From Wandonia haliotis (lineage in GTDB: Bacteria; Bacteroidota; Bacteroidia; Flavobacteriales_D; Crocinitomicaceae), in NCBI RefSeq assembly GCF_039523435.1, contig NZ_BAAAFH010000001.1, positions 1 to 64,000 of the forward strand: a stretch of DNA of 64,000 bases, given 5' to 3'. Under the pieces are notes generated by a model that saw only the letters and a list, made by a program, of their open reading frames with translations, had not been told where the DNA came from and ran no database searches. Shown piece after piece: positions 1-64,000 of this stretch (its first letter is position 1; the number at the start of each line of letters is the position of its first letter). The translations under genes and the position numbers were made by a program.

Positions 1-36
1 CAGAAACTTGCTGTGGAATAAATAAACCGGGTAGAG

Positions 37-115
37 TCCGGAACAGGGTTGGTCACGACTGGTTGTTTTTGCTGTTCCGGCAGGCGGGTTCTCTTCGGGG
101 AACCCGTTTTTTTTT
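37..115 (+). terminator. Two consecutive hairpins at the window 5' edge. The first is a 9-bp stem, TCCGGAACAG(37-46) pairing with CTGTTCCGG(72-80). The second is CGGGTTC(85-91)/GAACCCG(100-106) followed by a T9 run (107-115), a typical intrinsic terminator. This may be the 3' end of an upstream gene or structured ncRNA
   Basis: Direct reading of inverted repeats and the T-run. The region is locally GC-rich with no convincing ORF. Confidence 0.5.
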
Positions 116-939
116 ATTGTTGCGGGGAACGCCTCTTTTACTCCCCTACTCCCGCAGACCTTGGATGTTGCAGAGTGACAAAAAGGAAATACAGCAGCTT
201 TTACATTCCATGTCCACGTCAAAAACGGCATCAAAAGTTCGATTGTACTTCCGTCCAGACCGCTTTGAAAGATTTAGAGCCTTTTTTATTTTTATACGTT
301 TTCTTAATTTGCGTTTGTAGAACAAATTACAATTCCCCCATATTTTTTTATGCTTTTTGTGTATTATTTATCATTAGTAGCGCATAATCATTTTTCATGA
401 AAAATATGGAATCTAATCGTTTTTCAGTAGAAATAACTGTTTTTCACGGAAGGAAGCCACCGGAGGAAGGGACATTAGTAGGTTATGAAGCATTGATTCA
501 CAAATATGAACTTCAAGTACCAAGAACCGCAAATACACTACTGAACAATGGCAGGTATACACACCACACTATTTACCTGATGATAATTTATATAGACAGT
601 TGGTATTCGCATTAAAATATGACGGAGTCAATCTATTGGTTCTCAAAAAATATTCGACCAACTGAAAGATAAAGAAGCGATAGACCTTCTACAAGAAGAA
701 CCTACAGGACAATAATTAGAAAAACCGAAAAACTTAAAAAGTATATAGCAGCAGACTTTGCTACACAGAAAAACGATTATCTGAAAAAATATTCGTAAAG
801 AAATACTTCAACGTGCTTCAGCTCTCCTATTGCCAAAAGACTCCAAAGCCTCATTTACTATTGAAGGAGAAAGCCTTCTCATCTCTGAGAAGGCTTTTCA
901 AAACAGTATTTCAGGATATGACTTTCTTACTGCGTACAA

Positions 940-3069
940 CTAGTTTTTAACAACTCTGGAAGTATGAAGTAGAGCATCATTTTGTTTAACGACTACTAAA
1001 TAGAAACCTGAAGGTAAATAGCTGGTATCAAGTGTTCCGGATTGATTCCCGGCTGTTGTCAGAAGAACACGTCCGTTGATATCTACAAGCGAAATGGCTA
1101 CATCACTCGTCTGAAGTTCAACTGGTATTGACAGTGAAATAGACTCCTCAAAGGGGTTTGGATAGACTTTTATAGCAAGTGATGGTTCTTCTGTCTCTGC
1201 AAATGCTTCATCTTCTTCAACCGAAGCTTCCTTTTTCATGAGAACCAGTAACTGACATGAAAATAATTGCGAACCGGTTAAATACTGAGTATATCCCAAT
1301 AACGGTCTGAATCCATTCCCCGTCTGAGCCACTGCATACATATTAGCACCACTTCCTCCATTTCCATTAATTTTTAAGACTTTATTATTTGCCAGGCAAA
1401 TCATCTGGGTATTACCATAAAAATCGATATCTGTAACTGATGAGGCAAAATGTGCACTTCCTTCTAATTGTGTAGCATAAGCACCACTTGTCGTTACAAA
1501 ACCATGTAGAACTTCTGTAGCATTAAACATATTAGCACCTGTTCCCCCACTATTAAATACTTTCATGATTTTCCCGTTTCCAAAGGTTATAAATAACCGG
1601 TTTCCGCTTGGATTATGCGTAATTTTATTGATCGCTGACGAATAATTACTGTAGCCCACATAATAGTTGTAAGAAGGTATACCACTAAATCCGGATGCAT
1701 TTTCACTTACCGCAAACATATTAGCACCACTACCACCAGTACCATTAATCTTTAAAATCTTACCGTTATAAAAACCTAAAAACAGATATGTTCCATTACT
1801 ATACATTTCAGATACAGGTCCCATAAATTTGGAGTGTCCACTATAAAAATTATAAGAAGGAATAGTACTATAACCGCTTGTTGTTTCAGTAATCGCAAAC
1901 ATATTGGCTCCGGTTCCTCCTGTATTATTAATCTTCAACAATTTGCCATCCAGGGTACTTACAAACATGAACGAACCAACTGAAAACACTTTATTAACAG
2001 GAGATAAAAAATAAGAGTGTCCGGAATAGTAATTATAACCCGGAAGACTGGAAAATGAAGTTGGCGTTTCCGTAATCGCAAACATATTAGCACCACTTCC
2101 ACCAGAACCATTAATCTTCAACATACCTTTATTGATACAGGAAATGAATAATTTATCATCCTTGATAAATAAATCCGTAATGCCGCTCAAAAACTTATGA
2201 TGCCCGCTGTAATAGTTATAAGGGCTTATGTTTGCAAAACCATTTGTAGACTCTGTTACTGCAAACATATTAGCACCGCTTCCTCCCGTTCCATTGATCT
2301 TTAGAATCTTCCCGTCATTGAACGAAATAATTGTTTTTCCATCACTGGTATACACCATATCTGTTATTGGTGTATTAAAATCGTTATAGCCAATTAAGTT
2401 CGAATATCCCGGAAGATTCGCCGGCGGATTAAATGATAATCCCCAAACATTATCTCCTGAAGACCCCAAACTAGAGAACTTATAGATCATTCCTGCATTT
2501 TTCTGAACAAAAAAGTACTCTCCCGGTACAAATTGATAAATTTCATTCACATCCTGACATCGAGAAAATGAATTATCGTAGTCACTTCCTGAGCATACTG
2601 AATACAGACCGTCATCAGGACGAGTTACGACTATTGTATTCGTTTGTTCCGTTACAAGTGTCTCAACATAAAATCCTAAAATATACCTACGAATAATTAT
2701 TTTGGCATAATAATAACCGGATAATGGCTCAACATTATCAAATGTGTAGTATATGTTTGGACATATTATAAGCCCGGAGCAATTAATCTCCTGATCACCG
2801 GAGTTATACGTCTTTGAATCAATTTGATTACCATTTCGATAAAAATTGATTTCATACGAAAAACTTTGGGCACTTGAAACATTTGATTCGTATGTCCTGA
2901 TTGAGTTAAAGAAAAAATTTATAGGCTGAATGGATGAACAAGTTGCAAAATTGATATTGTCTTGTGAGCCATTCACAGAAATAGTAGACAGAGTTTTAGT
3001 CTGCGCATTCGAAGTAATCGAAAAGAGTAACACAATGCATAAACATGCGATTTGTTTAAATTTAATCAT
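940..3069 (-). CDS. Secreted repeat protein with a T9SS C-terminal sorting domain. It carries about 7 tandem ~45-aa repeats containing GxGGxGANMFA motifs, probably beta-propeller-like
   Basis: N-terminal signal peptide (MIKFKQIACLCIVLLFSITSNAQ). Repeated KINGTGGSGANMFA[VI]TE units. C-terminal VYPNPFEESISLSIP...YLVVVKQNDALLHTSRVVKN resembles a Por/T9SS CTD. Confidence 0.7.
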   Translation of the reverse strand: MIKFKQIACLCIVLLFSITSNAQTKTLSTISVNGSQDNINFATCSSIQPINFFFNSIRTYESNVSSAQSFSYEINFYRNGNQIDSKTYNSGDQEINCSGLIICPNIYYTFDNVEPLSGYYYAKIIIRRYILGFYVETLVTEQTNTIVVTRPDDGLYSVCSGSDYDNSFSRCQDVNEIYQFVPGEYFFVQKNAGMIYKFSSLGSSGDNVWGLSFNPPANLPGYSNLIGYNDFNTPITDMVYTSDGKTIISFNDGKILKINGTGGSGANMFAVTESTNGFANISPYNYYSGHHKFLSGITDLFIKDDKLFISCINKGMLKINGSGGSGANMFAITETPTSFSSLPGYNYYSGHSYFLSPVNKVFSVGSFMFVSTLDGKLLKINNTGGTGANMFAITETTSGYSTIPSYNFYSGHSKFMGPVSEMYSNGTYLFLGFYNGKILKINGTGGSGANMFAVSENASGFSGIPSYNYYVGYSNYSSAINKITHNPSGNRLFITFGNGKIMKVFNSGGTGANMFNATEVLHGFVTTSGAYATQLEGSAHFASSVTDIDFYGNTQMICLANNKVLKINGNGGSGANMYAVAQTGNGFRPLLGYTQYLTGSQLFSCQLLVLMKKEASVEEDEAFAETEEPSLAIKVYPNPFEESISLSIPVELQTSDVAISLVDINGRVLLTTAGNQSGTLDTSYLPSGFYLVVVKQNDALLHTSRVVKN

Positions 3070-3797
3070 AATTAGAATTTTTAGTTATAGGTTTTGAATT
3101 ATTTACTGTTATCAAGATGTTATACAACACCTTTTTTCTTTTTACATATTCACCGAGAGAGTTATTCATTTCTCTCAATGATTCTGCACACATTCAGTAG
3201 ATATAAAAATTTCCTTTGTGTCCTTCTTCCCTACTCAATTTTCAGGAAATTTCACTGTTATCAGAAAATTCAGTATTCAGAGTCGTTTACATACCGATAA
3301 GAAAACACGTGTAGTAGGCGTAAAATTCTTAGAGGCAGAAATCCAGAAAAGTAGTATATCCGTTATTAATATGCGAGTTGATAAGGTTAATTTTTTGTTT
3401 AGTATTCTGTTTAATTAATGTGAAAGCAATGTAGCAAAAAAATTGAACAAAAAATATTTTCTCACATTTTTATATTTCAATACTCATTAAAAAACAAGCT
3501 GTTAAGAATTAGCGTAAAGCTGTTCATACACTAAAAATTTTAGGAAGAGCCTTCAATTTCATATATACACATTCATCGTAACGCTGTAACACAAGCCTAA
3601 GCATTACACTACCAAAATAACAGGAGTTTGATACTTTGAAAAATCAAGAAGTAGATAAATTGCTTTTTAAAAGCAAACCCATATTACAAATGACATCAGA
3701 ATAAAAAAATTCGATTTACAACTGGTTTATCCTCATTTTTTTTGATTTTTACGCAAAACTTGTCATTTAATTCAAATCCACTATTGTTTAACTGAGC

Positions 3798-6005
3798 ATG
3801 AAAAGATTCTTCCTGTCTGCTTTTTTCAGGTACTTAACACTAAATTTCTGCCTTATTATTTTTGCAATTAAGGCAATAGGACAGACATCTGTTCTAGATA
3901 GTTTGGAAAATGAACTACAACTTCATACAAAAGAGGACACAAATCGCGTTAACTTGTTGACCCAATTTGCGCATATCGCAACAGACATTGATCTTACAAA
4001 AGCTGAAAAAGCTTGTCAGGAAGCAAGAAGAATTGCTCTAAAACTGAACTACGAAATAGGAATTGCCAATGTTTACTATGAAAGAGCATGGATCCATATT
4101 GAGAAATCAGATTATCAAAGTGCTATTGAAAATGCGAAAAAAGCACTTGAAATTTATAGGAATTCCAGCAGTTTAGAGGGAGAATCCTTTAGTTTAAATT
4201 GCATAGGTACAAGTTATTATTATCAGTCAAATTATCCAAAAGCAATTGAGTATTATTTAAAATCCGCAGAAATAGATGAAGCAAGAAATGATTTGAAAGG
4301 AATTTCCGGAAGCTACCTTAATATTGGGAATATTTATGCCGATCAGGGTGAGTTTGATCAATCATTATCTTACTATTTTAAAGCACTCGAATTAAAGAAA
4401 AAAGTTAAAGACGATTCTGGCATAGCTAAATGCTTAGGGAATATCGGAAGTGTTTACGGAGAACAGGGCAACTATCCGAAAGCATTGGATTACTTCAAAA
4501 AAGCTCAGGTGAAACATGAAAAACTCGGAAATTCAATCAATGCTTCCATCTGCCTCATGAATATTGGCTCGATCTACTTACATCAGGAAAAACTAAATAA
4601 AGCTTTTAGCACTTTTAATCAGGTTATAGAACTGAACAAAGGAAATGACAACAAGCGTATTCAAGCAATGGCTTTCAACGAAATAGGCAGTGTTTTGAGT
4701 AAGAAAAAAGAATATCCAAATGCTCTTGACTATTTTTCCAGTGCACTAGCAATCAACCGAGATGGTAATAACTTAAGAGCTGTTGCCAGTAACTTAAATA
4801 ACATTGGAAGTATTTTATTACTACAAAAAAAATATAAAGAGGCTCTAATTCATTTTGAAGAAGCAAAACAAATAAATGAATCCAACGATTTAAAAATGGG
4901 TTTGTGTAGTTCACTCATCGGAATTTCGAAAATTTATCTTGAGCAGAACAATTATCAACAAGCATTGGAATATGGACTTTCTGCTAAACTAATAGCATAC
5001 GCATCTGATCTATTAGCACACCAGCGGGATGTGACTGAAATACTTTCAAAAATCTACAATAAATTAGGTGAATACGAACAGGCCTTGCATTATCATCAAG
5101 ATTTTAAACGCTATAGCGACAGCATTTTCAATAAGGAGAAAATCGAAAAAATTGCGCAAATTGAGTACGATTTTAAATTTCAAAAGGAGTTGGAGGTTTT
5201 CAATGCAAAGGAACAAAAATTGACCAAGAAGGTTGAGCTTACGAACAAAGATTTGGAGAAATCAGAATCGCGTCTTCTCATTGGAATCGTTGTTTTCTTA
5301 ATCGTCTTATTAATTGCCGCCATTCTCATCTTTCAACTACGCCTGCGACACATTAAGTCGCAAAATGAAAACAGTTTGCTCGAGCAGAAACTGCTTCGTT
5401 CTCAAATGACCCCTCATTTCATATTTAACTCACTGTCCGTTCTTCAGGGTATGATTCTGAATAAGGAAGATCAGAAAGCCAGTCTTTATTTATCCAAATT
5501 CTCAAAACTCCTTCGGGTTACACTGGAAAGTTCCCGGGAAAAAATGACTCCCCTATCTCAGGAAATTATTGCGCTTGAAAACTATGTAGCTATTCAGAAT
5601 ATCGAATCAAATCAATCGTTTACCTTTACAATTCGTGTAGCAGACACTATACATTCAGGAAACATACTCATTCCCCCCATGTTGATACAACCGTTTGTAG
5701 AAAATGCGATAGAACATGCTTTCACGCCTGATCACCGGGAAAAGAAGATTGAAGTTGAATTTTCATTTCCTGATAACCAACTTATTTGTACAATTACAGA
5801 CAATGGTATCGGAGTTCAGGAAAAGAAAAATCGTTCGGTGAACTCAAAAAAGTCATTGGCTACTTCTATTTCAAAAGAACGGATTCAACTGTTGGCAAGA
5901 GAATTGAAAACAGAAGGTTCCATACAGATTATAGATAGAAAAAGTAATAATGAGAACGGAACACAGGTAACGTTAGTTATTCCTTACAAATTCGGTAAAC
6001 AATGA
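3798..6005 (+). CDS. Sensor histidine kinase with TPR repeats, a transmembrane helix, a LytS/YehU-type His_kinase domain and HATPase_c
   Basis: Signal/TM at the N-terminus. Multiple TPR-like YYxxA repeats, a TM segment (LLIGIVVFLIVLLIAAILIF), the MTPHFIFNSL motif of the PF06580 His_kinase domain, and ENAIEHAF plus DNGIG ATPase boxes. Overlaps the downstream response regulator (ATGA). Confidence 0.8.
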   Translation: MKRFFLSAFFRYLTLNFCLIIFAIKAIGQTSVLDSLENELQLHTKEDTNRVNLLTQFAHIATDIDLTKAEKACQEARRIALKLNYEIGIANVYYERAWIHIEKSDYQSAIENAKKALEIYRNSSSLEGESFSLNCIGTSYYYQSNYPKAIEYYLKSAEIDEARNDLKGISGSYLNIGNIYADQGEFDQSLSYYFKALELKKKVKDDSGIAKCLGNIGSVYGEQGNYPKALDYFKKAQVKHEKLGNSINASICLMNIGSIYLHQEKLNKAFSTFNQVIELNKGNDNKRIQAMAFNEIGSVLSKKKEYPNALDYFSSALAINRDGNNLRAVASNLNNIGSILLLQKKYKEALIHFEEAKQINESNDLKMGLCSSLIGISKIYLEQNNYQQALEYGLSAKLIAYASDLLAHQRDVTEILSKIYNKLGEYEQALHYHQDFKRYSDSIFNKEKIEKIAQIEYDFKFQKELEVFNAKEQKLTKKVELTNKDLEKSESRLLIGIVVFLIVLLIAAILIFQLRLRHIKSQNENSLLEQKLLRSQMTPHFIFNSLSVLQGMILNKEDQKASLYLSKFSKLLRVTLESSREKMTPLSQEIIALENYVAIQNIESNQSFTFTIRVADTIHSGNILIPPMLIQPFVENAIEHAFTPDHREKKIEVEFSFPDNQLICTITDNGIGVQEKKNRSVNSKKSLATSISKERIQLLARELKTEGSIQIIDRKSNNENGTQVTLVIPYKFGKQ

Positions 6006-6748
6006 AAGCACTGGTAGTTGAAGATAAAGAATACATAAGAAAAGGATTGATCAACTTATTGGAATCAATTGATAGTGACATTAACGTTATTGGTGAGTGT
6101 GAATCCGTTGCTGAAGCATTGGTCGTTGCCAGAACCTGCAAACCGGAGTTGATTTTTTTAGACATTAATCTTACCGACGGAACGGCATTTGACTTTCTCG
6201 ATCAATTTGAACGAATTGATTTCAAAATCATCTTTATTACGGCATTTGAAGAATACGCTTTAAAAGCACTGAAAATTGGCGCTGTTGATTATTTGCTAAA
6301 ACCCGTCGATGTTGATGAACTTAAAGCTGCTTTGCAAAAAGTAGAAGTAACACCTATCGAAAAACATAGAGAGAAGCTGAGTACCGTCAAAAAACTGATG
6401 GGTAACGAAAATGAGACAATCGTTCTCTCCTTACAGGACAGTTATCAGGTAATTGACCTAAACGAACTCTTGTATTGTGAGTCGGATAAGGGCTACACCA
6501 CCTTCTATTGTACGGAGGAAAAGAAATTTGTTGTTTCGAAAACACTAAAAGAATTTGAAGAAATACTCCTGAACAACAACTTTTTACGACCTCATCAATC
6601 CTATATGGTGAATTTAAAATTCATCGATAAATATGATAAATCCGGGGAAATTGTACTCAGAAATCAAAAGAAAATACCTGTTTCAACCCGAAAAAAAGAA
6701 TCTTTCTTATCCTCCTTTCTTTCTGCAAATCGTTTTAAAAACAGCTAA
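6002..6748 (+). CDS. LytTR-family response regulator (REC plus LytTR DNA-binding domain)
   Basis: REC signature (LVVEDKE...FLDINLTDGTAFDF...KP) and a C-terminal LytTR domain. 4-bp overlap with the kinase. Confidence 0.8.
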   Translation: MKALVVEDKEYIRKGLINLLESIDSDINVIGECESVAEALVVARTCKPELIFLDINLTDGTAFDFLDQFERIDFKIIFITAFEEYALKALKIGAVDYLLKPVDVDELKAALQKVEVTPIEKHREKLSTVKKLMGNENETIVLSLQDSYQVIDLNELLYCESDKGYTTFYCTEEKKFVVSKTLKEFEEILLNNNFLRPHQSYMVNLKFIDKYDKSGEIVLRNQKKIPVSTRKKESFLSSFLSANRFKNS

Positions 6749-6896
6749 GCTAAAAACGAATATATTTTCGTTTCAAACGGATATTCTTTCATCATAAACA
6801 GAAATTGAATCCCTGTTTCAGGAACAGCTTCCCTACTCTATTTTTACATGTATTAACGCGGTTTATCGTGTACAACAACAGTAAAAATTAAACAAA

Positions 6897-7466
6897 ATGA
6901 TGAAAGCTAACAACGTATTTGCATTCCTTATCTCCGGAGCATTAGTATTGTCTTGTGGTCAGAATAGCGGGAATGAACCTGCAAACGCAGATGGATTTGA
7001 AAAAATAGAGAACCAAATCAAAAGTGAATTTGGAAACGATGCCTATTTTACCGAAATAAGTATTACGTATAACGAATCCATTGGAAACATTGTTGGTGTC
7101 ACAGCTACGACAGAACCGGAATCGATGCAAATGGGTCAATGGAATTTGACTAGCGGAGACTGGCAACAAAATTCGGATATCACCATCGAAATTCCGAAAG
7201 GAACCAAAGCTACCGATTTTATGTTTCAATTGGGTACTAGCGTTAGCCTCCGTCAACTAGGCGAGCTTGTAGAAAAATCGAAAGAAAACCTAAAAGAAGA
7301 CAAACAAGTAGATAATCCCCGGCTGCACATGGCCTTCATTAAATATCCGGATACGGGAGAAGCTTCCAAAGCGGAGTATGTAGTAATGCTTCAACCCGAA
7401 ACCGGTGGGACAACATTCACTTATTCCTACAAATTGGATGGCGAATTCATTGGAATGGATTATTAA
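6897..7466 (+). CDS. Hypothetical lipoprotein
   Basis: Signal peptide with a lipobox (ALVLSCGQ). No recognised domain. Confidence 0.5.
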   Translation: MMKANNVFAFLISGALVLSCGQNSGNEPANADGFEKIENQIKSEFGNDAYFTEISITYNESIGNIVGVTATTEPESMQMGQWNLTSGDWQQNSDITIEIPKGTKATDFMFQLGTSVSLRQLGELVEKSKENLKEDKQVDNPRLHMAFIKYPDTGEASKAEYVVMLQPETGGTTFTYSYKLDGEFIGMDY

Positions 7467-7548
7467 ATGTACCACATGATCTAAGTACTGAAAACAGCTT
7501 TATTGATAGTATTTACCTCTAAAAACAAAAATAATTAAACAGTAAACA

Positions 7549-8802
7549 ATGAAAAGATCAATACTTGGAATAGTAACAATGACAATGATGAGCACGACAG
7601 TATTGGCTCAAAACGTCACTATTCCGGATGCAAATTTTAAAGCCTATTTGCTTGCCAATACGGCAATTAACACAAATAGTGATTCTGAAATTCAAATCAG
7701 TGAAGCTGCTGCATTTTCTGGTCAAATGGATTGCGGTTACCTCAATATTTCAGACTTAACAGGTCTCGAAGCATTTTCGTCATTAACAGACTTGCGTTGC
7801 TACGGAAATAGCATCGCTTCATTAGATGTTAGCCAGAATTCAGCACTGGAGTACTTAAATTGTGGATACAATGGAAATTTGGTTTCGTTAAATACGGGAG
7901 CATTGACTTCTTTACACACAGTAATAACAACTGATAATACCAGTATGTCCTCTGTCGATTTTAGCCAAAACACGGCGCTGGAGACCCTGGATGTAACATC
8001 GAATGAGTTGTTTAACCTGGATGTAGCTCAAAATACAGCTCTGAAAAATCTGACTATTAATTTTAACCACATTACTACTTTGGATTTGAGCAATAATCCA
8101 AACCTTCTTTCGCTAAGCTGTTTTAACAACACATTAACTTCCCTGGATTTAAGTAATTGTCCGCTATTAAGTAATTTAGCCTGTGGAGGTAATTCTATTT
8201 CCTCACTCGATCTTAGTGCATTACCTGGTTTGTTCAATTTTAGCTGCAATGGAAATAACCTAATTGCTTTAGATGTTTCCAATAATCCAATTTTGAGCGT
8301 ATTACGATGTGAAAACAACAGCATTCAACAATTAGACGTAAGTCAAAATGTCGATTTGGCATACTTCACTTGTCAATCAAATGAATTGACATCGCTAAAT
8401 ATGAAAAACTTAAATTCAACAACGTTAGGGAGCTTTGACGCTACTTCAAATCCAAACCTAACTTGCATTGAGGTGGATGATGTAACAGACGCTACAACGA
8501 ACTGGACAGATATTGATGCGACAGCCAGCTTTAGTTTATCATGCAGCAGCTTAGGAATACAAGAAGCGAATCTTCATGAAACTATTTCCGTCTCTCCCAA
8601 TCCTACTTCGGGAGAAATAAGAATTAGGGAATTAACGAATCAGGCCGATTATCAAGTAGTAAGTTTATCCGGACAAATCGTTAAAAAAGGTGTCATTTTT
8701 CCTGAGGGGAAACTAAATGTTGAGGATATCACTCCAGGAGTTTACTTTATCCATGTTCAAACAGACAACAAATTGTTCACCTCAAAATTCATCAAAAAAT
8801 AA
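7549..8802 (+). CDS. Leucine-rich-repeat surface protein with a T9SS C-terminal domain
   Basis: Signal peptide. About 12 LxxLxLxxNxL-type repeats (LDVSQNxxLxxL). C-terminal VSPNPTSGEIRIR...YFIHVQTDNKLFTSKFIKK resembles a T9SS CTD. Confidence 0.7.
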   Translation: MKRSILGIVTMTMMSTTVLAQNVTIPDANFKAYLLANTAINTNSDSEIQISEAAAFSGQMDCGYLNISDLTGLEAFSSLTDLRCYGNSIASLDVSQNSALEYLNCGYNGNLVSLNTGALTSLHTVITTDNTSMSSVDFSQNTALETLDVTSNELFNLDVAQNTALKNLTINFNHITTLDLSNNPNLLSLSCFNNTLTSLDLSNCPLLSNLACGGNSISSLDLSALPGLFNFSCNGNNLIALDVSNNPILSVLRCENNSIQQLDVSQNVDLAYFTCQSNELTSLNMKNLNSTTLGSFDATSNPNLTCIEVDDVTDATTNWTDIDATASFSLSCSSLGIQEANLHETISVSPNPTSGEIRIRELTNQADYQVVSLSGQIVKKGVIFPEGKLNVEDITPGVYFIHVQTDNKLFTSKFIKK

Positions 8803-8808
8803 TTGATT

Positions 8809-10158
8809 ATGAAAAATTTAGTACGCATCTTATGTGTTTTTGGATTCGCTTCTTTTAGCTTAAAATCCGCTACAGCACAATGTATAACAGCTGTTGACCT
8901 TGACGGAACCAATCAGTTCTTATATGGTTCTAACTTTTTACAGTATGATTTTTCACAGTTCACTATTGAAATGTGGATCAATTCCGATGATTATACAGCC
9001 AATGATATTTACGTAAATTGGAGGAACGGCTCTTATATTGCTCTCGGAGGATGGGCAGCAGATGGAAGCTTTAATACGTGGGCAGAAGGATTAAGTCCAA
9101 ATTCAATCAATTCTGGTCCCGGAACGGCTCCAACCCCGGGGGAATGGCACCATATTGCCTATGTTTTTGACGGATCGAATCAAATTATCTACATCGACGG
9201 TACTGCAGTTACAACAGTTCCTACAACCGGGAGCGTTGACCTGAATGCTACAACCCAAATGATTGGTTTAGTAGTCGGTGCGCGCTTCGATCAAGGTCAA
9301 CAATTCACGAACACAAAGTTTGATGATGTACGAATTTGGAATTCAGCCAGAAGTAGTACCGAAATCAATGCAACTATGAATACCGATTTGAATGGAAACG
9401 AATCAGGATTGGTAGCATACTACCGTTTTGAGGATGGTGTTGGTAGTACAATTGCTACCGATTTGACCAGTGGAGCGAATCACCTTACACTAACAAACAT
9501 GGATCCTGCGACTGATTGGGTGAACGGCGTATTTTCTTCTGATGTACATTCAACAGCAACTATTGAAAGTTGTGGATCTTTGACCTGGATAGATGGGAAT
9601 ACCTATACTACAGATAATAATACGGCAACCTATCTGTATTCCGGTGGTGCTGTCGGAGGTTGTGATAGTATTGTCCACTTGGACTTAACAGTTCTGGATC
9701 CCGTCGATAATACAATTACAACAAGCGGTCCTTCATTTTCCGCAAACGAAGTATCTGCAGGTACACAGTACCAATGGGTCGATTGCGATAATGGTAACAC
9801 TCCTATTCCCGGTGAAATCGCTCAAACATTTACTGCAACTCAAACAGGTTCGTACGCTGTAGTTGTAACCGGACAAAATGGTTGTAGCGATACTTCTGCT
9901 TGCTCAAACATAACGATTGTTGGATTAGATGAAATTAACCCTGACCATCTAAAAGTGTCTATCTATCCTAACCCGGCAAGTTCTGTTCTTTCTGTAAAAG
10001 GTTTAACAAGTGATGAAAACTTCACCATTCTGAATTTACAAGGTGAGACCGTGCATAATGGCACTACAAACACTACCATTACAGTAGATTATTTGGCCAG
10101 CGGTACCTACTTGCTGAAATTTGAAAACAGACCGGTCGTATTGTTTGTCAAAGAATAG
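8809..10158 (+). CDS. LamG/concanavalin-like domain protein with a T9SS C-terminal domain
   Basis: Signal peptide. LamG_3-like segment (FTIEMWINSDD...DDVRIWNSARS). C-terminal IYPNPASSVLSVKGL...YLLKFENRPVVLFVKE. The likely ATG start is 6 nt into the listed ORF, which begins at TTG. Confidence 0.7.
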   Translation: MKNLVRILCVFGFASFSLKSATAQCITAVDLDGTNQFLYGSNFLQYDFSQFTIEMWINSDDYTANDIYVNWRNGSYIALGGWAADGSFNTWAEGLSPNSINSGPGTAPTPGEWHHIAYVFDGSNQIIYIDGTAVTTVPTTGSVDLNATTQMIGLVVGARFDQGQQFTNTKFDDVRIWNSARSSTEINATMNTDLNGNESGLVAYYRFEDGVGSTIATDLTSGANHLTLTNMDPATDWVNGVFSSDVHSTATIESCGSLTWIDGNTYTTDNNTATYLYSGGAVGGCDSIVHLDLTVLDPVDNTITTSGPSFSANEVSAGTQYQWVDCDNGNTPIPGEIAQTFTATQTGSYAVVVTGQNGCSDTSACSNITIVGLDEINPDHLKVSIYPNPASSVLSVKGLTSDENFTILNLQGETVHNGTTNTTITVDYLASGTYLLKFENRPVVLFVKE

Positions 10159-10450
10159 GTATCACAGTCTTAAACTTGCAAAAAAAACCTCGCCACCCCG
10201 GACTTTAAACTACTCATTTACAGAATCAAGTATAATTAAAATTAACGGACAGGAAATTGACAATTTATGTCGATTTCCTGTCTAAATCAAGAAGCATCCC
10301 CCCTCTAACTACAACAATTCAGAGATTGATCGTGTAAAACTGCTTGCCAATCAGCTTATGGTTTATCTCAGAAATAATGTTAATCTTACAGAACAAAAAA
10401 TTTGACACGAAGACATCCGGACAGATACAATCAATTACAACGAACAAAAA

Positions 10451-11371
10451 ATGAAAACACTAATCAGTATAGCAATCGTATTTTGGAGTATTGGATTATA
10501 TGCACAAAGCGACACAGCAACACACACAAAAAGTAGAATTACAGAGATTTATGATGTCGTTGCCGTTCATAAAGAAATACGAGACGGAAGAGGAGGAACA
10601 AGAAAATACACTTCAGAGCTAAAAGGAGAAATTCTGAATTACGATCAAAGTACCGGTGTACTTACCTTTAAATCTACGGATGGTAAACTGTATTCTTTCA
10701 GTAGTGATGAATACAAATATTTTGAATACGATAAAGAATTTATCACTAAAAACAAAGTATTTACACTAAAACAGCGGAAAGAGTCCGAATTTGAATTCTC
10801 GGCAGGGGTTAGAGTTTCCTTTCTCAATTTTAATGACCATTTTACTTCCGACACTTATTATCAGTACTCCGGAGGAGGTAATACAGATCTCCCTATTTCA
10901 ATTTTTGCAGGAGTTGGAAAGTATTTTAGCAGGAAACATTATGTTGGAATAAATGGAGAAATAGCCGTGATGTCGTATGGAAGTAATTATTTCTCTGGAG
11001 GATTCAACTATCATTTTCAATACGATGCTAATAAACGAAATGTTGCATTCTACATCCCGATAGGATTAAACTACTTTACTTCCAAATACAATCAATCCTT
11101 TCAATTAACTGACTCCGTCGTTGCACAATTACAAGCAAACTCAGATACCTATTCCAATCATCAGACTGTGGATTATAAAATATCTGCTCTTTCATTGTCA
11201 TTAGGACATGGTTTTTCCTTTATCTTAAATAATAAACACTCTATTTCTCTGGAATTAGCATTCATCAAATTTTTCCCATTGAGCACCTCATTTACAAACT
11301 CATTGGAACAAACACCCGATATTCGAATGACAGGGAGCGGGGTTCGTCTGGGCTTAGGCTTTAATTTTTAG
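10451..11371 (+). CDS. Putative outer-membrane beta-barrel protein
   Basis: Signal peptide. Alternating amphipathic strands and a C-terminal ...GLGFNF ending in Phe. Confidence 0.5.
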   Translation: MKTLISIAIVFWSIGLYAQSDTATHTKSRITEIYDVVAVHKEIRDGRGGTRKYTSELKGEILNYDQSTGVLTFKSTDGKLYSFSSDEYKYFEYDKEFITKNKVFTLKQRKESEFEFSAGVRVSFLNFNDHFTSDTYYQYSGGGNTDLPISIFAGVGKYFSRKHYVGINGEIAVMSYGSNYFSGGFNYHFQYDANKRNVAFYIPIGLNYFTSKYNQSFQLTDSVVAQLQANSDTYSNHQTVDYKISALSLSLGHGFSFILNNKHSISLELAFIKFFPLSTSFTNSLEQTPDIRMTGSGVRLGLGFNF

Positions 11372-11552
11372 GAACTTCTGAATAGAAAATCTTCGAATTA
11401 GTATACTCATTGTAAGTGATGTAACTCATCCTCCTTATAGGCCTACATAAAAATAGCATTAGCATTATTCATGATTAGATTATTCTATCTGATTTATTTA
11501 CCTTTATAATGCGATTAACAACTTAAAAAGTAGCATCATCAAAATACTTAAC

Positions 11553-12431
11553 GTGACGAAAAGCATCACACATAAAAGTTTCTTTGATAACTATATCAGA
11601 ATGAATGCTGACCTTTTTAAATGGCAATCCACACCATTACAAATTTATCCTTTAGAAAAAATTTCTGATTACTTGGTTTTACCAACTCCCTTATTACGAA
11701 CAGACTATAACTTCATCATTTACCTATATAAGGGTAGTTATTACCAACAAGTAGGCGTAGAAAAATATACAGTTGACCGCCCATCTATTTTGTATGTTAC
11801 CGAAGGGGATGTTTTTGCTTTGCTATCAAAAAAAAGTAACTTATCCGGCTTTTTCATTCTTATGGAGAATAAAGTTCTCTCATCAGTACTTGGTAAAATA
11901 GAACTTGCTGATCTCCTGAATATCGAAACATTAACCCTATTAAACCACAATACAAATCTATGGTTCAATAATTTATGTCAACTACTCTATAAAGAAGTTT
12001 CGGCCAGCACTCCCAATCGCAAAGTTGGAAGTGGATTATTACAGGCTTTGCTTCATAAGTTGATAGAAATCAATGATGGTAAAAAAACGATCACCCGGCA
12101 GCATGAAGTGGCTAACCATTTTAAACAGTTACTCAACAAATCATATAAAGAACATAAATCAGTTACCTATTATGCCCAGGTATTAAATGTTTCCGAGAAT
12201 TATCTCAACCGCTGTGTAAACAAACATTTTCAAAAAAGCTGTAAGCAATTAATTCAGGAAACAATTATTATCAATAGTCAAATTTTAATGTTTGAGTCTA
12301 ATATGGATATTCGTGAGATCTCCTTTGAAGTAGGTTTTGACGATCCGTCCTATTTTTCCAGAGTATTCAAAAAAATTACTGGACAAACCCCTTCTACATT
12401 CAAGAAGAACATTACGCATGATTTGTCCTAG
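11553..12431 (+). CDS. AraC/XylS-family transcriptional regulator
   Basis: C-terminal HTH_18 signature (EISFEVGFDDPSYFSRVFKKITGQTPSTF). Confidence 0.8.
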   Translation: MTKSITHKSFFDNYIRMNADLFKWQSTPLQIYPLEKISDYLVLPTPLLRTDYNFIIYLYKGSYYQQVGVEKYTVDRPSILYVTEGDVFALLSKKSNLSGFFILMENKVLSSVLGKIELADLLNIETLTLLNHNTNLWFNNLCQLLYKEVSASTPNRKVGSGLLQALLHKLIEINDGKKTITRQHEVANHFKQLLNKSYKEHKSVTYYAQVLNVSENYLNRCVNKHFQKSCKQLIQETIIINSQILMFESNMDIREISFEVGFDDPSYFSRVFKKITGQTPSTFKKNITHDLS

Positions 12432-12503
12432 TTATTATCGGGTTATTAAAAATACTCCTCAGTTTCTCCCACTAACTTTGTTGTCAGCATAAATTGACAA
12501 AAA

Positions 12504-13154
12504 ATGAAAATATTCTTATTGGGGGCAACAGGCGATACCGGATACGAAGTCCTAAAAAAACTCATCTCTGAAAATCATAAGGTAAAAATTCTGGTCAGAA
12601 CCCCGTCCAAATTAAACACAGCAGATATACCCAATCTCCAAAAAGATCAGATTGAAGTTATTCAGGGAAGTGTTATGGAAGCTGAAAAACTCATTGATTT
12701 ATTCAAAGACTGTGATGCTATTGTTTCTGCATTAGGAACAGGTAAAAACAATTCTTATACGGAAATCTACTCTAAAGGAGGTAGAAATATCATTGCAGCA
12801 ATGCGATCCAATCAAATAAAGAGACTGATTACCATAACATCTGCTCTTATCGACATGAGTGATACATCAACAGATAATTTCTTTCTAAATCGTATTATTC
12901 GTCCTAATTTCAACAAAATATATTCTGACCAAACCCGATGGGAAACAATTTTGGATGATACAACTGATATTAACTGGACTTGTGTACGTCCTACTTATTT
13001 AGTGAACAAGGAATTTACCGGTAGATATCGAATCAAGAATCAACACTGCCCTCCAAAAGGTAGAAAAATAGGTCGTTCAGACCTTGCTGACTTTATAGTA
13101 AAAGTACTCTATTCAAATGAATATATTCATCAAAAACCGGTACTCGCCTATTAA
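12504..13154 (+). CDS. NAD(P)H-binding (NmrA/SDR-like) oxidoreductase
   Basis: N-terminal Rossmann motif IFLLGATGDTGYEV. Length and pattern resemble PF13460. Confidence 0.7.
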   Translation: MKIFLLGATGDTGYEVLKKLISENHKVKILVRTPSKLNTADIPNLQKDQIEVIQGSVMEAEKLIDLFKDCDAIVSALGTGKNNSYTEIYSKGGRNIIAAMRSNQIKRLITITSALIDMSDTSTDNFFLNRIIRPNFNKIYSDQTRWETILDDTTDINWTCVRPTYLVNKEFTGRYRIKNQHCPPKGRKIGRSDLADFIVKVLYSNEYIHQKPVLAY

Positions 13155-13181
13155 AACCCCTGTAATTTGAAATAAGCAGTT

Positions 13182-13394
13182 ATGATTGAAATATTTAAGA
13201 CTTCTGTTAAAAGAAAGTCTGACAGCCACAAAATTGTTCAGGACTTAAAAAATATAATACCTGAAGCAAGAATTAATTTTGACCTCGAAGATTGCGATAA
13301 TATTTTACGAATAGAAGCAAATCATTTTGATATAAAATCTGTTCAATCACTTTTACAAAAATACGGTCATGAATCTGAGGTATTAATAGGATAA
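13182..13394 (+). CDS. Small hypothetical protein (70 aa)
   Basis: ORF only; no recognised motif. Confidence 0.3.
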   Translation: MIEIFKTSVKRKSDSHKIVQDLKNIIPEARINFDLEDCDNILRIEANHFDIKSVQSLLQKYGHESEVLIG

Positions 13395-13431
13395 CGAAGA
13401 AAGAATTGAATATGAACAATCTAAAGTGATT

Positions 13432-15156
13432 TTACAATTCTTCACGTTCAAGCCACTCCAATTCCCCCGGTAGTTCCATCGAGCAAAACTCCAGGTGAAT
13501 CACACGTCTTCGTTTTTGATTTTGCGCTTTGGAAGAAGCGTGTAATAAAAGTGGTTTCATCAACTGAACACCTCCCTCCTGCACTTCTATAGTAACAGGA
13601 GTAGCACTGGAAATAATAGCTTCTTTTTCTCCATCCGAATAACGCTGACTGTGAGAACCGGGTATAACCTTTAATGCACCATTTTTGACCGTAGCCTGAT
13701 CCAGATGCACACGAATACTAAACGTACATTTCAGAATTTCCTCGGGCGGGCATACACTCGTAATTCCATTTCTGTTGGTCCAGGAAGAAAAACCGTCCGT
13801 CTCTATCCGTTTGTTTACATTGACCGGAACATCCTGATGCCAGGTAACATACCAATTATCCGTATCAGGCTTATCAAAATAGATGGCTTTCGTCAGAAAA
13901 GCATTCTCATCCACAACCTGTACAATTTTTCTCAGGTTCCTATTCAATACAATTTTTTTCAGTTCGGGAATATCTTTCAATAACGTCCGCTTTCCAAAAG
14001 TCGGCTCATCGTGTTTATCAAAGTAAATATAAATCTTCTTCCCTATTTCCCGAATTTCCTTCCGCGTATATATATCGTTCAAAACAACATATCCATTCCG
14101 CTCCAGTTTCCTTGAAGCGGCTACCAAGTTCGGTTGGTGTAAATGTGTTCTGTATTGATCCAGCGCATTTTGTAGCTGATCCTGTATCCTCCTCCGGAGT
14201 GAACTGGGTTGTAGCACCTGAACCGTATCACCAAATCCCAAAATCAATCGTTCCAATTCAAAGTTATGGTGTACAAAAAGTTCCAGAATGATTCCATCAT
14301 CCGGCAACTGCTCCAGTACGCGTTGCGAATGGTGCAACGGCTTGGTTACGAGATATGGAGCATTTGAAGCATCTACTTTCAAAATCACCCGGTCAACATA
14401 TTTCTCGTCCATTACTGTTACACCTATCGTATTTTTATAATACGCATCTCCATCAAAAGGCTCTTCTAAAGCCTCCTTTTTCAGATCATACTCAACAGAC
14501 ACTATTCTATCCAGAGCAAGGGTTATAATACTCCCATTGCGTTTGTTTTTTCCCACAAGAAACCACCTGTTGTTATATTCTTTCAAAATAAACGGATAGA
14601 AAGTCATTTCCGAACTCTCTTTAGCTGAAAAAGATTTGTAGCGAATCTTCAAAACCAACTTTTTCACAATAGCCTGGTACAGCGCGTCCAGATGTTCCAG
14701 TCCTTTCAATCGCTCATTTTTGTCTAAATGAATGACTGCCGGTTGATGTGTTTTCTCTGTATAAATCCGATCTTCCAGTTTTTGGATAATGTCCCCCAAC
14801 TCCGAAAACAAAGAAAAATCTCTGAATTGCTTCAACATTTCCACCGATTCCGTAAGTACCTGCATATCTCCCTCATTCAAAGGAATATCTGTCATTCTGT
14901 AATCCGGGTCATCGTATTTATAATATTTCTTATCGTAAACCACAATAGGCGCATTATACCCTAGCTTATCACTCCTCATCAATTGAATATCCAATTGAAC
15001 CGTCCGTTTACTCACATTAACATCCCTGCCTTCGTATTCGTACAAAGCATCAGAACAAGCCTCAATAAGATCTTCTAATGTCCACTTATGGTACTGATTT
15101 TGCAGACATTTATCAATTGTTTTGTAACGTATCAGTGCATTTTTATTCTGAGCCAT
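13432..15156 (-). CDS. WYL-domain transcriptional regulator (wHTH-WYL-WCX) fused to a C-terminal PhyH-family 2-oxoglutarate/Fe(II) dioxygenase domain
   Basis: The N-terminus matches WYL regulators (NALIRYKTIDKCL HTH; NRWFLVGKNKRNGSIITLALDRIVSVE WYL core; WCX-like region). The C-terminal ~230 aa carry the PhyH hallmarks WHQD (His-x-Asp), GALKVIPGSH, a distal His and RRVIHLEF. It is divergent from rtcB. Confidence 0.75.
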   Translation of the reverse strand: MAQNKNALIRYKTIDKCLQNQYHKWTLEDLIEACSDALYEYEGRDVNVSKRTVQLDIQLMRSDKLGYNAPIVVYDKKYYKYDDPDYRMTDIPLNEGDMQVLTESVEMLKQFRDFSLFSELGDIIQKLEDRIYTEKTHQPAVIHLDKNERLKGLEHLDALYQAIVKKLVLKIRYKSFSAKESSEMTFYPFILKEYNNRWFLVGKNKRNGSIITLALDRIVSVEYDLKKEALEEPFDGDAYYKNTIGVTVMDEKYVDRVILKVDASNAPYLVTKPLHHSQRVLEQLPDDGIILELFVHHNFELERLILGFGDTVQVLQPSSLRRRIQDQLQNALDQYRTHLHQPNLVAASRKLERNGYVVLNDIYTRKEIREIGKKIYIYFDKHDEPTFGKRTLLKDIPELKKIVLNRNLRKIVQVVDENAFLTKAIYFDKPDTDNWYVTWHQDVPVNVNKRIETDGFSSWTNRNGITSVCPPEEILKCTFSIRVHLDQATVKNGALKVIPGSHSQRYSDGEKEAIISSATPVTIEVQEGGVQLMKPLLLHASSKAQNQKRRRVIHLEFCSMELPGELEWLEREEL

Positions 15157-15412
15157 AATCTGTAGTATCGTTCTAAAATGACTATTCGATAGTCAAAGTT
15201 AACAGCTTATTTCATTAAAAATAATGTCTCTCCTTTTGGAGAAAACAAATTTTACTCTACATTTGCAACCGATTTAAGTTTGAAGTTTACTATTAACAAA
15301 TAAAAAACCAAAGCGAAATGTTCAGTTTAATTAACATATTCTCCAGCGAGCCAGGTCAGGGACGTGTGCTTTGCGTGCTTTGGAATTCATAGATTAAAAT
15401 ATTCTGTTATGA

Positions 15413-15446
15413 AAGTCCGAAGCAATAGTTTCGGACTTTTTTTTAT
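15413..15446 (+). terminator. Intrinsic-terminator-like hairpin (AAGTCCGAA / TTCGGACTT) plus a T8 run, inside the wyl-rtcB intergenic region on the plus strand
   Basis: 9-bp perfect stem, 8-nt loop and TTTTTTTT read directly. No ORF lies upstream on this strand, so it may terminate a small RNA or leader. Confidence 0.5.
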
Positions 15447-15636
15447 CTCCATTTTACGGGTTGTAAGTTCGAAACATTGAATCCATCAATTTGTGTTACG
15501 TATTTACTTTAAAAAAATGTAAGTCAAAATTTTTGACAGTAGGTTAAGCTACTGTACTCTATTATTTTTTGAATATGAGATCTAACTCTGTAGAGGATTT
15601 TTCTCATCATTCACAGTATTTATTATTTCAGATAAA

Positions 15637-17037
15637 ATGGGAAAGAAAATTAAAGGGAAAGATCTGGTTAATCTGGGTTTTCCACAAAACAATACAATCA
15701 ATATCGCTTTGGGACAAATCAGCAGGTACCGTAAAAAGTGTGACAAACAAAAATTGCTGAATGAACTTAGTGATGTCATTGCCAATCAGGACTCTTATAA
15801 AGACGACCCTGTATGGGGAAAAATTATTGAAGCAATGACGGATCCGGTAGAACTCGAAATGCACACCTTACAATCACATCGTGTTCCTTTCGAAATATTC
15901 GGAGAAAATGAAATTGGCGATCTGGCAAAACATCAGTTTTATGGTTCGTTGAAACTTCCGATAGCGGTACGGGGTGCACTCATGCCTGATGCTCATGGTG
16001 GTTACGGACTACCAATAGGTGGAGTACTTGCAACAAAAAACGCAGTAATTCCTTATGGTGTAGGTGTTGACATCGGCTGTAGAATGGCGATGTCAGTGTT
16101 CCCCCTCCCTGCCAGTCATTTCAAAGGTCGAACGGATCAAATGAAAAAGATACTCTCCGAACATACTAAATTCGGTATGTACGAAACTCATAGGGTAAAA
16201 CATGATCACCCCATATTTGAGAGAAGTGAGTTTCGCGAAATTCCGTTGTTGAAGCAGCTTTTCAAAAAAGCTTACCAACAGTTAGGAACATCAGGAGGAG
16301 GAAATCATTTCGTTGAATTCGGAGTAGTGACTATGCGGGAAGATCTCTATCTAGATGGTAAGCTTCAGCTTCCTCAGGGAGAATATCTGGCTTTGCTGTC
16401 GCATAGTGGTTCCAGAGGGTTGGGAGCCAATATCGCCCAGCATTATACGCATCTGGCAAAAAAGCAATGTCACTTGCCTAAACAGGTACAGCACCTTGCC
16501 TGGTTAGATATGGATAAACACGATGGAATGGAGTACTGGATTGCGATGAATCTGGCCGGTGAGTATGCCAAGGCGTGTCATGATAATATCCATTCCAGAA
16601 TAGCCAAAGAGCTCGGAACTCAAATCACTGTAACCATTGAAAACCATCATAATTTTGCATGGAAAGAAAAAGTTAACGGGGAAGAGTGTATCGTTCACAG
16701 AAAAGGTGCTACACCTGCCGGAAAAGGAGTTCTCGGAATTATTCCCGGATCAATGACTGCTCCCGGATATATTGTAAGAGGCCTGGGAAATGAAAATAGT
16801 TTGAATTCAGCTTCTCACGGTGCCGGACGTATGTTCTCCAGAAGTCAGTGTAAATCCAAATTCACGAAGAGTGAGATCCAAAAACTACTCCAAACCAATG
16901 GAATAGAGTTAATCGGAGGGAATGTAGATGAAGCACCGATGGCGTATAAAGATATTCATACAGTCATGAACAACCAACAGGAATTGGTAGAAGTGATTGG
17001 TGAATTTCAACCAAAAATCGTTCGTATGGACAAATAA
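15637..17037 (+). CDS. rtcB: RNA-splicing ligase RtcB (3'-phosphate/2',3'-cyclic phosphate RNA ligase)
   Basis: Canonical RtcB motifs (MPDAHGGYGLPIGGV, GGGNHF, HNFA, ASHGAGR). 466 aa. Confidence 0.9.
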   Translation: MGKKIKGKDLVNLGFPQNNTINIALGQISRYRKKCDKQKLLNELSDVIANQDSYKDDPVWGKIIEAMTDPVELEMHTLQSHRVPFEIFGENEIGDLAKHQFYGSLKLPIAVRGALMPDAHGGYGLPIGGVLATKNAVIPYGVGVDIGCRMAMSVFPLPASHFKGRTDQMKKILSEHTKFGMYETHRVKHDHPIFERSEFREIPLLKQLFKKAYQQLGTSGGGNHFVEFGVVTMREDLYLDGKLQLPQGEYLALLSHSGSRGLGANIAQHYTHLAKKQCHLPKQVQHLAWLDMDKHDGMEYWIAMNLAGEYAKACHDNIHSRIAKELGTQITVTIENHHNFAWKEKVNGEECIVHRKGATPAGKGVLGIIPGSMTAPGYIVRGLGNENSLNSASHGAGRMFSRSQCKSKFTKSEIQKLLQTNGIELIGGNVDEAPMAYKDIHTVMNNQQELVEVIGEFQPKIVRMDK

Positions 17038-17047
17038 CAAAAACAAA

Positions 17048-17761
17048 ATGGACACACAAATTATAACCCTATCATCAGGAAGAGGCCCGGCAGAGTGCTG
17101 CTGGGTCGTTTCCCAGGTTCTGAAGCAAATACTGATCGAAATCAGGAGTATGGGCTATACCTATCACATTATTGACGAACAACAAGGAGACCTACCGGGG
17201 ACGTATCACTCAGTAAGCCTGTCTGTTGCCGGAAATGAATTGATTCATTTGCAGAAATCATGGGAAGGAACAATCCAGTGGACCGGAACCTCTATGTACC
17301 GCAAACATCATAAACGAAAAAACTGGTTTGTAGCCGTACAATTCAGAAAAAATACTGATTTGTTAAGTATTGATTTGAATCAGTTAAAATTTCAAACCAT
17401 GCGAAGCGGAGGAAAAGGCGGTCAACATGTTAATAAAGTCAGTACCGCCGTTCGTGTTACCCACACTCCTACCGGAATCAGTGTTACCAGTAGCACGCAT
17501 CGTTCCCAGTTACAAAATAAAAAACTGGCATTGCAAAAGCTGCAATTAAAATTGGAGGAGCAGCAACTGGAAGAAGCGGGGAAACAAGCTAGTAGGAACT
17601 GGCAGGAGAAAATTGAAATTGAAAGAGGAAATCCCATCAGAGTGTTTAGTAGCCTACAATTCAAGGATTCGGCAAATAAAAACAATAAACAGTTTGGCTC
17701 CCGAAGACAGCTACTAAAACAGGATTTACGAACAAGATTAAACGAAACCAAAGATGAATAA
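17048..17761 (+). CDS. prfH: Peptide chain release factor H-like protein (class-I RF homolog with a GGQ motif, lacking the codon-recognition N-domain)
   Basis: SGRGPAECCW N-terminus and RSGGKGGQHVNKVSTAVRVTH GGQ peptidyl-hydrolase motif. About 237 aa from the internal ATG at 17048. The ORF begins within or overlaps the 3' end of rtcB. Confidence 0.8.
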   Translation: MDTQIITLSSGRGPAECCWVVSQVLKQILIEIRSMGYTYHIIDEQQGDLPGTYHSVSLSVAGNELIHLQKSWEGTIQWTGTSMYRKHHKRKNWFVAVQFRKNTDLLSIDLNQLKFQTMRSGGKGGQHVNKVSTAVRVTHTPTGISVTSSTHRSQLQNKKLALQKLQLKLEEQQLEEAGKQASRNWQEKIEIERGNPIRVFSSLQFKDSANKNNKQFGSRRQLLKQDLRTRLNETKDE

Positions 17762-18275
17762 ATACCTTTTGGAGGCACTGGATGCTTACCCTTTTGATCT
17801 GGCGCAAGCTTTTGAAGCAATGGAATACGCCTTGAGTAGTGATAATCAATGTCCCCATACACTTTGTCTGTACGGAAGAATGTATGCAGAACAGCTACAG
17901 GACTACCCCAAAGCTATCAGTTATTTTGAAGAAGCACTTCAAAGTAATCTCTATGCCATTCAGGTCTATCCGTATTATATTAATGCGCTATTAAACTATG
18001 AAGAATTTGAAGCTGCAAAAAAATTAATTGACTTTGCCTTAGATGTAAAAGGTGCAGATAAAGGGGGACTTCTTCTTCTCAAAGCTTTGTATTTTGAGTA
18101 TAAAAAGGAGTACAACGAAGCCCTCAACACACTAAAAGAATCAGAATCATTTAGTTTTAATCAAGACTTCAAAAACTCGTTAAAAGAAGCTAAGACCAGG
18201 ATTGAAGAGAAAAAATCACCTCAAAAAGAAGTGAACAAAACGAAAAAAAAGAAGGTTACGAAAAAGAAATCATAA
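17754..18275 (+). CDS. Hypothetical alpha-helical TPR-like protein with a lysine-rich C-terminal tail, embedded between prfH and the second rtcB
   Basis: ATGA overlap with the prfH stop. Helical repeat pattern (YPKAISYFEEALQ...). KKKKVTKKKS tail. No recognised family. Confidence 0.5.
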   Translation: MNKYLLEALDAYPFDLAQAFEAMEYALSSDNQCPHTLCLYGRMYAEQLQDYPKAISYFEEALQSNLYAIQVYPYYINALLNYEEFEAAKKLIDFALDVKGADKGGLLLLKALYFEYKKEYNEALNTLKESESFSFNQDFKNSLKEAKTRIEEKKSPQKEVNKTKKKKVTKKKS

Positions 18276-18384
18276 TTCTTTTTGGTTCTACGCAAAATAA
18301 TTGCGCACATCCAGTTAACCTTTGTCCTGTTCTTATATTCAACGATTCATAAATCCTCCGTCGGCAATAGGGCTGGCGGAGTAA

Positions 18385-19767
<1,383 letters not shown>

Positions 19768-19947
19768 ACACTTCACACGACAATAAAACAATCGTTCTTT
19801 AAAATATTGTGTCACAACACAAAAGAAGTTGAATAGGTTACCGTATAAGTCCCCGATTCTGGTTTCTGAATAACCAAATAGTCTGATTCAGCATTGCTGC
19901 TTCAGGTGCTACTTACACTTTAACCATCAACACCTATAGCTATATGT

Positions 19948-20080
19948 TGAAGGTTCGAGTCCTTCCTGACCAAAAGGTTAGTATCTCAATTGGTAGAGAA
20001 ATAGCTTGAATTGTGTGGGTTCGAGCCCCACTCTGCAAAAGCGGATAGCTCAATTGGTAGAGCGCTGAATAGTGGATTCA
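19948..20080 (+). ncRNA. Cluster of tRNA-like modules that do not form canonical cloverleaf tRNAs. It holds two T-arms, two D-arm-like elements and an acceptor-plus-anticodon-like 5' half. Candidate tRNA-mimic ncRNA or tRNA pseudogene debris
   Basis: T-arm 1 is GAAGGTTCGAGTCCTTC followed by CTGACCA at 19948-19971. A D-arm follows at 19983-19998 (TCTCAATTGGTAGAGA). T-arm 2 is GTGGGTTCGAGCCCCAC at 20014-20030. The 5' half GCGGATAGCTCAATTGGTAGAGCGCTGAATAGTGGATTCAG lies at 20040-20080. Acceptor strands do not pair in the normal order. AGGTTAG (19974-19980) can pair 6/7 with the preceding CTGACCA, a permuted arrangement, and no anticodon arm follows it. Confidence 0.45.
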
Positions 20081-20338
20081 GTTTTCAAAAGAAGTTGATT
20101 ACTTCTAAAAATAATCACACGGGATGTTGTGACTTTTCAGTTTGTTCCTTTTTAGGACATGCAATCTGAAAATCGCCGGTTAAACAGGATATCGCCTTAA
20201 TAAAATTTCACCAATCTAATTTCATTTTTATTTGAGATAAGTAGCGTAAAATTGAATCAAGGCTTAATGTACGATCCGCAATTGACAGGTGAAAAGTTCA
20301 CAACATCTCTTGTTTGATAAACAATAAAAAAAGATAAC

Positions 20339-21433
20339 ATGAAAAGGGTAAAAATAAGCTCACTAAAAATTGGATTGATCTATAAAAATGAAAATTTTAA
20401 CCGGGTAACACTGGAAGGAAATCATTGGCTAGGTTTCAATGAGACAATTAGATCTTATGATCGATTAAAAATTTATGAAACTCTTCCTGATATGGAGCTG
20501 GTATCTAAGAACAAGGTATTCTCGGAAAATACTTGTGAAATTAATGTAAGAGAGAATGAAATAGCCTTGATCTTTGTTCGAAATCATTTTAATCAGGTAT
20601 TAACTACTGGGAGTTACTTTTACTTCAAGGGAAATACAGATATACAAGTACAGATTCATGATTTAAATTCTACAGAAGAAATTACTTCAATTGATACAGC
20701 CATATTGAGAAAACAATCCGTTATACATCATGTAGCAATTTACAAAGTAGAAAGCTATGAGAAAGGATTGTTATTTCAGAATGGAAAGTATATAAAAGAA
20801 CTTTCCGGAGGAAGTTTCGCTTACTGGTTAGGTTCAAAATCACTTGAATTATTAAAAATTGATTTGCGAAATACACAAATGGATATTTCAGGACAGGAGC
20901 TATTAACAAAAGATAAAGCAGCTGTACGCATAAATTTCCAATTAGAATATCGCGTAACTGACTGTTTTAAAGCTCTACTCGAAAACAAAGATTATTTGAA
21001 ACAACTCTACTCCAAAGGTCAGCTTGCCTTGCGCGAGTTTATAGGAACATTAACGCTAGATGAACTATTGGAATCAAAAGAAAAAGTTGCCACATCTGTT
21101 CTGGGGGCATTACAGCCAAGTACTGATGCACTTGGCGTTTCCATTACAGATGCCGGAATCAGAGACATCATACTTCCTGGTGAGGTACGAGAAATTATGA
21201 ATCAGGTTTTGATTGCAGAAAAAAGAGCTCAGGTTAATGTTATAGCCCGAAGAGAAGAAACTGCTTCCACCAGAACAATGTTAAACACAGCCAAACTAAT
21301 GGAAGAAAACGAAGTACTGATGAAACTAAAAGAAATGGAATACATTGAAAAAATAGCAGATAAAATTGGTGAGATCAAACTTTCGAGTGGAAGTGCAGTA
21401 ATTGATCAACTTGCAAAAATTCTCACCAAATAA
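20339..21433 (+). CDS. SPFH/band-7 (stomatin/prohibitin-like) domain protein with an uncharacterised N-terminal half
   Basis: C-terminal segment (TKDKAAVRINFQLEYRVTD...REIMNQVLIAEKRAQVNVIARREE) resembles an SPFH domain. Confidence 0.6.
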   Translation: MKRVKISSLKIGLIYKNENFNRVTLEGNHWLGFNETIRSYDRLKIYETLPDMELVSKNKVFSENTCEINVRENEIALIFVRNHFNQVLTTGSYFYFKGNTDIQVQIHDLNSTEEITSIDTAILRKQSVIHHVAIYKVESYEKGLLFQNGKYIKELSGGSFAYWLGSKSLELLKIDLRNTQMDISGQELLTKDKAAVRINFQLEYRVTDCFKALLENKDYLKQLYSKGQLALREFIGTLTLDELLESKEKVATSVLGALQPSTDALGVSITDAGIRDIILPGEVREIMNQVLIAEKRAQVNVIARREETASTRTMLNTAKLMEENEVLMKLKEMEYIEKIADKIGEIKLSSGSAVIDQLAKILTK

Positions 21434-21590
21434 GTACAATCAGTTTCCCTACAATCACCCTCATATCCCAAGACCTTGCAGACTTCTTTACTGCGAGGTC
21501 TTTTCATTGATACACTTTTAGTAATTTAGCTCACTTTAGTATATAAAAACATTTGACAGAAGTATTCTTAAAAAATAACTATTAGAATAG

Positions 21591-23036
21591 ATGCTTTTTA
21601 ACTCTATAGATTTCGCTATTTTCTTACCCGTAGTTTTTGCACTTTACTGGTTAATTTCTGATGCTAATCTCAGACTACAAAACTTGTTAATTGTTGCTTC
21701 CAGTTACTTATTCTATGGTTGGTGGGACTGGCGGTTTCTCTCATTAATAATTTTCAGTACACTGATTGACTTCCTTATTGGAATTCAACTTAGGAAACAA
21801 AACAATATCTTGAAAAGGAAAATTCTATTATGGACAAGTATTTTGGTCAATCTGGGATTTTTAGGATTCTTTAAGTATTATAACTTCTTTTTAGAAAATT
21901 TCATTGCTTCTTTTTCATTTTTTGGGGTAAAAATAAGCGCTGAACCGCTTCACATAATACTTCCTGTTGGAATAAGCTTTTACACCTTTCAAACTCTTAG
22001 TTATACAATTGATGTGTATCGAAAAAAGCTTGAACCAACAAATGACTTAATCGCTTTTTCTGCTTTTGTGAGCTTTTTCCCTCAACTTGTTGCCGGTCCA
22101 ATAGAACGAGCCACACACTTATTACCTCAGTTCTATACACGCCGCATTTTCGATTATTCCAAAGCAACAGATGGTTTACGCCAAATTCTCTGGGGACTTT
22201 TTAAAAAAGTTGTAATAGCTGACAGTTGTGCAGAAATCGCAGACTATATTTTTACAAATTATGCAGACCTGAATAGTAGTACTTTAATTTTAGGTGCCTT
22301 GTTTTTCACCTTCCAAATCTATGGAGATTTTTCAGGGTATTCAGATATAGCAATTGGAACTGCTAGGCTTTTCGGGTTTGACCTCATGAAAAACTTTTCT
22401 TTCCCTTATTTCTCTAGAGACATAGCCGAATTTTGGAGAAGATGGCATATTTCATTATCCACATGGTTCAGAGATTATTTATACATCCCGTTAGGAGGAA
22501 GTAAAGGTGGAAAACTGATTCAAATTCGAAATACATTCATCATATTCATTGTAAGTGGGTTTTGGCATGGAGCCAACTGGACTTTCATTGTTTGGGGGGC
22601 TTTAAATGCTGTTTATTTTTTACCACTCCTGTTAACAAATACAAACAGAAGAAATTTAGAGACTGTAGCACAGGGAAAATATTTCCCTTCTATAAAAGAA
22701 CTATCTTCAATGTCTATAACATTTGTATTAACCGTTTTTTCATGGATATTTTTCAGGGCAGAAAATATAGATCATGCTCTTAATTACATTACCGGAATCT
22801 TCTCTACATCTGTTATGGAATATCCAAACCTTGAAAATTATGATTACCAGATCACCCTATTACTTCTCATTTTATTCTTGGTTACTGAATGGACTGGAAG
22901 AAACGGACAATATGCTTTGGAAAAATTAGGATTCAAGTGGCATAGATCCATAAGATATACAATGTATTACCTTCTTATTTTTTGTATTTTCTGGTTTAGC
23001 GGTAAAGAACAACAATTCATTTATTTTCAATTCTAA
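21591..23036 (+). CDS. MBOAT-family membrane-bound O-acyltransferase (AlgI/DltB/PatA-like)
   Basis: Polytopic membrane protein with the conserved MBOAT His region (FWRRWHISLSTWFRDYLYIPLGG, FIVSGFWHG). Confidence 0.8.
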   Translation: MLFNSIDFAIFLPVVFALYWLISDANLRLQNLLIVASSYLFYGWWDWRFLSLIIFSTLIDFLIGIQLRKQNNILKRKILLWTSILVNLGFLGFFKYYNFFLENFIASFSFFGVKISAEPLHIILPVGISFYTFQTLSYTIDVYRKKLEPTNDLIAFSAFVSFFPQLVAGPIERATHLLPQFYTRRIFDYSKATDGLRQILWGLFKKVVIADSCAEIADYIFTNYADLNSSTLILGALFFTFQIYGDFSGYSDIAIGTARLFGFDLMKNFSFPYFSRDIAEFWRRWHISLSTWFRDYLYIPLGGSKGGKLIQIRNTFIIFIVSGFWHGANWTFIVWGALNAVYFLPLLLTNTNRRNLETVAQGKYFPSIKELSSMSITFVLTVFSWIFFRAENIDHALNYITGIFSTSVMEYPNLENYDYQITLLLLILFLVTEWTGRNGQYALEKLGFKWHRSIRYTMYYLLIFCIFWFSGKEQQFIYFQF

Positions 23037-23044
23037 CACAAGTG

Positions 23045-23938
23045 ATGCGACGATTTTTAAAGAAAACCCTATTTTTCCTTTTGTTACCAGTTCTTATACT
23101 AACAGTAGCATATAGTCTCTTTGCATACTATGTTAACAACACATCTACTGCTTACTATCTGGAACCAAATGTTTCAACTATTTACATAGGTGACTCGCAT
23201 ATTCAAAAAGCAATCAATGATAATATCATACCCAATAGTATTAATTTGGGACAACCTTCAGAATCTTTATACTTTTCGTATTTCAAACTCAGAATGTTTC
23301 TACAACATAATCCCTCTATAAAACAAGTCTATCTGGGTGTTGGTTACCATAACATATCGGAGTATTATGATCAATTTATATATGGTGATTTATCTGCATC
23401 TGTAACCCCTAAGTATTTTCATCTTTTACCTGCTAGTAAACAGGCTAAATTATTATTTTTAAGCGGTAAGAACATTACTCCTTTCATGAAAAGCATTATT
23501 AATGAGGGTGTGAAAATCATTTATCCCGACACAAATGGTCTCAACTTTAAAGGGAAATATCAAAATCTTTACGTAAAAAAAACTAAAGCTGTTGACTCCT
23601 CAATGAACAAACGTATACAGCACCAATATTACGATAATAATAGACTATACCCATTCTCTGAGCTCAACCTTTATTATCTGGATCAAATAAAAAAGCTTTG
23701 CGAATCCAAAAATGTAAAGCTAACAGCTCTAAATACTCCATTACACGACTACTATAAAAATAAAATCCCCAAAGTGTATCAAGAGAAATTACTTGAAATA
23801 CTTTCTAAAAGTAAAATTGATTATTTAGATCTTTCTGAACTTAAGCTGAATGAAAATTGTTACATACCAGATGGTGATCATGTTTCTGAATTAGGAGCTA
23901 AGATAGTATCGATCTACCTTAAGAGTATGTCTGACTAA
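23045..23938 (+). CDS. SGNH/DltD/AlgJ-like partner protein of the MBOAT acyltransferase
   Basis: N-terminal TM anchor, a GDSH block (IYIGDSH) and a C-terminal DGDHVS (Asp-x-x-His). Immediately downstream of the MBOAT gene. Confidence 0.55.
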   Translation: MRRFLKKTLFFLLLPVLILTVAYSLFAYYVNNTSTAYYLEPNVSTIYIGDSHIQKAINDNIIPNSINLGQPSESLYFSYFKLRMFLQHNPSIKQVYLGVGYHNISEYYDQFIYGDLSASVTPKYFHLLPASKQAKLLFLSGKNITPFMKSIINEGVKIIYPDTNGLNFKGKYQNLYVKKTKAVDSSMNKRIQHQYYDNNRLYPFSELNLYYLDQIKKLCESKNVKLTALNTPLHDYYKNKIPKVYQEKLLEILSKSKIDYLDLSELKLNENCYIPDGDHVSELGAKIVSIYLKSMSD

Positions 23939-23984
23939 CTCACTTTCATTTCACAGATGAAGTAGACCTGCTTCAAAAACCCCA

Positions 23985-25133
23985 CTATTTCTTTACAATA
24001 ATGAGTTTCTCAGAAAACGAATACTGTTTCCCCGCTCCTTTTAATAAATAACTTCCCGGACTTAGTTTACTGACACGAACAGATTGTATATCATCACCTG
24101 TTTGACGGACTACTTCACGGCCTGATTGATCTGTTATTACAATAGTGTGAATAGGATTTCCTTCCGCTTTCAGATAAATTGCCTCTAAAGAAGTTGGATT
24201 CGGCCAAACTGTCACATTGCTTTCCTTAAATTCGGGAATTGAAGCTTGCTCTGCCCGTTGGTACTGGTTGAAAAAACGCCATATCTCAATCTCCGCTTTA
24301 AAATCAAGACAAACATTTCCCGTTGAACCCGGCACAACTGTGCCCGGCCATGTATGTCCTCCTCCTATTACTTTAAATAACTCAACTGTATGCCCATTTA
24401 TACCTCCCGAATACACAACTCGTTGGGCTGTTGCATTATCATTTGTATTATTATCCGGAACGGAAGTAACCTCGGGAGTTAAATTGCAACCGTTTTGATT
24501 TGCCCAAAAGAGAACAACCTCTTCAATCCCTTTCATTGTTGAATTTCCTCCATAGGGATTAACTCCGTCCTCCGTTCCGTGAATATGAATAACAGGCATC
24601 GGGTATTGAGGCATACAATCATTGTACATTGTAACAGACATAGAACCTGTTACAGCGCCAATTGCTGCAAACCGATTGCTTTGACAGGCCAGATAATAGC
24701 TCATAAAACTCCCGTTTGACATTCCTACACAATACACTCTTTCCTGATTAATTGTATACTGAGCTGCTATAACGTCAATCAGGCTCTCCAGAAAACCTAC
24801 ATCATCAACGGTTGATCCCAGTACATTACCATAATTCCAAAAACGTTGACCAAATAAGGTAGAACCGTCTGGATGTACTACAATAAACCCCGCTGTATCT
24901 GCAATCGGTCTAAAATCACGGTATTGAGCCTGATAGGCTCCGTCAGTCCCCAAACCATGTAAGTTAATTACCAGCGGAGCAGGAGTTCCTGGAGTATAGG
25001 ATGCTGGAACATAAAAAGAATAACTTCGCTCAATTCCTCCAAAACTAAGTGTTCCGTTCACCGTGTTCTGTGTCAGAGTATGCTTTAGCCCTCCTATCGA
25101 AAAAATTAAAAATAACACATACCGTAGTAGCAT
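23985..25133 (-). CDS. Secreted esterase (PHB-depolymerase/feruloyl-esterase-like alpha/beta hydrolase) with a T9SS C-terminal domain
   Basis: Signal peptide. Esterase_phd-like region with a GMSNG nucleophile elbow. C-terminal VWPNPTSLEAIYLKAEGN...YLLKGAGKQYSFSEKLIIVKK resembles a T9SS CTD. Confidence 0.7.
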   Translation of the reverse strand: MLLRYVLFLIFSIGGLKHTLTQNTVNGTLSFGGIERSYSFYVPASYTPGTPAPLVINLHGLGTDGAYQAQYRDFRPIADTAGFIVVHPDGSTLFGQRFWNYGNVLGSTVDDVGFLESLIDVIAAQYTINQERVYCVGMSNGSFMSYYLACQSNRFAAIGAVTGSMSVTMYNDCMPQYPMPVIHIHGTEDGVNPYGGNSTMKGIEEVVLFWANQNGCNLTPEVTSVPDNNTNDNATAQRVVYSGGINGHTVELFKVIGGGHTWPGTVVPGSTGNVCLDFKAEIEIWRFFNQYQRAEQASIPEFKESNVTVWPNPTSLEAIYLKAEGNPIHTIVITDQSGREVVRQTGDDIQSVRVSKLSPGSYLLKGAGKQYSFSEKLIIVKK

Positions 25134-25263
25134 ATTTCGTTTTTACTGCAAGATACACTATAGGATACGAGTAAAACAATAGAGTCCAATATATTAACAA
25201 AAAAATGAGAGATTGTAAATTAATACAACCTCTCATTTCATTGTAGCAGTTTAAACGAAAAAC

Positions 25264-28200
25264 TTACATTTTTACAACTCTAGTAGTATATACATTACCT
25301 TTTACTTTCACTGAAACAAAATAGATTCCGGGTTCCTCTGGCAGTTCAACCGTATACGAACTAACTGAATCCAAACTCTTTTCTTTCACCTTTTTACCCA
25401 AAGCATCCATTACTATCACTTTAATAAATTCAGATTCCGATGAAATCGTAATCTGTCCGTTTGTTGGATTCGGATAAACACGTATTGTATTGAATACATT
25501 ATCCTTTATTCCTACAGATGTAACCTGAATACAGTCAGAAATTACCATACACGTTCCATTATCAATCTCAACCGCATAACTTCCATTATCTGTAGCTACA
25601 AAAGTCTGATTTGTTTCTCCGTTGATAGGTGTATTACCATTGTTACAGTCCAACCATTGATAGGAGTATCCCGAAGCATTTGCGGTCAATGTTAGTGCGT
25701 CTTCCTGTGTTATGGTATTATCAATAGATGCTATTACAATATCTTGTGTTTGCACGGAAGTATTACCGTTTCCGTCATCATAGGTCCAGGTGATAGTGGT
25801 TGATGTAGTAATGGGGAGTGTAGCGTTATGTGTCCCGGTGATTGCTCCAGTACAATTATCAGTCGCTGTCGGTGCTGTTAAACTTGTTACTTCACATTCT
25901 GCTGTAATATCGGATAGTGCTGCAACATCTGCCACCGGAGAAGTTACATCGTCAATAATGACTTCCTGCGTTTGGGTAGTTGTATTACCATTCCCGTCAT
26001 CATACGTCCAGGTGATAGTGGTTGTTGTGGTAATGGGGAGTGTAGCGTTATTTGTCCCGGTGATTGCTCCAGTACAATTATCAGTCGCTGTCGGTGCTGT
26101 TAAACTGGTTACTTCACATTCTGCTATAATATCGGATAGTGCTGCAACATCTGCCACCGGAGAAGTTACATCGTCAATAATGACTTCCTGTGTTTGAGTA
26201 GAAGTATTTCCATTCCCGTCATCATACGTCCAGGTGATGGTTGTTGTTGTGGCAATGGGAAATGTTGCATCATGTGTCCCGGTGATTGCACCTGTACAAT
26301 TATCAGTCGCTGTTGGTGCTGTTAAACTTGTTACTTCACATTCTGCTGTAATATCGGATAGTGCTGCAACATCTGCCACCGGAGAAGTTACATCGTCAAT
26401 AATGACTTCCTGCGTTTGGGTAGTTGTATTACCATTCCCGTCATCATACGTCCAGGTGATAGTGGTTGTTGTGGTAATGGGGAGTGTAGCGTTATTTGTC
26501 CCGGTGATTGCTCCAGTACAATTATCAGTCGCTGTCGGTGCTGTTAAACTGGTTACTTCACATTCTGCTATAATATCGGATAGTGTAGCAACATCGGCTA
26601 CCGGAGAAGTTACATCGTCAATAATGACTTCCTGTGTTTGGGTAGAAGTATTTCCATTGCCGTCATCATACGTCCAGGTGATAGTGGTTGTTGTGGTAAT
26701 CGGGAGTGTTGCATCATGTGTCCCGGTGATTACTTCTCCACAGTTTGTAGAAGCAGTCGGAGCTACCAAAGTACTAACACTACATTCATCACTGATTGCT
26801 GTTAGCGATGTAACATCAGGTGTTATTGTAGTTGTTATACAGGCTTGAGAGAGCATTAACTGATAATAGTCAAATCCTCCATTTGAAGTCATAGTATGCT
26901 CACCTGTCCCGGGATCAAAATCACGTATTCCCCTAAAAGATCCTACTACTAAAACGTTGTTATTTGCATCAACAGCGATACTTTCTCCATTTGCGGGCAC
27001 CAGTCCTCCGGAATTAAACGCCCAAACAAAATCACCAGTTACATCCAGCTTTACTACAAAGTAATCCTCATCGGGTACGTCTAAAATATACTCACCTGCT
27101 CCCGGATCGAAATCACATGCTTCGTCAAAATCACCTGTTATATAAACATTATCATCAGCATCTATTGCAATTCCGGCACCTGATCCATGACCGCCAACCC
27201 CGCCAAAATTCTTTGCCCATAAGTAGTTCCCGCTGGCATCTAACTGAAGTACAAAACAATCATACGGAGATCCAATAGAAGTTAACTCTGAAACCCCGGC
27301 ATTAGGATCAAAATCCACAGTTCCTCTGAATTCTCCCGTTACTACAATATCTCCTGCGGAATTTATATTAATATCACGCGAAGTATCACTATTAACCCCA
27401 CCAATCGTTTTACTCCATATATAGTCTCCTGATGTATTCAATTTAAGAATAAATACATCTTTAAATCCATTCGAAGTATAAGAAACCGTTCCTACACCAG
27501 GATCAAGATCTACCGTACTTTGCACCGCTCCTGTTACGATTGGATTTCCAAGTTCGTCCAAAATCAAACTAACTCCTGTGTCATATCCCGCACCTCCTAA
27601 CTGCTTTACCCAAAGGAAATCCCCATTGTTATCTAATTTTTGAATAAATACATCACTGTTTCCTTCGGATGACAAAGATGCAACTCCTGCACCAGGATCA
27701 AAGTCAACGGTCCCCCAAAAAGAGCCAACAGTATAGACAGATCCATCTGCGGCAACCTGAATTGATCGTGGTTGATCTCTATCCGATCCTCCAAACGTTT
27801 TCACCCAATCGAAAGCTCCTGACGCAGTTAATTTCAATATAAAGCTATCTGAATCACCTTGAGAAGTAGCTGATTCTACACCGCTGTTAGGGTCAAGGTC
27901 AGTAGTTCCTTCAAATTCTCCCGTAAGATAAATGTTTCCAGAAGCATCTGTTGTCATTTCAAAAAAACGAACTCCCAAATTACTTGTTAATGTCTTCATC
28001 ATAAGCAGATTTCCAGCCGGATCCTTTTTATACATTCTTGCCGAAGGAATTGATGTAGCATTATACCTTGCAACTAGCATATAATTATTCCCTGCATTAT
28101 CTATATGGACATCATATCCACCATCACTAGATGCCGTCCCATCGGAATAACTCCATTCATAGGTAGGTTGAGCAAAAGAAAAAGTGGTTAACAAGACAAA

Positions 28201-28266
28201 AGCTGCAAAAACCTGTAATCGTATTCGTTTATTCATTTTTCTGTTTTTATTCATTTTGGTTTTCAA
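25264..28266 (-). CDS. Large (1000 aa) secreted adhesin-like protein. It has N-terminal SBBP/beta-propeller-like repeats, about five near-identical 74-aa two-Cys tandem domains, and a T9SS C-terminal domain
   Basis: Signal peptide. Repeated 'delta-D-F-D-P' style beta-propeller motifs (GTVDFDPGAG). Five copies of VTSPVADVAALSDI[IT]AECEVTSLTAPTATDNCTGAITGT...WTYDDGNGNT. C-terminal RVYPNPTNGQITISSE...YFVSVKVKGNVYTTRVVKM. Confidence 0.75.
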   Translation of the reverse strand: MKTKMNKNRKMNKRIRLQVFAAFVLLTTFSFAQPTYEWSYSDGTASSDGGYDVHIDNAGNNYMLVARYNATSIPSARMYKKDPAGNLLMMKTLTSNLGVRFFEMTTDASGNIYLTGEFEGTTDLDPNSGVESATSQGDSDSFILKLTASGAFDWVKTFGGSDRDQPRSIQVAADGSVYTVGSFWGTVDFDPGAGVASLSSEGNSDVFIQKLDNNGDFLWVKQLGGAGYDTGVSLILDELGNPIVTGAVQSTVDLDPGVGTVSYTSNGFKDVFILKLNTSGDYIWSKTIGGVNSDTSRDININSAGDIVVTGEFRGTVDFDPNAGVSELTSIGSPYDCFVLQLDASGNYLWAKNFGGVGGHGSGAGIAIDADDNVYITGDFDEACDFDPGAGEYILDVPDEDYFVVKLDVTGDFVWAFNSGGLVPANGESIAVDANNNVLVVGSFRGIRDFDPGTGEHTMTSNGGFDYYQLMLSQACITTTITPDVTSLTAISDECSVSTLVAPTASTNCGEVITGTHDATLPITTTTTITWTYDDGNGNTSTQTQEVIIDDVTSPVADVATLSDIIAECEVTSLTAPTATDNCTGAITGTNNATLPITTTTTITWTYDDGNGNTTTQTQEVIIDDVTSPVADVAALSDITAECEVTSLTAPTATDNCTGAITGTHDATFPIATTTTITWTYDDGNGNTSTQTQEVIIDDVTSPVADVAALSDIIAECEVTSLTAPTATDNCTGAITGTNNATLPITTTTTITWTYDDGNGNTTTQTQEVIIDDVTSPVADVAALSDITAECEVTSLTAPTATDNCTGAITGTHNATLPITTSTTITWTYDDGNGNTSVQTQDIVIASIDNTITQEDALTLTANASGYSYQWLDCNNGNTPINGETNQTFVATDNGSYAVEIDNGTCMVISDCIQVTSVGIKDNVFNTIRVYPNPTNGQITISSESEFIKVIVMDALGKKVKEKSLDSVSSYTVELPEEPGIYFVSVKVKGNVYTTRVVKM
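25735..26900. repeat. Tandem array of about 5 near-identical 222-bp repeats (plus a diverged flanking copy). They sit in-frame inside the 25264..28266 gene
   Basis: Start points at 25791, 26013, 26235, 26457 and 26679 are spaced exactly 222 bp apart, with only scattered substitutions between units. Confidence 0.85.
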
Positions 28267-28356
28267 ATATATCGAAGTATAAACTCTATAAAAGTAGATT
28301 TATGTAGTTGGCAGTCTATTTACAAAAGTTGGTGGAATCTAATTATCAATCGGTAA

Positions 28357-29106
28357 TTAACTAAATCGGGCTATGAAATCCTGTTTTCGGCTACGGCTTA
28401 CTTTTAACTCTGATCCATTCACCATTTCCACATATCCATCATCAGCTTTTTTAAACCCTGTCACATGGCGCAGGTTGATAACCGTACTTTGGTGAATTCT
28501 AAAAAAACCCTGTTCAGAAAGCAAACGTTCATATTCACCCAGATTTTTACTTGTGGTTACTTTGGTTCCATCTTTCATTATAATATGGGTATAGTTTCTG
28601 TCTCCTTCCAGATGTATGATTGATTTAATTTCCAACACCCTGAAACCATCCACATTATTCACAACCAGTTTTTGAATTTCTCCATCAGCACCATAATTTT
28701 CAACAAGAATCCGTACCCGTTTATCCCGTTCCATCTTTTGTTGTCGTGTTTTTTCAGCCAGTTTTTCAACACTTTGGATAAGATCAACCGATTTAATGGG
28801 TTTCAACAAATAATCAAATGCACTGAATCGAAATGCCTTGATAGCAAATTCATTATAGGCTGTAATAAAAATAACCTCGAAATCTATCTGATCAAATTTT
28901 TCGAGCAGATCAAAACCTGTTCCCGTTTTCATCTGTACATCAAGGAAAACCAGATCCGGTTTTTTTTCCCTAATAATGGAATACCCAGTCTCGACATCAT
29001 CCCCCTCACCAACAATAACCAGTGCTTCACTTAGTTTTTTTTGTACCAGATTTTTCAATAAAAACCGGGCATCTTTTTCATCATCTATAATTACAACTCG
29101 TATCAT
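28357..29106 (-). CDS. LytTR-family response regulator
   Basis: REC (MIRVVIIDDE...FLDVQMKTGTGFD) plus a LytTR C-terminal domain. The probable start is the internal Met that overlaps the kinase stop. Confidence 0.75.
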   Translation of the reverse strand: MIRVVIIDDEKDARFLLKNLVQKKLSEALVIVGEGDDVETGYSIIREKKPDLVFLDVQMKTGTGFDLLEKFDQIDFEVIFITAYNEFAIKAFRFSAFDYLLKPIKSVDLIQSVEKLAEKTRQQKMERDKRVRILVENYGADGEIQKLVVNNVDGFRVLEIKSIIHLEGDRNYTHIIMKDGTKVTTSKNLGEYERLLSEQGFFRIHQSTVINLRHVTGFKKADDGYVEMVNGSELKVSRSRKQDFIARFS

Positions 29107-30959
29107 TATCTGATAATTGGTATGGTTAAACAAATAGTAGTCCCCCCCTCTTCTTTACTTTCAATCACTACTGCCTTTTCACCGCCTAGTCGTTGGGCGG
29201 TAATAGCCATTCCTTTAGAAGTATTTTTCTTATTCTCTTTTTGTTGAATACTGGTCGAATACCCTATTCCATTATCTGTTATTCTACAAGTAAAGATAGA
29301 TGAATCGGGTTGTTCTATTTCAATCCGGATATTCCCCTTTTTCTTCTTATTAGGAAGAATTCCATGCCATATTGCATTCTCAACATAGGGTTGAATGATT
29401 AAAGGTGGAATTAGCTTTTTAGGATTAACATCAGGAGACAAGTGGATCGTAAATACAAACTGATTATCCGTCCGCATTTGTTCCAATTGAAGATACAATT
29501 CTGTAATCTGGATTTCCTCTTCGAGAGAAATTGCATTCTTCCCACTATTATTAAGTATTCCACGTAAGAGATGGGAGAAATCTGCCATGTAATCATTTGC
29601 CAGATCTTCTTTTCCTTCAATATATAGCCGTTGAATACTATTCAGGCTGTTAAAGATAAAGTGCGGATTCATCTGAGCACGTAATACTTTTTGCTCCAAT
29701 TCCTGTTGTTTGACCTTAATTTTCAACTTGGATTGTCTGTTATAAAAATATACAAATAACAAAGTTGCGATCAATAAAAGAGAGGAAACGACAAACAAGG
29801 TAAACCGGAGTGCCGCATGTTTTTCCAGATTATCATTCTCATTCGTTAATTGCTCGATTTCAGCTTTTCGTTCGGAAGCCTGAAACTGCTCATGCAATCG
29901 ATAAATTTCATTTACTGTATTCTGGTCGACAATACTATCACTATAAGCTGTAAAATATTCCAAAGCAATCAGGGCATTTGAAAGATCTCCTTTAGCTTTA
30001 TAAACTTTATTCAGTAAAGAATATGTCTTTTTGATATCTTCTTTTGAATCACTTTTTTTGGCTAATACCAAGCTTTCTTTCAGTGTTTCTATAGCCTTGT
30101 CGTATTTTTCCATATTACGATACACTATTGCTATATTGTTCAAGATCCCTGCGGTTTCTTTATCTCCGTTTTCAAACTGCCGCACATAACTTAAAGCTTT
30201 CTGATACCCTTTTAGAGCTTTCTGATATTCTTCCTTTCTAAAGTGTAACGCTGCAAGGCCATTACTACAAGAAGCCAATGTCTTTATGTTATTAGTCCGA
30301 AGCGCATACTTATATCCCAATTCGAATTGCTGTTGTGCCTTATCCAACTTTCCTTCCGAGTAGGAGATTGCAGCTAATGTCTGGTAACTATGTGAAAGTG
30401 CATCTATCTTATATTCCTGTTGTTCGTAGATAGCAATTGCTTTCTCCAGATACTCTTTTCCATTCTCAAAATCACCTTGACGCATCGCAATGACTCCCAG
30501 GTTATTATAGTTCACTCCCATGAGTCGCGTGAACCCGTTTTCTTTGGCCAGTTTTATTGATTCTAGAGAATATCGGGAAGAATTAAGATAATCCGCCTGT
30601 TGTAAATAATACAAGGAATAGTTTCTGTAAGCTAAAGCTAACTGGTATAAATTATTGTATTTCTCAGCCTGTTTTCTATGTGCTTCTAAAGTTAGTAAAG
30701 CCTGATCCAAATCTGTATCAATCTGTTGTTTAGCCAAAGAATCCAAAACAGAAAAGATGGAGTCATTCACATGCTGTTTCTGCGCCGTAACTGTATTTAT
30801 AGTAATTGGTAAGATGAATACAAGCAGTAAAAAAAAGATGGTTTTTATTAAATGTAACAAGTCGTTTCTTTTTGGCGCACCAAATATACTTATTCTCATT
30901 TTTTTAATCCCTTCCAATGTACATCCAGCCAGAATAATCTGATTATCGGCAGTGTTCAT
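29106..30959 (-). CDS. TPR-repeat sensor histidine kinase (LytS/YehU-type His_kinase plus HATPase_c)
   Basis: N-terminal TM, TPR-like repeats, a TM segment (FTLFVVSSLLLIATLLFVYF), MNPHFIFNSLNSI, ENAIWHG, DNGIG. Confidence 0.8.
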   Translation of the reverse strand: MNTADNQIILAGCTLEGIKKMRISIFGAPKRNDLLHLIKTIFFLLLVFILPITINTVTAQKQHVNDSIFSVLDSLAKQQIDTDLDQALLTLEAHRKQAEKYNNLYQLALAYRNYSLYYLQQADYLNSSRYSLESIKLAKENGFTRLMGVNYNNLGVIAMRQGDFENGKEYLEKAIAIYEQQEYKIDALSHSYQTLAAISYSEGKLDKAQQQFELGYKYALRTNNIKTLASCSNGLAALHFRKEEYQKALKGYQKALSYVRQFENGDKETAGILNNIAIVYRNMEKYDKAIETLKESLVLAKKSDSKEDIKKTYSLLNKVYKAKGDLSNALIALEYFTAYSDSIVDQNTVNEIYRLHEQFQASERKAEIEQLTNENDNLEKHAALRFTLFVVSSLLLIATLLFVYFYNRQSKLKIKVKQQELEQKVLRAQMNPHFIFNSLNSIQRLYIEGKEDLANDYMADFSHLLRGILNNSGKNAISLEEEIQITELYLQLEQMRTDNQFVFTIHLSPDVNPKKLIPPLIIQPYVENAIWHGILPNKKKKGNIRIEIEQPDSSIFTCRITDNGIGYSTSIQQKENKKNTSKGMAITAQRLGGEKAVVIESKEEGGTTICLTIPIIR

Positions 30960-30991
30960 TGACTAAATGGTAAAAATACAGCTTACGTAAT

Positions 30992-31477
30992 TTATCTCCT
31001 TCTCCCTCTTGGATTATACTTCTCTATAGTTACCCCCAATCGTTTACTAAGTTCTTTAGCCTGATTTTCTATCATTTCATGATTTTCAGAAGAATTGATA
31101 TAAAAACGATACGTTTGAGTAGCATTCATCAGATACAACTCACTAAACCCACCTTTTGTTTTCAACGAAGAAGTCGCTAATGTACCTGTTGTTGTTTTTA
31201 CACCCCTTTTGATCATTATCACCAGATGCATCCCCTCTTTTATAGGTTTCCAATCCCCCTTCCTTGTATTTAGAAAAGATGTGTATTTTCTGAACTTCTT
31301 ATTCTTCACATCCAACTCTACTCCTGTCGTTCTTGTCAACAAAAGAATGACCAACAAAAAGCCAAACAATCCCCAAAGGCTGTAAACTGATAAGAAAAAG
31401 ATAAAAAGAGCTACTACACTGCTGGCTATAATCTGTAATTTATAAATTTCTCTGTTCCGGATGGTAATATACTGCAT
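30992..31477 (-). CDS. Hypothetical membrane protein (two N-terminal TM helices)
   Basis: Hydrophobic segments; no recognised domain. Confidence 0.4.
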   Translation of the reverse strand: MQYITIRNREIYKLQIIASSVVALFIFFLSVYSLWGLFGFLLVILLLTRTTGVELDVKNKKFRKYTSFLNTRKGDWKPIKEGMHLVIMIKRGVKTTTGTLATSSLKTKGGFSELYLMNATQTYRFYINSSENHEMIENQAKELSKRLGVTIEKYNPRGRRR

Positions 31478-31521
31478 GTTTGTTGTGTTCGGTATTTACT
31501 TAACAAGTGTAAAGTTACGAA

Positions 31522-33060
31522 TTAGTTCAACCAACTCTTTCTTAACTTCAACTGTTCCGGAGTAGGATGATCCATCTCTACGATTTTTCCTTTGTTTAGT
31601 GTATACCCTACTTTATTCAAAACATCTTCAAGAGGTAACGGTTCTGTACCTTCAATGTACTTATTGATAAACTCCCTTACCCCATCAAACCCGGTTACAC
31701 TTATAATTTCCTCAAAAAAGGTATCATCTTCAAAAGGCTGGTCTTTTCCGTATTTTCGCATTAATTGCATCACCATATCCTTCACTCCGTACTTTCCTTT
31801 CGACCACTCTCTCAGGTACACGTCGAGACACAGGTTCAACAAAGCTCCTTTTAGATAAACATTGTAGTATTGATCCTGATTTTCCATAGGGTTACGACTT
31901 AAACTCGTAATAGATAGTTCCGGATCAAACTCTTTCATGGCATCCGCTTTTACGGCTACTTCATCCAGAAATTCCTGAACACTTCCAAGACCTGTCCAAA
32001 CCGGCATGTGTATAGTAAAGTACTCTGTCATTCCTTCGTATAACCATATATGCTTTGAAAATTCCGGTTCATTATAATCGTAATTCTCTATTTCATGGGA
32101 ATGTAACCCTAACGGCATCAGTGTATGGAAAAACTCATGGCTTGCTATCCCGTATACATTTTGACGAATTACCTCCATATCCAACGGCATAAACAGTAGA
32201 ATCAATGTCGAATTAGAATGTTCTAATCCGTCTCCCAATATAGAAGTCGATCCTGGTCTAAAGTTGTGATAAATAATAAATGTGTACTTATCAACTGGCA
32301 ATTGGTTATCCAGATATTTTGCCTGCCCCTGTAGCAGGGGACGTATATATTCTGCAATGGCTCCTGAAATAGATCCCCCCGAAGTTGAATAACAAGCCAC
32401 TTCTACAGAAATACCGGGAAGTTCGATACTGGTTGTATCCGGTTTTGCATATAAAATCGGGTTATCTACCAACTGATGATAGTCCTCTGCAAAAAACACA
32501 TCTTCCTTTTCTGCCATCGTTTTAGTCAGACTGGTAGCCGGATAAATCCCTTTTTTCTTCCTTACTTTCACCTCTACCGCATGGTCTGTATACCCTCTGA
32601 AATACCCGAACAAGCTGTGTGGCGTGATAACATATACACTATCTCCAAAAGAACTGGCTGCTGAACGATAAAACCCTCTTTCCATGGTATCATCAAACTT
32701 CTCCCAGGCATCGTCCACCAGATAGGACAAAGAAGCTATCTGATTTGCTTTGGTTATTTCCCAGCAATTCTCACCCGTTTTCTGAACCTCCATCAATTGC
32801 CCGGCTTTATCATACACCTGAAATGAGCTAATATACTGACCAAAATTCATGGCTCCATAAATCCCGGGAATAATCTTAGGAAAACAATACGTTAGCGTCT
32901 CTTCTGATAGTCCACCAATTGTCAATTTGACCTGTAACTTATCATCTTCTACTTCCTCTATATTAGTTTCATACTGATAAATCACGTCATTACCCTGAGA
33001 ATAAGACGGTAAGCCTGAAGAACAAATAATGATTACTAGTGTACTAAAAATCCGGTTCAT
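31522..33060 (-). CDS. Secreted gluzincin metallopeptidase (M61/M1-like, HExxH...E)
   Basis: Signal peptide. HEFFH zinc-binding motif with a downstream WLYEGMTEY glutamate motif. Confidence 0.6.
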   Translation of the reverse strand: MNRIFSTLVIIICSSGLPSYSQGNDVIYQYETNIEEVEDDKLQVKLTIGGLSEETLTYCFPKIIPGIYGAMNFGQYISSFQVYDKAGQLMEVQKTGENCWEITKANQIASLSYLVDDAWEKFDDTMERGFYRSAASSFGDSVYVITPHSLFGYFRGYTDHAVEVKVRKKKGIYPATSLTKTMAEKEDVFFAEDYHQLVDNPILYAKPDTTSIELPGISVEVACYSTSGGSISGAIAEYIRPLLQGQAKYLDNQLPVDKYTFIIYHNFRPGSTSILGDGLEHSNSTLILLFMPLDMEVIRQNVYGIASHEFFHTLMPLGLHSHEIENYDYNEPEFSKHIWLYEGMTEYFTIHMPVWTGLGSVQEFLDEVAVKADAMKEFDPELSITSLSRNPMENQDQYYNVYLKGALLNLCLDVYLREWSKGKYGVKDMVMQLMRKYGKDQPFEDDTFFEEIISVTGFDGVREFINKYIEGTEPLPLEDVLNKVGYTLNKGKIVEMDHPTPEQLKLRKSWLN

Positions 33061-33135
33061 GTTTTTCTGATTTGATCGTTAACAAAGAAAGTACTTTCAT
33101 CAGAAAAACAGATACCACTCATGTATTAATAGTCT

Positions 33136-34761
33136 CTACTCTGAAGCAAGTCCCAGCTCTTTTGCTGCAATCTCCCTCATTTCTATTTTTCGGATTTTCC
33201 CAGAGACTGTCATAGGAAAATCTTCCACAAACTTCCAGTACTTCGGTACTTTGTAATAAGCAATGTGTTCCTTGCAAAATGTTGCAAGTTCCTGTTCTGA
33301 AATAGGTTCTCCCTGTTTTAGTTTTACCCATGCCATCACTTCTTCTCCGTATTTTTCGCTCGGCACTCCGATTACCTGAACATCCTCTACGGACGGATGT
33401 TTGTAAATAAAATCTTCGATTTCCTTCGGGGAAATATTTTCACCACCCCTGATGATCAGATCCTTTATACGCCCTGTAATCGTTATATATCCCTCATCGT
33501 CCATTGTTGCCAGATCTCCTGTATGCATCCACCTAGCATCATCCAGTACGGAACGGGTAGCTTCGGGATTATTCCAGTACTTCAGAAGAACTGAATACCC
33601 ACGGGTACATAACTCGCCCGCGACACCTCGTTGAACAATGTGCCCGGTTTCCGGGTCAATTATTTTTATTTCAAGATGATCGTGTACTGTTCCTACCGTA
33701 CTTACTTGTTTTTCCATAGGAACACCAATTTTTGTCTGTACAGATACCGGGGAGGTCTCTGTCATTCCATAACAAATGGTCACCTCTTTCATATTCATTT
33801 TTGTCTGCACCTGTTTCATTATTTCTACCGGGCAAGGAGAACCTGCCATAACACCGGTTCTCAAAGACGATAAATTATAGTCTTCAAAATGAGGGAAATT
33901 AAGTTCTGCGATAAACATAGTAGGTACCCCATATAATGATGTGCACTTTTCCTTCTCAACTGCTTTCAGTGCACTCTCAGCAGTAAAGCTTTCTGACGGA
34001 ATTACCATACAGGCTCCATGTGCTGTACAACACAGGTTACCTATCACCATACCAAAGCAGTGATAAAAAGGAACGGGAATACAAACCCTGTCTTCACTGG
34101 TGTAATTCATCCGGATACCGATAAAGTAGCCGTTGTTTAGAATGTTATGATGAGACAATGTAACGCCTTTAGGGAACCCTGTTGTTCCTGATGTGTACTG
34201 AATATTAACCGGATCATCAAACTGTACTGCATTCTCAACTGCAAACAACTGATCATCATTCACCTCACTGCTTTTCTCTACTAACGCATCCCAATCTCTG
34301 TCCAAAAAGTAAACTCTTTTCAGTGTTTCACTTTTCTTGCTCACTTCATTCAGCATACTCTCGTAATCACTGGACTTAAATTGTGTTGCAGCAATCATCG
34401 TACTTATCCCCGATTGATTAATAACAAACTCTAACTCACCAATACGATAAGCCGGATTTACGTTTACGAGGATTACCCCAATTCTCGCTGTGGCATACTG
34501 AATAAGTACCCACTCTGCACGATTCGGACTCCATATTCCGACGCGATCTCCAGAATTAACACCTACAGCCAGTAGTCCTCTGGCTACTTTTGTCGTTTCC
34601 GCATAAAACTCACTGTAAGTATATCTACAGCCCTGTTCCACACATACTAAAGCATCATGATTCGGATATCTGGCTACAGTGCGGGCAAGGTTCTGCCCGA
34701 TTGTTTCCCCTAATAATGGAATAGTTGATTCACCAGTAACATACGACAATTCTGATCTCAT
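33136..34761 (-). CDS. AMP-dependent acyl-CoA synthetase/ligase
   Basis: [15 protein letters not shown]-binding motif and the TGD...GRIKD C-terminal motifs. Confidence 0.85.
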
Positions 34762-34959
34762 TCTTTATACTATTTATCAAAAAAATTATAACTCCTTATA
34801 AGGAATTACCCGTTGTTTTTCGATAATAGCATAGCACACAATTTGTAACAGTTATTGCTCAGCAAAAGTTGTTACCACACAGTAATCCGCAGTTGTCCGG
34901 TTCTAATATACCTGTTTTCTAATTCAACGCCAATAGTCTTCGGTTTATTTTATCTTGCT

Positions 34960-36027
34960 TCAGAATAAAGTCAGTTGATCACCTTCCTGTAAAGGTGGAC
35001 AAAACAAATCAGTTCGTAAATGATTGGTCTGTTTTTCAGAAAAAAATCGCTTTTGTGCAACTGCGAACTGTTGGCGGATGTTTTCAGCAAAATGTCCTTC
35101 CCCTCTCATCCTTTTACCAAAAACAGAACTATTCACAGCATCTCCATGCATAGAACGCAGTTGATTCAGTATTTTTTCAGAACGATCCGGATAATGATGC
35201 GAAAGCCAGTTGGAAAAAATAGCTTCGTTCGGACCGTTTAATCGCACAATCTGATAATGGACACTAGTGGCTCCATGCTCCGAAGCAGCTTTGCATATCG
35301 AAAATATTTCTTCCTCATTCAGAGCAGGAATAACAGGTGCCAACATAACATTTACAGGTATTCCTTTCTCAGCCAGCAATTCAATAGTCCGAAGTTTCTT
35401 TTTTGCAGAAGCAGTTCTGGGTTCCAGCTTTCTCCGCAAATCCTCTTTGAGAGTCGTTATGCTGATACTTACGCCCACAAGTTGCAACCGGGCTAACTCC
35501 TGTAAAATATCTGCATCTCTTTCAATCAATGCATTTTTGGTGATCACTCCGACAGGATGTTTAAAATCAAGTAAAACCTGTAACATTTTACGCGTCAGCC
35601 CCAACTTCTTTTCACAAGGTTGGTAGCAATCTGTATTACCGGACAACATAATTGTCTTCACTTCCCAATTTCTTTTTCGCAGAGTTTCCTCGAGCAATTC
35701 AGGCGCATTTTTTTTCACCAGTACTACCCGTTCAAAGTCAACACCGGCACTGTACCCCCAGTATTCATGTGTAGGGCGTGCATAACAATAGGTACATCCG
35801 TGTTCGCACCCCTGATAGGGATTCATGGAATAAGATAACGGGATATCAGGACTTTTAACCTTGTTTATAATTGTTTTCGGGTATACTTCTATGAAAGTTG
35901 TCTTACGATTTTCAACTTCTTCAAACTGCAAATCATCAAATGCGTCACCATCCCTGTTCTTCAGAAATCGACTTTCAGGATTTATAAAAGCACCCTGCCC
36001 TTTTGTTTTTTGCTGTCTGTCGGACAT
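34960..36027 (-). CDS. Radical SAM protein of the SplB/spore-photoproduct-lyase-like (COG1533) family
   Basis: CEHGCTYC (CxxxCxxC) cluster near the N-terminus. Size and pattern typical of COG1533. Confidence 0.65.
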   Translation of the reverse strand: MSDRQQKTKGQGAFINPESRFLKNRDGDAFDDLQFEEVENRKTTFIEVYPKTIINKVKSPDIPLSYSMNPYQGCEHGCTYCYARPTHEYWGYSAGVDFERVVLVKKNAPELLEETLRKRNWEVKTIMLSGNTDCYQPCEKKLGLTRKMLQVLLDFKHPVGVITKNALIERDADILQELARLQLVGVSISITTLKEDLRRKLEPRTASAKKKLRTIELLAEKGIPVNVMLAPVIPALNEEEIFSICKAASEHGATSVHYQIVRLNGPNEAIFSNWLSHHYPDRSEKILNQLRSMHGDAVNSSVFGKRMRGEGHFAENIRQQFAVAQKRFFSEKQTNHLRTDLFCPPLQEGDQLTLF

Positions 36028-36107
36028 TCAACTAATCTTTCAGACAAAAATACAATTATTTGATTAAAAAATAATCAAATAAAAATTTAAATACTAATCA
36101 TTAAAGA

Positions 36108-36785
36108 TTATTGTTTCACGTATTTCGCTAAAAATGAGTCTTTATAGGCTCTTCCTATAGGGATAGGGCGATCTCCCTCCACAACAACCTGACCTCCGGA
36201 AACCTTTGTTATCTTACTACTATTTACAAGGTAAGACTTATGAACCCTAATAAATCCAAGATCTGCCAGTTTACCTTCCCAATACGTCAGTGTCTCAGAA
36301 GAGAGCAACTTTTTATCTGAAAAATGAAATTCTGTATAATCCATATCCGAACAGATATAAGAAACGGAACTACTCCTGATCTGAACATATTCATGTCCCG
36401 TTTTTATAAAAAACAGTTTTCCATTATCAATAGATTCCTGCTTTTGTTTGGCCTTTTCTACCGCTCTCGTAAAACGCTCAAATGAAAAAGGTTTTACCAG
36501 GTAATCAATTGCATCAAAATCATAACTCCGAACGGCATAATCCGAAAAAGCGGTTGTAAAAATAACTGCAGGAGGATTAGTAAGAGCTTCCAGAAAATCT
36601 ATTCCGGATAGTTTTGGTAAATGAATATCAAGGAAAATCAGATCAACAGTTTCATTGTCAAGATACTCTAAAGCCTCAACAGGATCTGTAAAAACTCCTT
36701 GCAGGTTCAGGTTACCATAATCCAAAATGTATTTTTTTAGTACACGCTGCGCCGGTGCCTGATCTTCTACTATGATACAATTCAT
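36108..36785 (-). CDS. LytTR-family response regulator
   Basis: REC (IIVEDQAPAQ...FLDIHLPKLSGIDF) plus LytTR. Confidence 0.75.
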   Translation of the reverse strand: MNCIIVEDQAPAQRVLKKYILDYGNLNLQGVFTDPVEALEYLDNETVDLIFLDIHLPKLSGIDFLEALTNPPAVIFTTAFSDYAVRSYDFDAIDYLVKPFSFERFTRAVEKAKQKQESIDNGKLFFIKTGHEYVQIRSSSVSYICSDMDYTEFHFSDKKLLSSETLTYWEGKLADLGFIRVHKSYLVNSSKITKVSGGQVVVEGDRPIPIGRAYKDSFLAKYVKQ

Positions 36786-37819
36786 TCTTTTCCTTTTTTC
36801 AGATCCAAGCGAAGATCAACCTTATACCATTCTTCTTTTGCGCAGATATCCAACTCATAGGCAGCCGGGTATAATAAATCCAGCCTTTTCCTTACATTCT
36901 CCAAACCAATCCCTTTGGATAGGTCATTAGTATTGGATTGCTCCGAAAAACTGTTTGTACAGGTAAACCATAAGTGTCCACTCTCATCCACCTTAACATG
37001 GATAGCTATCTTTATATTCTTGCTTTAGCTGGATAAACTGTGCTTGAATGCATTTTCAACAAAAACGGATAATATCAACGGAGCAATTCGATAACCGGCA
37101 GGTAGTGGGCGCGTTACTTCAAAGATCACTTCTCCTCTCTCTTCAAATTGCAATTGACTCAGATTAATAAAATTCCCCAATTGCTCTAACTCATTTTTCA
37201 ATGGAACGAATTTCTCCTGACATTCATAAAGCATATAACGTAGCACTCCTGACAATTCAAGAATAATACCGGGTGTTTTTTCCGATTTTTCCAGAGCATA
37301 CGCATATAGATTGTTCAGATTATTGAATAAAAAGTGTGGGTTAATCTGAGATTTTAGATAAAGTAGTTCACTTTCTTTTACCGCTACCTGTAACTGCTCT
37401 AATTGCTTTTGTTTGGTAAGAGCATCCCACGCAAATTTAAACCCGGTTAAGATTGTGATTGTTGGAAGAGCTCCTACTAAATTGAAAAACACTCCGGGAA
37501 AATGGGTTCCTCTAGTATCCGGATAATAAATTTTCTCCAGAACACCTTCCTCCATAACAATTACAAAAGTGATCACCAAAACGATCCAACCGACAAACAA
37601 CAGATATTTTTTGCGGTACAAATAACGTGGTAACAAATAATAATTAATGAAGAAAGCTGCCAGAACGTAATTCAGAAAGAAAACAAGTTCCTGAATATCC
37701 ACTCTGAAATCCCGTCTGCGGTGGTCAAATGAATAAAAAATGAAAACCACTGTCAATAAAATACACTGGAATAAAAGCTCCTGTATTCTGGGGTTACGAA
37801 TTCTTTTTACCATTTGCAT
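36782..37819 (-). pseudogene. LytS-type sensor histidine kinase interrupted by an in-frame TAA (plus-strand coordinates 37025-37027) between the N-box and the G-boxes of the ATPase domain
   Basis: ORFs 37025..37819 (5-TM domain, INPHFLFNNLN, ENAFKHSLSS*) and 36782..36991 (KIAIHVKVDESGHLWF...GIGLENVRKRL) are in the same frame, separated only by one stop codon. Confidence 0.6.
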
Positions 37820-37866
37820 CTCTGTAAAAATACGTATAAGTAGTAAGCTTCTGAAACAAAGTTACT

Positions 37867-37961
37867 CCAACGACATGATTAAGGGGGTGTACGACCAATA
37901 CACTCTGCATATTCTGTCGTTGAGGGGAAAAAATATGTCGTTGAACCAACCCCTCTTTTTT
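37867..37961 (+). promoter_or_regulatory. Leader with a terminator hairpin (GAGGGG 37922-27 / CCCCTC 37950-55 plus T6). A duplicated TGTCGTTG element (37915-22 and 37936-43) is complementary to the upstream CAACGACAT (37867-75). This is an attenuator/riboswitch-like terminator versus antiterminator arrangement upstream of the outer-membrane receptor gene
   Basis: Complementarity and the T-run read directly. Pairing of 37867-75 with 37935-43 would exclude the terminator stem. Confidence 0.4.
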
Positions 37962-38018
37962 ACCAGAAAGATTATCCCCTACTTTGTAAAAAATTAGAAC
38001 CAGTAAATCGTATTTATC

Positions 38019-40394
38019 ATGAAATCCCTGATCAAATTGTTTGCTTCAATTGGTATCGTTGTTCTTTCGGGAAATAGTTTGGCACAAAGCGAAAAGTGGT
38101 TAATCAGCGGACAATTAACGGATGGAGAAACAGGAGAGGCTGTCCCCTATGCTGCCGTTATTGTTCATTCGTCAGTAACACATACTATTCTCAACGGAAT
38201 AACTACAAACGATCAAGGAAATTTTAAAGTAGGAACCGATTCGTCTGCCGTTTATCTCGAAATTAAATCTGTCGGTTATATTCCGGATACCATCCGTACG
38301 ATTCGTTTCAACACGCCCCATATTAATCTTGGTGAAATCAAATTGTTCCGGGATAATCAAATTCTGGAACAGGTGCAGGTAACAGCCGAACGTTCTACAA
38401 TGGAATTTAAACTCGACAGACGTGTTTATAATGTAGGTTCAGACATCAGTAGTACAGGAATGGGGGCCCTTGAAATATTAAATAATATTCCTTCGGTGAA
38501 TGTGGACATAGAAGGTCAGATTAGCTTGCGGGGAAATACAGGCGTACAAATTCTGATTGATGGAAAACCATCTGTCCTTGCTGATGAACAGGGAAATGCA
38601 CTTGGTACAATTACAGCTGACATGGTAGAGCGAATAGAGGTGATTACCAATCCCTCTGCCAAATACAATGCTGAAGGAACATCCGGAATTATCAATATTG
38701 TTCTTAAGAAGGAAGAAAAAAAGGGAATCAACGGATCTATCTCTCTGAATACAGGTTACCCAAACAATCATAGTATTGGAGGGAGTCTTAATTTGCGAAC
38801 GGAAAAATTCAACTTCTTTACACAATTTGGCGCCGGTTATCGTTCAATGCCCTGGGAAAGTAAAAGTACCAACCGGAATATTACTTCCGGTGATCGAATA
38901 GAAAGCGAAGGTAACAGTATCAAAAACGAAAATTTCTATAATATTACCATTGGTACCGACTACCACATCAATGAACGCAATGTCTTGACATTATCAGGGA
39001 ACTTCGCTTATGAACTGGAAACCAATCCTACTCAAACAGCTTTTTATCTGTACGACGAAAATCAGGAACTTTCTTCAAGTTATAACAGAACGGAAAAAAC
39101 AAAAGCTACGAACCCCAAATGGCAATATGACCTGCAATACCAGAAAACATTCACGAATAATAAAGAACACATTCTTCAGTTCAGTACACTGGGAAGTTTC
39201 TTTGGCAAAGACCAGTCTTCAGATTTTGAAAATGAGTACCTGACCGGAATAGCCAGTGATCCCAGCCAACGAACAGCAACAGATTTCTATCAGGCAGATT
39301 ATACATTTAAACTGGACTATACCAACCCGCTTACCAAAACAATTACATTAGAGACAGGAGCATTGTATGAGATTAATGATGTTGGAAATGATTACTCTGT
39401 AGACAATCAGTTAGGTGACTCCTGGATACCGGACACCAGTTTGACAAATAACTTTGAGTACAATCAAAAAGTTTTAGGGATATACACCACCGGATCTTAT
39501 GAAGGTAAAAAATGGGGGGTAAAGTTGGGAGTACGTTTAGAAAATACAGACCTTAAAACACTTTTGACAAATACAAACGAAAGAAATACACAAAACTACA
39601 CCAACTTCTTCCCTTCTTTACACACTTCCTATAAAATTTCGAGAGCGTTTTCTCTTCAGGCGGGTTATTCCCGACGCATCTTCCGCCCACGTTTGTGGGA
39701 TTTGAATCCTTTCTTCAACATTCGCAATACATACAATATCCGAACCGGTAATCCGGATTTGCAACCTGAATTTGCCGATTCGTATGAACTCACCGGGGTT
39801 TTCCTGTTTGAAAAATTATCGCTTAATATAAGTGGCTATTATCTTTACACGACTAATGTTACAGAACGTGTTTCTTATTTTGAAAACAATGTAAATATCA
39901 CAACCCCTATTAATGTAGGAATCCGGCACAAAACAGGGGGAGAAATTAATGCGAAGTACACCGCTACGAAATGGCTTACGCTGAATGGAGAAGCCAATTA
40001 CGGGTACTTTTTACGTAAAGGTGTTTTTGAAAATCAGAATTTCGACTTTGAAGGAAGTCAGTGGTCTGGTAAACTAACTGTGAAATTTAAACTTCCGGCA
40101 GACATTGATCTGGAAATTAATTCCAATTATCAGTCAGCTTACAAAACCGTACAGGGAAAAGTTTCCGGATTTGCGTTCGTTGACGCTGGTATTCGTAAAA
40201 GGCTCTGGAAAGGGAAAGGAGTTATCAATCTGAGTATCCGGGATATCTTTGCTTCAAGAATTCGTGAAAGCATTGTGGATCAACCCTCTTATTATCTGTA
40301 TAGTTTTTCAAAAAGAGGACGTTTTATCACACTCGGATTCAGCTATAGCTTCGGAAAAGGAGAAGCTATGACTTATAGTGGAGGAAAAAGGTAA
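38019..40394 (+). CDS. TonB-dependent-receptor-like outer-membrane beta-barrel protein (CarboxypepD_reg N-domain plus plug plus barrel)
   Basis: Signal peptide. Carboxypeptidase-regulatory-like N-domain (SGQLTDGETGEAVPYAAVIV). Plug-like region (NIPSVNVDIEGQISLRG). Long beta-rich C-terminal region. Confidence 0.7.
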   Translation: MKSLIKLFASIGIVVLSGNSLAQSEKWLISGQLTDGETGEAVPYAAVIVHSSVTHTILNGITTNDQGNFKVGTDSSAVYLEIKSVGYIPDTIRTIRFNTPHINLGEIKLFRDNQILEQVQVTAERSTMEFKLDRRVYNVGSDISSTGMGALEILNNIPSVNVDIEGQISLRGNTGVQILIDGKPSVLADEQGNALGTITADMVERIEVITNPSAKYNAEGTSGIINIVLKKEEKKGINGSISLNTGYPNNHSIGGSLNLRTEKFNFFTQFGAGYRSMPWESKSTNRNITSGDRIESEGNSIKNENFYNITIGTDYHINERNVLTLSGNFAYELETNPTQTAFYLYDENQELSSSYNRTEKTKATNPKWQYDLQYQKTFTNNKEHILQFSTLGSFFGKDQSSDFENEYLTGIASDPSQRTATDFYQADYTFKLDYTNPLTKTITLETGALYEINDVGNDYSVDNQLGDSWIPDTSLTNNFEYNQKVLGIYTTGSYEGKKWGVKLGVRLENTDLKTLLTNTNERNTQNYTNFFPSLHTSYKISRAFSLQAGYSRRIFRPRLWDLNPFFNIRNTYNIRTGNPDLQPEFADSYELTGVFLFEKLSLNISGYYLYTTNVTERVSYFENNVNITTPINVGIRHKTGGEINAKYTATKWLTLNGEANYGYFLRKGVFENQNFDFEGSQWSGKLTVKFKLPADIDLEINSNYQSAYKTVQGKVSGFAFVDAGIRKRLWKGKGVINLSIRDIFASRIRESIVDQPSYYLYSFSKRGRFITLGFSYSFGKGEAMTYSGGKR

Positions 40395-40426
40395 GATAAT
40401 CAACTCTTAAGCTGAGTAACTAAAAA

Positions 40427-41110
40427 TTACTCAGCTTCAATAATCAATACCTCTCCAATGATGAAAGCTTTCGTTTCTGTTAGATAAAAGTCACGTTTAA
40501 CAGGAAGATCCTTTACTTTTACTCTAAACTCTGCACTTTCGTACCCTAAAAACCCAGCCTTGAGGACTACTATTTTCATCTTCAGCATTTCGGGGACCTC
40601 CATTTCAAACTCTCCTTCAAAGGTTGTTTGAACGACGATATCAGTTCCTACTAATTCTACTTTGACAAAAGGAAGTGGCTCTCCTGATTCATCCAGTATC
40701 CTCCCCCTGATAATCCGAAGTGAATCCTGAGGTTTCCGTTCATCTAGATGGTTCTTTCCAACCTTTACAACAGTAAACATTCCCTGTTGTAAAGCAGCCC
40801 TATCAGGTTTCATCGCAGCACCTACATTCCCTGTCATTAAAAAACTTGCAATCACTGATTGAATGATCGGATAGAAAGAAGTTATTCGTCTGTTACTCCT
40901 GTTTGTATTCAGTTGTTCGACACGAACTCTTCCACAAACTTTTGTACTTTTATTTTCCAGATATTTTACAATCTCTTCTTCCGAACAGTTTGTCAAATCA
41001 AGTACTTTATAATCACAAACACTACATAACTTTCCTTTTTCCAACTCGGTCATGAATTCCCACTGCTGATTGCAAGGGCTTGGAATAGTTATTCTTTTCT
41101 TCTTACTCAT
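40427..41110 (-). CDS. Hypothetical protein with an N-terminal Cys-rich region and a C-terminal carboxypeptidase-regulatory-like domain
   Basis: CNQQW...CSVCDYK Cys cluster. RGRILDESGEPLPFVKVELVG resembles CarboxypepD_reg. Confidence 0.4.
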   Translation of the reverse strand: MSKKKRITIPSPCNQQWEFMTELEKGKLCSVCDYKVLDLTNCSEEEIVKYLENKSTKVCGRVRVEQLNTNRSNRRITSFYPIIQSVIASFLMTGNVGAAMKPDRAALQQGMFTVVKVGKNHLDERKPQDSLRIIRGRILDESGEPLPFVKVELVGTDIVVQTTFEGEFEMEVPEMLKMKIVVLKAGFLGYESAEFRVKVKDLPVKRDFYLTETKAFIIGEVLIIEAE

Positions 41111-41180
41111 CTTTTATCCTCTTTTACATTGAGATTGTTTTTCCTGTAAATTTCCATAAATTCACAGACTATATTTATAT

Positions 41181-42521
41181 ATGAAACAATTTATACTACT
41201 ATTTATTATCGTTTTTACCTGTAAAATGATTCTTTCTCAAACAAAAGTAGCTATTGTTGGAGGAGGAATAGCAGGTGTCGCCAGTGCCTACTATATTCAT
41301 CAGTTTGACCCCTCTGCTCAAATTACTATTTATGAAAAAGAAGATTTTCTGGGAGGAAATGCCAAGACAGTTGAAATTGTAAATAAAAAAGGTATTACTT
41401 GTAATGTGGATATTGGTCCTCAATATTTCACAGAAGGTCCCTGGGATAATTACCTGAAATTCCTCGACGATGTAATTGGTTTGGAATCCATCGAAACCGA
41501 ATCTGTTCAAGGGTCTCTTCTTATAAAAAGGGAGGATAATAAAACTCCTACACTACTTACTCCCATCGATAAAAAATTACGTGGCGAAAAACTGGGAAAA
41601 CTATTACGATTAAAAAAATTTAACACAGCAGCTTTCAATGTTTATAAAAATCCGGAACAATGGATAGACAAAACAATTGATGATTGGGTGGTCTCTTTAA
41701 AGTTTTCACTTTCTTTTAAGAATGAGATTATTTATCCTTTTCTGGCTGCAACTTTAGGCACTGATATTCAATCTATAAAAACAACTTCAGCAATAGAAAT
41801 TGTTAATTTATTTGCTTTTCGAAAACCAAAAGTGTCTAACAGTTTTAGTATTATGACAAAGGGTATGGGAGGACTTATCCAAGCAATCGGAAATAAACTG
41901 GAACAATCTGGTGTTATAATAAAAACCAGTTCCCCCGTACACTCTATAACCAAAGAAAAAAATAGATATACAGTTCTCTTTCAGGAAGGCAATAAAAAGA
42001 AATCGGAATCAGTTGACTTTATTGTTATGGCCGTGCATGCTGATATAGCAGGCGAATTGTTGCGCCAAGATCCTGTTTTTGACAAAATCAGTCAACTACT
42101 AATTTCTCGGTTCCCTTATTTTAAAGCACATATTGTCCTTCATTCAGACGCAAATTACATATATTTTGCCCAACCTGCATTTCTTAATATTTTTACAAAT
42201 ATCACTAATGAAGTGACTTCATCAACTATGAACTTATCTATGATTTCACCACGATTGGAAGGAATTTATAAAAGTTGGATGTCAGAAAAAGAAATACAAC
42301 AGATAAAAGAAAAGGGATTATTTCTTCATGAAACCACGTTTTATCATCCTCTCATTACCCCTTCATTTGTAAATAGCTTAGATGAGCTTCATTTGCTTAC
42401 TGATTCAATTCCTGGAATTTGTTTTGCCGGCGGATGGACAGAAGGATTAGAAACACAAAACAGTGCTGTTCTTTCCGGAAAGCGTGCTTTACAACGCTAT
42501 CAACAAATAAAAAATGACTAG
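41181..42521 (+). CDS. Secreted NAD/FAD-dependent oxidoreductase (amine-oxidase-like flavoprotein)
   Basis: Signal peptide followed by the dinucleotide-binding motif VAIVGGGIAGVASAY...YEKEDFLGGNA. Confidence 0.6.
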   Translation: MKQFILLFIIVFTCKMILSQTKVAIVGGGIAGVASAYYIHQFDPSAQITIYEKEDFLGGNAKTVEIVNKKGITCNVDIGPQYFTEGPWDNYLKFLDDVIGLESIETESVQGSLLIKREDNKTPTLLTPIDKKLRGEKLGKLLRLKKFNTAAFNVYKNPEQWIDKTIDDWVVSLKFSLSFKNEIIYPFLAATLGTDIQSIKTTSAIEIVNLFAFRKPKVSNSFSIMTKGMGGLIQAIGNKLEQSGVIIKTSSPVHSITKEKNRYTVLFQEGNKKKSESVDFIVMAVHADIAGELLRQDPVFDKISQLLISRFPYFKAHIVLHSDANYIYFAQPAFLNIFTNITNEVTSSTMNLSMISPRLEGIYKSWMSEKEIQQIKEKGLFLHETTFYHPLITPSFVNSLDELHLLTDSIPGICFAGGWTEGLETQNSAVLSGKRALQRYQQIKND

Positions 42522-43657
42522 ACCTGTTCCCTCGAATAAGAGGGAATTTTTCTCTGTCTCCTTTCCCAATACGGTTCATTTTCCCAACGTTTTTCCATTG
42601 CGTAAAACAGGTTATAGTGTTTTAGGTAATGTAGCCAAATATTTTCTGAGCTTTCATAAAAGGATGTGTAAAACCGGGTCACTTTTTCTCTTTCCGGATC
42701 ACAAATGAAATCTATGGAACAAATTTGTTTTGCTGTTTGAGCAGCCATCACCATTGCATTGTACATTCCCTGAGACGAAAGCGGGTCAAAACACATAGCT
42801 GCATCTCCAATTGCTATCCAATTCTTCCGACCAATATTTTCCAGCCTATTGGTTCCGGCAGCTCTTGTTCCTAAAAAGCGAGGATCAATTATTCCCTTAA
42901 TTTCTAATTGTGACTGAAGAAGCGTATTCGATTGTAATTTCTGTAAAATAAACGCAGTATCTTTCGTTGCTGCTTTATCAAGTAAATCTGCATCTGTATA
43001 AAAAGAAACCAGTATTCTGTCTTTATCCGGAAGCGGACTGCAATACCACCAACCAGATGCTTCGGGAAGAATCGTTGAAACCATTCGATCATCTGTTTTT
43101 TTTACGGTTACGCTGATACAAATTTGCTGATCTTTTTTCACCCTGTTCAAATTCAACTTTTTCCTCAGAACGTTTGTTCTACCCGATGCATCAATCAGAA
43201 ATTTTGCTCTTATTTTTCGTTTCTCATTTCCACTTACATAAACTTCCCAAAAATCTTCTCTTTCATTTAATTTGTGGAGCCTCCCCTCCAGCCATTGAAC
43301 AGGATATTGATTTGTTATCTTCCTCAGCTCTCTCACGAAAGCAGGTTTATCAATACTCCAACCTTCTCCTTCCGGGTTTCTCAGTGCATCGGAATACACT
43401 GGATTTTCACTCCCCCAATACGACTTCACTCCTATTGAAGGAGTGCAAATGGTTGTATCAAGAGCACAAATCTGATTGTAAATCCCTAATTCTTTAAAAA
43501 TTCGTTTACTGGAAGGAACTAACGACTCTCCCCATACCCCAACCTGCTGATCCGGTTTATCAATAATGCAAACAGAGTATTTTTCACAAAGAAACATAGC
43601 CGAAATACATCCGGCTATGCCTCCTCCAATTATAAGAATATCCGTTTCCTCCGTCAT
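42518..43657 (-). CDS. FAD-dependent oxidoreductase of the LodB/GoxB-like family (flavoprotein partner of LodA-like quinoprotein oxidases)
   Basis: DILIIGGGIAGCISA GxGxxG motif and the GDAAMCFDPLSSQGMYNAMV FAD-binding motif. Its start abuts the stop of the upstream LodA-like gene. Confidence 0.6.
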   Translation of the reverse strand: MTEETDILIIGGGIAGCISAMFLCEKYSVCIIDKPDQQVGVWGESLVPSSKRIFKELGIYNQICALDTTICTPSIGVKSYWGSENPVYSDALRNPEGEGWSIDKPAFVRELRKITNQYPVQWLEGRLHKLNEREDFWEVYVSGNEKRKIRAKFLIDASGRTNVLRKKLNLNRVKKDQQICISVTVKKTDDRMVSTILPEASGWWYCSPLPDKDRILVSFYTDADLLDKAATKDTAFILQKLQSNTLLQSQLEIKGIIDPRFLGTRAAGTNRLENIGRKNWIAIGDAAMCFDPLSSQGMYNAMVMAAQTAKQICSIDFICDPEREKVTRFYTSFYESSENIWLHYLKHYNLFYAMEKRWENEPYWERRQRKIPSYSREQV

Positions 43658-46600
43658 CTATCTTCGTGCATTCAGTTGCTGTCGGAAACGCTCGTGTATG
43701 GTAATCACTTTCTCCCCTGGTTTTACATATGTTTTCTCAGGAAGTTGTTTCACCGGTTCTATAATCTGTTCTGTTATCGCCGTTCCCAGCATTGTTGTTT
43801 GCAGATTAGTATCGGCTTTTACCCAATTCTCACTTAAACTTTTCGTTGTTTCACTTACTGTCTCACTTTTCAACAGAACTTCTTTTTTCCTATCCGAAAG
43901 AATACCAACGATATAGTCGATCATATCCCCGATCTTATCCGTATCATCCTGCAAGAGATTTTCCAGAACAGGCCGGATTCTATCAACAGGTATAGTAATC
44001 CGGAAATGTTCTCTAAATAAATCGTGAATGGCCTGACAAAGATGGCCCAGCGTTTTAGGGTAAGCAACCTGTATTTTCTCCGGTAACTCCGGAACGTCCA
44101 AATCTTCCTGTAAAACGACTCCTACCCGATCAAAACTCGTGACCATCTTATTAATAACCTCTCTGTAATCTGTATATCGTGTCGGATGCCCCGGAAGATC
44201 GGACAACCACTCCTTCCGATATCTGAATTCTTCCATTTTCTGATCTGCGGGTATCTCTTCGTCCATTAACTGCTGGTATTGTGTGTACCCCAGAATATTA
44301 TTCGGAACTCGTGCCGGCCAGAATGTAGGTAAATAGGGATCGTAGGTTGTATCATATCCATCCCTGCAACTGGATGTATCCGTTTGCCATGGAATAGCCA
44401 TCCAACGTGTTATTCCTCCTGCTACCTGTCCCCCAAACGGATTTATGTCTGCCGTAACAATGCTGTAATCAATAGTTGCTCCATAATCAAGATGATCGCT
44501 TATCTTTTGGTTCTTATCGTGTGCAAACCTGAATGGTCCGCGATACATAGCTGGCATACGTACCGGCCACGTCATTTCACAACCCGGGTGAAAAGCATCC
44601 GCTAAACAAAAATCGAGTGCGGCTCTTGTTAACAGATCAGGTTGCTTACTTACCGGATACTCATCTATTGTACGATGTACTGCTTTTTCATCCAGATCAT
44701 TTACAAAATCTCCCTGAACCCATTGCTCCAGAAATCGAAGCTGTAGAGAAGTTAATGTTGTGTGCTGTCTTGGTGATCCCTGAGGGGGTAATTCAATTGC
44801 ATCACCGTACAACCAGGGCCACAAAGCCGGAGATTGTGATCCCGGAAGTTCAAACTGTCTGAACTGGTTATAAAGTGTTCGTCTGAACTCTAAATTAGTC
44901 ATCGACTGATCCGACAACCTCTCTATCCATTCCTCATTTGTAAAGTTAAACGGACCGAGATAACCAAACATTTCTGAGAACCCTCTGTTTACCCATTGCA
45001 AATCTGCCATTCGCATAAAAATCGGCAGAATATCATCCTTTAATGATGGACGCTGCGGACAAGGCAACATCTTTTGCGAAACAGCCAAATCACGCATTAA
45101 GTCCCACATGGTACGAACTGACTTCTGCATCGGAGCATAGTCCGGTGGTCCGCAAATCACCCAGGCAGGCTCAACCTGAAGCTCTTCACCTTTGTAGCTT
45201 ACTGTAGCGGTAACGGGTCCATCCGAAACATCATCATACCATCCTTCATTATTTGCAAAAGTGATAGCAGGTTCTCCGTTTATATTTTCTGATTTCCCCT
45301 TTCCTCCTACAAGATATAATCGGTTGGATTCAGGTTTCACAAACATATCTCCCAAATACACACTTTCATCCAAAAATGTACCCGCAAATGACTCTACATG
45401 TTTTGCTCCGTATTGTAAATCATTTGTTGCCGTGTCAGCGGCTATACAGGAAATAGATTTCTCTCCTCCGTCAATTACCAACGAATCCCTATTCTTTATA
45501 TTCATATTTCTGGGATTTGAAGCCGGATATTCTTTTGCTTCCGGAATATCAAGAGCAATGTTAAAGTCGTACCAGGCTGCTTTTTGATTCGCAAGATGAC
45601 ATGACCATGTAATTTCAACATCATCTACTTCTGCTCCGGTCAATTCTCTTACTGCCTCTCCCTTAGCATTTAATCCATAAATACGAAACTCTGCAGTTTG
45701 TCTTTTTAATCTCCCGTATTTATCCCTGTAAAAATCGTCTCCATTCGGTATTGGATCAGGTACTAATGGTCCCGGATATACCTCATCACTGTTTCCTATT
45801 CGCATAATTCCGATAGGCGGATAAATTGCAGCTCTGACTATACAGTCATCTATATTTTCTGATTTGGCATGGTATGGGCAGGGAGTAGATTCCGGTTCTC
45901 TCATATTCCAACCGTTTGCACTATAGCGTGTTTCAGCACTGTATTTATAGACTTCCCGTCTCGCTTCCGCTAATGTACCGAATGGTAAATTTTGGGTAGG
46001 AACTCTCCAAATATTAAAATTCAGATAATTCCCGAATTCAGGAAGCCCTTTCTGCATCGTATTCTGTTGTGGCAACACAACTTCTGCAATAGGGTAAAAC
46101 GGTTCTTTCCAGGTATGTTGCAAGTCCTCTCCTGCAGCTGCATCATACTCTTTCACCTGAATTTCAAAATGGAATCGATAATCTCCATTCAACAATCGGC
46201 TATGTAGATCTTCGGACAAGTAATTCTTATCCTCAAGAGGGTTTGAGCTTTCAGGATTAACAGGACGAAGACGATACTTCACCATGTATCCATCTCCGAA
46301 TTTAAAAGGAATTATCGCCCAGTAATTCGCTGTCAGGCAACTTCCTTCCGGGTGACTCATTTCTCCCAAAATTACTTTTGTTTCGGGATGTTTTTCAAGA
46401 TAAGTATCCAGATCTCTATCTATCATCGAAGCAGTTGTGAATTGACACATCTGATCCGCATCCTTCACAAAAAATCGATCAATATTCTGGAAAATAAAAT
46501 CGGTATTCGGAGCGGAGAAAAAATCATTATTACTCTCTTCTCCAAACAATTTCATCCCTATTCCGATGGTAGAATTTAAATCTGCCTGATTAGGTGCTAT

Positions 46601-46894
46601 ATCACTGGAAAATCTCAGGATACATTCAAACGAGTTGTCCTTTGATGTATCATAATTAAACACTCCCAAATCCTGTCCTTCGAGAAATTTTAATTCATCC
46701 GGGAGAGGTAACACTGAAAATCTTCCGGTTGCTATACCGTGTTGTTTTCTAAAAACAGCCCTCGGAGCAGGAGGTTTACCATTTGCAATCAATTTTTTCT
46801 GGTTAATGTCTACAAACATTTCCTTTAACCGTTCTATTGATCTTTTACCATCCGGATTCCAACAAGGGAAATCATTCACTGAATCATTTTTCAT
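43658..46894 (-). CDS. Fusion protein with an N-terminal catalase-related heme domain (~350 aa) and a LodA/GoxA-like cysteine-tryptophylquinone amino-acid oxidase domain (~720 aa). No signal peptide
   Basis: The N-terminal region follows the catalase pattern (RAVFRKQHGIATGRFSV distal-His motif; ILRFSS; IGMKLF...NTDFIFQNIDRFF). The C-terminal region matches LodA segments as I recall them (PPIGIMRIGN; WSCHLANQKAAWYDF; HPGCEMTW; MAIPWQTD). Confidence 0.6.
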   Translation of the reverse strand: MKNDSVNDFPCWNPDGKRSIERLKEMFVDINQKKLIANGKPPAPRAVFRKQHGIATGRFSVLPLPDELKFLEGQDLGVFNYDTSKDNSFECILRFSSDIAPNQADLNSTIGIGMKLFGEESNNDFFSAPNTDFIFQNIDRFFVKDADQMCQFTTASMIDRDLDTYLEKHPETKVILGEMSHPEGSCLTANYWAIIPFKFGDGYMVKYRLRPVNPESSNPLEDKNYLSEDLHSRLLNGDYRFHFEIQVKEYDAAAGEDLQHTWKEPFYPIAEVVLPQQNTMQKGLPEFGNYLNFNIWRVPTQNLPFGTLAEARREVYKYSAETRYSANGWNMREPESTPCPYHAKSENIDDCIVRAAIYPPIGIMRIGNSDEVYPGPLVPDPIPNGDDFYRDKYGRLKRQTAEFRIYGLNAKGEAVRELTGAEVDDVEITWSCHLANQKAAWYDFNIALDIPEAKEYPASNPRNMNIKNRDSLVIDGGEKSISCIAADTATNDLQYGAKHVESFAGTFLDESVYLGDMFVKPESNRLYLVGGKGKSENINGEPAITFANNEGWYDDVSDGPVTATVSYKGEELQVEPAWVICGPPDYAPMQKSVRTMWDLMRDLAVSQKMLPCPQRPSLKDDILPIFMRMADLQWVNRGFSEMFGYLGPFNFTNEEWIERLSDQSMTNLEFRRTLYNQFRQFELPGSQSPALWPWLYGDAIELPPQGSPRQHTTLTSLQLRFLEQWVQGDFVNDLDEKAVHRTIDEYPVSKQPDLLTRAALDFCLADAFHPGCEMTWPVRMPAMYRGPFRFAHDKNQKISDHLDYGATIDYSIVTADINPFGGQVAGGITRWMAIPWQTDTSSCRDGYDTTYDPYLPTFWPARVPNNILGYTQYQQLMDEEIPADQKMEEFRYRKEWLSDLPGHPTRYTDYREVINKMVTSFDRVGVVLQEDLDVPELPEKIQVAYPKTLGHLCQAIHDLFREHFRITIPVDRIRPVLENLLQDDTDKIGDMIDYIVGILSDRKKEVLLKSETVSETTKSLSENWVKADTNLQTTMLGTAITEQIIEPVKQLPEKTYVKPGEKVITIHERFRQQLNARR

Positions 46895-47077
46895 AGTTGT
46901 TTAGTTTAAAAAGATAAGTAGTTCAAAATTAGTCCATACTCAATTACAAATGCAATCGAGGAACATCAAAGTAACCCTTTTATTCTCCAAAAAAGAAGAG
47001 GGTTTCTACCTGTTTCAGCAAGTAAAAACACCTGTTTTTATTTAAACGCTTTACTTCTGTAGATCAAGTATATATTT

Positions 47078-49201
47078 CTACTGTCGAATCATTTTTTCCA
47101 CCCAAATTCCTTCTTTTGTATATACCTCTATGGTGTACATTCCCGACGAAAGAATAGAAAGGTCAACTGTAGTACCATCTGACTCTATTATTTTTTTCCC
47201 TTGCATATCTATAACACAGACATGAACTTCTCCTGTTACATTACCAATTGTCACAAGCCCACTAGTCGGATTCGGATATATTGAAATGTTCTTTATCTCC
47301 TCCGAATCCATTAGATCCAATGTTGTTATACTATAACAAGATGAAGTATCCGTACAGCCCTCATTGGTTGTCACAATCACTGCATACGTCCCGTTCTCTT
47401 CAGGAGAAAAAACTGCAGTTACAGCTCCCTCAATAGGAGTATTTCCGTTATCACAATCAATCCATTGATAGGTATTTCCAGAAATTGCTGTTAATGTTGC
47501 TGCTTGTAAAACGACAGTTGTATCAGGCAATGGGTTCTCTGTAATATAAAATTCTTGTGATCTGGCATAACATTCTTCATCTTGTATGGCAACCACAGAG
47601 TAATTACCCGATGAATTGACGTAAATGGTTGTATTGGTAGTATCTCCGTTGCTCCACAAATAATCATATCCTGGCGTTGTTGTAACATTTAACATTGCAC
47701 TATCTCCCTGACAAAATTCCACCTGAGAAGCAACCACAGTTGGTTCGGGCGTATTACACAATCCATATTGGGCAATAAAACCTCTATAATTACCAGTACC
47801 ATCTGTAAATGAAGTGGAGTTATCAAACACGATACGTTCCTTAAAACTCCCTGAAACAATGATATTCCCCCCTTCTCTTGCCAACCTGATATTTCTTCCC
47901 AAAACCCATGCAGCAGGAGCTCCTGAAGAAGGCGGTGGTCCGGTTTCTATGATTTCTTCCCAAATTTTTGTCCCTTCATTGTTATACTTTATAAACAAAC
48001 AATATACATCTCCTCCTAAACATGCTTGATGCCCACCAATCACATACACATTTCCTATTTCATCAACCTCTATCTGCGAATAATAATCGCATTGTGCATA
48101 CTCATACCTATCAATCCAATTGAGATCCCCATTTGAGGCGTTTAATTTTACTATAAAAGCATCTTTATTGTTAGAATTACCATAACTCGTTATTGTTGTT
48201 CCATCAATAGTAAATGATCCTCCATAAAATGATCCAGCCAAAAAAATGTTTCCCCAGGGATCAATACTCATTCCTGAAACATCAACTGTTCCTAAAGTCA
48301 CAACTCCTAAATCTTTTGTCCACAAAACTTCTCCCAACTCATTATATTTAGTCAGAACATGTTCTATTCTTGTATATCTGTATAGATTACTTTGACGATC
48401 CATCCCAAAAAATTCATAACCAAAATCATCAATACCGTTACTAATTACACCTAAACGCTGAATGGTTTGGAGATTTCCTAATGTATCATATACAGCTCGG
48501 AATGCATCTACACCTTGTTCATTATCTGTATTTATTGTATCTCCATTATCAAAAACCAATGTAGGTGTAAAGGTTGCTATCGTATGTATATTATCCTGTT
48601 GATCAAAATAAATTTCAAAATTGTCAGGGGGAATTGTTACAAAACTATTAGGACGAGCAATTGTACGTATCCACTGAGCGGTTCCATCCTGAGCATCCAT
48701 CTGTATCAGAACCAGATCTCCAGCACCAACAGAACCTGACTGGTGAGGAGGAAATGCAATCCCATCCACTATAATATTTTGTTCTCTAAAACACGTAAAT
48801 AAGTATAATCTGCCTTTATGATAAAAGAACTTATTTGGATTAGTGTTAGCATACGTTAGAAAGACAAATGGTATTTCTTTGATCCAAACGCCATTGCCAT
48901 TAGAATCATATTTAATCATAATACATTTACCATTAGCCCCAGCACTTACTGTAGTTCCATTTATAGTCAAAGAGGTTTGGTTTAAAACGCCTAATACATA
49001 TATATTACCCTCACTATCATTTGTTAAAAGACCTACATTCGATGCTCCAGAATTGCCTATTTTTTTTGCCCATGCAAAATCAGGTGTACCCTGAGCCTTT
49101 GCACCTTTTATTGTCAAAACAACAAGCATTGCAAAAAACAAGAATATGTAGTAGTTCTTTTTCATTGTATTAGTTTGAGAATTTAAATTTACATTTTTCA
49201 C
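47078..49201 (-). CDS. Secreted beta-propeller-repeat protein with a T9SS C-terminal domain
   Basis: Signal peptide, repeat-rich body, and a C-terminal ISIYPNPTSGLVTIGN...YTIEVYTKEGIWVEKMIRQ. Confidence 0.7.
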   Translation of the reverse strand: MKNVNLNSQTNTMKKNYYIFLFFAMLVVLTIKGAKAQGTPDFAWAKKIGNSGASNVGLLTNDSEGNIYVLGVLNQTSLTINGTTVSAGANGKCIMIKYDSNGNGVWIKEIPFVFLTYANTNPNKFFYHKGRLYLFTCFREQNIIVDGIAFPPHQSGSVGAGDLVLIQMDAQDGTAQWIRTIARPNSFVTIPPDNFEIYFDQQDNIHTIATFTPTLVFDNGDTINTDNEQGVDAFRAVYDTLGNLQTIQRLGVISNGIDDFGYEFFGMDRQSNLYRYTRIEHVLTKYNELGEVLWTKDLGVVTLGTVDVSGMSIDPWGNIFLAGSFYGGSFTIDGTTITSYGNSNNKDAFIVKLNASNGDLNWIDRYEYAQCDYYSQIEVDEIGNVYVIGGHQACLGGDVYCLFIKYNNEGTKIWEEIIETGPPPSSGAPAAWVLGRNIRLAREGGNIIVSGSFKERIVFDNSTSFTDGTGNYRGFIAQYGLCNTPEPTVVASQVEFCQGDSAMLNVTTTPGYDYLWSNGDTTNTTIYVNSSGNYSVVAIQDEECYARSQEFYITENPLPDTTVVLQAATLTAISGNTYQWIDCDNGNTPIEGAVTAVFSPEENGTYAVIVTTNEGCTDTSSCYSITTLDLMDSEEIKNISIYPNPTSGLVTIGNVTGEVHVCVIDMQGKKIIESDGTTVDLSILSSGMYTIEVYTKEGIWVEKMIRQ

Positions 49202-49290
49202 ACTATTTTACCAAATTAAAAACTATCGCTACTCCAATTAAGCAGCAGCGATAGTCAATTTTGTCTTCGATCACGTGTTCAAGTAGGTCA

Positions 49291-51672
49291 TTATTTCAGG
49301 ACCTGCACCTTTTCTGCATACGTTCGGTTATCAACAGTAATTAAGATTACATAGGTTCCTTCCTGTATGCGTTTTTCTGATATCTGGTTCGTTCCTTGTT
49401 TCAGACTTCCCTGAGCAACGACAGCCCCCTTCATATCAATAATTTGAAAATCGGCTGACTGTTCTATTCTTTTTCCTATCTCTATGGAAAACTGTCCACT
49501 ATTCGGATTTGGATATAGTCGAATTTTGTCATTCGAAGTAATTCCTATATCGTTATTTCCTCCCAATATCATGGCACTATATGAGCCTCCTCCTGTACAC
49601 AAATTGGTTGTACAACCATTCGTATCCATTACTCGTACACATACACTATCCGGAGGTGTAGATGTTCCATAAAGACTTAACGTAGGAGCTGTATTTGCAT
49701 TTTGTACACCGTCCAGGAACCAGGTATAGCTTGACGCTCCGGGAACCGCAGGGTTTATATAATACAGATCACTTGATGGAAGCGGAACGAGCAATAAACT
49801 TGAACCTGACCCCAGTGAAACAGGTACATTTAGTGTGCTACTTGTCCCACAGGGAGTCTGATGAGCTATATGTAACGTATAATTCGTAGAACTTGCAGCT
49901 CCTGATGTATTTAACGTAATTTGTCCTGTAGAAGGATTAACACTATAGCTCAACAACAAATCAGAAGGAGTTGAACTGACAGTATAGGTTCCGGTAAATG
50001 GTGACGGAGCATTGTTAATTACCACAGATGTAGTACCGTCTATTCCCACATTAAAACATCCAACTGTAGCCGTATCCGGATCTACAGGATTGAAATTGAT
50101 ATTCCAAATTGCCGAATTCACACTGTTACACCCCATACCAGAAGTATCAACACCTGTAGCCGTAATAGCTCCTATGGTTACTCCACTTGGCGTAACAACA
50201 ATTGTTTCTGTAGAACTGCTACCTGTCCATCCGGGAGGCAGGGTCCATTGATAATTCCCCGGAGGGCTTACCGTATAGGTCAGATTACCCGTGGCACCAT
50301 GATTAATACATGTACTTCCTGCAACAATTGTTGGATCATCAGGTCGTACACGCACTGTAAACTGTATCGTATCACTGGGGCATTCGCATGAATACGCCTC
50401 AAGTGTATACACTCCTCCCGGAGTTCCGTTTGGAATGGTAATATCCAAATTCGATTCTGTGTTATTTAGCGCATTAGCTGTCCAACCCGCTGGTAGATTC
50501 CAACAAGTTTGATTCCCTTGAACTCCTACAGGATAGATTTGATAATTATGAGTTGTACTATCATTTACACATGTATCTCCGACAATAGATACCAATGGTG
50601 TTGAGAAACTTCTTCTAATAGTATCTGTAACAGTTACAGAACTACATCCTCCATTTTTCACTTCCAGAGATAAGATACCTCCGTTATAACCAATTCCTGA
50701 AACCGTTGCTCCTCCTGCATTCGGAGTAATCAACCATTGTGGATTATTGGACGACCATTCATAAGTATATCCGGGAACATAAGGAGTAACTCCAACTGCG
50801 AATGATGTTGCAGTCACGTCCAAGCAGCCCGGAGAACTCAATACAGGAGGAGAAGGACTAGCTCCCACTACTGTGGTAATACAGGTTGTATGCATGGCTC
50901 CGGAAACATCTCCATCCCATGGGTTCGCTCTCCCAAAACAACATTGAATGGTGTAAGGAGCATTTAATGTTCCGGGAGCAACAATCGTCACCGAGCTTTT
51001 ATCAGCAGAAGTATAGACCTGATTTACAATTGTATCTCCGTTACTATCTGTAATTGTCCAGTAATAACTATCCAGTCCTATTCCATCGGGTAAATTATCA
51101 CTAGCTATTTGATCTACAGAGTAGGTATAAGTTGAATCTGTTAACCAGCAATCAGGCCCTACAATATTCGGAATTGGATTACTGTAAACTTTGTAAACTT
51201 TAAAATAAATACTATTTGAACATCCATTCAGTGTATCATCGTATGGGATCCGTACTTGCCCGATACTCCTTGCTAAATTTGGATTTACCGATTGTTCAGA
51301 TTGTCTTACATCTTTGTTGTAAGACATTATATCAGCTGATCCTCCAATAGCTGATACAATAGGGTCTCCATAAGGATTCACATTAGGTGCTATTGACAAA
51401 TCTCCCAAAAGATACCAACCATTAGTCGTATTTCCATTAGGATTAATAGTAAATGTCCCTCCAATATATGGATCAGGCATGGTTACAATACCACCATTTC
51501 CAACCACTCCTCCAAAACCCGTTGTACCGCCGACACCGGCAACAACAACATTACATACAGCAGGCACATTGACTGTAGGTTGTGCCAATAACTCGCCGGA
51601 GATAATTAACATCACTCCGGTGAATAAGAACCCCAAAAAGCCTCCTTTTCGGTTTGTTATTATATATTTCAT
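49291..51672 (-). CDS. Large secreted Ig-like/PKD-like multidomain protein with a T9SS C-terminal domain
   Basis: Signal peptide. Thr/Ser/Gly-rich beta domains. C-terminal IRLYPNPNSGQFSIEIGK...YVILITVDNRTYAEKVQVLK. Confidence 0.7.
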   Translation of the reverse strand: MKYIITNRKGGFLGFLFTGVMLIISGELLAQPTVNVPAVCNVVVAGVGGTTGFGGVVGNGGIVTMPDPYIGGTFTINPNGNTTNGWYLLGDLSIAPNVNPYGDPIVSAIGGSADIMSYNKDVRQSEQSVNPNLARSIGQVRIPYDDTLNGCSNSIYFKVYKVYSNPIPNIVGPDCWLTDSTYTYSVDQIASDNLPDGIGLDSYYWTITDSNGDTIVNQVYTSADKSSVTIVAPGTLNAPYTIQCCFGRANPWDGDVSGAMHTTCITTVVGASPSPPVLSSPGCLDVTATSFAVGVTPYVPGYTYEWSSNNPQWLITPNAGGATVSGIGYNGGILSLEVKNGGCSSVTVTDTIRRSFSTPLVSIVGDTCVNDSTTHNYQIYPVGVQGNQTCWNLPAGWTANALNNTESNLDITIPNGTPGGVYTLEAYSCECPSDTIQFTVRVRPDDPTIVAGSTCINHGATGNLTYTVSPPGNYQWTLPPGWTGSSSTETIVVTPSGVTIGAITATGVDTSGMGCNSVNSAIWNINFNPVDPDTATVGCFNVGIDGTTSVVINNAPSPFTGTYTVSSTPSDLLLSYSVNPSTGQITLNTSGAASSTNYTLHIAHQTPCGTSSTLNVPVSLGSGSSLLLVPLPSSDLYYINPAVPGASSYTWFLDGVQNANTAPTLSLYGTSTPPDSVCVRVMDTNGCTTNLCTGGGSYSAMILGGNNDIGITSNDKIRLYPNPNSGQFSIEIGKRIEQSADFQIIDMKGAVVAQGSLKQGTNQISEKRIQEGTYVILITVDNRTYAEKVQVLK

Positions 51673-51963
51673 AGTAAAAAATTTGAGCCTGTATATCTAC
51701 AGGCAGGTTTAATAAAAAATACAAGGTGCATTCTTCTGTAGGTCGAACACGTTTATCTCAAACAGAAGCAATTTAAACTTTTTTTTCGAGCTAAAAAAAT
51801 AAACACCAGATTTTGAACAACTTATATTACACAACTGGCACCTCATGCACCATTCACCACCTGATCCCGCTACAATGGTCGATCTTTTTACTTCACCAGT
51901 CGATTTCTATTTTTATCCATTAGGTTAACGACAAACTATCTGTACCTTTGCAAAAAAATTTGC

Positions 51964-53109
51964 GTGGGGTATTCATCCAATTTTTGGGCTCTTAGTTTTT
52001 CCATGTTTTTCTTCATGGTTAGTTTTAACCTGATAATGCCTGAGCTGAATAATTTCCTGACACAACTTGGCGGAGAAGATTATAAAGGATACATCATTGC
52101 ACTGTTCACCCTTGCAGCAGGATTAGCTCGTCCTTTCTCAGGCAAATTAGCCGACAAGATCGGACGAAAGCAAGTTATGTATGTAGGTTTACTTGTCAGT
52201 ATTCTATCTAACTTTGTATATCCTTTTGTTTCTGTAATCTGGCTATTCCTTCTGCTTCGCTTCTTTCACGGTTTCTCTACAGGATTTCACCCAACAGGAG
52301 CTACAGCGATGGTTTCAGATATTCTCCCGGAGAATCGACGAGGGGAAGGAATGGGAGTATTCGGCACGTCAATGTCACTGGGTATGGGACTGGGACAATC
52401 ACTTGGGACTCCCGTAGCAAACTGGCTGGGAATGAACGGACTCTTCTTATCAGCAGCCGGCATAGGGGTTATTAGTGCTGTTCTTTTACTCCGAGTAGAA
52501 GAAACACTTTCAGAAAAAGAGCGGTTTAAAAGAAAAATGCTTTTGGTTAAGAAAAATGAGATTTTTGATCCTTTAGTCACACCTGTTGCCATTACGATGT
52601 TTCTTTCTTCTTATTGTAGTGGTTTGATCCTTGTATTAATGCCGGATTTATCAGGATACCTGGGAATAGGAAACAAAGGTCTCTTCTTTATTTTTTATGT
52701 TGCATCTACGATTATGGTGCGAACATTTATGGGGAAACTATCTGACCGTATCGGACGAAGGCAAACCTTGTTTTATGGTATGCTTATTCTGTTAGGAGCA
52801 ATTATTTTACTTGCTTTTGCCGGAAATCTGGTTCTCTTCATTATTGCCGCTACAGTATTTGGTATTGCTACAGGAATCACCAGCCCTACTCTGTTTGCAT
52901 GGACAGCAGATCTCAGCAATCCCTCCAATAAAGGACGAGGTACCGGAACAATGTTTATTGCACTTGAAATGGGAATTATGTCCGGTGCATTATCTACACT
53001 GGTTTTCTATACAAATAATCTGGAAACCCTTCAGACCTGTCTATATGTAGGTGCTATCATGTGTATCCTTGCCCTTGGTTACCTTCAGACAATTAGAAGT
53101 AAATATTAA
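51964..53109 (+). CDS. MFS transporter
   Basis: 12-TM pattern with MFS signature loops (GKLADKIGRKQV; GKLSDRIGRRQT). Confidence 0.8.
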   Translation: MGYSSNFWALSFSMFFFMVSFNLIMPELNNFLTQLGGEDYKGYIIALFTLAAGLARPFSGKLADKIGRKQVMYVGLLVSILSNFVYPFVSVIWLFLLLRFFHGFSTGFHPTGATAMVSDILPENRRGEGMGVFGTSMSLGMGLGQSLGTPVANWLGMNGLFLSAAGIGVISAVLLLRVEETLSEKERFKRKMLLVKKNEIFDPLVTPVAITMFLSSYCSGLILVLMPDLSGYLGIGNKGLFFIFYVASTIMVRTFMGKLSDRIGRRQTLFYGMLILLGAIILLAFAGNLVLFIIAATVFGIATGITSPTLFAWTADLSNPSNKGRGTGTMFIALEMGIMSGALSTLVFYTNNLETLQTCLYVGAIMCILALGYLQTIRSKY

Positions 53110-53113
53110 ACGA

Positions 53114-53542
53114 TTATTCTTTGTCTTCCCGTCGAATATAATCAGCAAGAGAAGTTTCTGATAAAATAGATAATGTAGCGTCCCGCACCTCGAGCATCAC
53201 GTCTCTAAGTCCACAGGTTTCTTCATCTATACATTCTTCACATCTTTCGTAAAAGTTAAGACTCACACAAGGAAGCATGGCAATAGGCCCTCCTGAAATA
53301 CGTATAATCTGACTGAGTTCAATGTCTTCCGAAGGTTTTGCCAGATAGTATCCACCAGATGCCCCCAATTTAGATCGAACCAATCCATTATTTCTTAGTT
53401 CAACTAAAATTGCTTCCAGAAATTTGCGGGGAATTCCTTCTTTTTCAGAGATCTCAGAAATACGCAATGGTTTCTGTGATTTCTCATTTCTGGCTAACCT
53501 TACAAGGGCTTTTATGGCGTACTTAGACTTCTTTGAAAGCAT
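53114..53542 (-). CDS. Rrf2-family transcriptional regulator
   Basis: SKKSKYAIKALVRLA wHTH start. Cys cluster PCVSLNFYERCEEC consistent with a possible Fe-S ligand set. Confidence 0.8.
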   Translation of the reverse strand: MLSKKSKYAIKALVRLARNEKSQKPLRISEISEKEGIPRKFLEAILVELRNNGLVRSKLGASGGYYLAKPSEDIELSQIIRISGGPIAMLPCVSLNFYERCEECIDEETCGLRDVMLEVRDATLSILSETSLADYIRREDKE

Positions 53543-53603
53543 CGTTTGATCAGTAAATTCTTTGGTTAACCAAAGGTATGAATTTTAACAAAATTGTAAT
53601 TCG

Positions 53604-54932
53604 TCAGAGTAAGCCTCTGGCTTTTATTTCAAGGTATTTATTTATCGTTTCCATTGTCAGGTTTTCAGGCTCTGTCAAAACGGAATAAATACCATGTTTC
53701 CTGAGTTCGTTCACAATTAAGCGTTTCTCAAACTCATATTTCTCAGCAGTGACTTTTTCAAAAACCTCAAACAAATCAGAAGATTTTCGTTCAATGATGT
53801 GATCCAGTTCGGTATTTCTAAAAAAAACAATAACCAGTAAATGACTTTTTGCCATTCCTTTCAGATAAGGCAATTGTCTTTTCATACTTTCTATTGTATC
53901 AAAATTTGTGAATAACATCAATAAACTTCGCTGTCTGACTGTTCGTTTGACATCTACATATAATCGACTAAAATCACTTTCTTTAAAATCCGTCTGGATG
54001 GAATACAGATTTTCTGTAATCAACTGCATTTGCGTCTTTCTTCTGTCCGCTGCAATGATATTTTCTACTTTTCTGGAAAAAGTAAACATCCCGGCCTTAT
54101 CACTTTTATTGATAATTACATTTGCCAGTACTAATGTAGAATTTATTGCATAGTCCAGTAATGTCATCCCGTTAAAAGGCATTTTCATCTGACGTCCCTT
54201 GTCAATAACCAGATAGATTTCCTGTGCTTTCTCGTCCTGGTATTGATTCACCATCAATTCATTCCGTTTGGCCGTTGCTTTCCAGTTTATCGTACGGATA
54301 TCATCTCCTCTGACATATTCTTTGATCTGTTCAAATTCAGTTGTATGACCTATTCTTCGGATCTTTCGCAATCCGAAATGCTTAAATTTATCATTAAATG
54401 CTACCAGCCCATATTTTCGTAACTGGATGTATGAAGGGTAGACAGGGACCATTTTATCTGAATCAAAACGATACCGTTTTGCAACCAAACCAATAGCTGA
54501 ACTCACATAGCAATTTAAAGCTCCAAACTGATACTCACCTCTTTCTACAGGGCGAAGAAAATAAACAAATTCATCACTCTGTCCGGACTTTATTGTCCGA
54601 ATTACCGAAAAGTCACGTATCTGAAATTGCACCGGGATTTCATCTACAACTTCAATACGTGTTGTAAACGAATAATTACTTCTTAGTTTTATCAGGATCT
54701 CATTTTGATCTCCATTTGACAATCGATCCGCAGCAATGCGCTCTCCCGTGATTCCGTTTTTCATAAACAGGATCACACTGTCTATTAATGTAGCTGTTAG
54801 TAACGCTACAAGACATAGTTCCGCAACGACAAATAACCATCCAAAGAAAAAAGACACAATGAACAAAGCTACAATTCCCAACAAGGAATAGAAAAACAAT
54901 GAGTTTATATAGAGTGCCTTCGCTACTTTCAT
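53604..54932 (-). CDS. DUF58-family protein (MoxR-associated, vWA-like) with N-terminal TM helices
   Basis: Position directly downstream of the MoxR ATPase, N-terminal TM pair, size. Confidence 0.6.
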   Translation of the reverse strand: MKVAKALYINSLFFYSLLGIVALFIVSFFFGWLFVVAELCLVALLTATLIDSVILFMKNGITGERIAADRLSNGDQNEILIKLRSNYSFTTRIEVVDEIPVQFQIRDFSVIRTIKSGQSDEFVYFLRPVERGEYQFGALNCYVSSAIGLVAKRYRFDSDKMVPVYPSYIQLRKYGLVAFNDKFKHFGLRKIRRIGHTTEFEQIKEYVRGDDIRTINWKATAKRNELMVNQYQDEKAQEIYLVIDKGRQMKMPFNGMTLLDYAINSTLVLANVIINKSDKAGMFTFSRKVENIIAADRRKTQMQLITENLYSIQTDFKESDFSRLYVDVKRTVRQRSLLMLFTNFDTIESMKRQLPYLKGMAKSHLLVIVFFRNTELDHIIERKSSDLFEVFEKVTAEKYEFEKRLIVNELRKHGIYSVLTEPENLTMETINKYLEIKARGLL

Positions 54933-54937
54933 GTTAC

Positions 54938-55942
54938 TTAACGGGGAATTTCAACACTATCAACAATCTGTCCGATAACCTGAGAAGCAGTCAATCCCTC
55001 CATTTCTCGTTCCGGAGAAACGATGATTCTGTGTTGCAGAACCGGTACAGCAGCATCTTTTATATCATCAGGTGTAACAAAATCACGTCCGCGAATAGCT
55101 GCAAATCCTTTCGCTGCATTCAAAAGAGCGATGGAAGCTCTCGGTGATCCTCCCAAATATAAAAACTGATGTTCCCGTGTTTGCATAACTAATCTCGCTA
55201 TGTATTCAAACAGGTGCTCTTCGATCTTAATCTTTTTCACCAATTCCTGATATCCTACTAATTCTTTTTGCGCAATAACCGTATTGATCCCTTCCATCTT
55301 ATCCTTGTTCTCAAGCTTGTTTTCTTTCACAAGAATATTAACCTCTTCTTCCAAAGATGGATACCCAACATTGATTTTAAACAGAAAACGATCAAGTTGA
55401 GCTTCGGGTAAACGATAAGTACCTTCCTGTTCAATCGGGTTTTGCGTAGCAATAACCAGAAAAGGTGGATCCATCAAATACGTAGTTCCGTCCGCAGTAA
55501 TCTGACGTTCTTCCATTACCTCAAACAAAGCAGCTTGTGTTTTTGCCGGAGCACGGTTAATCTCATCAATCAGTACAAAATTAGCAAACACCGGTCCTCT
55601 TTTGAATTCAAAAGCAGACTTAGACACATCAAACACAGATGTTCCAATAATGTCTGAAGGCATTAAATCCGGTGTAAACTGAATCCGGCTAAAATTCAGA
55701 GATAATGTTCTTGCAAGTAACTTGGCTGTAACTGTTTTCGCAACACCGGGTGCACCTTCAATGAGAACATGTCCGTTTGCAAGAATTGCTACCAGTAACT
55801 GATCGATCATTTTATCCTGTCCGACAATCACCTTTCCGATCTCATTCCGTACAGCATCGACAGCAACCTTTAAAGGTTCAAGGTTGATACGCGACTCGAA
55901 GTTTACCCCTCCGTTTTCTTCCAACTCTTTATTTTCTTCCAT
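54938..55942 (-). CDS. MoxR-family AAA+ ATPase
   Basis: VIVGQDKMIDQLLVAILANGHVLIEGAPGVAKT Walker A region and the characteristic MoxR C-terminal region. Confidence 0.9.
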   Translation of the reverse strand: MEENKELEENGGVNFESRINLEPLKVAVDAVRNEIGKVIVGQDKMIDQLLVAILANGHVLIEGAPGVAKTVTAKLLARTLSLNFSRIQFTPDLMPSDIIGTSVFDVSKSAFEFKRGPVFANFVLIDEINRAPAKTQAALFEVMEERQITADGTTYLMDPPFLVIATQNPIEQEGTYRLPEAQLDRFLFKINVGYPSLEEEVNILVKENKLENKDKMEGINTVIAQKELVGYQELVKKIKIEEHLFEYIARLVMQTREHQFLYLGGSPRASIALLNAAKGFAAIRGRDFVTPDDIKDAAVPVLQHRIIVSPEREMEGLTASQVIGQIVDSVEIPR

Positions 55943-55947
55943 AACTG

Positions 55948-57141
55948 TTATAGATTCATTTTTTCAAGTAACTTATTCAAACCAATAACATCATATTCCG
56001 TCGCTGTTGTTCGGTTATAGTGATGCTTAATGATTTCATATAACTGGTTCACATCTTTTTCAGCTGCTCCTAAAACCTGAAGAAGCTTATCCCTAAAACG
56101 ATCGTCTATCTCACGAGTATCTATCCTGTGATCTTTTCTCATCTTTTCAAGGAAAAACATGATTCGTTTATCCATTATTGTATAGTAATCCTTTTCCCTG
56201 TAATGTAAATCAGCAACCGTTCGCACAAACTGAAGCGTGGTATTCGCATGTGGTATTTTCACAGGTATTACTCGCTGTCTTCGCTTTGCCCTGAAAATCA
56301 TAAATAAAACTCCCGTTATCAAAAGTAATAACCACGCCCATTTCAACGAGCGCTTCGACATAATGAAACGCAATGGGGTATTCCCCAGGTTTTCATTGGA
56401 CAAGTTTCCATTGGAGTAGAAAAAGACCGTTTTTTCATTGATATATCCTGCCAGATATTCGGTATATTCTCTTTTTTCCTTTTCCAGAAGAAAATAGTTA
56501 GAAAAAACTTCCGGGTTCAGATGCAAGAATACTGTTCCATCTCCATACGGAAGCCGGATAAAATTGACTCCTAATTCATCTGTATCCGAATAACGCAACC
56601 CCAATTTGATTTGATCAGAACTATCCGGCAAAGAAAAATATTGATTCTCGTGCCAGACAGGAAGTTCAAACTCATTATCCGTACTTCCCGGGAGTAATAG
56701 CTTCATTGTATCCCCTATCCAGGCTCCAGACTCCAACTCTACCTCTAAATCTTCCAAAAAATCATACGGAAAATCAGAACAACTCAAAAAGACGGTATTT
56801 CCGAAAGAAGCAAAATCAAGAATTTCTTGCTGGGAATAGTTATCAAGCGAAAAATCTCTTGAAATATACAAGAATGTCCCCTTTACCGAGTAGTTCAACT
56901 CCTCAGTATCGAACTTGTCTATAAAAAAATTATACGGCGTCTCTGAAAATCGGATAACTTCAGACTCATCTAATAAAGCATCTACTTCCTGATTCCACAC
57001 ATACAACCCGAACGGTGTTTTTTTTGCCGTTTTGTAATACGGGTACCAGTCCACCGGTTTAGGTCGCGAAGCTTCAAAAATAACCAACCCTATTACGATT
57101 AGCAGCAGAAAGCCTATGTATATGTATAAACGCCTACTCAT
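55948..57141 (-). CDS. Membrane-anchored hypothetical protein of the conserved MoxR cluster (DUF4350-like)
   Basis: N- and C-proximal TM segments; conserved gene-neighbourhood position. Confidence 0.4.
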   Translation of the reverse strand: MSRRLYIYIGFLLLIVIGLVIFEASRPKPVDWYPYYKTAKKTPFGLYVWNQEVDALLDESEVIRFSETPYNFFIDKFDTEELNYSVKGTFLYISRDFSLDNYSQQEILDFASFGNTVFLSCSDFPYDFLEDLEVELESGAWIGDTMKLLLPGSTDNEFELPVWHENQYFSLPDSSDQIKLGLRYSDTDELGVNFIRLPYGDGTVFLHLNPEVFSNYFLLEKEKREYTEYLAGYINEKTVFFYSNGNLSNENLGNTPLRFIMSKRSLKWAWLLLLITGVLFMIFRAKRRQRVIPVKIPHANTTLQFVRTVADLHYREKDYYTIMDKRIMFFLEKMRKDHRIDTREIDDRFRDKLLQVLGAAEKDVNQLYEIIKHHYNRTTATEYDVIGLNKLLEKMNL

Positions 57142-57883
57142 ATTTCGTTCTTACTGCTTTTTTAAACTGCTCTTCTGTTTTTCTGAATTGCTCTGCATCC
57201 AATTCGAACTCTCCATACCAGCAATAATCATAGATATAGGACAGATATGCGAATTGATTCCGGGTTGTCTGATCTTTTATCTCGTACAGGTATTCTGTGT
57301 TTGTTTTATCCTTATGCCAGATAATTACGTTCCCCGCAGAAAGTTGTTTTAACAACCACAAATAATAATATCGTACAGCCAATCTGAAATCTTTTGCTTC
57401 AATGGCTTTGGCTACCAGTTGCTCAAAATCAACCTTCTGTATATTCTCAGCGATGACTTCTGAAACATGAATTTTCCGCTTTCTTTTAAAGATCCCTGAA
57501 ATCTCATCTCTGAAGAAAGAACGAAGAATAAGAAAAACAAGTCCTGCAATAGCTAAAACAGCCAAAATTTTAAATATCAGATTCCAGTTTGTCGGTTCTC
57601 CGTCAGGTGTGTACAAGATCTCGCTTAACCACTCCCAAAATCGTGCCCATAACCGTTCGAAAAAAGACATCTCATCATTGACTACTATTTCTCTGGAATA
57701 GTTAAATTCATCAGAGGCATAACGGTCATTAAAGCCTTCTTCAAATTGTTTTTTTTCAGGTGCGACAGGAAATTCTTCCTTATTAATTTCCCCGGACGAA
57801 AACACCAGAAAAGGTAGAAGAAAAAACAACCCCGCAAGAGCAAAAAAAGAAAGATTACGATATGACAGCTTATTCTTCTTCAC
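57134..57883 (-). CDS. Membrane hypothetical protein of the MoxR cluster (DUF4129-like)
   Basis: Two TM segments and an acidic C-terminal domain; neighbourhood. Confidence 0.4.
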   Translation of the reverse strand: MKKNKLSYRNLSFFALAGLFFLLPFLVFSSGEINKEEFPVAPEKKQFEEGFNDRYASDEFNYSREIVVNDEMSFFERLWARFWEWLSEILYTPDGEPTNWNLIFKILAVLAIAGLVFLILRSFFRDEISGIFKRKRKIHVSEVIAENIQKVDFEQLVAKAIEAKDFRLAVRYYYLWLLKQLSAGNVIIWHKDKTNTEYLYEIKDQTTRNQFAYLSYIYDYCWYGEFELDAEQFRKTEEQFKKAVRTKYE

Positions 57884-58829
57884 TTAATCCGATAGCATCA
57901 ATTTCACTGTTTACACTGATATTGTCTCTTTCTTCGAGGTTAGAATAATAAATAACTCCCTGATTCACCAACATCAAATTCTGCATAATAATACTTATTA
58001 AGCTTGTAAAAATGATAATCAGAGTCATAACAAAGAACATCGTAGAGGCTGTATCTCTCATGTCCATAGAAGACTGACTGGCAGATTCTGCTGAAGCAAT
58101 AAAAGACACTATCGTTATTAAATACGGTATAAAGAAAAGAATCGATGTTACCGCATTAATAATCATGTAGATGATCAGTGTAGAACCGACAGTTGGCCAG
58201 AATTTTTTAGTCGCAAAATGATACCCCACTCCGACAGATTTCAAAAAGCCGTTATCCGTTGAGATATAATCATAAAAACTAAGCATTACCCATGAAATCA
58301 TCATTGGTGTCATAATAAATAGCAGTGGAATTCCAATCAGCACCATTGCTAAAAGAGAGATCAATGAAAAAGTAACAATGAAAATAGGAACGAAAGTAAC
58401 CAGAGAAGCCAGAAAGAAAAGAATGGCTTTTCCTACTTTTCTTTTAATAAATCCAAACAAAGCATCATTCGTAATCTCCTCTCCTTTAGCAACTTTATTC
58501 AAAAAAGCAACCGGATACAGGTACAGAACCAACGTCAGAATTATTAGAACGACGAAAATGAGTAGTACTAATCCTATGTACAAATTTTCATTAGCGATCA
58601 AGTTCTGCTCAAGAACCCGACTACTACTATACCCTCTTTCCATTGAATTAAGCACGTCATCCATGAACACTCTTGAAAAGAAGAATGTTGTAACCAATAG
58701 CAACAGGATTACAATTCCGTTAATAACGAAGAAACCTTTTAAATACGATTTCCCATAGGCTTTAAAGAAACCGAATGTGTCAGAAATAAGCGCATTAAAG
58801 TCACGCTTCTTGAGTAGCTGGTAGCTCAT
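57870..58829 (-). CDS. Polytopic membrane protein of the MoxR cluster
   Basis: Multiple hydrophobic helices. Confidence 0.4.
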   Translation of the reverse strand: MSYQLLKKRDFNALISDTFGFFKAYGKSYLKGFFVINGIVILLLLVTTFFFSRVFMDDVLNSMERGYSSSRVLEQNLIANENLYIGLVLLIFVVLIILTLVLYLYPVAFLNKVAKGEEITNDALFGFIKRKVGKAILFFLASLVTFVPIFIVTFSLISLLAMVLIGIPLLFIMTPMMISWVMLSFYDYISTDNGFLKSVGVGYHFATKKFWPTVGSTLIIYMIINAVTSILFFIPYLITIVSFIASAESASQSSMDMRDTASTMFFVMTLIIIFTSLISIIMQNLMLVNQGVIYYSNLEERDNISVNSEIDAIGLSEEE

Positions 58830-59790
58830 TTGTTTTTAATTTTCGTATAACAATAAAAGGATAGATCAAATAATAGAAAGCAATTAAACTCAACGTTGAC
58901 AGGATAATAAAGAAGGCCAGAAAAATCGGCATTTCCATAGCATATCTCGTTATATATCCTTCCAAGAATCCTGCAGCGATGGTAAAAGGCATGGTACTCA
59001 AAAACAATTTAAACGTATTTTTAAATCCTATTTTGAATGAATTTAATCGAGAATAGGTTTGCGGGAATAATATGCTGGCACCAAGAGCAAAACCTGCAGC
59101 AGCTTCAATTACGATTGCAAAAATCTCCATAGATCCGTGAATCCATATTCCGCGAACACTTTCCCAAAACACTCCCTGTTGATAGAAGAAGAACTGAAAA
59201 GACCCTATCATAATACAGTTATTCAAATAAATATAGAAGGTACCTACTCCCAGAAAAATCCCCCAGAAATAAGCGAGTACCCCCACCCTAAGGTTGTTAA
59301 ATGTAATACCGATAAAACTTCCCCAGTCACTTCCTGACTTATACACGGCAACCGGATTACCGTCCGCTATGTTTTCCAACGTCATGTTTACATAACTATC
59401 ACCAAGAATCAAACGTACAAAACTCTGATCGTAAGCGGCTGAAAGAACTCCGATTGAAACCAATACGGCAAACAAAGCAAAAGAAAAATAAATATACTTT
59501 CTGTAATTATAAGCGATAACAGGTACTTCTACCTTGAAAAACTGAACCAGTCTGTTCGAATCCTCCCGCTTACTTCCATACACCTTCTGGTATATTCCCG
59601 AAGCCAGGTAATTGACATATTTAGTTGTCTTACTTTTGGGGTAATATGTTTGCGAATATGCCAGATCATTCAAAATCTCTACATACAACGAAGATAGCTC
59701 ATCCGGTGTACGTGAGATTTTTCCGGATACAAGTTGTTCAACTTCTAACCATTTTTCTTTATTTTGCTTTATGAATGCTACTTCTCGCAT
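58801..59790 (-). CDS. Stage II sporulation protein M-like (DUF95) membrane protein
   Basis: Polytopic membrane protein; conserved position next to the RDD gene. Confidence 0.4.
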   Translation of the reverse strand: MREVAFIKQNKEKWLEVEQLVSGKISRTPDELSSLYVEILNDLAYSQTYYPKSKTTKYVNYLASGIYQKVYGSKREDSNRLVQFFKVEVPVIAYNYRKYIYFSFALFAVLVSIGVLSAAYDQSFVRLILGDSYVNMTLENIADGNPVAVYKSGSDWGSFIGITFNNLRVGVLAYFWGIFLGVGTFYIYLNNCIMIGSFQFFFYQQGVFWESVRGIWIHGSMEIFAIVIEAAAGFALGASILFPQTYSRLNSFKIGFKNTFKLFLSTMPFTIAAGFLEGYITRYAMEMPIFLAFFIILSTLSLIAFYYLIYPFIVIRKLKTNELPATQEA

Positions 59791-59810
59791 GGGGAGCTAA
59801 AATAGAAATA

Positions 59811-60551
59811 ATGTCACAATTACCAATAAATACAACTCAAAATGTAAACGTTGAATTCACTTTAGCTTCTGTTGGTTCCCGAATACTGGCTCAAATTTTG
59901 GATTTAGTTTTCAAAGCGTGTTATGTAATTGTACTTTTTATTATTCTTGATCAATTCAACTCTCTGAGCCGATTATACTGGATGGACCAATGGTCCTACA
60001 TTGCCATAGTACTCATTTTGTCTATTCCTGTTATCTTCTATACACTTTTCTTTGAATTCATTTGGAAAGGTCAGACCCCCGGAAAAAGAATTCTGAAAAT
60101 TCGTGTTATAAAAATCGATGGATTTAATGCCGGTTTTGCTGAGTATCTGGTTCGATGGCTATTCAGAACTATAGATACTACTATCGGTAATGGTATAATC
60201 GGCTTGCTGACTATCATTTTCAATCCTAAAAACCAACGTTTTGGCGATTTGGCAGCCGGAACAGCTGTTATTACGTTAAAACAGGATGTTTCGATCAATC
60301 AAACCATACTTTTAAAGCTACAGGAGGATTATAAACCACTTTATCCCTCTGTTATCAGGCTATCAGATAATGATATTCGGATTATAAAAGAGTCCTTCCT
60401 TGCTTCGGTACGATCTAAGGATTACAAAACCGTTTCTAAACTTGCGCAAAAGATCAAAGATGTCACGGAAATACAGGAAACAAAACAAAAAGATGTTGAC
60501 TTCGTAAAGACGGTTCTGAAAGATTATACTTTTTTCACACAGGAAATGTAA
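59811..60551 (+). CDS. RDD-family membrane protein
   Basis: FTLASVGSRILAQILDL...KGQTPGKRILKIRV signature. Start taken at the internal Met. Confidence 0.6.
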   Translation: MSQLPINTTQNVNVEFTLASVGSRILAQILDLVFKACYVIVLFIILDQFNSLSRLYWMDQWSYIAIVLILSIPVIFYTLFFEFIWKGQTPGKRILKIRVIKIDGFNAGFAEYLVRWLFRTIDTTIGNGIIGLLTIIFNPKNQRFGDLAAGTAVITLKQDVSINQTILLKLQEDYKPLYPSVIRLSDNDIRIIKESFLASVRSKDYKTVSKLAQKIKDVTEIQETKQKDVDFVKTVLKDYTFFTQEM

Positions 60552-60552
60552 T

Positions 60553-60909
60553 TTACAGTTCAAGCTCAATAGAAGGATCCCAGAATATCTCCTTAAAGTT
60601 TACAATACGATCATCTTTCACCTGAATACCTTCTGCTTCCAATAATTCCTCCATTTGAGTTGGTGTAGAAAAATGAGCCTTCCCTGTAAGCAGTCCATTT
60701 CTGTTCACCACCCGTTGTGCCGGAACTCCAGACTGTGTATGAGCAGCATTCATTGCCCAGCCCACCATCCGACTGGAACGTGGAGCCCCCAGGTAACGTG
60801 CTATTGCGCCATAACTCGTAACACGACCTTCAGGAATTAAACGCACCACATCATATACTGATTGAAAAAAATCTATGTGTTTGTCGTTAATAGAAAGCAT
60901 AGTAATCAC
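60553..60909 (-). CDS. MGMT-family alkyltransferase-like (ATL) protein lacking the acceptor cysteine
   Basis: Ogt C-terminal DNA-binding domain pattern (GRVTSYGAIA). PAQRV stands in place of PCHRV. Confidence 0.7.
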   Translation of the reverse strand: MITMLSINDKHIDFFQSVYDVVRLIPEGRVTSYGAIARYLGAPRSSRMVGWAMNAAHTQSGVPAQRVVNRNGLLTGKAHFSTPTQMEELLEAEGIQVKDDRIVNFKEIFWDPSIELEL

Positions 60910-61322
60910 TTCTTTTTTCTTCTAAATACTCTTTCTACCCAATCGAATTTTACTTCACGATCTCTGTTAGGATCACTCAGAACATAACCACACACCAAGC
61001 ATTCTGTTTTTTCTACCTTACCCGATTTTCCAGAAAAAATATAGCCTATAGCTTCCATTCTCCCCGTAAACTTCTTTAATTCACTAACTGTACTCAACTT
61101 AAAGCTACCACACCTCATACACTGATTCAGAGAGGACACATCACCACCAAAAGGCGAATCTTTTACCAATTTACTTAAAGCTAAATTGGATAACCCTCTT
61201 TCATCCACCTCTTCTAAAATAAGTTTCTTAGAATTATTTAAATACCCAGAGTACTTAAACTTAATTAAAAAAGCCAACTCCCTATCGCTTAAAGACTTCA
61301 AAAACTCCCTTACTCCAGACAT
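60906..61322 (-). CDS. Hypothetical protein with two CxxC pairs (zinc-ribbon-like)
   Basis: CMRCG...CLVCG. Confidence 0.4.
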   Translation of the reverse strand: MSGVREFLKSLSDRELAFLIKFKYSGYLNNSKKLILEEVDERGLSNLALSKLVKDSPFGGDVSSLNQCMRCGSFKLSTVSELKKFTGRMEAIGYIFSGKSGKVEKTECLVCGYVLSDPNRDREVKFDWVERVFRRKKK

Positions 61323-61358
61323 TTATGATGATAATCCTTCTTCTTAAAAAGAATAAAA

Positions 61359-62039
61359 TTAATGAATCAAAAACTTACTATACTTAATTTTGAACCCTTT
61401 AGCAGAAAACAGAGTTTCGTAATGTGTTTTAATATCCAGAATTTCGCGGGTTTCTTCATCCAGATTTTCAATCAGTTCTCCATACAAATCCCATGTAGAT
61501 TGGATAGGCGTATATTTTTTTTCTTGTATCTCTTCTTCTGTAAATTCAAATAAAATATCACTATCCGTCTTCACATGAACTATTCCTCCGGGTTTTAAAA
61601 ACTTTCTATACCGATTTATAAACAATTCCGAAGTAAGTCTTTTACGAGGTTTAGCCGGTTGCGGATCAGAAAATGTCAACCAGATTTCATCAATTTCATT
61701 CTCTGCAAAAAAAGCATCAATAAAATCAATACGCGTCCGGAGGAATCCCACATTCTGCATGTTAGCATTCAATGCTTCTCTGGCGCCTATAAACATACGC
61801 GCCCCCTTTATATCAACTCCTATGTAATTTTTATTCGGGTAACGTTTGGCCAACCCAACCGCATACTCCCCTTTACCACACCCCAACTCAAGTACGATAG
61901 GATTTTCATTTTTAAAAAACTCACTTCTCCACTTCCCTTTTAAATGAAAATTTCCCGACTTGATATCTTCCATTGTAGGTTCGACAACATGATCAAAGGT
62001 TTTCATTGCCGCGAAGCGTTCCAGTTTACGTTTTGCCAT
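61359..62039 (-). CDS. trmB: tRNA (guanine46-N7)-methyltransferase
   Basis: SAM-binding motif LELGCGKGEY; length and pattern. Confidence 0.85.
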   Translation of the reverse strand: MAKRKLERFAAMKTFDHVVEPTMEDIKSGNFHLKGKWRSEFFKNENPIVLELGCGKGEYAVGLAKRYPNKNYIGVDIKGARMFIGAREALNANMQNVGFLRTRIDFIDAFFAENEIDEIWLTFSDPQPAKPRKRLTSELFINRYRKFLKPGGIVHVKTDSDILFEFTEEEIQEKKYTPIQSTWDLYGELIENLDEETREILDIKTHYETLFSAKGFKIKYSKFLIH

Positions 62040-62112
62040 AATCTTTATGAATATTGAAGGAACAAAAGTAGGGAAAATTAACTGTTTAAACTTTTATCCG
62101 TAAATGAAAAAA

Positions 62113-62130
62113 GGAAGCTAATTAGCTTCC
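62113..62130 (-). terminator. Perfect palindrome GGAAGCTAATTAGCTTCC followed on the minus strand by a T6 run. This is the intrinsic terminator of the tRNA gene
   Basis: Read directly. Confidence 0.6.
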
Positions 62131-62136
62131 TTTTCG

Positions 62137-62210
62137 TGGCGCGGGGGAGATTTGAACTCCCGACCTCAGGGTTATGAATCCTGCGCTCTAACCAACTGAG
62201 CTACCGCGCC
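62137..62210 (-). tRNA. tRNA with anticodon CAT (elongator Met, or Ile2 if C34 is modified to lysidine)
   Basis: The reverse complement folds into a full cloverleaf: GGCGCGG / TA / GCTC AGTTGGTTA GAGC / G / CAGGA TTCATAA CCCTG / AGGTC / GGGAG TTCAAAT CTCCC / CCGCGCC / A. The G1-C72 pair argues against an initiator. Confidence 0.85.
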
Positions 62211-62326
62211 TCAATCGTTTTGCGGGTGCAAATATAACAGGTTTTTTCAATCATACTATAGATAAATGAAAATATTTTTCTCCTGTTTCATCAAGCAACT
62301 GAAAAACAAAACTATATTCTCTTATT

Positions 62327-63076
62327 TTATGAACGATCTTCCTCAAAAAGAAGTTTGGTTTTATGCTTTACTGTACGTAGCACCAATGAAATCAGAAGTG
62401 CAATCCCAAAAACGATTCCATAATACGAATGATACGTAAAGCTTCCACTGGTTACTGCGTCCCGAAAAATATCCACAAAAAGAAACCCAATAATCGTAGC
62501 AGAAACACCTGAATACTCTCTTCTCAGAATAGTTTTCATTGAAAAAGGAATCGGACTTTTTTCATAATTCCTGAAAGAAGGTATAAATGCAGGTACTTTT
62601 AAAGACCAGTTCAGATAATCTTCTCCAAACTTTCTCTCCAAAAAACGTTCCTCTGCAAACATTATTCGCTCGTAATACAACCAAAAAAGCAAACTGACCA
62701 ACAATAAAAACCAAATATTTCCGGTGTAAATAACAATACCAATCCACATCAGATAGTTCCCCAGATACAACGGATGTCTTACAGTGGAATAAATACCCTT
62801 TGTATTCAACGCTTCAGCAACCTGCTCTTTTGTATTTCTACCCGAAGTATTTTTATTGGAAGTACCGATTGCTACAGCACGTACATATTGTCCCAAAAAT
62901 GAAACAAGAGCGGCAACTCCAAGCAGAATATAGTAGTTAACCTCATCATTATCCATCCACGAATAATCTGTAAAATAGATTACCGGGATCGCCGCTAAGA
63001 ATAGAACAACAGGGATTTGACCTCTGTACTTAAACAAAAAATTTCCTGATTTTTCAAAAGAATGTATTAATGCCAT
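62327..63076 (-). CDS. Isoprenylcysteine carboxyl methyltransferase (ICMT/PEMT)-family membrane methyltransferase
   Basis: RHPLYLGNYLMWIG motif; 5-6 TM helices. Confidence 0.7.
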   Translation of the reverse strand: MALIHSFEKSGNFLFKYRGQIPVVLFLAAIPVIYFTDYSWMDNDEVNYYILLGVAALVSFLGQYVRAVAIGTSNKNTSGRNTKEQVAEALNTKGIYSTVRHPLYLGNYLMWIGIVIYTGNIWFLLLVSLLFWLYYERIMFAEERFLERKFGEDYLNWSLKVPAFIPSFRNYEKSPIPFSMKTILRREYSGVSATIIGFLFVDIFRDAVTSGSFTYHSYYGIVFGIALLISLVLRTVKHKTKLLFEEDRS

Positions 63077-63148
63077 CTAAAAGTTTTTTGTATATTTCAG
63101 ACCTACAAAATAATGCTGCGAAGTTATAAATAATTAATTCGTCCAGAC

Positions 63149-63541
63149 ATGTCGGAAAAAAAGAAATATGAATTAGAATACCTTTTGAAGACTTCTCCGA
63201 AAGTTCTTTATAATCTTGTTGCCACCCCCAGCGGTCTTAGCGAATGGTTTGCTGACAACGTAAACGTCAACAAGGATAACATTTACACATTTATCTGGGA
63301 CGGAGCAGAAGAAGAAGCTCGTTTGATTACAAAACGAAACGGAGAATGCATAAAATGGATTTGGATGTCGGACGAAGAAGAGGGTGAAAATACATATTTT
63401 GAATTCAAAATAGCCACCGATCCCATGACAAAATCTACTCTTTTCTATGTTATTGATTTCGCAGAAGAAGACGAAGTTGAAGAAGCAACTGAATTGTGGG
63501 AATCGCAAATCAACGAATTAAAACGCATACTTGGGGCGTAA
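63149..63541 (+). CDS. SRPBCC/START-like (Aha1-type) small protein
   Basis: Size, acidic C-terminal region, and the pattern LVATPSGLSEWFADNV. Confidence 0.5.
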   Translation: MSEKKKYELEYLLKTSPKVLYNLVATPSGLSEWFADNVNVNKDNIYTFIWDGAEEEARLITKRNGECIKWIWMSDEEEGENTYFEFKIATDPMTKSTLFYVIDFAEEDEVEEATELWESQINELKRILGA

Positions 63542-63583
63542 CTTTGGAAAGTACATTAAATTTGTGCTTTCGAAATTTGTGAT

Positions 63584-64000
63584 GTGAAGAAACTGTATCT
63601 TTTTAGTCTGAAGTCTTTCATCGGACCTTTTTTTATAACATTGGTAATATCAATGTTCATCCTTGTTATGCAGTTTTTCTGGAAATACATCGACGATCTT
63701 ATGGGAAAAGGGTTGGAGATTTCCATTATTATTGAATTAATTGTTTACCTCTCTGCCCATCTGATTCCATTAGCACTTCCTCTTGCTGTTCTTCTCTCTT
63801 CGATTATGACCCTGGGGAATCTGGCAGAAAATAATGAACTTACCGCCTTAAAATCTTCGGGTCTTTCTCTTTTCCGAATCATGCGTCCACTAATGACGTT
63901 CATGATTATACTCGCACTGGTAACCTTTTATTTCTCCAATTATATTATTCCGGTATCTAACCTCAAAATGCGAACTCTGATCTACGATATCCAGCAAACC
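63584..64000 (+). CDS. LptF/LptG (YjgP/YjgQ) family permease, 5' partial (runs off the window)
   Basis: N-terminal region KKLYLFSLKSFIGPFFITL...LPLAVLLSSIMTLGNLAENNELTALKSSG. GTG start at 63584. Confidence 0.7.
   Translation, partial: MKKLYLFSLKSFIGPFFITLVISMFILVMQFFWKYIDDLMGKGLEISIIIELIVYLSAHLIPLALPLAVLLSSIMTLGNLAENNELTALKSSGLSLFRIMRPLMTFMIILALVTFYFSNYIIPVSNLKMRTLIYDIQQT

Follow-up and report, generated by a model that had tools for sequence, protein, structure and literature searches.

The DNA between an RtcB paralog and a Band-7/SPFH gene of Wandonia haliotis was found to carry two tandem, circularly permuted tRNA-like modules (positions 19938-20081, plus strand, of the window, by which we mean the whole stretch of 64,000 nucleotides that was analysed). 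In both modules a T-arm is followed by a loop-capped acceptor hairpin and then by a D-arm. The RNA lies directly upstream of the Band-7 gene, on the same strand, in all 38 Band-7 loci collected from several Bacteroidota lineages, including Flavobacteriales, Cyclobacteriaceae and Bacteroidales. The role of bacterial Y-RNA-like tRNA mimics and of RtcB repair operons is poorly understood. On balance, we favour the view that a Band-7–RtcB repair module uses this RNA as its partner or bait, and that the RNA is a Ro60-less, multimeric, anticodon-loop-bearing variant of tRNA mimics of the Y RNA-like A (YrlA) kind (Rfam RF02553; Chen et al. 2014, PMC4201824; structure in Wang et al. 2018, bioRxiv 10.1101/312249). 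Sequence, fold, conservation, covariation and gene linkage were computed, and from them we infer binding by Band-7 or RtcB, a role as bait or sensor, expression and processing.

The initial annotation had listed four separate tRNA-like pieces at this place. All four were recovered where they had been seen; however, they are not separate but make up two complete modules, with the following parts:

19938-20006, plus strand: tRNA-like module 1, YrlA-type, without an anticodon loop
19938-43 and 20001-06, plus strand: closing stem of module 1, 6 bp (AGCTAT / ATAGCT)
within module 1, plus strand: variable-loop-like segment, ATGTT
19949-19965, plus strand: T-arm 1 (GAAGG-TTCGAGT-CCTTC)
19966-81: capped acceptor hairpin of module 1 (CTGACC, 19966-19971, with GGTTAG, 19976-19981; AAAA loop)
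19982-83, plus strand: U8-A9 of module 1
19984-19999, plus strand: D-arm 1 (TCTC-AATTGGTA-GAGA)
20007-20014, plus strand: inter-module spacer TGAATTGT, its final base in the position-48 slot of module 2
20015-20081, plus strand: tRNA-like module 2, a complete circularly permuted tRNA body
20015-20031, plus strand: T-arm 2 (GTGGG-TTCGAGC-CCCAC)
20032-45: capped acceptor hairpin of module 2 (TCTGC, 20032-20036, with GCGGA, 20041-20045; AAAA loop)
20046-47, plus strand: U8-A9 of module 2
20048-20063, plus strand: D-arm 2 (GCTC-AATTGGTA-GAGC)
20064, plus strand: G26 of module 2
20065-20081, plus strand: anticodon-like stem-loop (ASL) of module 2 (CTGAA-TAGTGGA-TTCAG)

The suggested pairing of the 3' strand CTGACCA with the AGGTTAG that follows it is seen as the CTGACC:GGTTAG helix across the AAAA loop, and the first D-arm is indeed followed by no anticodon arm, module 1 being closed by its 6-bp stem and left open at the site of the anticodon loop. 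What had been taken for a tRNA 5' half lacking a T-arm is part of module 2, and the T-arm of this module stands upstream of it. The full order of module 2 is T-arm, acceptor 3' strand, loop, acceptor 5' strand, D-arm and anticodon arm, so that its 3' half stands upstream of its 5' half, as in circularly permuted tRNA genes. The acceptor loops have 3-5 nt, with neither discriminator nor CCA, and since they close the acceptor stem there is no free CCA end. Acceptor stem 2 has 5 bp in the window and 7 bp in many relatives. The stem that closes module 1 measures just 5-6 bp across the relatives, after which the RNA runs on into module 2. Judged from the sequence, the permuted and capped order would let each module adopt the tRNA L-shape.

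No canonical tRNA was called at the dimer by ARAGORN, whose sole call in the window was a tRNA-Met at 62136-62210, and no tmRNA was reported either by this program, which searches for tmRNA, or by Rfam. At gathering scores the window contained no Rfam match. In sensitive mode, the Rfam tRNA model reached 20.5 and 18.1 bits, short of its threshold of 29, and the only meaningful matches were to YrlA, one per module: 19941-20003 (40.4 bits, E 1.9e-7, model positions 23-85) and 20014-20063 (30.7 bits, E 1.2e-4, model positions 30-81), both below the YrlA gathering score of 69 bits. The earlier claim that the modules do not form canonical tRNAs is thus upheld by both programs. In some relatives the tRNA model did rise above its threshold, only in a register that is not conserved. 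A covariance model (R2) was built from the relatives alone, with the window and one further locus (L001) left out. Run over the whole window on both strands, it found 19936-20083 at 94.3 bits (E 2.2e-26) and, as its sole other match, the real tRNA-Met at 15.5 bits. The dimer signal is far above what chance would give.

Covariation across the relatives confirms the permuted order of T-arm, acceptor hairpin and D-arm that had been proposed from the window. In the unfitted MAFFT alignment 92.8% of the cells were paired, compared with 35-48% in slid controls, and 29 of 40 pairs showed compensatory changes; in the model-fitted alignment of 27 sequences these values were 95.7% and 34 of 40. All helices of module 1 covary (22-27 relatives). 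The acceptor hairpins formed in cis are kept by compensatory changes (93-96% paired), whereas the ordinary 5'-to-3' tRNA register was paired to 44%, the same as the controls, and a reading of the central unit as a tRNA without an anticodon arm was rejected on this account. The conserved tRNA tertiary nucleotides comprise U8, A14, the T-loop and the 15:48 pair. In module 1, U8 is present in 37/37 loci and A14 in 36/37, and the 15:48 pair, which alternates between G:C and A:U among relatives, is canonical in 27/37; in module 2 it is canonical in 33/37.

The ASL helix of module 2 is 99-100% paired, with compensatory changes in 4 of 5 pairs, and its 5-bp/7-nt/5-bp form is kept in 35 of 37 loci, two loci (L083 and L089) lying off the model register. 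The 7-nt loop keeps the coupling of positions 36 and 37 known from tRNA (G36-G37 in 19/19, U36-A37 in 11/11), while positions 34-35 vary even among close relatives. In Flavobacteriaceae the D-arm of most copies is of the Leu type, and the loop is often UAG. The loop in the window, UAGUGGA, has A and not U at position 33. Relatives carry one to three modules and additional ASL-like hairpins; the second ASL-like hairpin is missing in the window.

The dimer stands in the following gene neighbourhood:

13432-15156, minus strand: divergent gene for a WYL-WCX-PhyH protein (Pfam)
15637-17037, plus strand: RtcB (Pfam)
16997-17761, plus strand: RF-1-domain PrfH-like factor (Pfam)
17754-18275, plus strand: TPR protein (Pfam)
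18397-19767, plus strand: RtcB paralog, RNA 3'-phosphate/5'-OH ligase family (Pfam RtcB, 121 bits)
20339-21433, plus strand: Band-7/SPFH gene, stomatin-like, 'slipin' (Pfam Band_7, 95.7 bits)

The genes for RtcB, the PrfH-like factor and the TPR protein (15637-18275) are a ribosome rescue/repair module of the same operon, in line with the reported PrfH-RtcB(-TPR) association (PMC6514570, PMC9304027). The RtcB paralog directly upstream of the RNA has all catalytic residues aligned to those of P. horikoshii RtcB, and its orthologs across Bacteroidota are 67-81% identical. Most related loci likewise have the WYL-WCX-PhyH gene next to the RtcB/Band-7 genes in divergent orientation, and because of the known behaviour of WYL domains its product is likely a ligand-sensing regulator of the operon.

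The tRNA-like pieces had been noted directly downstream of the RtcB paralog, and their place next to an RNA ligase operon had been called suggestive. The operon context agrees with this, but the constant neighbour is Band-7/SPFH. Among the window and 80 loci fetched via RtcB, the element was found upstream of Band-7 in all 28 loci that have this gene and was absent from all 53 that lack it. The ten further loci fetched via Band-7 all carry it, including those from Cyclobacteriaceae and Bacteroidales genomes; a metagenome scan with Band-7 gave only 4 loci, and looking up contigs by protein identity yielded more. The RtcB next to the RNA belongs to different clades in different loci, therefore the RNA and Band-7 form the constant unit. 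Searching IMG/VR returned no Band-7 relatives, and a phage origin was discarded on this ground.

The AF2 model of the Band-7 protein has two N-terminal beta repeats, an SPFH domain, a long helix and no transmembrane segment. It folds like cage-forming SPFH proteins, with the longest span to the major vault protein. The vault particle consists of major vault protein and vault RNA. By its model, the present system would be vault-like: a small structured RNA goes with a cytosolic protein that has beta repeats, a long helix and an SPFH-like shoulder.

A transcript of about 100-140 nt had been expected from the tRNA-like pieces, but the predicted structured region is about 500 nt or more, and the dimer appears as its core. 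We place this non-coding RNA, of about 500-540 nt, at window positions ~19809-20309, with a start possibly at 19795. Besides the dimer it comprises:

19795-19807, plus strand: boundary motif TTCTTTAAAATAT, near-invariant in 8/8 sequences of the window subtype
19809-19931, plus strand: 5' domain (RNAalifold, 8 sequences)
19809-20, plus strand: GTGT/ACAC hairpin of the 5' domain
19828-32 and 19927-31, plus strand: P1 of the 5' domain (GTTGA / TCAAC)
19837-50 and 19911-24, plus strand: inner helices of the 5' domain
19856-79, plus strand: universal hairpin of the 5' domain, loop UUCUGAAUA
19882-19906, plus strand: further hairpin of the 5' domain
20086-20117, plus strand: block A, with the hairpin GATTA (20097-101) / TAATC (20112-16) and the conserved segment CUUCUAAAAA
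20121-20309, plus strand: 3' domain, a closed multi-helix structure (RNAalifold)

Scored on the same 8 related sequences from which the structures were derived, the 5' domain was 95.1% paired (29-44% in slid controls; 14 compensatory pairs; 0/500 shuffles) and the 3' domain 91.5% (42-50% in slid controls; 26 compensatory pairs; 0/500 shuffles). Motifs of the flanking domains are common to several subtypes. In 35/38 loci the loop motif GTTTCNGNA precedes the dimer by no more than 160 nt, against a background of 0.33 per kb, and in 31/38 the block A motif follows within 260 nt downstream. The block A stem covaries across subtypes (GGTC/GACC, GATCA/TGATC, AACCA/TGGTT, GGCCC/GGGTC). Within block A, AGAAG (20090-94) could pair with CTTCT (20102-06) as a candidate H-type pseudoknot; a strict H-type form was found in only 7/38 loci, its stem 1 without covariation, and is kept as a possibility. 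The boundary motif differs by one base each in L091 and L092, similar motifs are present in L013, L069, L083, L089 and L090, and it overlaps a sigma-70-like -10 site (TAAAAT); possible roles are promoter, operator and 5' edge of the RNA. In 19700-20350 no further Rfam family that might have explained the flanks (GOLLD, ROOL, preQ1 and others) matched even at E <= 10. A coding function of the gap was rejected: its largest open reading frame has merely 52 aa, begins with TTG and crosses a tRNA-like module.

We propose that the RNA would be co-transcribed with the cytosolic Band-7/SPFH gene, just upstream of it, in a WYL-regulated operon of RtcB and PrfH, and that it may belong, as the RNA subunit, to a repair particle of Band-7 and RtcB, by analogy with Y RNA and Ro60. 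Its tRNA-shaped modules could engage proteins that recognise the tRNA shape, namely the RtcB ligase, incoming anticodon nucleases or both, and the exposed, fast-evolving anticodon loops might be offered as bait or as surrogate substrates. A cut in the bait could flag an attack, and RtcB could reseal it. A role as partner is supported by the intact active site of the RtcB paralog and by the Band-7 model, predicted to be cage- or MVP-like without a membrane segment. For the bait function speak the preserved 36/37 coupling, with positions 34-35 diverging between close relatives, and the varying number of modules and ASL-like hairpins, as do the engineered permuted tRNA and the predicted Band-7-associated RNA described below. 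Against it, YrlA of Salmonella was left uncut by an SOS-induced anticodon nuclease (PMC7790460), therefore bait behaviour is no known property of this RNA class. The variability of the loop could simply mean absent constraint, and if the loops are bait, the window copy with its A33 and without a second ASL-like hairpin is atypical.

A more far-reaching version appears unlikely. Here a so far undescribed 'ornate' RNA of about 500-900 nt across Bacteroidota would join a soluble, vault-like SPFH/Band-7 oligomer and present one to three permuted tRNA decoys, whose anticodon loops would evolve fast so as to match the anticodon nucleases met in the environment; the WYL regulator would sense decoy cleavage as an alarm, and RtcB would reseal the cut. 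If true, bacteria would here have an RNA sentinel that detects toxins directed at tRNA and is coupled to repair. The locus makes testable the ideas that the SPFH protein binds RNA and that the loops are cut by anticodon nucleases and resealed by RtcB.

The fixed place 5' of Band-7, with a gap of about 30 nt and no terminator found, would be no less natural for a cis-acting leader than for a trans-acting subunit. The structured region would then be the 5' UTR of the Band-7 mRNA, and a tRNA-shaped operator, bound by RtcB, Band-7, a toxin or the machinery for damaged or uncharged tRNA, would control how well the Band-7 mRNA is translated or how stable it is. A precedent comes from E. coli, where the thrS leader mimics tRNA. 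We regard such a leader as possible, though clearly behind the role of an RNA partner. In its favour, the RNA precedes Band-7 on the same strand in 38/38 loci wherever RtcB lies, in the window subtype the 3' domain stops ~30 nt short of the Band-7 start codon, within an A-rich tract, and the search for an intrinsic terminator gave none. However, 500 nt or more with one to three full modules and two further domains far exceed the needs of known mimicry operators, YrlA-type modules are known from trans-acting ribonucleoproteins (PMC4201824), and real tRNAs adjoin the RNA in many loci, suggesting release of separate RNAs by RNase P/Z. The leader and the trans-acting RNA are not mutually exclusive.

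The view of the modules as YrlA-like mimics stood as regards fold and arm order, and YrlA is the only family that Rfam matches, but strict YrlA membership fails on the gathering score, on the unmatched Ro-binding stem and on the lack of a Ro60 gene nearby. As in YrlA, the order is T-arm, loop-closed acceptor stem and D-arm with conserved tRNA tertiary nucleotides, module 1 has no anticodon loop, and the RNA is encoded in RtcB repair operons. Unlike YrlA, which has one module, two stand here in tandem and one to three in relatives, module 2 has a complete anticodon-like arm, the modules are set in an RNA of about 500 nt or larger with extra covarying domains, and the invariant partner gene is Band-7/SPFH. 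These differences from YrlA-like mimics were not found described in the literature searched. That the RNA is nevertheless a bona fide YrlA Y RNA, tethering a Ro60/Rsr encoded elsewhere to an effector as in Deinococcus and Salmonella, seems improbable. [quoted passage not shown] Chen et al. (2014) took a Ro60 ortholog (rsr) within ~4 kb as a criterion for YrlA (PMC4201824), yet a scan of 20 ORFs of the 64-kb window detected no TROVE domain (Ro60), and the Pfam annotation of eight Band-7-fetched contigs listed none within ±5 kb. Further, model positions 1-22 and 86-114, presumably the terminal Ro-binding stem, are unaligned, the scores of 40 and 31 bits remain below 69, the gathering score was reached neither in the window nor in 10 relatives, and the constant neighbour is Band-7.

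A tRNA-like non-coding RNA in the same genomic context, beside Band-7 and RtcB, was predicted by Burroughs and Aravind (2016, NAR 44:8525) as b7a-tRNA or 'YrlA adjacent to Band-7' and proposed as an RNA-ligation cofactor, as a prediction only (described in bioRxiv 10.1101/312249). That secondary description has b7a-tRNA 'strongly resembling an authentic tRNA', whereas the present modules are permuted and escape tRNA finders; tandem modules, variable anticodon loops and large flanks do not figure in it, and the overlap may be greater than it conveys. The Band-7-associated RNA has so far been a prediction, and the locus now defines a clean and widespread system: the tRNA mimic is Ro60-less and multi-copy, exposes an anticodon loop, forms part of a much larger structured RNA and is linked to a cytosolic SPFH protein. 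None of the Rfam families covers the RNA, which makes it a new family to curate.

RtcB ligates an engineered circularly permuted tRNA-Leu(UAG) that is capped with a tetraloop, and the repair-operon regulator RtcR binds it (PMC10159003), which ties the present RNA to capped permuted tRNAs as ligase substrates and regulator ligands. As in that construct, a tetraloop replaces the acceptor end of module 2 and leaves the rest of the tRNA body intact. The construct starts and ends in the anticodon loop, imitating a cleaved tRNA, whereas the natural module is open at the variable-loop region with its anticodon loop intact, and the likely regulator here is a WYL protein instead of RtcR.

Permuted tRNA genes exist in Cyanidioschyzon merolae and other algae (PMC3978253), with the 3' half ahead of the 5' half, and their maturation needs an RNA ligase. 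A transcript of module 2 might accordingly be circularised, which RtcB could do, and opened at the acceptor loop to yield a functional tRNA. The permuted order, the 7-bp acceptor stem of many relatives, the realistic anticodon loops and the adjacent ligase fit this idea, which we nonetheless consider very improbable. The algal genes give rise to working tRNAs by way of a circular intermediate, and they possess processing signals and a CCA end. Here, by contrast, no such sign was seen: the acceptor loop of 3-5 nt lacks discriminator and CCA, with no leader or trailer; module 1 can never give an anticodon arm; acceptor stem 2 of the window has 5 bp only; the 'anticodon' identity switches between close relatives without matching changes in the body; and no splicing endonuclease gene is annotated in the loci examined.

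Debris or artefact, whether decayed tandem tRNAs, integration remnants or a false YrlA match from adjacent tRNAs, has next to no probability left: tandem tRNAs can imitate YrlA for covariance models (PMC4201824), our own model cross-matches real tRNA arrays at up to 74 bits and an origin in tandem tRNA copies is plausible, but true dimers score 80-157 bits, arrays have no self-complementary acceptor hairpins, the position is fixed in 38 loci of several lineages, and no integrase is annotated near the dimer in the window. The alternative of tRNA decay or att-site remnants, raised in the initial annotation, was rejected because of the compensatory conservation across 37 loci and of the unconserved CTGAAT/ATTCAG repeats. 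These direct repeats do exist (CTGAATA/GATTCAG at 19866-72/19885-91 and 20065-71/20075-81), but their att meaning falls; each of the upstream copies falls within a conserved helix of its own, and relatives do not keep them, so the likeness is coincidental. A recent copying of module 2 from a tRNA of a neighbouring array found no support, the best case being 35 nt with 6 mismatches. In some contigs the Band-7 gene calls are 395-454 aa long compared with the usual 364 aa; these over-long calls probably run into the RNA, and in one locus (L085) the call begins 19 nt past the dimer.

The gap between the RtcB paralog and the Band-7 gene encodes a conserved, covarying multi-domain non-coding RNA, the core of which is formed by two permuted tRNA mimics. 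Within the RtcB repair operons of Bacteroidota, the RNA occurs strictly together with a gene for a cytosolic SPFH protein, and no Ro60 lies nearby. In the window, the surrounding genes (domains from Pfam) are arranged as follows:

13432-15156, minus strand, divergent: WYL-WCX-PhyH protein
15637-17037, plus strand: RtcB
16997-17761, plus strand: RF-1-domain (PrfH-like) protein
17754-18275, plus strand: TPR protein
18397-19767, plus strand: second, divergent RtcB (the RtcB paralog)
19768-20338, plus strand: 571-nt gap containing the RNA
20339-21433, plus strand: Band-7/SPFH protein

Modules of PrfH and RtcB, with or without TPR, are established systems of ribosome rescue and repair (PMC9304027, PMC6514570). 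The RtcB paralog has kept all catalytic residues, as judged by alignment to P. horikoshii RtcB, and the 571-nt gap contains no ORF of more than 52 aa. No TROVE/Ro60 domain was found in the 20 ORFs scanned within the window, and Por_Secre_tail domains, a mark of Bacteroidota, occur among its proteins. The divergent protein, probably the regulator of the operon, is an unusual combination of WYL and WCX fused to a PhyH-like domain (Fe/2-oxoglutarate dioxygenase family), and this fusion is kept in most related loci.

Direct reading of the sequence recovered every tRNA-like piece listed in the initial annotation; these are, however, not separate fragments, but belong to two complete circularly permuted tRNA-like modules. 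The two units follow each other with identical element order at 19938-20081 (plus strand, as are all elements below):

19938-43 with 20001-06, plus: module 1 closing stem, AGCTAT pairing with ATAGCT
between AGCTAT and the T-arm, plus: module 1 ATGTT
19949-65, plus: module 1 T-arm, GAAGG-TTCGAGT-CCTTC
19966-81, plus: module 1 acceptor hairpin, CTGACC-AAAA-GGTTAG, then TA
19984-99, plus: module 1 D-arm, TCTC-AATTGGTA-GAGA, then A
between the modules, plus: spacer of 8 nt
20015-31, plus: module 2 T-arm, GTGGG-TTCGAGC-CCCAC
20032-45, plus: module 2 acceptor hairpin, TCTGC-AAAA-GCGGA, then TA
20048-63, plus: module 2 D-arm, GCTC-AATTGGTA-GAGC, then G
20065-81, plus: module 2 anticodon-like stem-loop (ASL), CTGAA-TAGTGGA-TTCAG, with a 5-bp stem and a 7-nt loop

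Using the RtcB paralog, 80 loci were fetched from Bacteroidota genomes, mostly Flavobacteriia. T-loop pairs at the spacing of the window are present in about one third of them, always in the identical layout, and each is followed within a few hundred nt by a Band-7 gene on the same strand (tblastn synteny), irrespective of whether the RtcB paralog lies before, after, or several kb off behind a tRNA array. A covariance model of the dimer (R1; 153 positions, 40 pairs), searched against the window and all 80 loci (1.06 Mb, both strands), matched at full length 27 times (87-157 bits), each time on the plus strand and upstream of a Band-7 gene, and detected a single-module version in locus L002. 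Thus, the element is present in 28 of 28 sources with Band-7, while none of the 53 loci without Band-7 has a comparable match. The Band-7 protein belongs to the large 'slipin' subfamily (more than 6,000 clusters at E <=1e-20). Ten further loci, among them one Cyclobacteriaceae chromosome and one Bacteroidales MAG, were fetched via Band-7; the dimer is present in all of them (80-124 bits), in the noncoding stretch of about 400-900 nt that precedes Band-7. The RtcB next to this pair differs between loci: it groups with the paralog in the window subtype and with the other RtcB clade in L083 and L089, and L090 has a more distant one. The RNA plus Band-7 is therefore the constant unit. A search for relatives on viral contigs found none. 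L089 (Cyclobacteriaceae CP129487, 6373-11059) has a richer RNA-repair/conflict island around this unit, in which the genes after Band-7 encode RtcB, a HEPN_Apea protein and two RlaP nucleotidyltransferases. In L026 (7353-8100), which has the RtcB paralog but neither Band-7 nor the dimer, units with AGTTCCTA recur downstream, together with a solitary T-arm-like GGTTCGAGTCC. L042 has two Flavo-1 RNA (RF01705) matches above the gathering score, at 5824-5895 (minus) and 8643-8717 (plus), on either side of the RtcB paralog.

Moreover, conservation of the flanks extends far beyond the dimer. Eight sequences of the window subtype, each spanning the boundary motif TTCTTTAAAATAT through the Band-7 ATG (547-594 nt), gave an RNAalifold prediction of 142 pairs, 51 with compensatory changes. 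Pairing reached 95.1% in the 5' domain (slid controls, 29-44%), where 14 pairs had compensatory changes, and 91.5% in the 3' domain (slid controls, 42-50%), where 26 did (0/500 shuffles for each), these structures having been derived from the same eight sequences on which the pairs were counted. Signature motifs are common to all subtypes: 35 of 38 loci have the hairpin loop GTTTCNGNA no more than 160 nt upstream of the dimer (background 0.33 per kb), and 31 of 38 have the motif of block A, the hairpin-bearing region just 3' of the dimer, no more than 260 nt downstream. The 5' boundary is marked by TTCTTTAAAATAT (window 19795-19807), which distant loci retain as well; L091 and L092 each have a single-base variant. 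This motif does not resemble the -7 box of Bacteroidota, TAnnTTTG. In the RNAalifold structure, TTCTTT of the boundary region is paired with AAAGAA at 20088-20093, without covariation; TTCTTTAAAATAT may act as a promoter or WYL operator, or may already belong to the RNA. The 13 nt CAAAAGAAGTTGA are repeated exactly and in direct orientation, at 19820-19832, just ahead of 5'-domain helix P1, and at 20086-20098, just ahead of the block-A hairpin. Both copies retain AAARAWGYTGA in relatives and may be a protein-binding site that is present twice.

The AlphaFold model of Band-7 (mean pLDDT 81, 38-sequence alignment) predicts two N-terminal beta repeats, an SPFH domain and a long C-terminal helix, and contains no transmembrane segment; a possible likeness to vaults is a lead, not a result. 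The RNA might be a component, as scaffold and/or bait, of a putative Band-7–RtcB repair complex, a mechanism to which we give slightly less than an even chance. The main rival, which is compatible with this model and which we consider unlikely, is a cis-acting leader of the Band-7 mRNA. No terminator-like site was found between the RNA and Band-7.

The RNA itself, with its tRNA-mimic modules, is almost certainly real, structured and functional. From a plain MAFFT alignment, RNAalifold recovered the six arm helices, with compensatory changes in 22 of 29 pairs. In an unfitted alignment of 22 sequences, the 8-helix, 40-pair structure was paired in 92.8% of cells, against 35-48% for slid partners, and double changes were seen in 29 pairs; none of 500 shuffles equalled the observed values. 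The model-fitted alignment (n=27) was 95.7% paired, with compensatory changes in 34 of 40 pairs; all eight helices covary, the closing stem of module 1 and the anticodon-like stem of module 2 among them. A second model (R2), built without the window and its closest relative L001, scored 19936-20083 at 94.3 bits (E 2.2e-26, entire window), although the aligned sequences are related to each other and the E-values are rough, owing to short calibration. U8 is kept in 37 of 37 dimers in both modules and A14 in 36 of 37 in module 1, the T-loop consensus is UUCRANY, and the 15:48 pair, alternating between G:C and A:U, is canonical in 27/37 dimers for module 1 and in 33/37 for module 2; the window has A15:U48 in both. 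Tandem tRNAs are a known source of false positives for YrlA (PMC4201824); here, such an artefact is effectively excluded, since real tandem tRNAs cross-match R1 at no more than 74 bits, below every full-length match. Ordinary tRNAs are effectively excluded as well: ARAGORN called no tRNA or tmRNA at the dimer site, its sole tRNA in the window being tRNA-Met at 62136-62210, and the normal tRNA register (hairpin-1 3' strand with hairpin-2 5' strand) was 44% paired, indistinguishable from controls. In a few relatives, the Rfam tRNA model scored above threshold in that register. The debris or att-remnant origin offered as an alternative by the initial annotation is effectively excluded.

At gathering thresholds Rfam gave no match at the dimer site. 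In sensitive mode over 19700-20350, the YrlA model (RF02553) matched each module once and partially, at 19941-20003 (40.4 bits, E 1.9e-7, model positions 23-85 of 114) and 20014-20063 (30.7 bits, E 1.2e-4, positions 30-81), both below the family gathering score of 69; the tRNA model reached 20.5 and 18.1 bits against a threshold of 29, and nothing else matched meaningfully. YrlA was defined as Ro60-associated RNAs with a tRNA-like domain, at most 4 kb from rsr (PMC4201824); this domain has a tRNA-like fold without CCA end or anticodon loop, and that of M. smegmatis is cut by RNase P (bioRxiv 10.1101/312249). In a broad sense, the RNA probably belongs evolutionarily and functionally to a YrlA-like class. 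RNAs that mimic tRNA in RtcB operons are an already known kind, and an RNA partner has been predicted for Band-7: as summarized in bioRxiv 10.1101/312249, Burroughs & Aravind (2016) predicted that some bacteria encode RtcB with Band-7 and a 'band 7-associated tRNA'. The same preprint notes that YrlA occasionally adjoins Band-7 and describes all of these proposals as not validated. The P. aeruginosa rtc locus also contains an SPFH gene (PMC13086221). An engineered tetraloop-capped, circularly permuted tRNA-Leu(UAG) was ligated by RtcB and was the better ligand for the regulator RtcR (Chen & Wolin 2023, PMC10159003); module 2 is a natural RNA of nearly the same design. In the literature searched we found no description of a tandem permuted tRNA-like RNA or of a large RNA upstream of Band-7. 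Nor did we find accounts of the permuted modules in tandem or in higher number, of an anticodon arm that is complete and evolves fast, of such an RNA lacking the Ro60 module, or of its being embedded in a structured RNA of ~500 nt or more, which is without an Rfam family.

Of 37 dimers, 35 have a module-2 hairpin with 5-bp stem and 7-nt loop; the two exceptions, L083 and L089, do not fit the model register. U occupies loop position 2 in 33 of 37 (A in the window), and the loop positions equivalent to tRNA 36 and 37 are coupled (G36-G37 in 19/19, U36-A37 in 11/11), which is the pattern of real tRNAs (position-37 identity). Positions 34-35 vary even among close relatives; the triplets include UAG, UUG, UCG, AGG, ACG, AAG, UGG, UUU, CAU, CAA, UAA, CUU and UAC, with GUG in the window. 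Toxins that cleave tRNAs might attack the anticodon loop or loops in place of their true targets. A D-arm of tRNA-Leu type is present in most Flavobacteriaceae copies. Module number varies as well, with a third module in L010 and L023 and only one in L002, and relatives have extra ASL-like hairpins after module 2. A second such hairpin (CAUGA-N7-UCAUG, variable loop), common to the seven closest relatives of the window, directly follows the module-2 ASL in all close relatives (L001 7781-7805 and the corresponding sites of L085-L088, L091, L092 and L002); the window lacks it at 20082-20089 (~24-nt deletion), and its remaining loop, UAGUGGA, is atypical in having A at position 33.

Tight arrays of 5-18 tRNA genes with spacers of 3-10 nt lie beside the repair genes in many RtcB/Band-7 loci (L010 8325-9567, L034 9323-10840, L069 471-1762, L073 2645-4712, also L013, L020, L060, L081 and L088); no array of this kind was found in the window. 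These tRNAs appear non-canonical, with a tRNA-Leu of 75 nt that has no long variable arm, with starts at U1, and mostly with no encoded CCA; they may represent a back-up set tied to RNA-damage defence. Comparison with these tRNAs does not support module 2 being a recent copy of a tRNA in an adjacent array. In many Flavobacteriaceae loci a tRNA-Tyr(GTA) gene abuts the 5' end of the large RNA, either intact (L054 3955-4037, L055, L067, L078) or as its 3' part only (variable arm, T-arm and acceptor 3' strand, ending in GTAGGTTCGAGTCCTACTGCTTCCA; L070 ~3090-3130, L033, L044, L050). This suggests co-transcription and RNase P/Z processing, and the abutting tRNA-Tyr could be what was named 'b7a-tRNA'.

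Follow-up and report, generated by a model that had tools for sequence, protein, structure and literature searches.

Two minus-strand genes of Wandonia haliotis, lying in a 64-kb window (the whole stretch of DNA analysed, 64,000 nt), raise the question of what a catalase-fold haem domain does when it is joined to a quinoprotein oxidase predicted to release H2O2. The features of the locus are collected in Table 1. Both reading frames of the initial annotation were recovered, and all the peptide strings quoted there were located in the 1078-aa product of gene 1 (RKQHG, 49–53; RFSS, 94–97; FQNID, 135–139; PPIGIMRIGN, 359–368; WSCHLANQKAAWYDF, 430–444; HPGCEMTW, 769–776; MAIPWQTD, 832–839). The TAG of gene 1 directly abuts the ATG of gene 2 with zero spacer, a layout that suggests translational coupling, and as read from the sequence the locus is a two-gene operon, in which the haem domain–LodA/GoxA fusion is followed by a LodB/GoxB-type flavoprotein. 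In the region upstream, a terminator-like hairpin at 47029–47002 comes from the gene preceding gene 1, and a TAATTTTG box is found at 46931–46924, 29 nt 5′ of the gene 1 ATG; the TAnnTTTG motif is unenriched within the 64-kb window (65 found vs. 78.6 expected). The N-terminus of the gene 1 protein (MKNDSVNDFPCWNPDGKRSIERLKEMF...), judged by eye from the sequence, has no hydrophobic signal-peptide core, in agreement with the earlier description of the protein as lacking a signal peptide.

Table 1. Features of the haem domain–LodA/GoxA fusion locus of W. haliotis (positions counted from the first letter of the window)
Feature	Position	Strand	Basis
Gene 1, 1078-aa fusion protein: catalase-fold haem domain + LodA/GoxA-type CTQ oxidase + helical C-terminal extension (predicted)	43658..46894	-	ORF, Pfam, NCBIfam
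Gene 2, LodB/GoxB-type FAD flavoprotein, 379 aa, presumed CTQ maturase	42518..43657	-	NCBIfam, Pfam, GGGIAG motif
Upstream intergenic region, 183 nt	46895..47077	-	terminator-like hairpin and TAATTTTG box; weak evidence
Catalase-fold haem domain (mini-catalase, y4iL/MAP_2744c-like), aa 1–345	45860..46894	-	AlphaFold, Foldseek, family profile
Phe48 codon, canonical catalase distal-His position	46751..46753	-	R45-A-V-F48-R-K50 vs. catalase R-V-V-H-A-K
His52 codon, His conserved family-wide, four residues past the canonical position	46739..46741	-	alignments
Asn137 codon, equivalent of the catalase distal Asn	46484..46486	-	aligned to KatE Asn201
Proximal haem-ligand segment R312-x-x-x-Y316 ... 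R323	45926..45961	-	alignment to the R..VY segment of 3e4w
LodA/GoxA-type quinoprotein oxidase core, aa 348–931 (LodA_N 358–581, LodA_C 707–859)	44102..45853	-	Pfam, NCBIfam GoxA, full-length model
CTQ site: Asp839, Cys843 (CTQ cysteine), Trp859 (CTQ tryptophan)	44318..44380	-	alignment to LodA and PlGoxA
C-terminal extension, aa 945–1078, poorly conserved; model: helical tail ~aa 949–1050	43661..44062	-	full-length AlphaFold, alignment

The C-terminal ~730 aa had been attributed to the LodA/GoxA family, and Pfam, NCBIfam and PDB matches bear this out, the Asp, Cys and Trp of the cofactor site being kept. The 1078-aa protein matches LodA_N (PF17990; 1.9e-68, 231.1 bits vs. a cut-off of 26.3) and LodA_C (PF18417; 8.2e-39, 133.1 bits vs. 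25) in Pfam, and in NCBIfam GoxA (3.9e-122, aligned over positions 37–630 of 668 in the model) and LodA (2.4e-47). Its sequence matches GoxA (3e-41) and LodA (5e-34) in the PDB, and PlGoxA (6byw; 6.6e-29) and LodA (about 1e-24) are structural matches of the full-length AlphaFold model. The GoxA/LodA equivalog level is missed (NF038173, 408.3 bits vs. 750; NF038172, 161.6 vs. 600), and since these scores lie well below the NCBIfam cut-offs, glycine and lysine are both improbable as the substrate. Beyond about residue 945, conserved columns are few in the alignment of fusions, and the C-terminal extension matched no Pfam family.

A Cys/Trp pair is present on alignment to LodA and GoxA, at other residues than first proposed. 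Asp678 and Trp697 of PlGoxA are aligned to D839 and W859 (in PTFWPA), respectively, and the LodA alignment ends at residue 844, opposite LodA 517, so that C516 falls on C843 (in WQTDTSSC). In PlGoxA we take C682/W697 to be the CTQ pair, and in the pair of Marinomonas mediterranea GoxA (C551/W566) the Cys-Trp spacing is 15 residues. The initial annotation had placed the CTQ Cys region around HPGCEMTW and the CTQ Trp region around MAIPWQTD. C772 of the first string is invariant in the fusion clade but Val in Pseudoalteromonas luteoviolacea GoxA (PlGoxA), and is therefore not the CTQ Cys; the second string lies before the CTQ Cys. D839, C843, and W859 are invariant in 31 aligned fusions and 80 genomes, and the CTQ Cys/Trp pair has been described as 100% conserved (PMC4417212).

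The gene 2 product was earlier called a LodB-type FAD protein with its start abutting the gene 1 stop, an assignment with which its NCBIfam matches agree (LodB, 1.2e-56; GoxB, 2.3e-55; both end to end). It is a family-level LodB/GoxB relative, with 361/361 model positions aligned and scores below the equivalog level (LodB 192.4 and GoxB 188.1 bits vs. a cut-off of 400), and it has Pfam Trp_halogenase and FAD_binding_3 matches and a GGGIAG motif at residues 11–16. In 77/80 related loci, from at least eight phyla, the next gene downstream is LodB-like, and likewise in three other contigs.

The first ~350 aa had been read as a catalase fold. Searched alone, the N-terminal 355 aa have no Pfam match even at E<=10, the PF00199 gathering threshold thus being missed. 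PF00199 is matched by 8/12 aligned family members (best 3.7e-6), and the family profile finds 3e4w (1.3e-10), the coral allene oxide synthase cAOS (3.5e-5), and KatA (7.5e-5) in the PDB. The AlphaFold model of residues 1–355 (pLDDT 77, pTM 0.81) has 3e4w as its top Foldseek match (7.7e-14), followed by canonical catalases; at E<=1e-3 there are 161 matching PDB chains, and the best 50 of them are 3e4w/3e4y and catalases. Residues ~1–345 are, by family profile and model, a catalase-superfamily domain, predicted to bind haem. With a pTM of only 0.66, the full-length model gives the interdomain geometry at low confidence.

All the residues that a Tyr-ligated haem would require are kept. R45 is aligned to the Arg of catalase R-x-x-H and R94 to the Arg of RFS, and both are invariant. 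The N137 column is Asn in 80/80 genomes, and R312, Y316, and R323 are invariant in 31 aligned fusions and kept in 79–80 of 80 genomes. Ser96, strictly conserved across at least eight phyla, is the equivalent of KatE Ser167, which hydrogen-bonds the distal His. Tyr316 and Arg323 have the same Y+7 spacing as cAOS Y353/R360, and R323 corresponds by this spacing to cAOS R360 (PMC5617202).

The proximal Tyr expected of a catalase is thus present, but the canonical distal His is not. In 3e4w, KatA and E. coli KatE (His128) the catalytic His falls in the column of F48. All the LodA-fused relatives (132/132) and species genomes (79/79, from at least eight phyla) have Phe at position 48; 77 relatives have His there, all of them without the LodA motif. 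H52 in RKQHG, first named as the distal His, lies outside the canonical position. The residue is conserved as His in 259/268 family members, in those with His48 and in those with Phe48 alike, and in 79/79 genomes; 3e4w and KatE have a gap in this column, and KatA has Ser.

These residues bear directly on the earlier proposal of a built-in catalase, in which the H2O2 of the oxidase half would be dismutated and the host protected from it. H52 or another residue would have to replace the distal His. The fold, the conserved proximal Tyr, distal Asn and haem-binding Args, and an invariant H52 near the canonical position are in its favour, as is the lack of a visible signal peptide, by which the enzyme is taken as cytoplasmic. 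But catalase turnover needs the distal His, and mutation of this residue, as at H128 of E. coli HPII, leaves catalases essentially without activity. In relatives where His48 is still present H52 is just as conserved, and hence is not a compensatory replacement. Since Phe always occupies the position of the catalytic His, in every LodA-linked relative examined, the haem domain is probably not a simple catalase. Coral cAOS has all the catalase residues and yet cannot scavenge H2O2 (PMC5617202). True catalase activity, although in-situ H2O2 detoxification was likewise proposed in a 2026 preprint (10.64898/2026.03.27.714854), is therefore unlikely, and of the initial proposal the fold and the proximal Tyr stand while the catalase function is doubtful.

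The arrangement was first thought to be new. It is a known architecture, reported in 2015 and present in hundreds of bacterial genomes: 21 LodA-like proteins with an N-terminal pfam00199/CD08152 domain form “Group III” (Campillo-Brocal et al. 2015, BMC Genomics 16:231, Table 3; PMC4417212), including Flavobacterium soli G508DRAFT_03147 (1072 aa) and Tenacibaculum ovolyticum H518DRAFT_02976 (1061 aa), and the 2026 preprint reports the same fusion again (10.64898/2026.03.27.714854). We found more than 120 full-length relatives of the 1078-aa protein (identity 47–99%), and relatives in at least 561 species genomes. A metagenomic copy in public assemblies is 99% identical; the next nearest, from Crocinitomicaceae and Flavobacteriia MAGs, are 69–70% identical, and proteins of Tenacibaculum, Flavobacterium, Dokdonia, and Pedobacter are 47–54% identical over 85–99% of the length. 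Tenacibaculum, Flavobacterium, Pseudoalteromonas, Azospirillum, Massilia, and Sphingomonas have fused relatives and also appear in Table 3 of the 2015 study (PMC4417212). The 1078-aa protein is placed with Group III by architecture and shared genera. Biochemistry for the fusion clade is absent from this literature (PMC4417212; 10.64898/2026.03.27.714854).

The two parts also occur as separate proteins. In three independent split operons the Phe48-type domain has a gene of its own, directly followed by a separate lodA-like gene, and in two of the three a lodB-like gene comes next. Together with the hundreds of fusions, these operons support the view that haem domain and oxidase are functionally coupled.

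The account we hold most probable, if still tentatively, is one in which a CTQ amine oxidase makes H2O2 that its haem domain then processes by a non-catalatic route. Cys843 and Trp859 would be converted to the CTQ cofactor with the aid of the gene 2 flavoprotein, and the CTQ domain would carry out oxidative deamination of a primary amine or amino acid, giving a carbonyl compound, ammonium and H2O2. A Tyr-ligated haem, held by R45, R94, R312, Y316, and R323 and with the distal Asn137 kept, would then act in cis on the peroxide from the oxidase half, in a peroxidatic or peroxide-transforming reaction instead of classical catalase dismutation. The closest analogy is found in corals and cyanobacteria, where the hydroperoxide made by a lipoxygenase is processed by the catalase-related domain fused to it, and there is precedent for such domains transforming the partner's peroxide without scavenging H2O2 (PMC5617202). 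Coral cAOS itself uses its His67 (PMC5617202), so that where the canonical distal His is missing, peroxide may be activated only slowly in any reaction, be it peroxidatic or catalatic, and for this reason the domain could be non-catalytic.

As a non-catalytic module, the haem domain would have a structural, oligomerisation or regulatory role (e.g., haem-, peroxide- or gas-sensing) and modulate the oxidase. The loss of the catalytic His with retention of the haem-holding residues is in keeping with such a role, and with Phe stacked on the haem the distal pocket would be closed and hydrophobic. The strict conservation of Asn137 and Ser96 across at least eight phyla suggests instead a working distal pocket, and the split operons, in which the haem domain is kept as a separate protein, argue against a purely structural role; we regard a non-catalytic domain as improbable.

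A part in cofactor biogenesis or repair, with the haem domain using H2O2 for a CTQ oxidation step in the manner of MauG, is very improbable. TTQ is made with a haem enzyme, the first Trp hydroxylation in LodA/GoxA proceeds without a dedicated enzyme (PMC7876137), and in the Phe48 clade a CTQ protein always accompanies the haem domain. But the LodB-like gene is retained in nearly all of the related loci, so no maturase has been replaced; moreover, the characterised LodA and GoxA mature without a haem partner, the catalase fold is unrelated to di-haem MauG, and the missing distal His disfavours high-valent haem. The haem predicted here is a catalase-type, Tyr-ligated b-haem, and the reduction potentials of haems of this type are very low; they are not known to carry electrons. 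This, the absence of a c-type CXXCH motif from the gene 1 protein, and an oxidase core closest to the O2-using GoxA and LodA make it the least probable case of all that the haem takes electrons from reduced CTQ in a dehydrogenase, not an H2O2-producing oxidase, as in the QHNDH-type CTQ enzymes, which do pass electrons to haems (PMC7876137, PMC11951088).

The favoured account, with peroxide handled in cis by a non-catalatic route, may be set against the systems nearest to the W. haliotis locus. Group III fusions have the same three-part architecture, size, phylum, and downstream lodB-like gene, and show no qualitative difference from the 1078-aa protein (PMC4417212). AC2SM2_00110 and AC2SM2_00115 of Candidatus Penulousia baltica, a Rickettsiales endosymbiont, are alike by description in having the same architecture; the account is bioinformatic only, and its authors likewise speculate on in-situ H2O2 detoxification (10.64898/2026.03.27.714854). 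PlGoxA (6byw) and LodA of M. mediterranea (3weu, 2ymw) share LodA_N and LodA_C with the 1078-aa protein. Its D839/C843/W859 correspond to D678/C682/W697 in PlGoxA and D512/C516 in LodA, where the CTQ pair is C516/W581, and H769 and F546 are shared with PlGoxA (H583 and F316). The lodB/goxB partner gene and the lack of a signal peptide are also common to GoxA, LodA and the 1078-aa protein, which differs from them in its extra 345-aa haem domain and longer helical C-terminus.

For the N-terminal domain, the best structural and sequence match is MAP_2744c, a 33-kDa catalase-related protein of Mycobacterium avium subsp. paratuberculosis (3e4w, 3e4y). Both have the same minimal catalase core of about 300–340 aa, and the proximal R-x-x-x-Y aligns. 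MAP_2744c stands alone, is only 18–19% identical to the domain, lacks an H52 equivalent, and has a distal His in R-A-L-H-A-K, where the 1078-aa protein has R-A-V-F-R-K. The coral AOS/hydroperoxide lyase-lipoxygenase fusions (1u5u, 3dy5; PMC5617202) likewise combine an N-terminal catalase-related haem domain with a C-terminal oxygen-using enzyme. The coral partner, a lipoxygenase, makes a fatty-acid hydroperoxide, whereas here it is a quinoprotein that would make H2O2, and cAOS keeps the distal His67 (with Thr66) where the LodA-fused clade has Phe. In the coral fusions the haem domain processes the partner's peroxide and does not act as a catalase (PMC5617202).

The fusion gene and the lodB-like flavoprotein gene directly downstream are open reading frames located where the initial annotation had placed them, and the peptides quoted in that annotation all occur at the positions described. 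The TAG of the fusion gene directly abuts the ATG of the lodB-like gene, leaving a spacer of 0 nt. The N-terminus of the fusion protein (MKNDSVNDFPCWNPDGKRSIERLKEMF...) is hydrophilic and, as judged by eye from the sequence, has no signal-peptide-like hydrophobic core, in agreement with the absence of a signal peptide noted earlier.

[quoted passage not shown] In Pfam, LodA_N matches residues 358-581 (1.9e-68) and LodA_C residues 707-859 (8.2e-39), and the matched PDB sequences include Pseudoalteromonas luteoviolacea GoxA (PlGoxA; 3e-41) and Marinomonas mediterranea LodA (~1e-33). The AlphaFold model of the full-length protein (pLDDT 78; pTM 0.66, a value that does not fix the interdomain geometry) retrieved the same two enzymes by structure (GoxA, 6.6e-29; LodA, ~1e-24). 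The NCBIfam scores of 408 bits against the GoxA model and 162 bits against the LodA model fall far short of the respective equivalog cut-offs (750 and 600), so the fusion is a member of the family and an orthologue of neither characterized enzyme. The lodB-like protein aligns end to end with the NCBIfam LodB (1.2e-56) and GoxB (2.3e-55) maturase models, also below their equivalog cut-offs, and has the FAD-binding GGGIAG at residues 11-16, which supports its assignment as a LodB-type flavoprotein.

The Cys/Trp pair of cysteine tryptophylquinone (CTQ) is present, at positions different from those first assigned. The PDB sequence alignment to LodA stops at residue 844 of the fusion and 517 of LodA, so LodA Cys516 corresponds to Cys843, within WQTDTSSC. 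Trp859, in PTFWPA, pairs with PlGoxA Trp697, and Asp839 with PlGoxA Asp678, a residue near the cofactor (PMC7876137); H769 and F546 are equivalent to PlGoxA H583 and F316. The GoxA and LodA numbering was taken from the PDB alignment coordinates and from PDB entry titles naming D678, H583, F316, Y766, and H767. Neither a set of 31 diverse fusions nor 80 species genomes show any variation at D839, C843, W859, H769, and F546. The cysteine of HPGCEMTW (Cys772), earlier taken for the CTQ cysteine, is replaced by Val in PlGoxA and does not correspond to LodA Cys516. This residue, in the H-P-G-C-E motif (aa 769-773, nt 44576-44590), is invariant in 80/80 fused relatives, and its LodA counterpart may be the active-site Cys448. 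In Group III, the group of LodA-like proteins in which catalase-domain members are found, Cys772 could mark specificity for the substrate or for O2.

The N-terminal domain is less easily recognized. The isolated N-terminal 355 aa have no Pfam match even at E<=10, and the full-length fusion matches no NCBIfam catalase model at E<=0.01; membership of the catalase superfamily was therefore established from relatives, from a family profile, and from the fold. PF00199 is matched by 8 of 12 aligned haem-domain family members (best E 3.7e-6). In the PDB, the family profile finds 3e4w, the 33-kDa catalase-related protein MAP_2744c (1.3e-10), coral allene oxide synthase (cAOS; 3.5e-5), Helicobacter pylori KatA (7.5e-5), and human catalase (~1e-4). 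For the AlphaFold model of the domain (pLDDT 77, pTM 0.81), the best structural match is 3e4w (7.7e-14), and dozens of canonical catalases come next. The domain is a minimal mini-catalase of ~340 aa, firmly in the catalase superfamily. The catalase-like character initially described thus holds for the fold, and a direct match to a Pfam or NCBIfam catalase model does not.

Catalases need an acid-base His for forming Compound I. In HMMER alignments of the domain to 3e4w, KatA, and KatE, the catalase motif R-x-x-H-x-K falls on R45-A-V-F48-R-K50; with KatE, taken from the annotated Escherichia coli genome (E=7e-10), His128 lies on Phe48 and Asn201 on Asn137. The predicted haem-ligating Tyr (Tyr316) is present, and the canonical distal His is Phe48. 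Of 288 family members aligned to the profile, 186 have Phe and 77 have His in the canonical column. All 132 members with LodA motifs have Phe48, and none of the 77 His48 members has LodA motifs. In His48 members the sequence is R-D-A-H-P-K-x-H-G, in which the catalase motif is followed by a further His, at 52, specific to the family; His52 is kept in 259/268 members whichever residue occupies position 48. Across 80 species genomes, which represent at least eight phyla, F48 and H52 were each found in 79/79, and R45, R94, S96, N137, R312, Y316, and R323 in every genome with a readable codon. Because the equivalents of cAOS R64, R102, R360, Y353, and N137 (PMC5617202) are all conserved, the domain is predicted to retain the full set of residues required for binding a Tyr-ligated haem.

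His52 (R49-K-Q-H52), read in the initial annotation as the catalase distal His, was considered and rejected for this role. The catalytic His of three catalases aligns with F48, and H52 stands opposite a gap or Ser; nearly all family members have R45 and K50, which is not the case for R49; and the 77 relatives without the LodA motif have the exact R-x-x-H-x-K at 45-50. A true catalase in which H52 replaces the missing His is an improbable description of the domain, given that the distal position is strictly Phe in every LodA-linked member examined. Judged by its residues, the LodA-linked haem domain should not be labelled a catalase by default, because the distal His is invariantly Phe and the haem-binding residues and distal Asn are retained.

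The two genes form a conserved operon. In 77/80 related loci the next gene downstream, on the same strand, is lodB-like (two of the other three stop at a contig edge), as it is in three further contigs inspected; the genes flanking this cassette vary between loci. Stand-alone Phe48-type domains also exist, and three of four looked up are encoded directly upstream of a separate lodA-like gene of 650-670 aa (relatives' contigs L006/L007, L088, and L089), followed in L006 and L088 by a lodB-like or similar-sized unannotated gene. The split genes have the same order as the fused domains, which is classic evidence that haem domain and oxidase work together.

Other contexts of the domain were seen as well. 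P0009, a stand-alone Phe48-type catalase-like protein of Bradyrhizobium sp. LMG 9283 (contig L005, 8001-8999; CP120691.1), has no adjoining lodA-like gene; it neighbours tyrosinase, PpoB2, and ferritin-like genes, another quinone-forming oxidase context. His48-type domains occur C-terminal to a RoxA-like cytochrome c domain in P0127 (949 aa), with a weak DyP-peroxidase match in P0106 (1335 aa), and in P0073, a 1223-aa ankyrin/TPR/LsmAD protein of eukaryotic appearance.

The initial annotation was essentially right in observation and domain assignment, and wrong in describing the arrangement as new. Campillo-Brocal et al. (2015) had already tabulated 21 LodA-like proteins carrying a pfam00199/CD08152 (y4iL-like) domain at the N-terminus, among them one of 1072 aa from Flavobacterium soli and one of 1061 aa from Tenacibaculum ovolyticum; all 21 belong to Group III, and none was characterized (PMC4417212). 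A preprint of July 2026 described this domain arrangement for a Rickettsiales endosymbiont and for Acaryochloris, and speculated that H2O2 is detoxified in situ (10.64898/2026.03.27.714854). The 11 relatives found in a first word-indexed search suggested a rare domain; profile and full-length searches identified this as a sensitivity artefact. An exhaustive profile search gave a haem-domain family of 4553 clusters, many of them N-terminal fusions of 950-1080 aa with LodA_N and LodA_C confirmed, and relatives are encoded by at least 561 GTDB species genomes. The nearest of these species-genome relatives (69% identity) are from Crocinitomicaceae and Flavobacteriia MAGs, which makes a Crocinitomicaceae-like flavobacterium the probable source of the window. 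Literature searches for biochemical work on LodA-like proteins that are catalase-fused or in Group III found none: Group III has no established substrate, and no catalase-fused member has been purified. The fusion is thus a further copy of a widespread class, known bioinformatically and biochemically untouched; what goes beyond the literature found is the strict Phe-for-His replacement in LodA-linked haem domains.

Features of the window around the fusion gene
Feature	Position (nt)	Strand	Description
LytTR-type two-component pair	36108-37819	minus	His_kinase (PF06580) and Response_reg/LytTR regulator
TonB-dependent-receptor-like outer-membrane protein	38019-40394	plus	OMP_b-brl_3, Plug, CarboxypepD_reg
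227-aa protein	40427-41110	minus	Cys-rich N-terminus (CNQQW...CSVCDYKV), CarboxypepD_reg-like domain
Flavin amine-oxidase-like ORF	41181-42521	plus	446 aa, Pfam Amino_oxidase 3e-19
lodB-like flavoprotein gene	42518-43657	minus	ORF, 379 aa
Fusion gene	43658-46894	minus	ORF, 1078 aa
Two large proteins with C-terminal Por_Secre_tail domains	47078-49201, 49291-51672	minus	Type IX secretion sorting domains
MoxR-type AAA ATPase (AAA_3), then DUF58 protein	53604-55942	minus	Start of BatA/MoxR-like operon
tRNA-Met (CAT)	62136-62210	minus	Only tRNA of the window

The flavin amine-oxidase-like ORF, which has a hydrophobic, signal-peptide-like N-terminus, and the lodB-like gene are convergent, with a 4-nt overlap (42518-42521) in which their stop codons share bases. 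The CTQ oxidase therefore has an amine oxidase of a second, unrelated type as a neighbour; this was ruled out as a member of the system because none of the 80 related loci yielded a homologue. The Por_Secre_tail pair is directly upstream of the cassette, and T9SS and CHU_C proteins also flank the cassette of the 69%-identical relative (contig L001), an association that may be coincidental. The LytTR-type pair lies ~5 kb from the cassette. A sigma-70 promoter scan found sites no more commonly than in shuffled sequence, and the Bacteroidetes TAnnTTTG box occurs once upstream of the cassette, in a window not enriched in the motif.

By extension from characterized LodA/GoxA systems (PMC7876137, PMC11951088), the LodB-like flavoprotein would complete CTQ from C843 and W859, and oxidation of a primary amine by the CTQ domain would yield a carbonyl together with NH4+ and H2O2; Gly and Lys are both improbable as substrates. 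In the favoured reading, held tentatively, the haem domain would handle this peroxide in cis by a non-catalatic route. More doubtful is the fuller proposal that the Group III haem domain is a neofunctionalized non-catalase, making the fusion a two-cofactor enzyme in which CTQ-made H2O2 drives a second oxidation at the haem. Such an oxidation may be peroxygenase-like, peroxidase-like, or peroxide-rearranging, with an amine-derived product or a co-substrate as target. A non-catalytic haem domain, with a regulatory or structural role, is if anything less likely than a true catalase. It is very unlikely that the haem domain serves CTQ biogenesis or repair, and a haem acting as electron acceptor for reduced CTQ can hardly be expected.

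The Phe-for-His replacement turns the vague idea of self-protection into a direct experimental handle, and screens based on H2O2, e.g., Amplex Red, could overlook the oxidase activity of catalase-fused LodA-like proteins. A second oxidation at the haem with CTQ-made H2O2, if true, would be a coupled oxidase-haem chemistry new in bacteria, and any new peroxide chemistry of the domain would be relevant to the fields of protein-derived cofactors and biocatalysis. The catalase-related AOS/HPL-lipoxygenase fusions offer an analogy for a haem domain acting on the peroxide of its partner: their catalase-like domain, unable to scavenge H2O2, transforms the peroxide made by the partner domain (PMC5617202).
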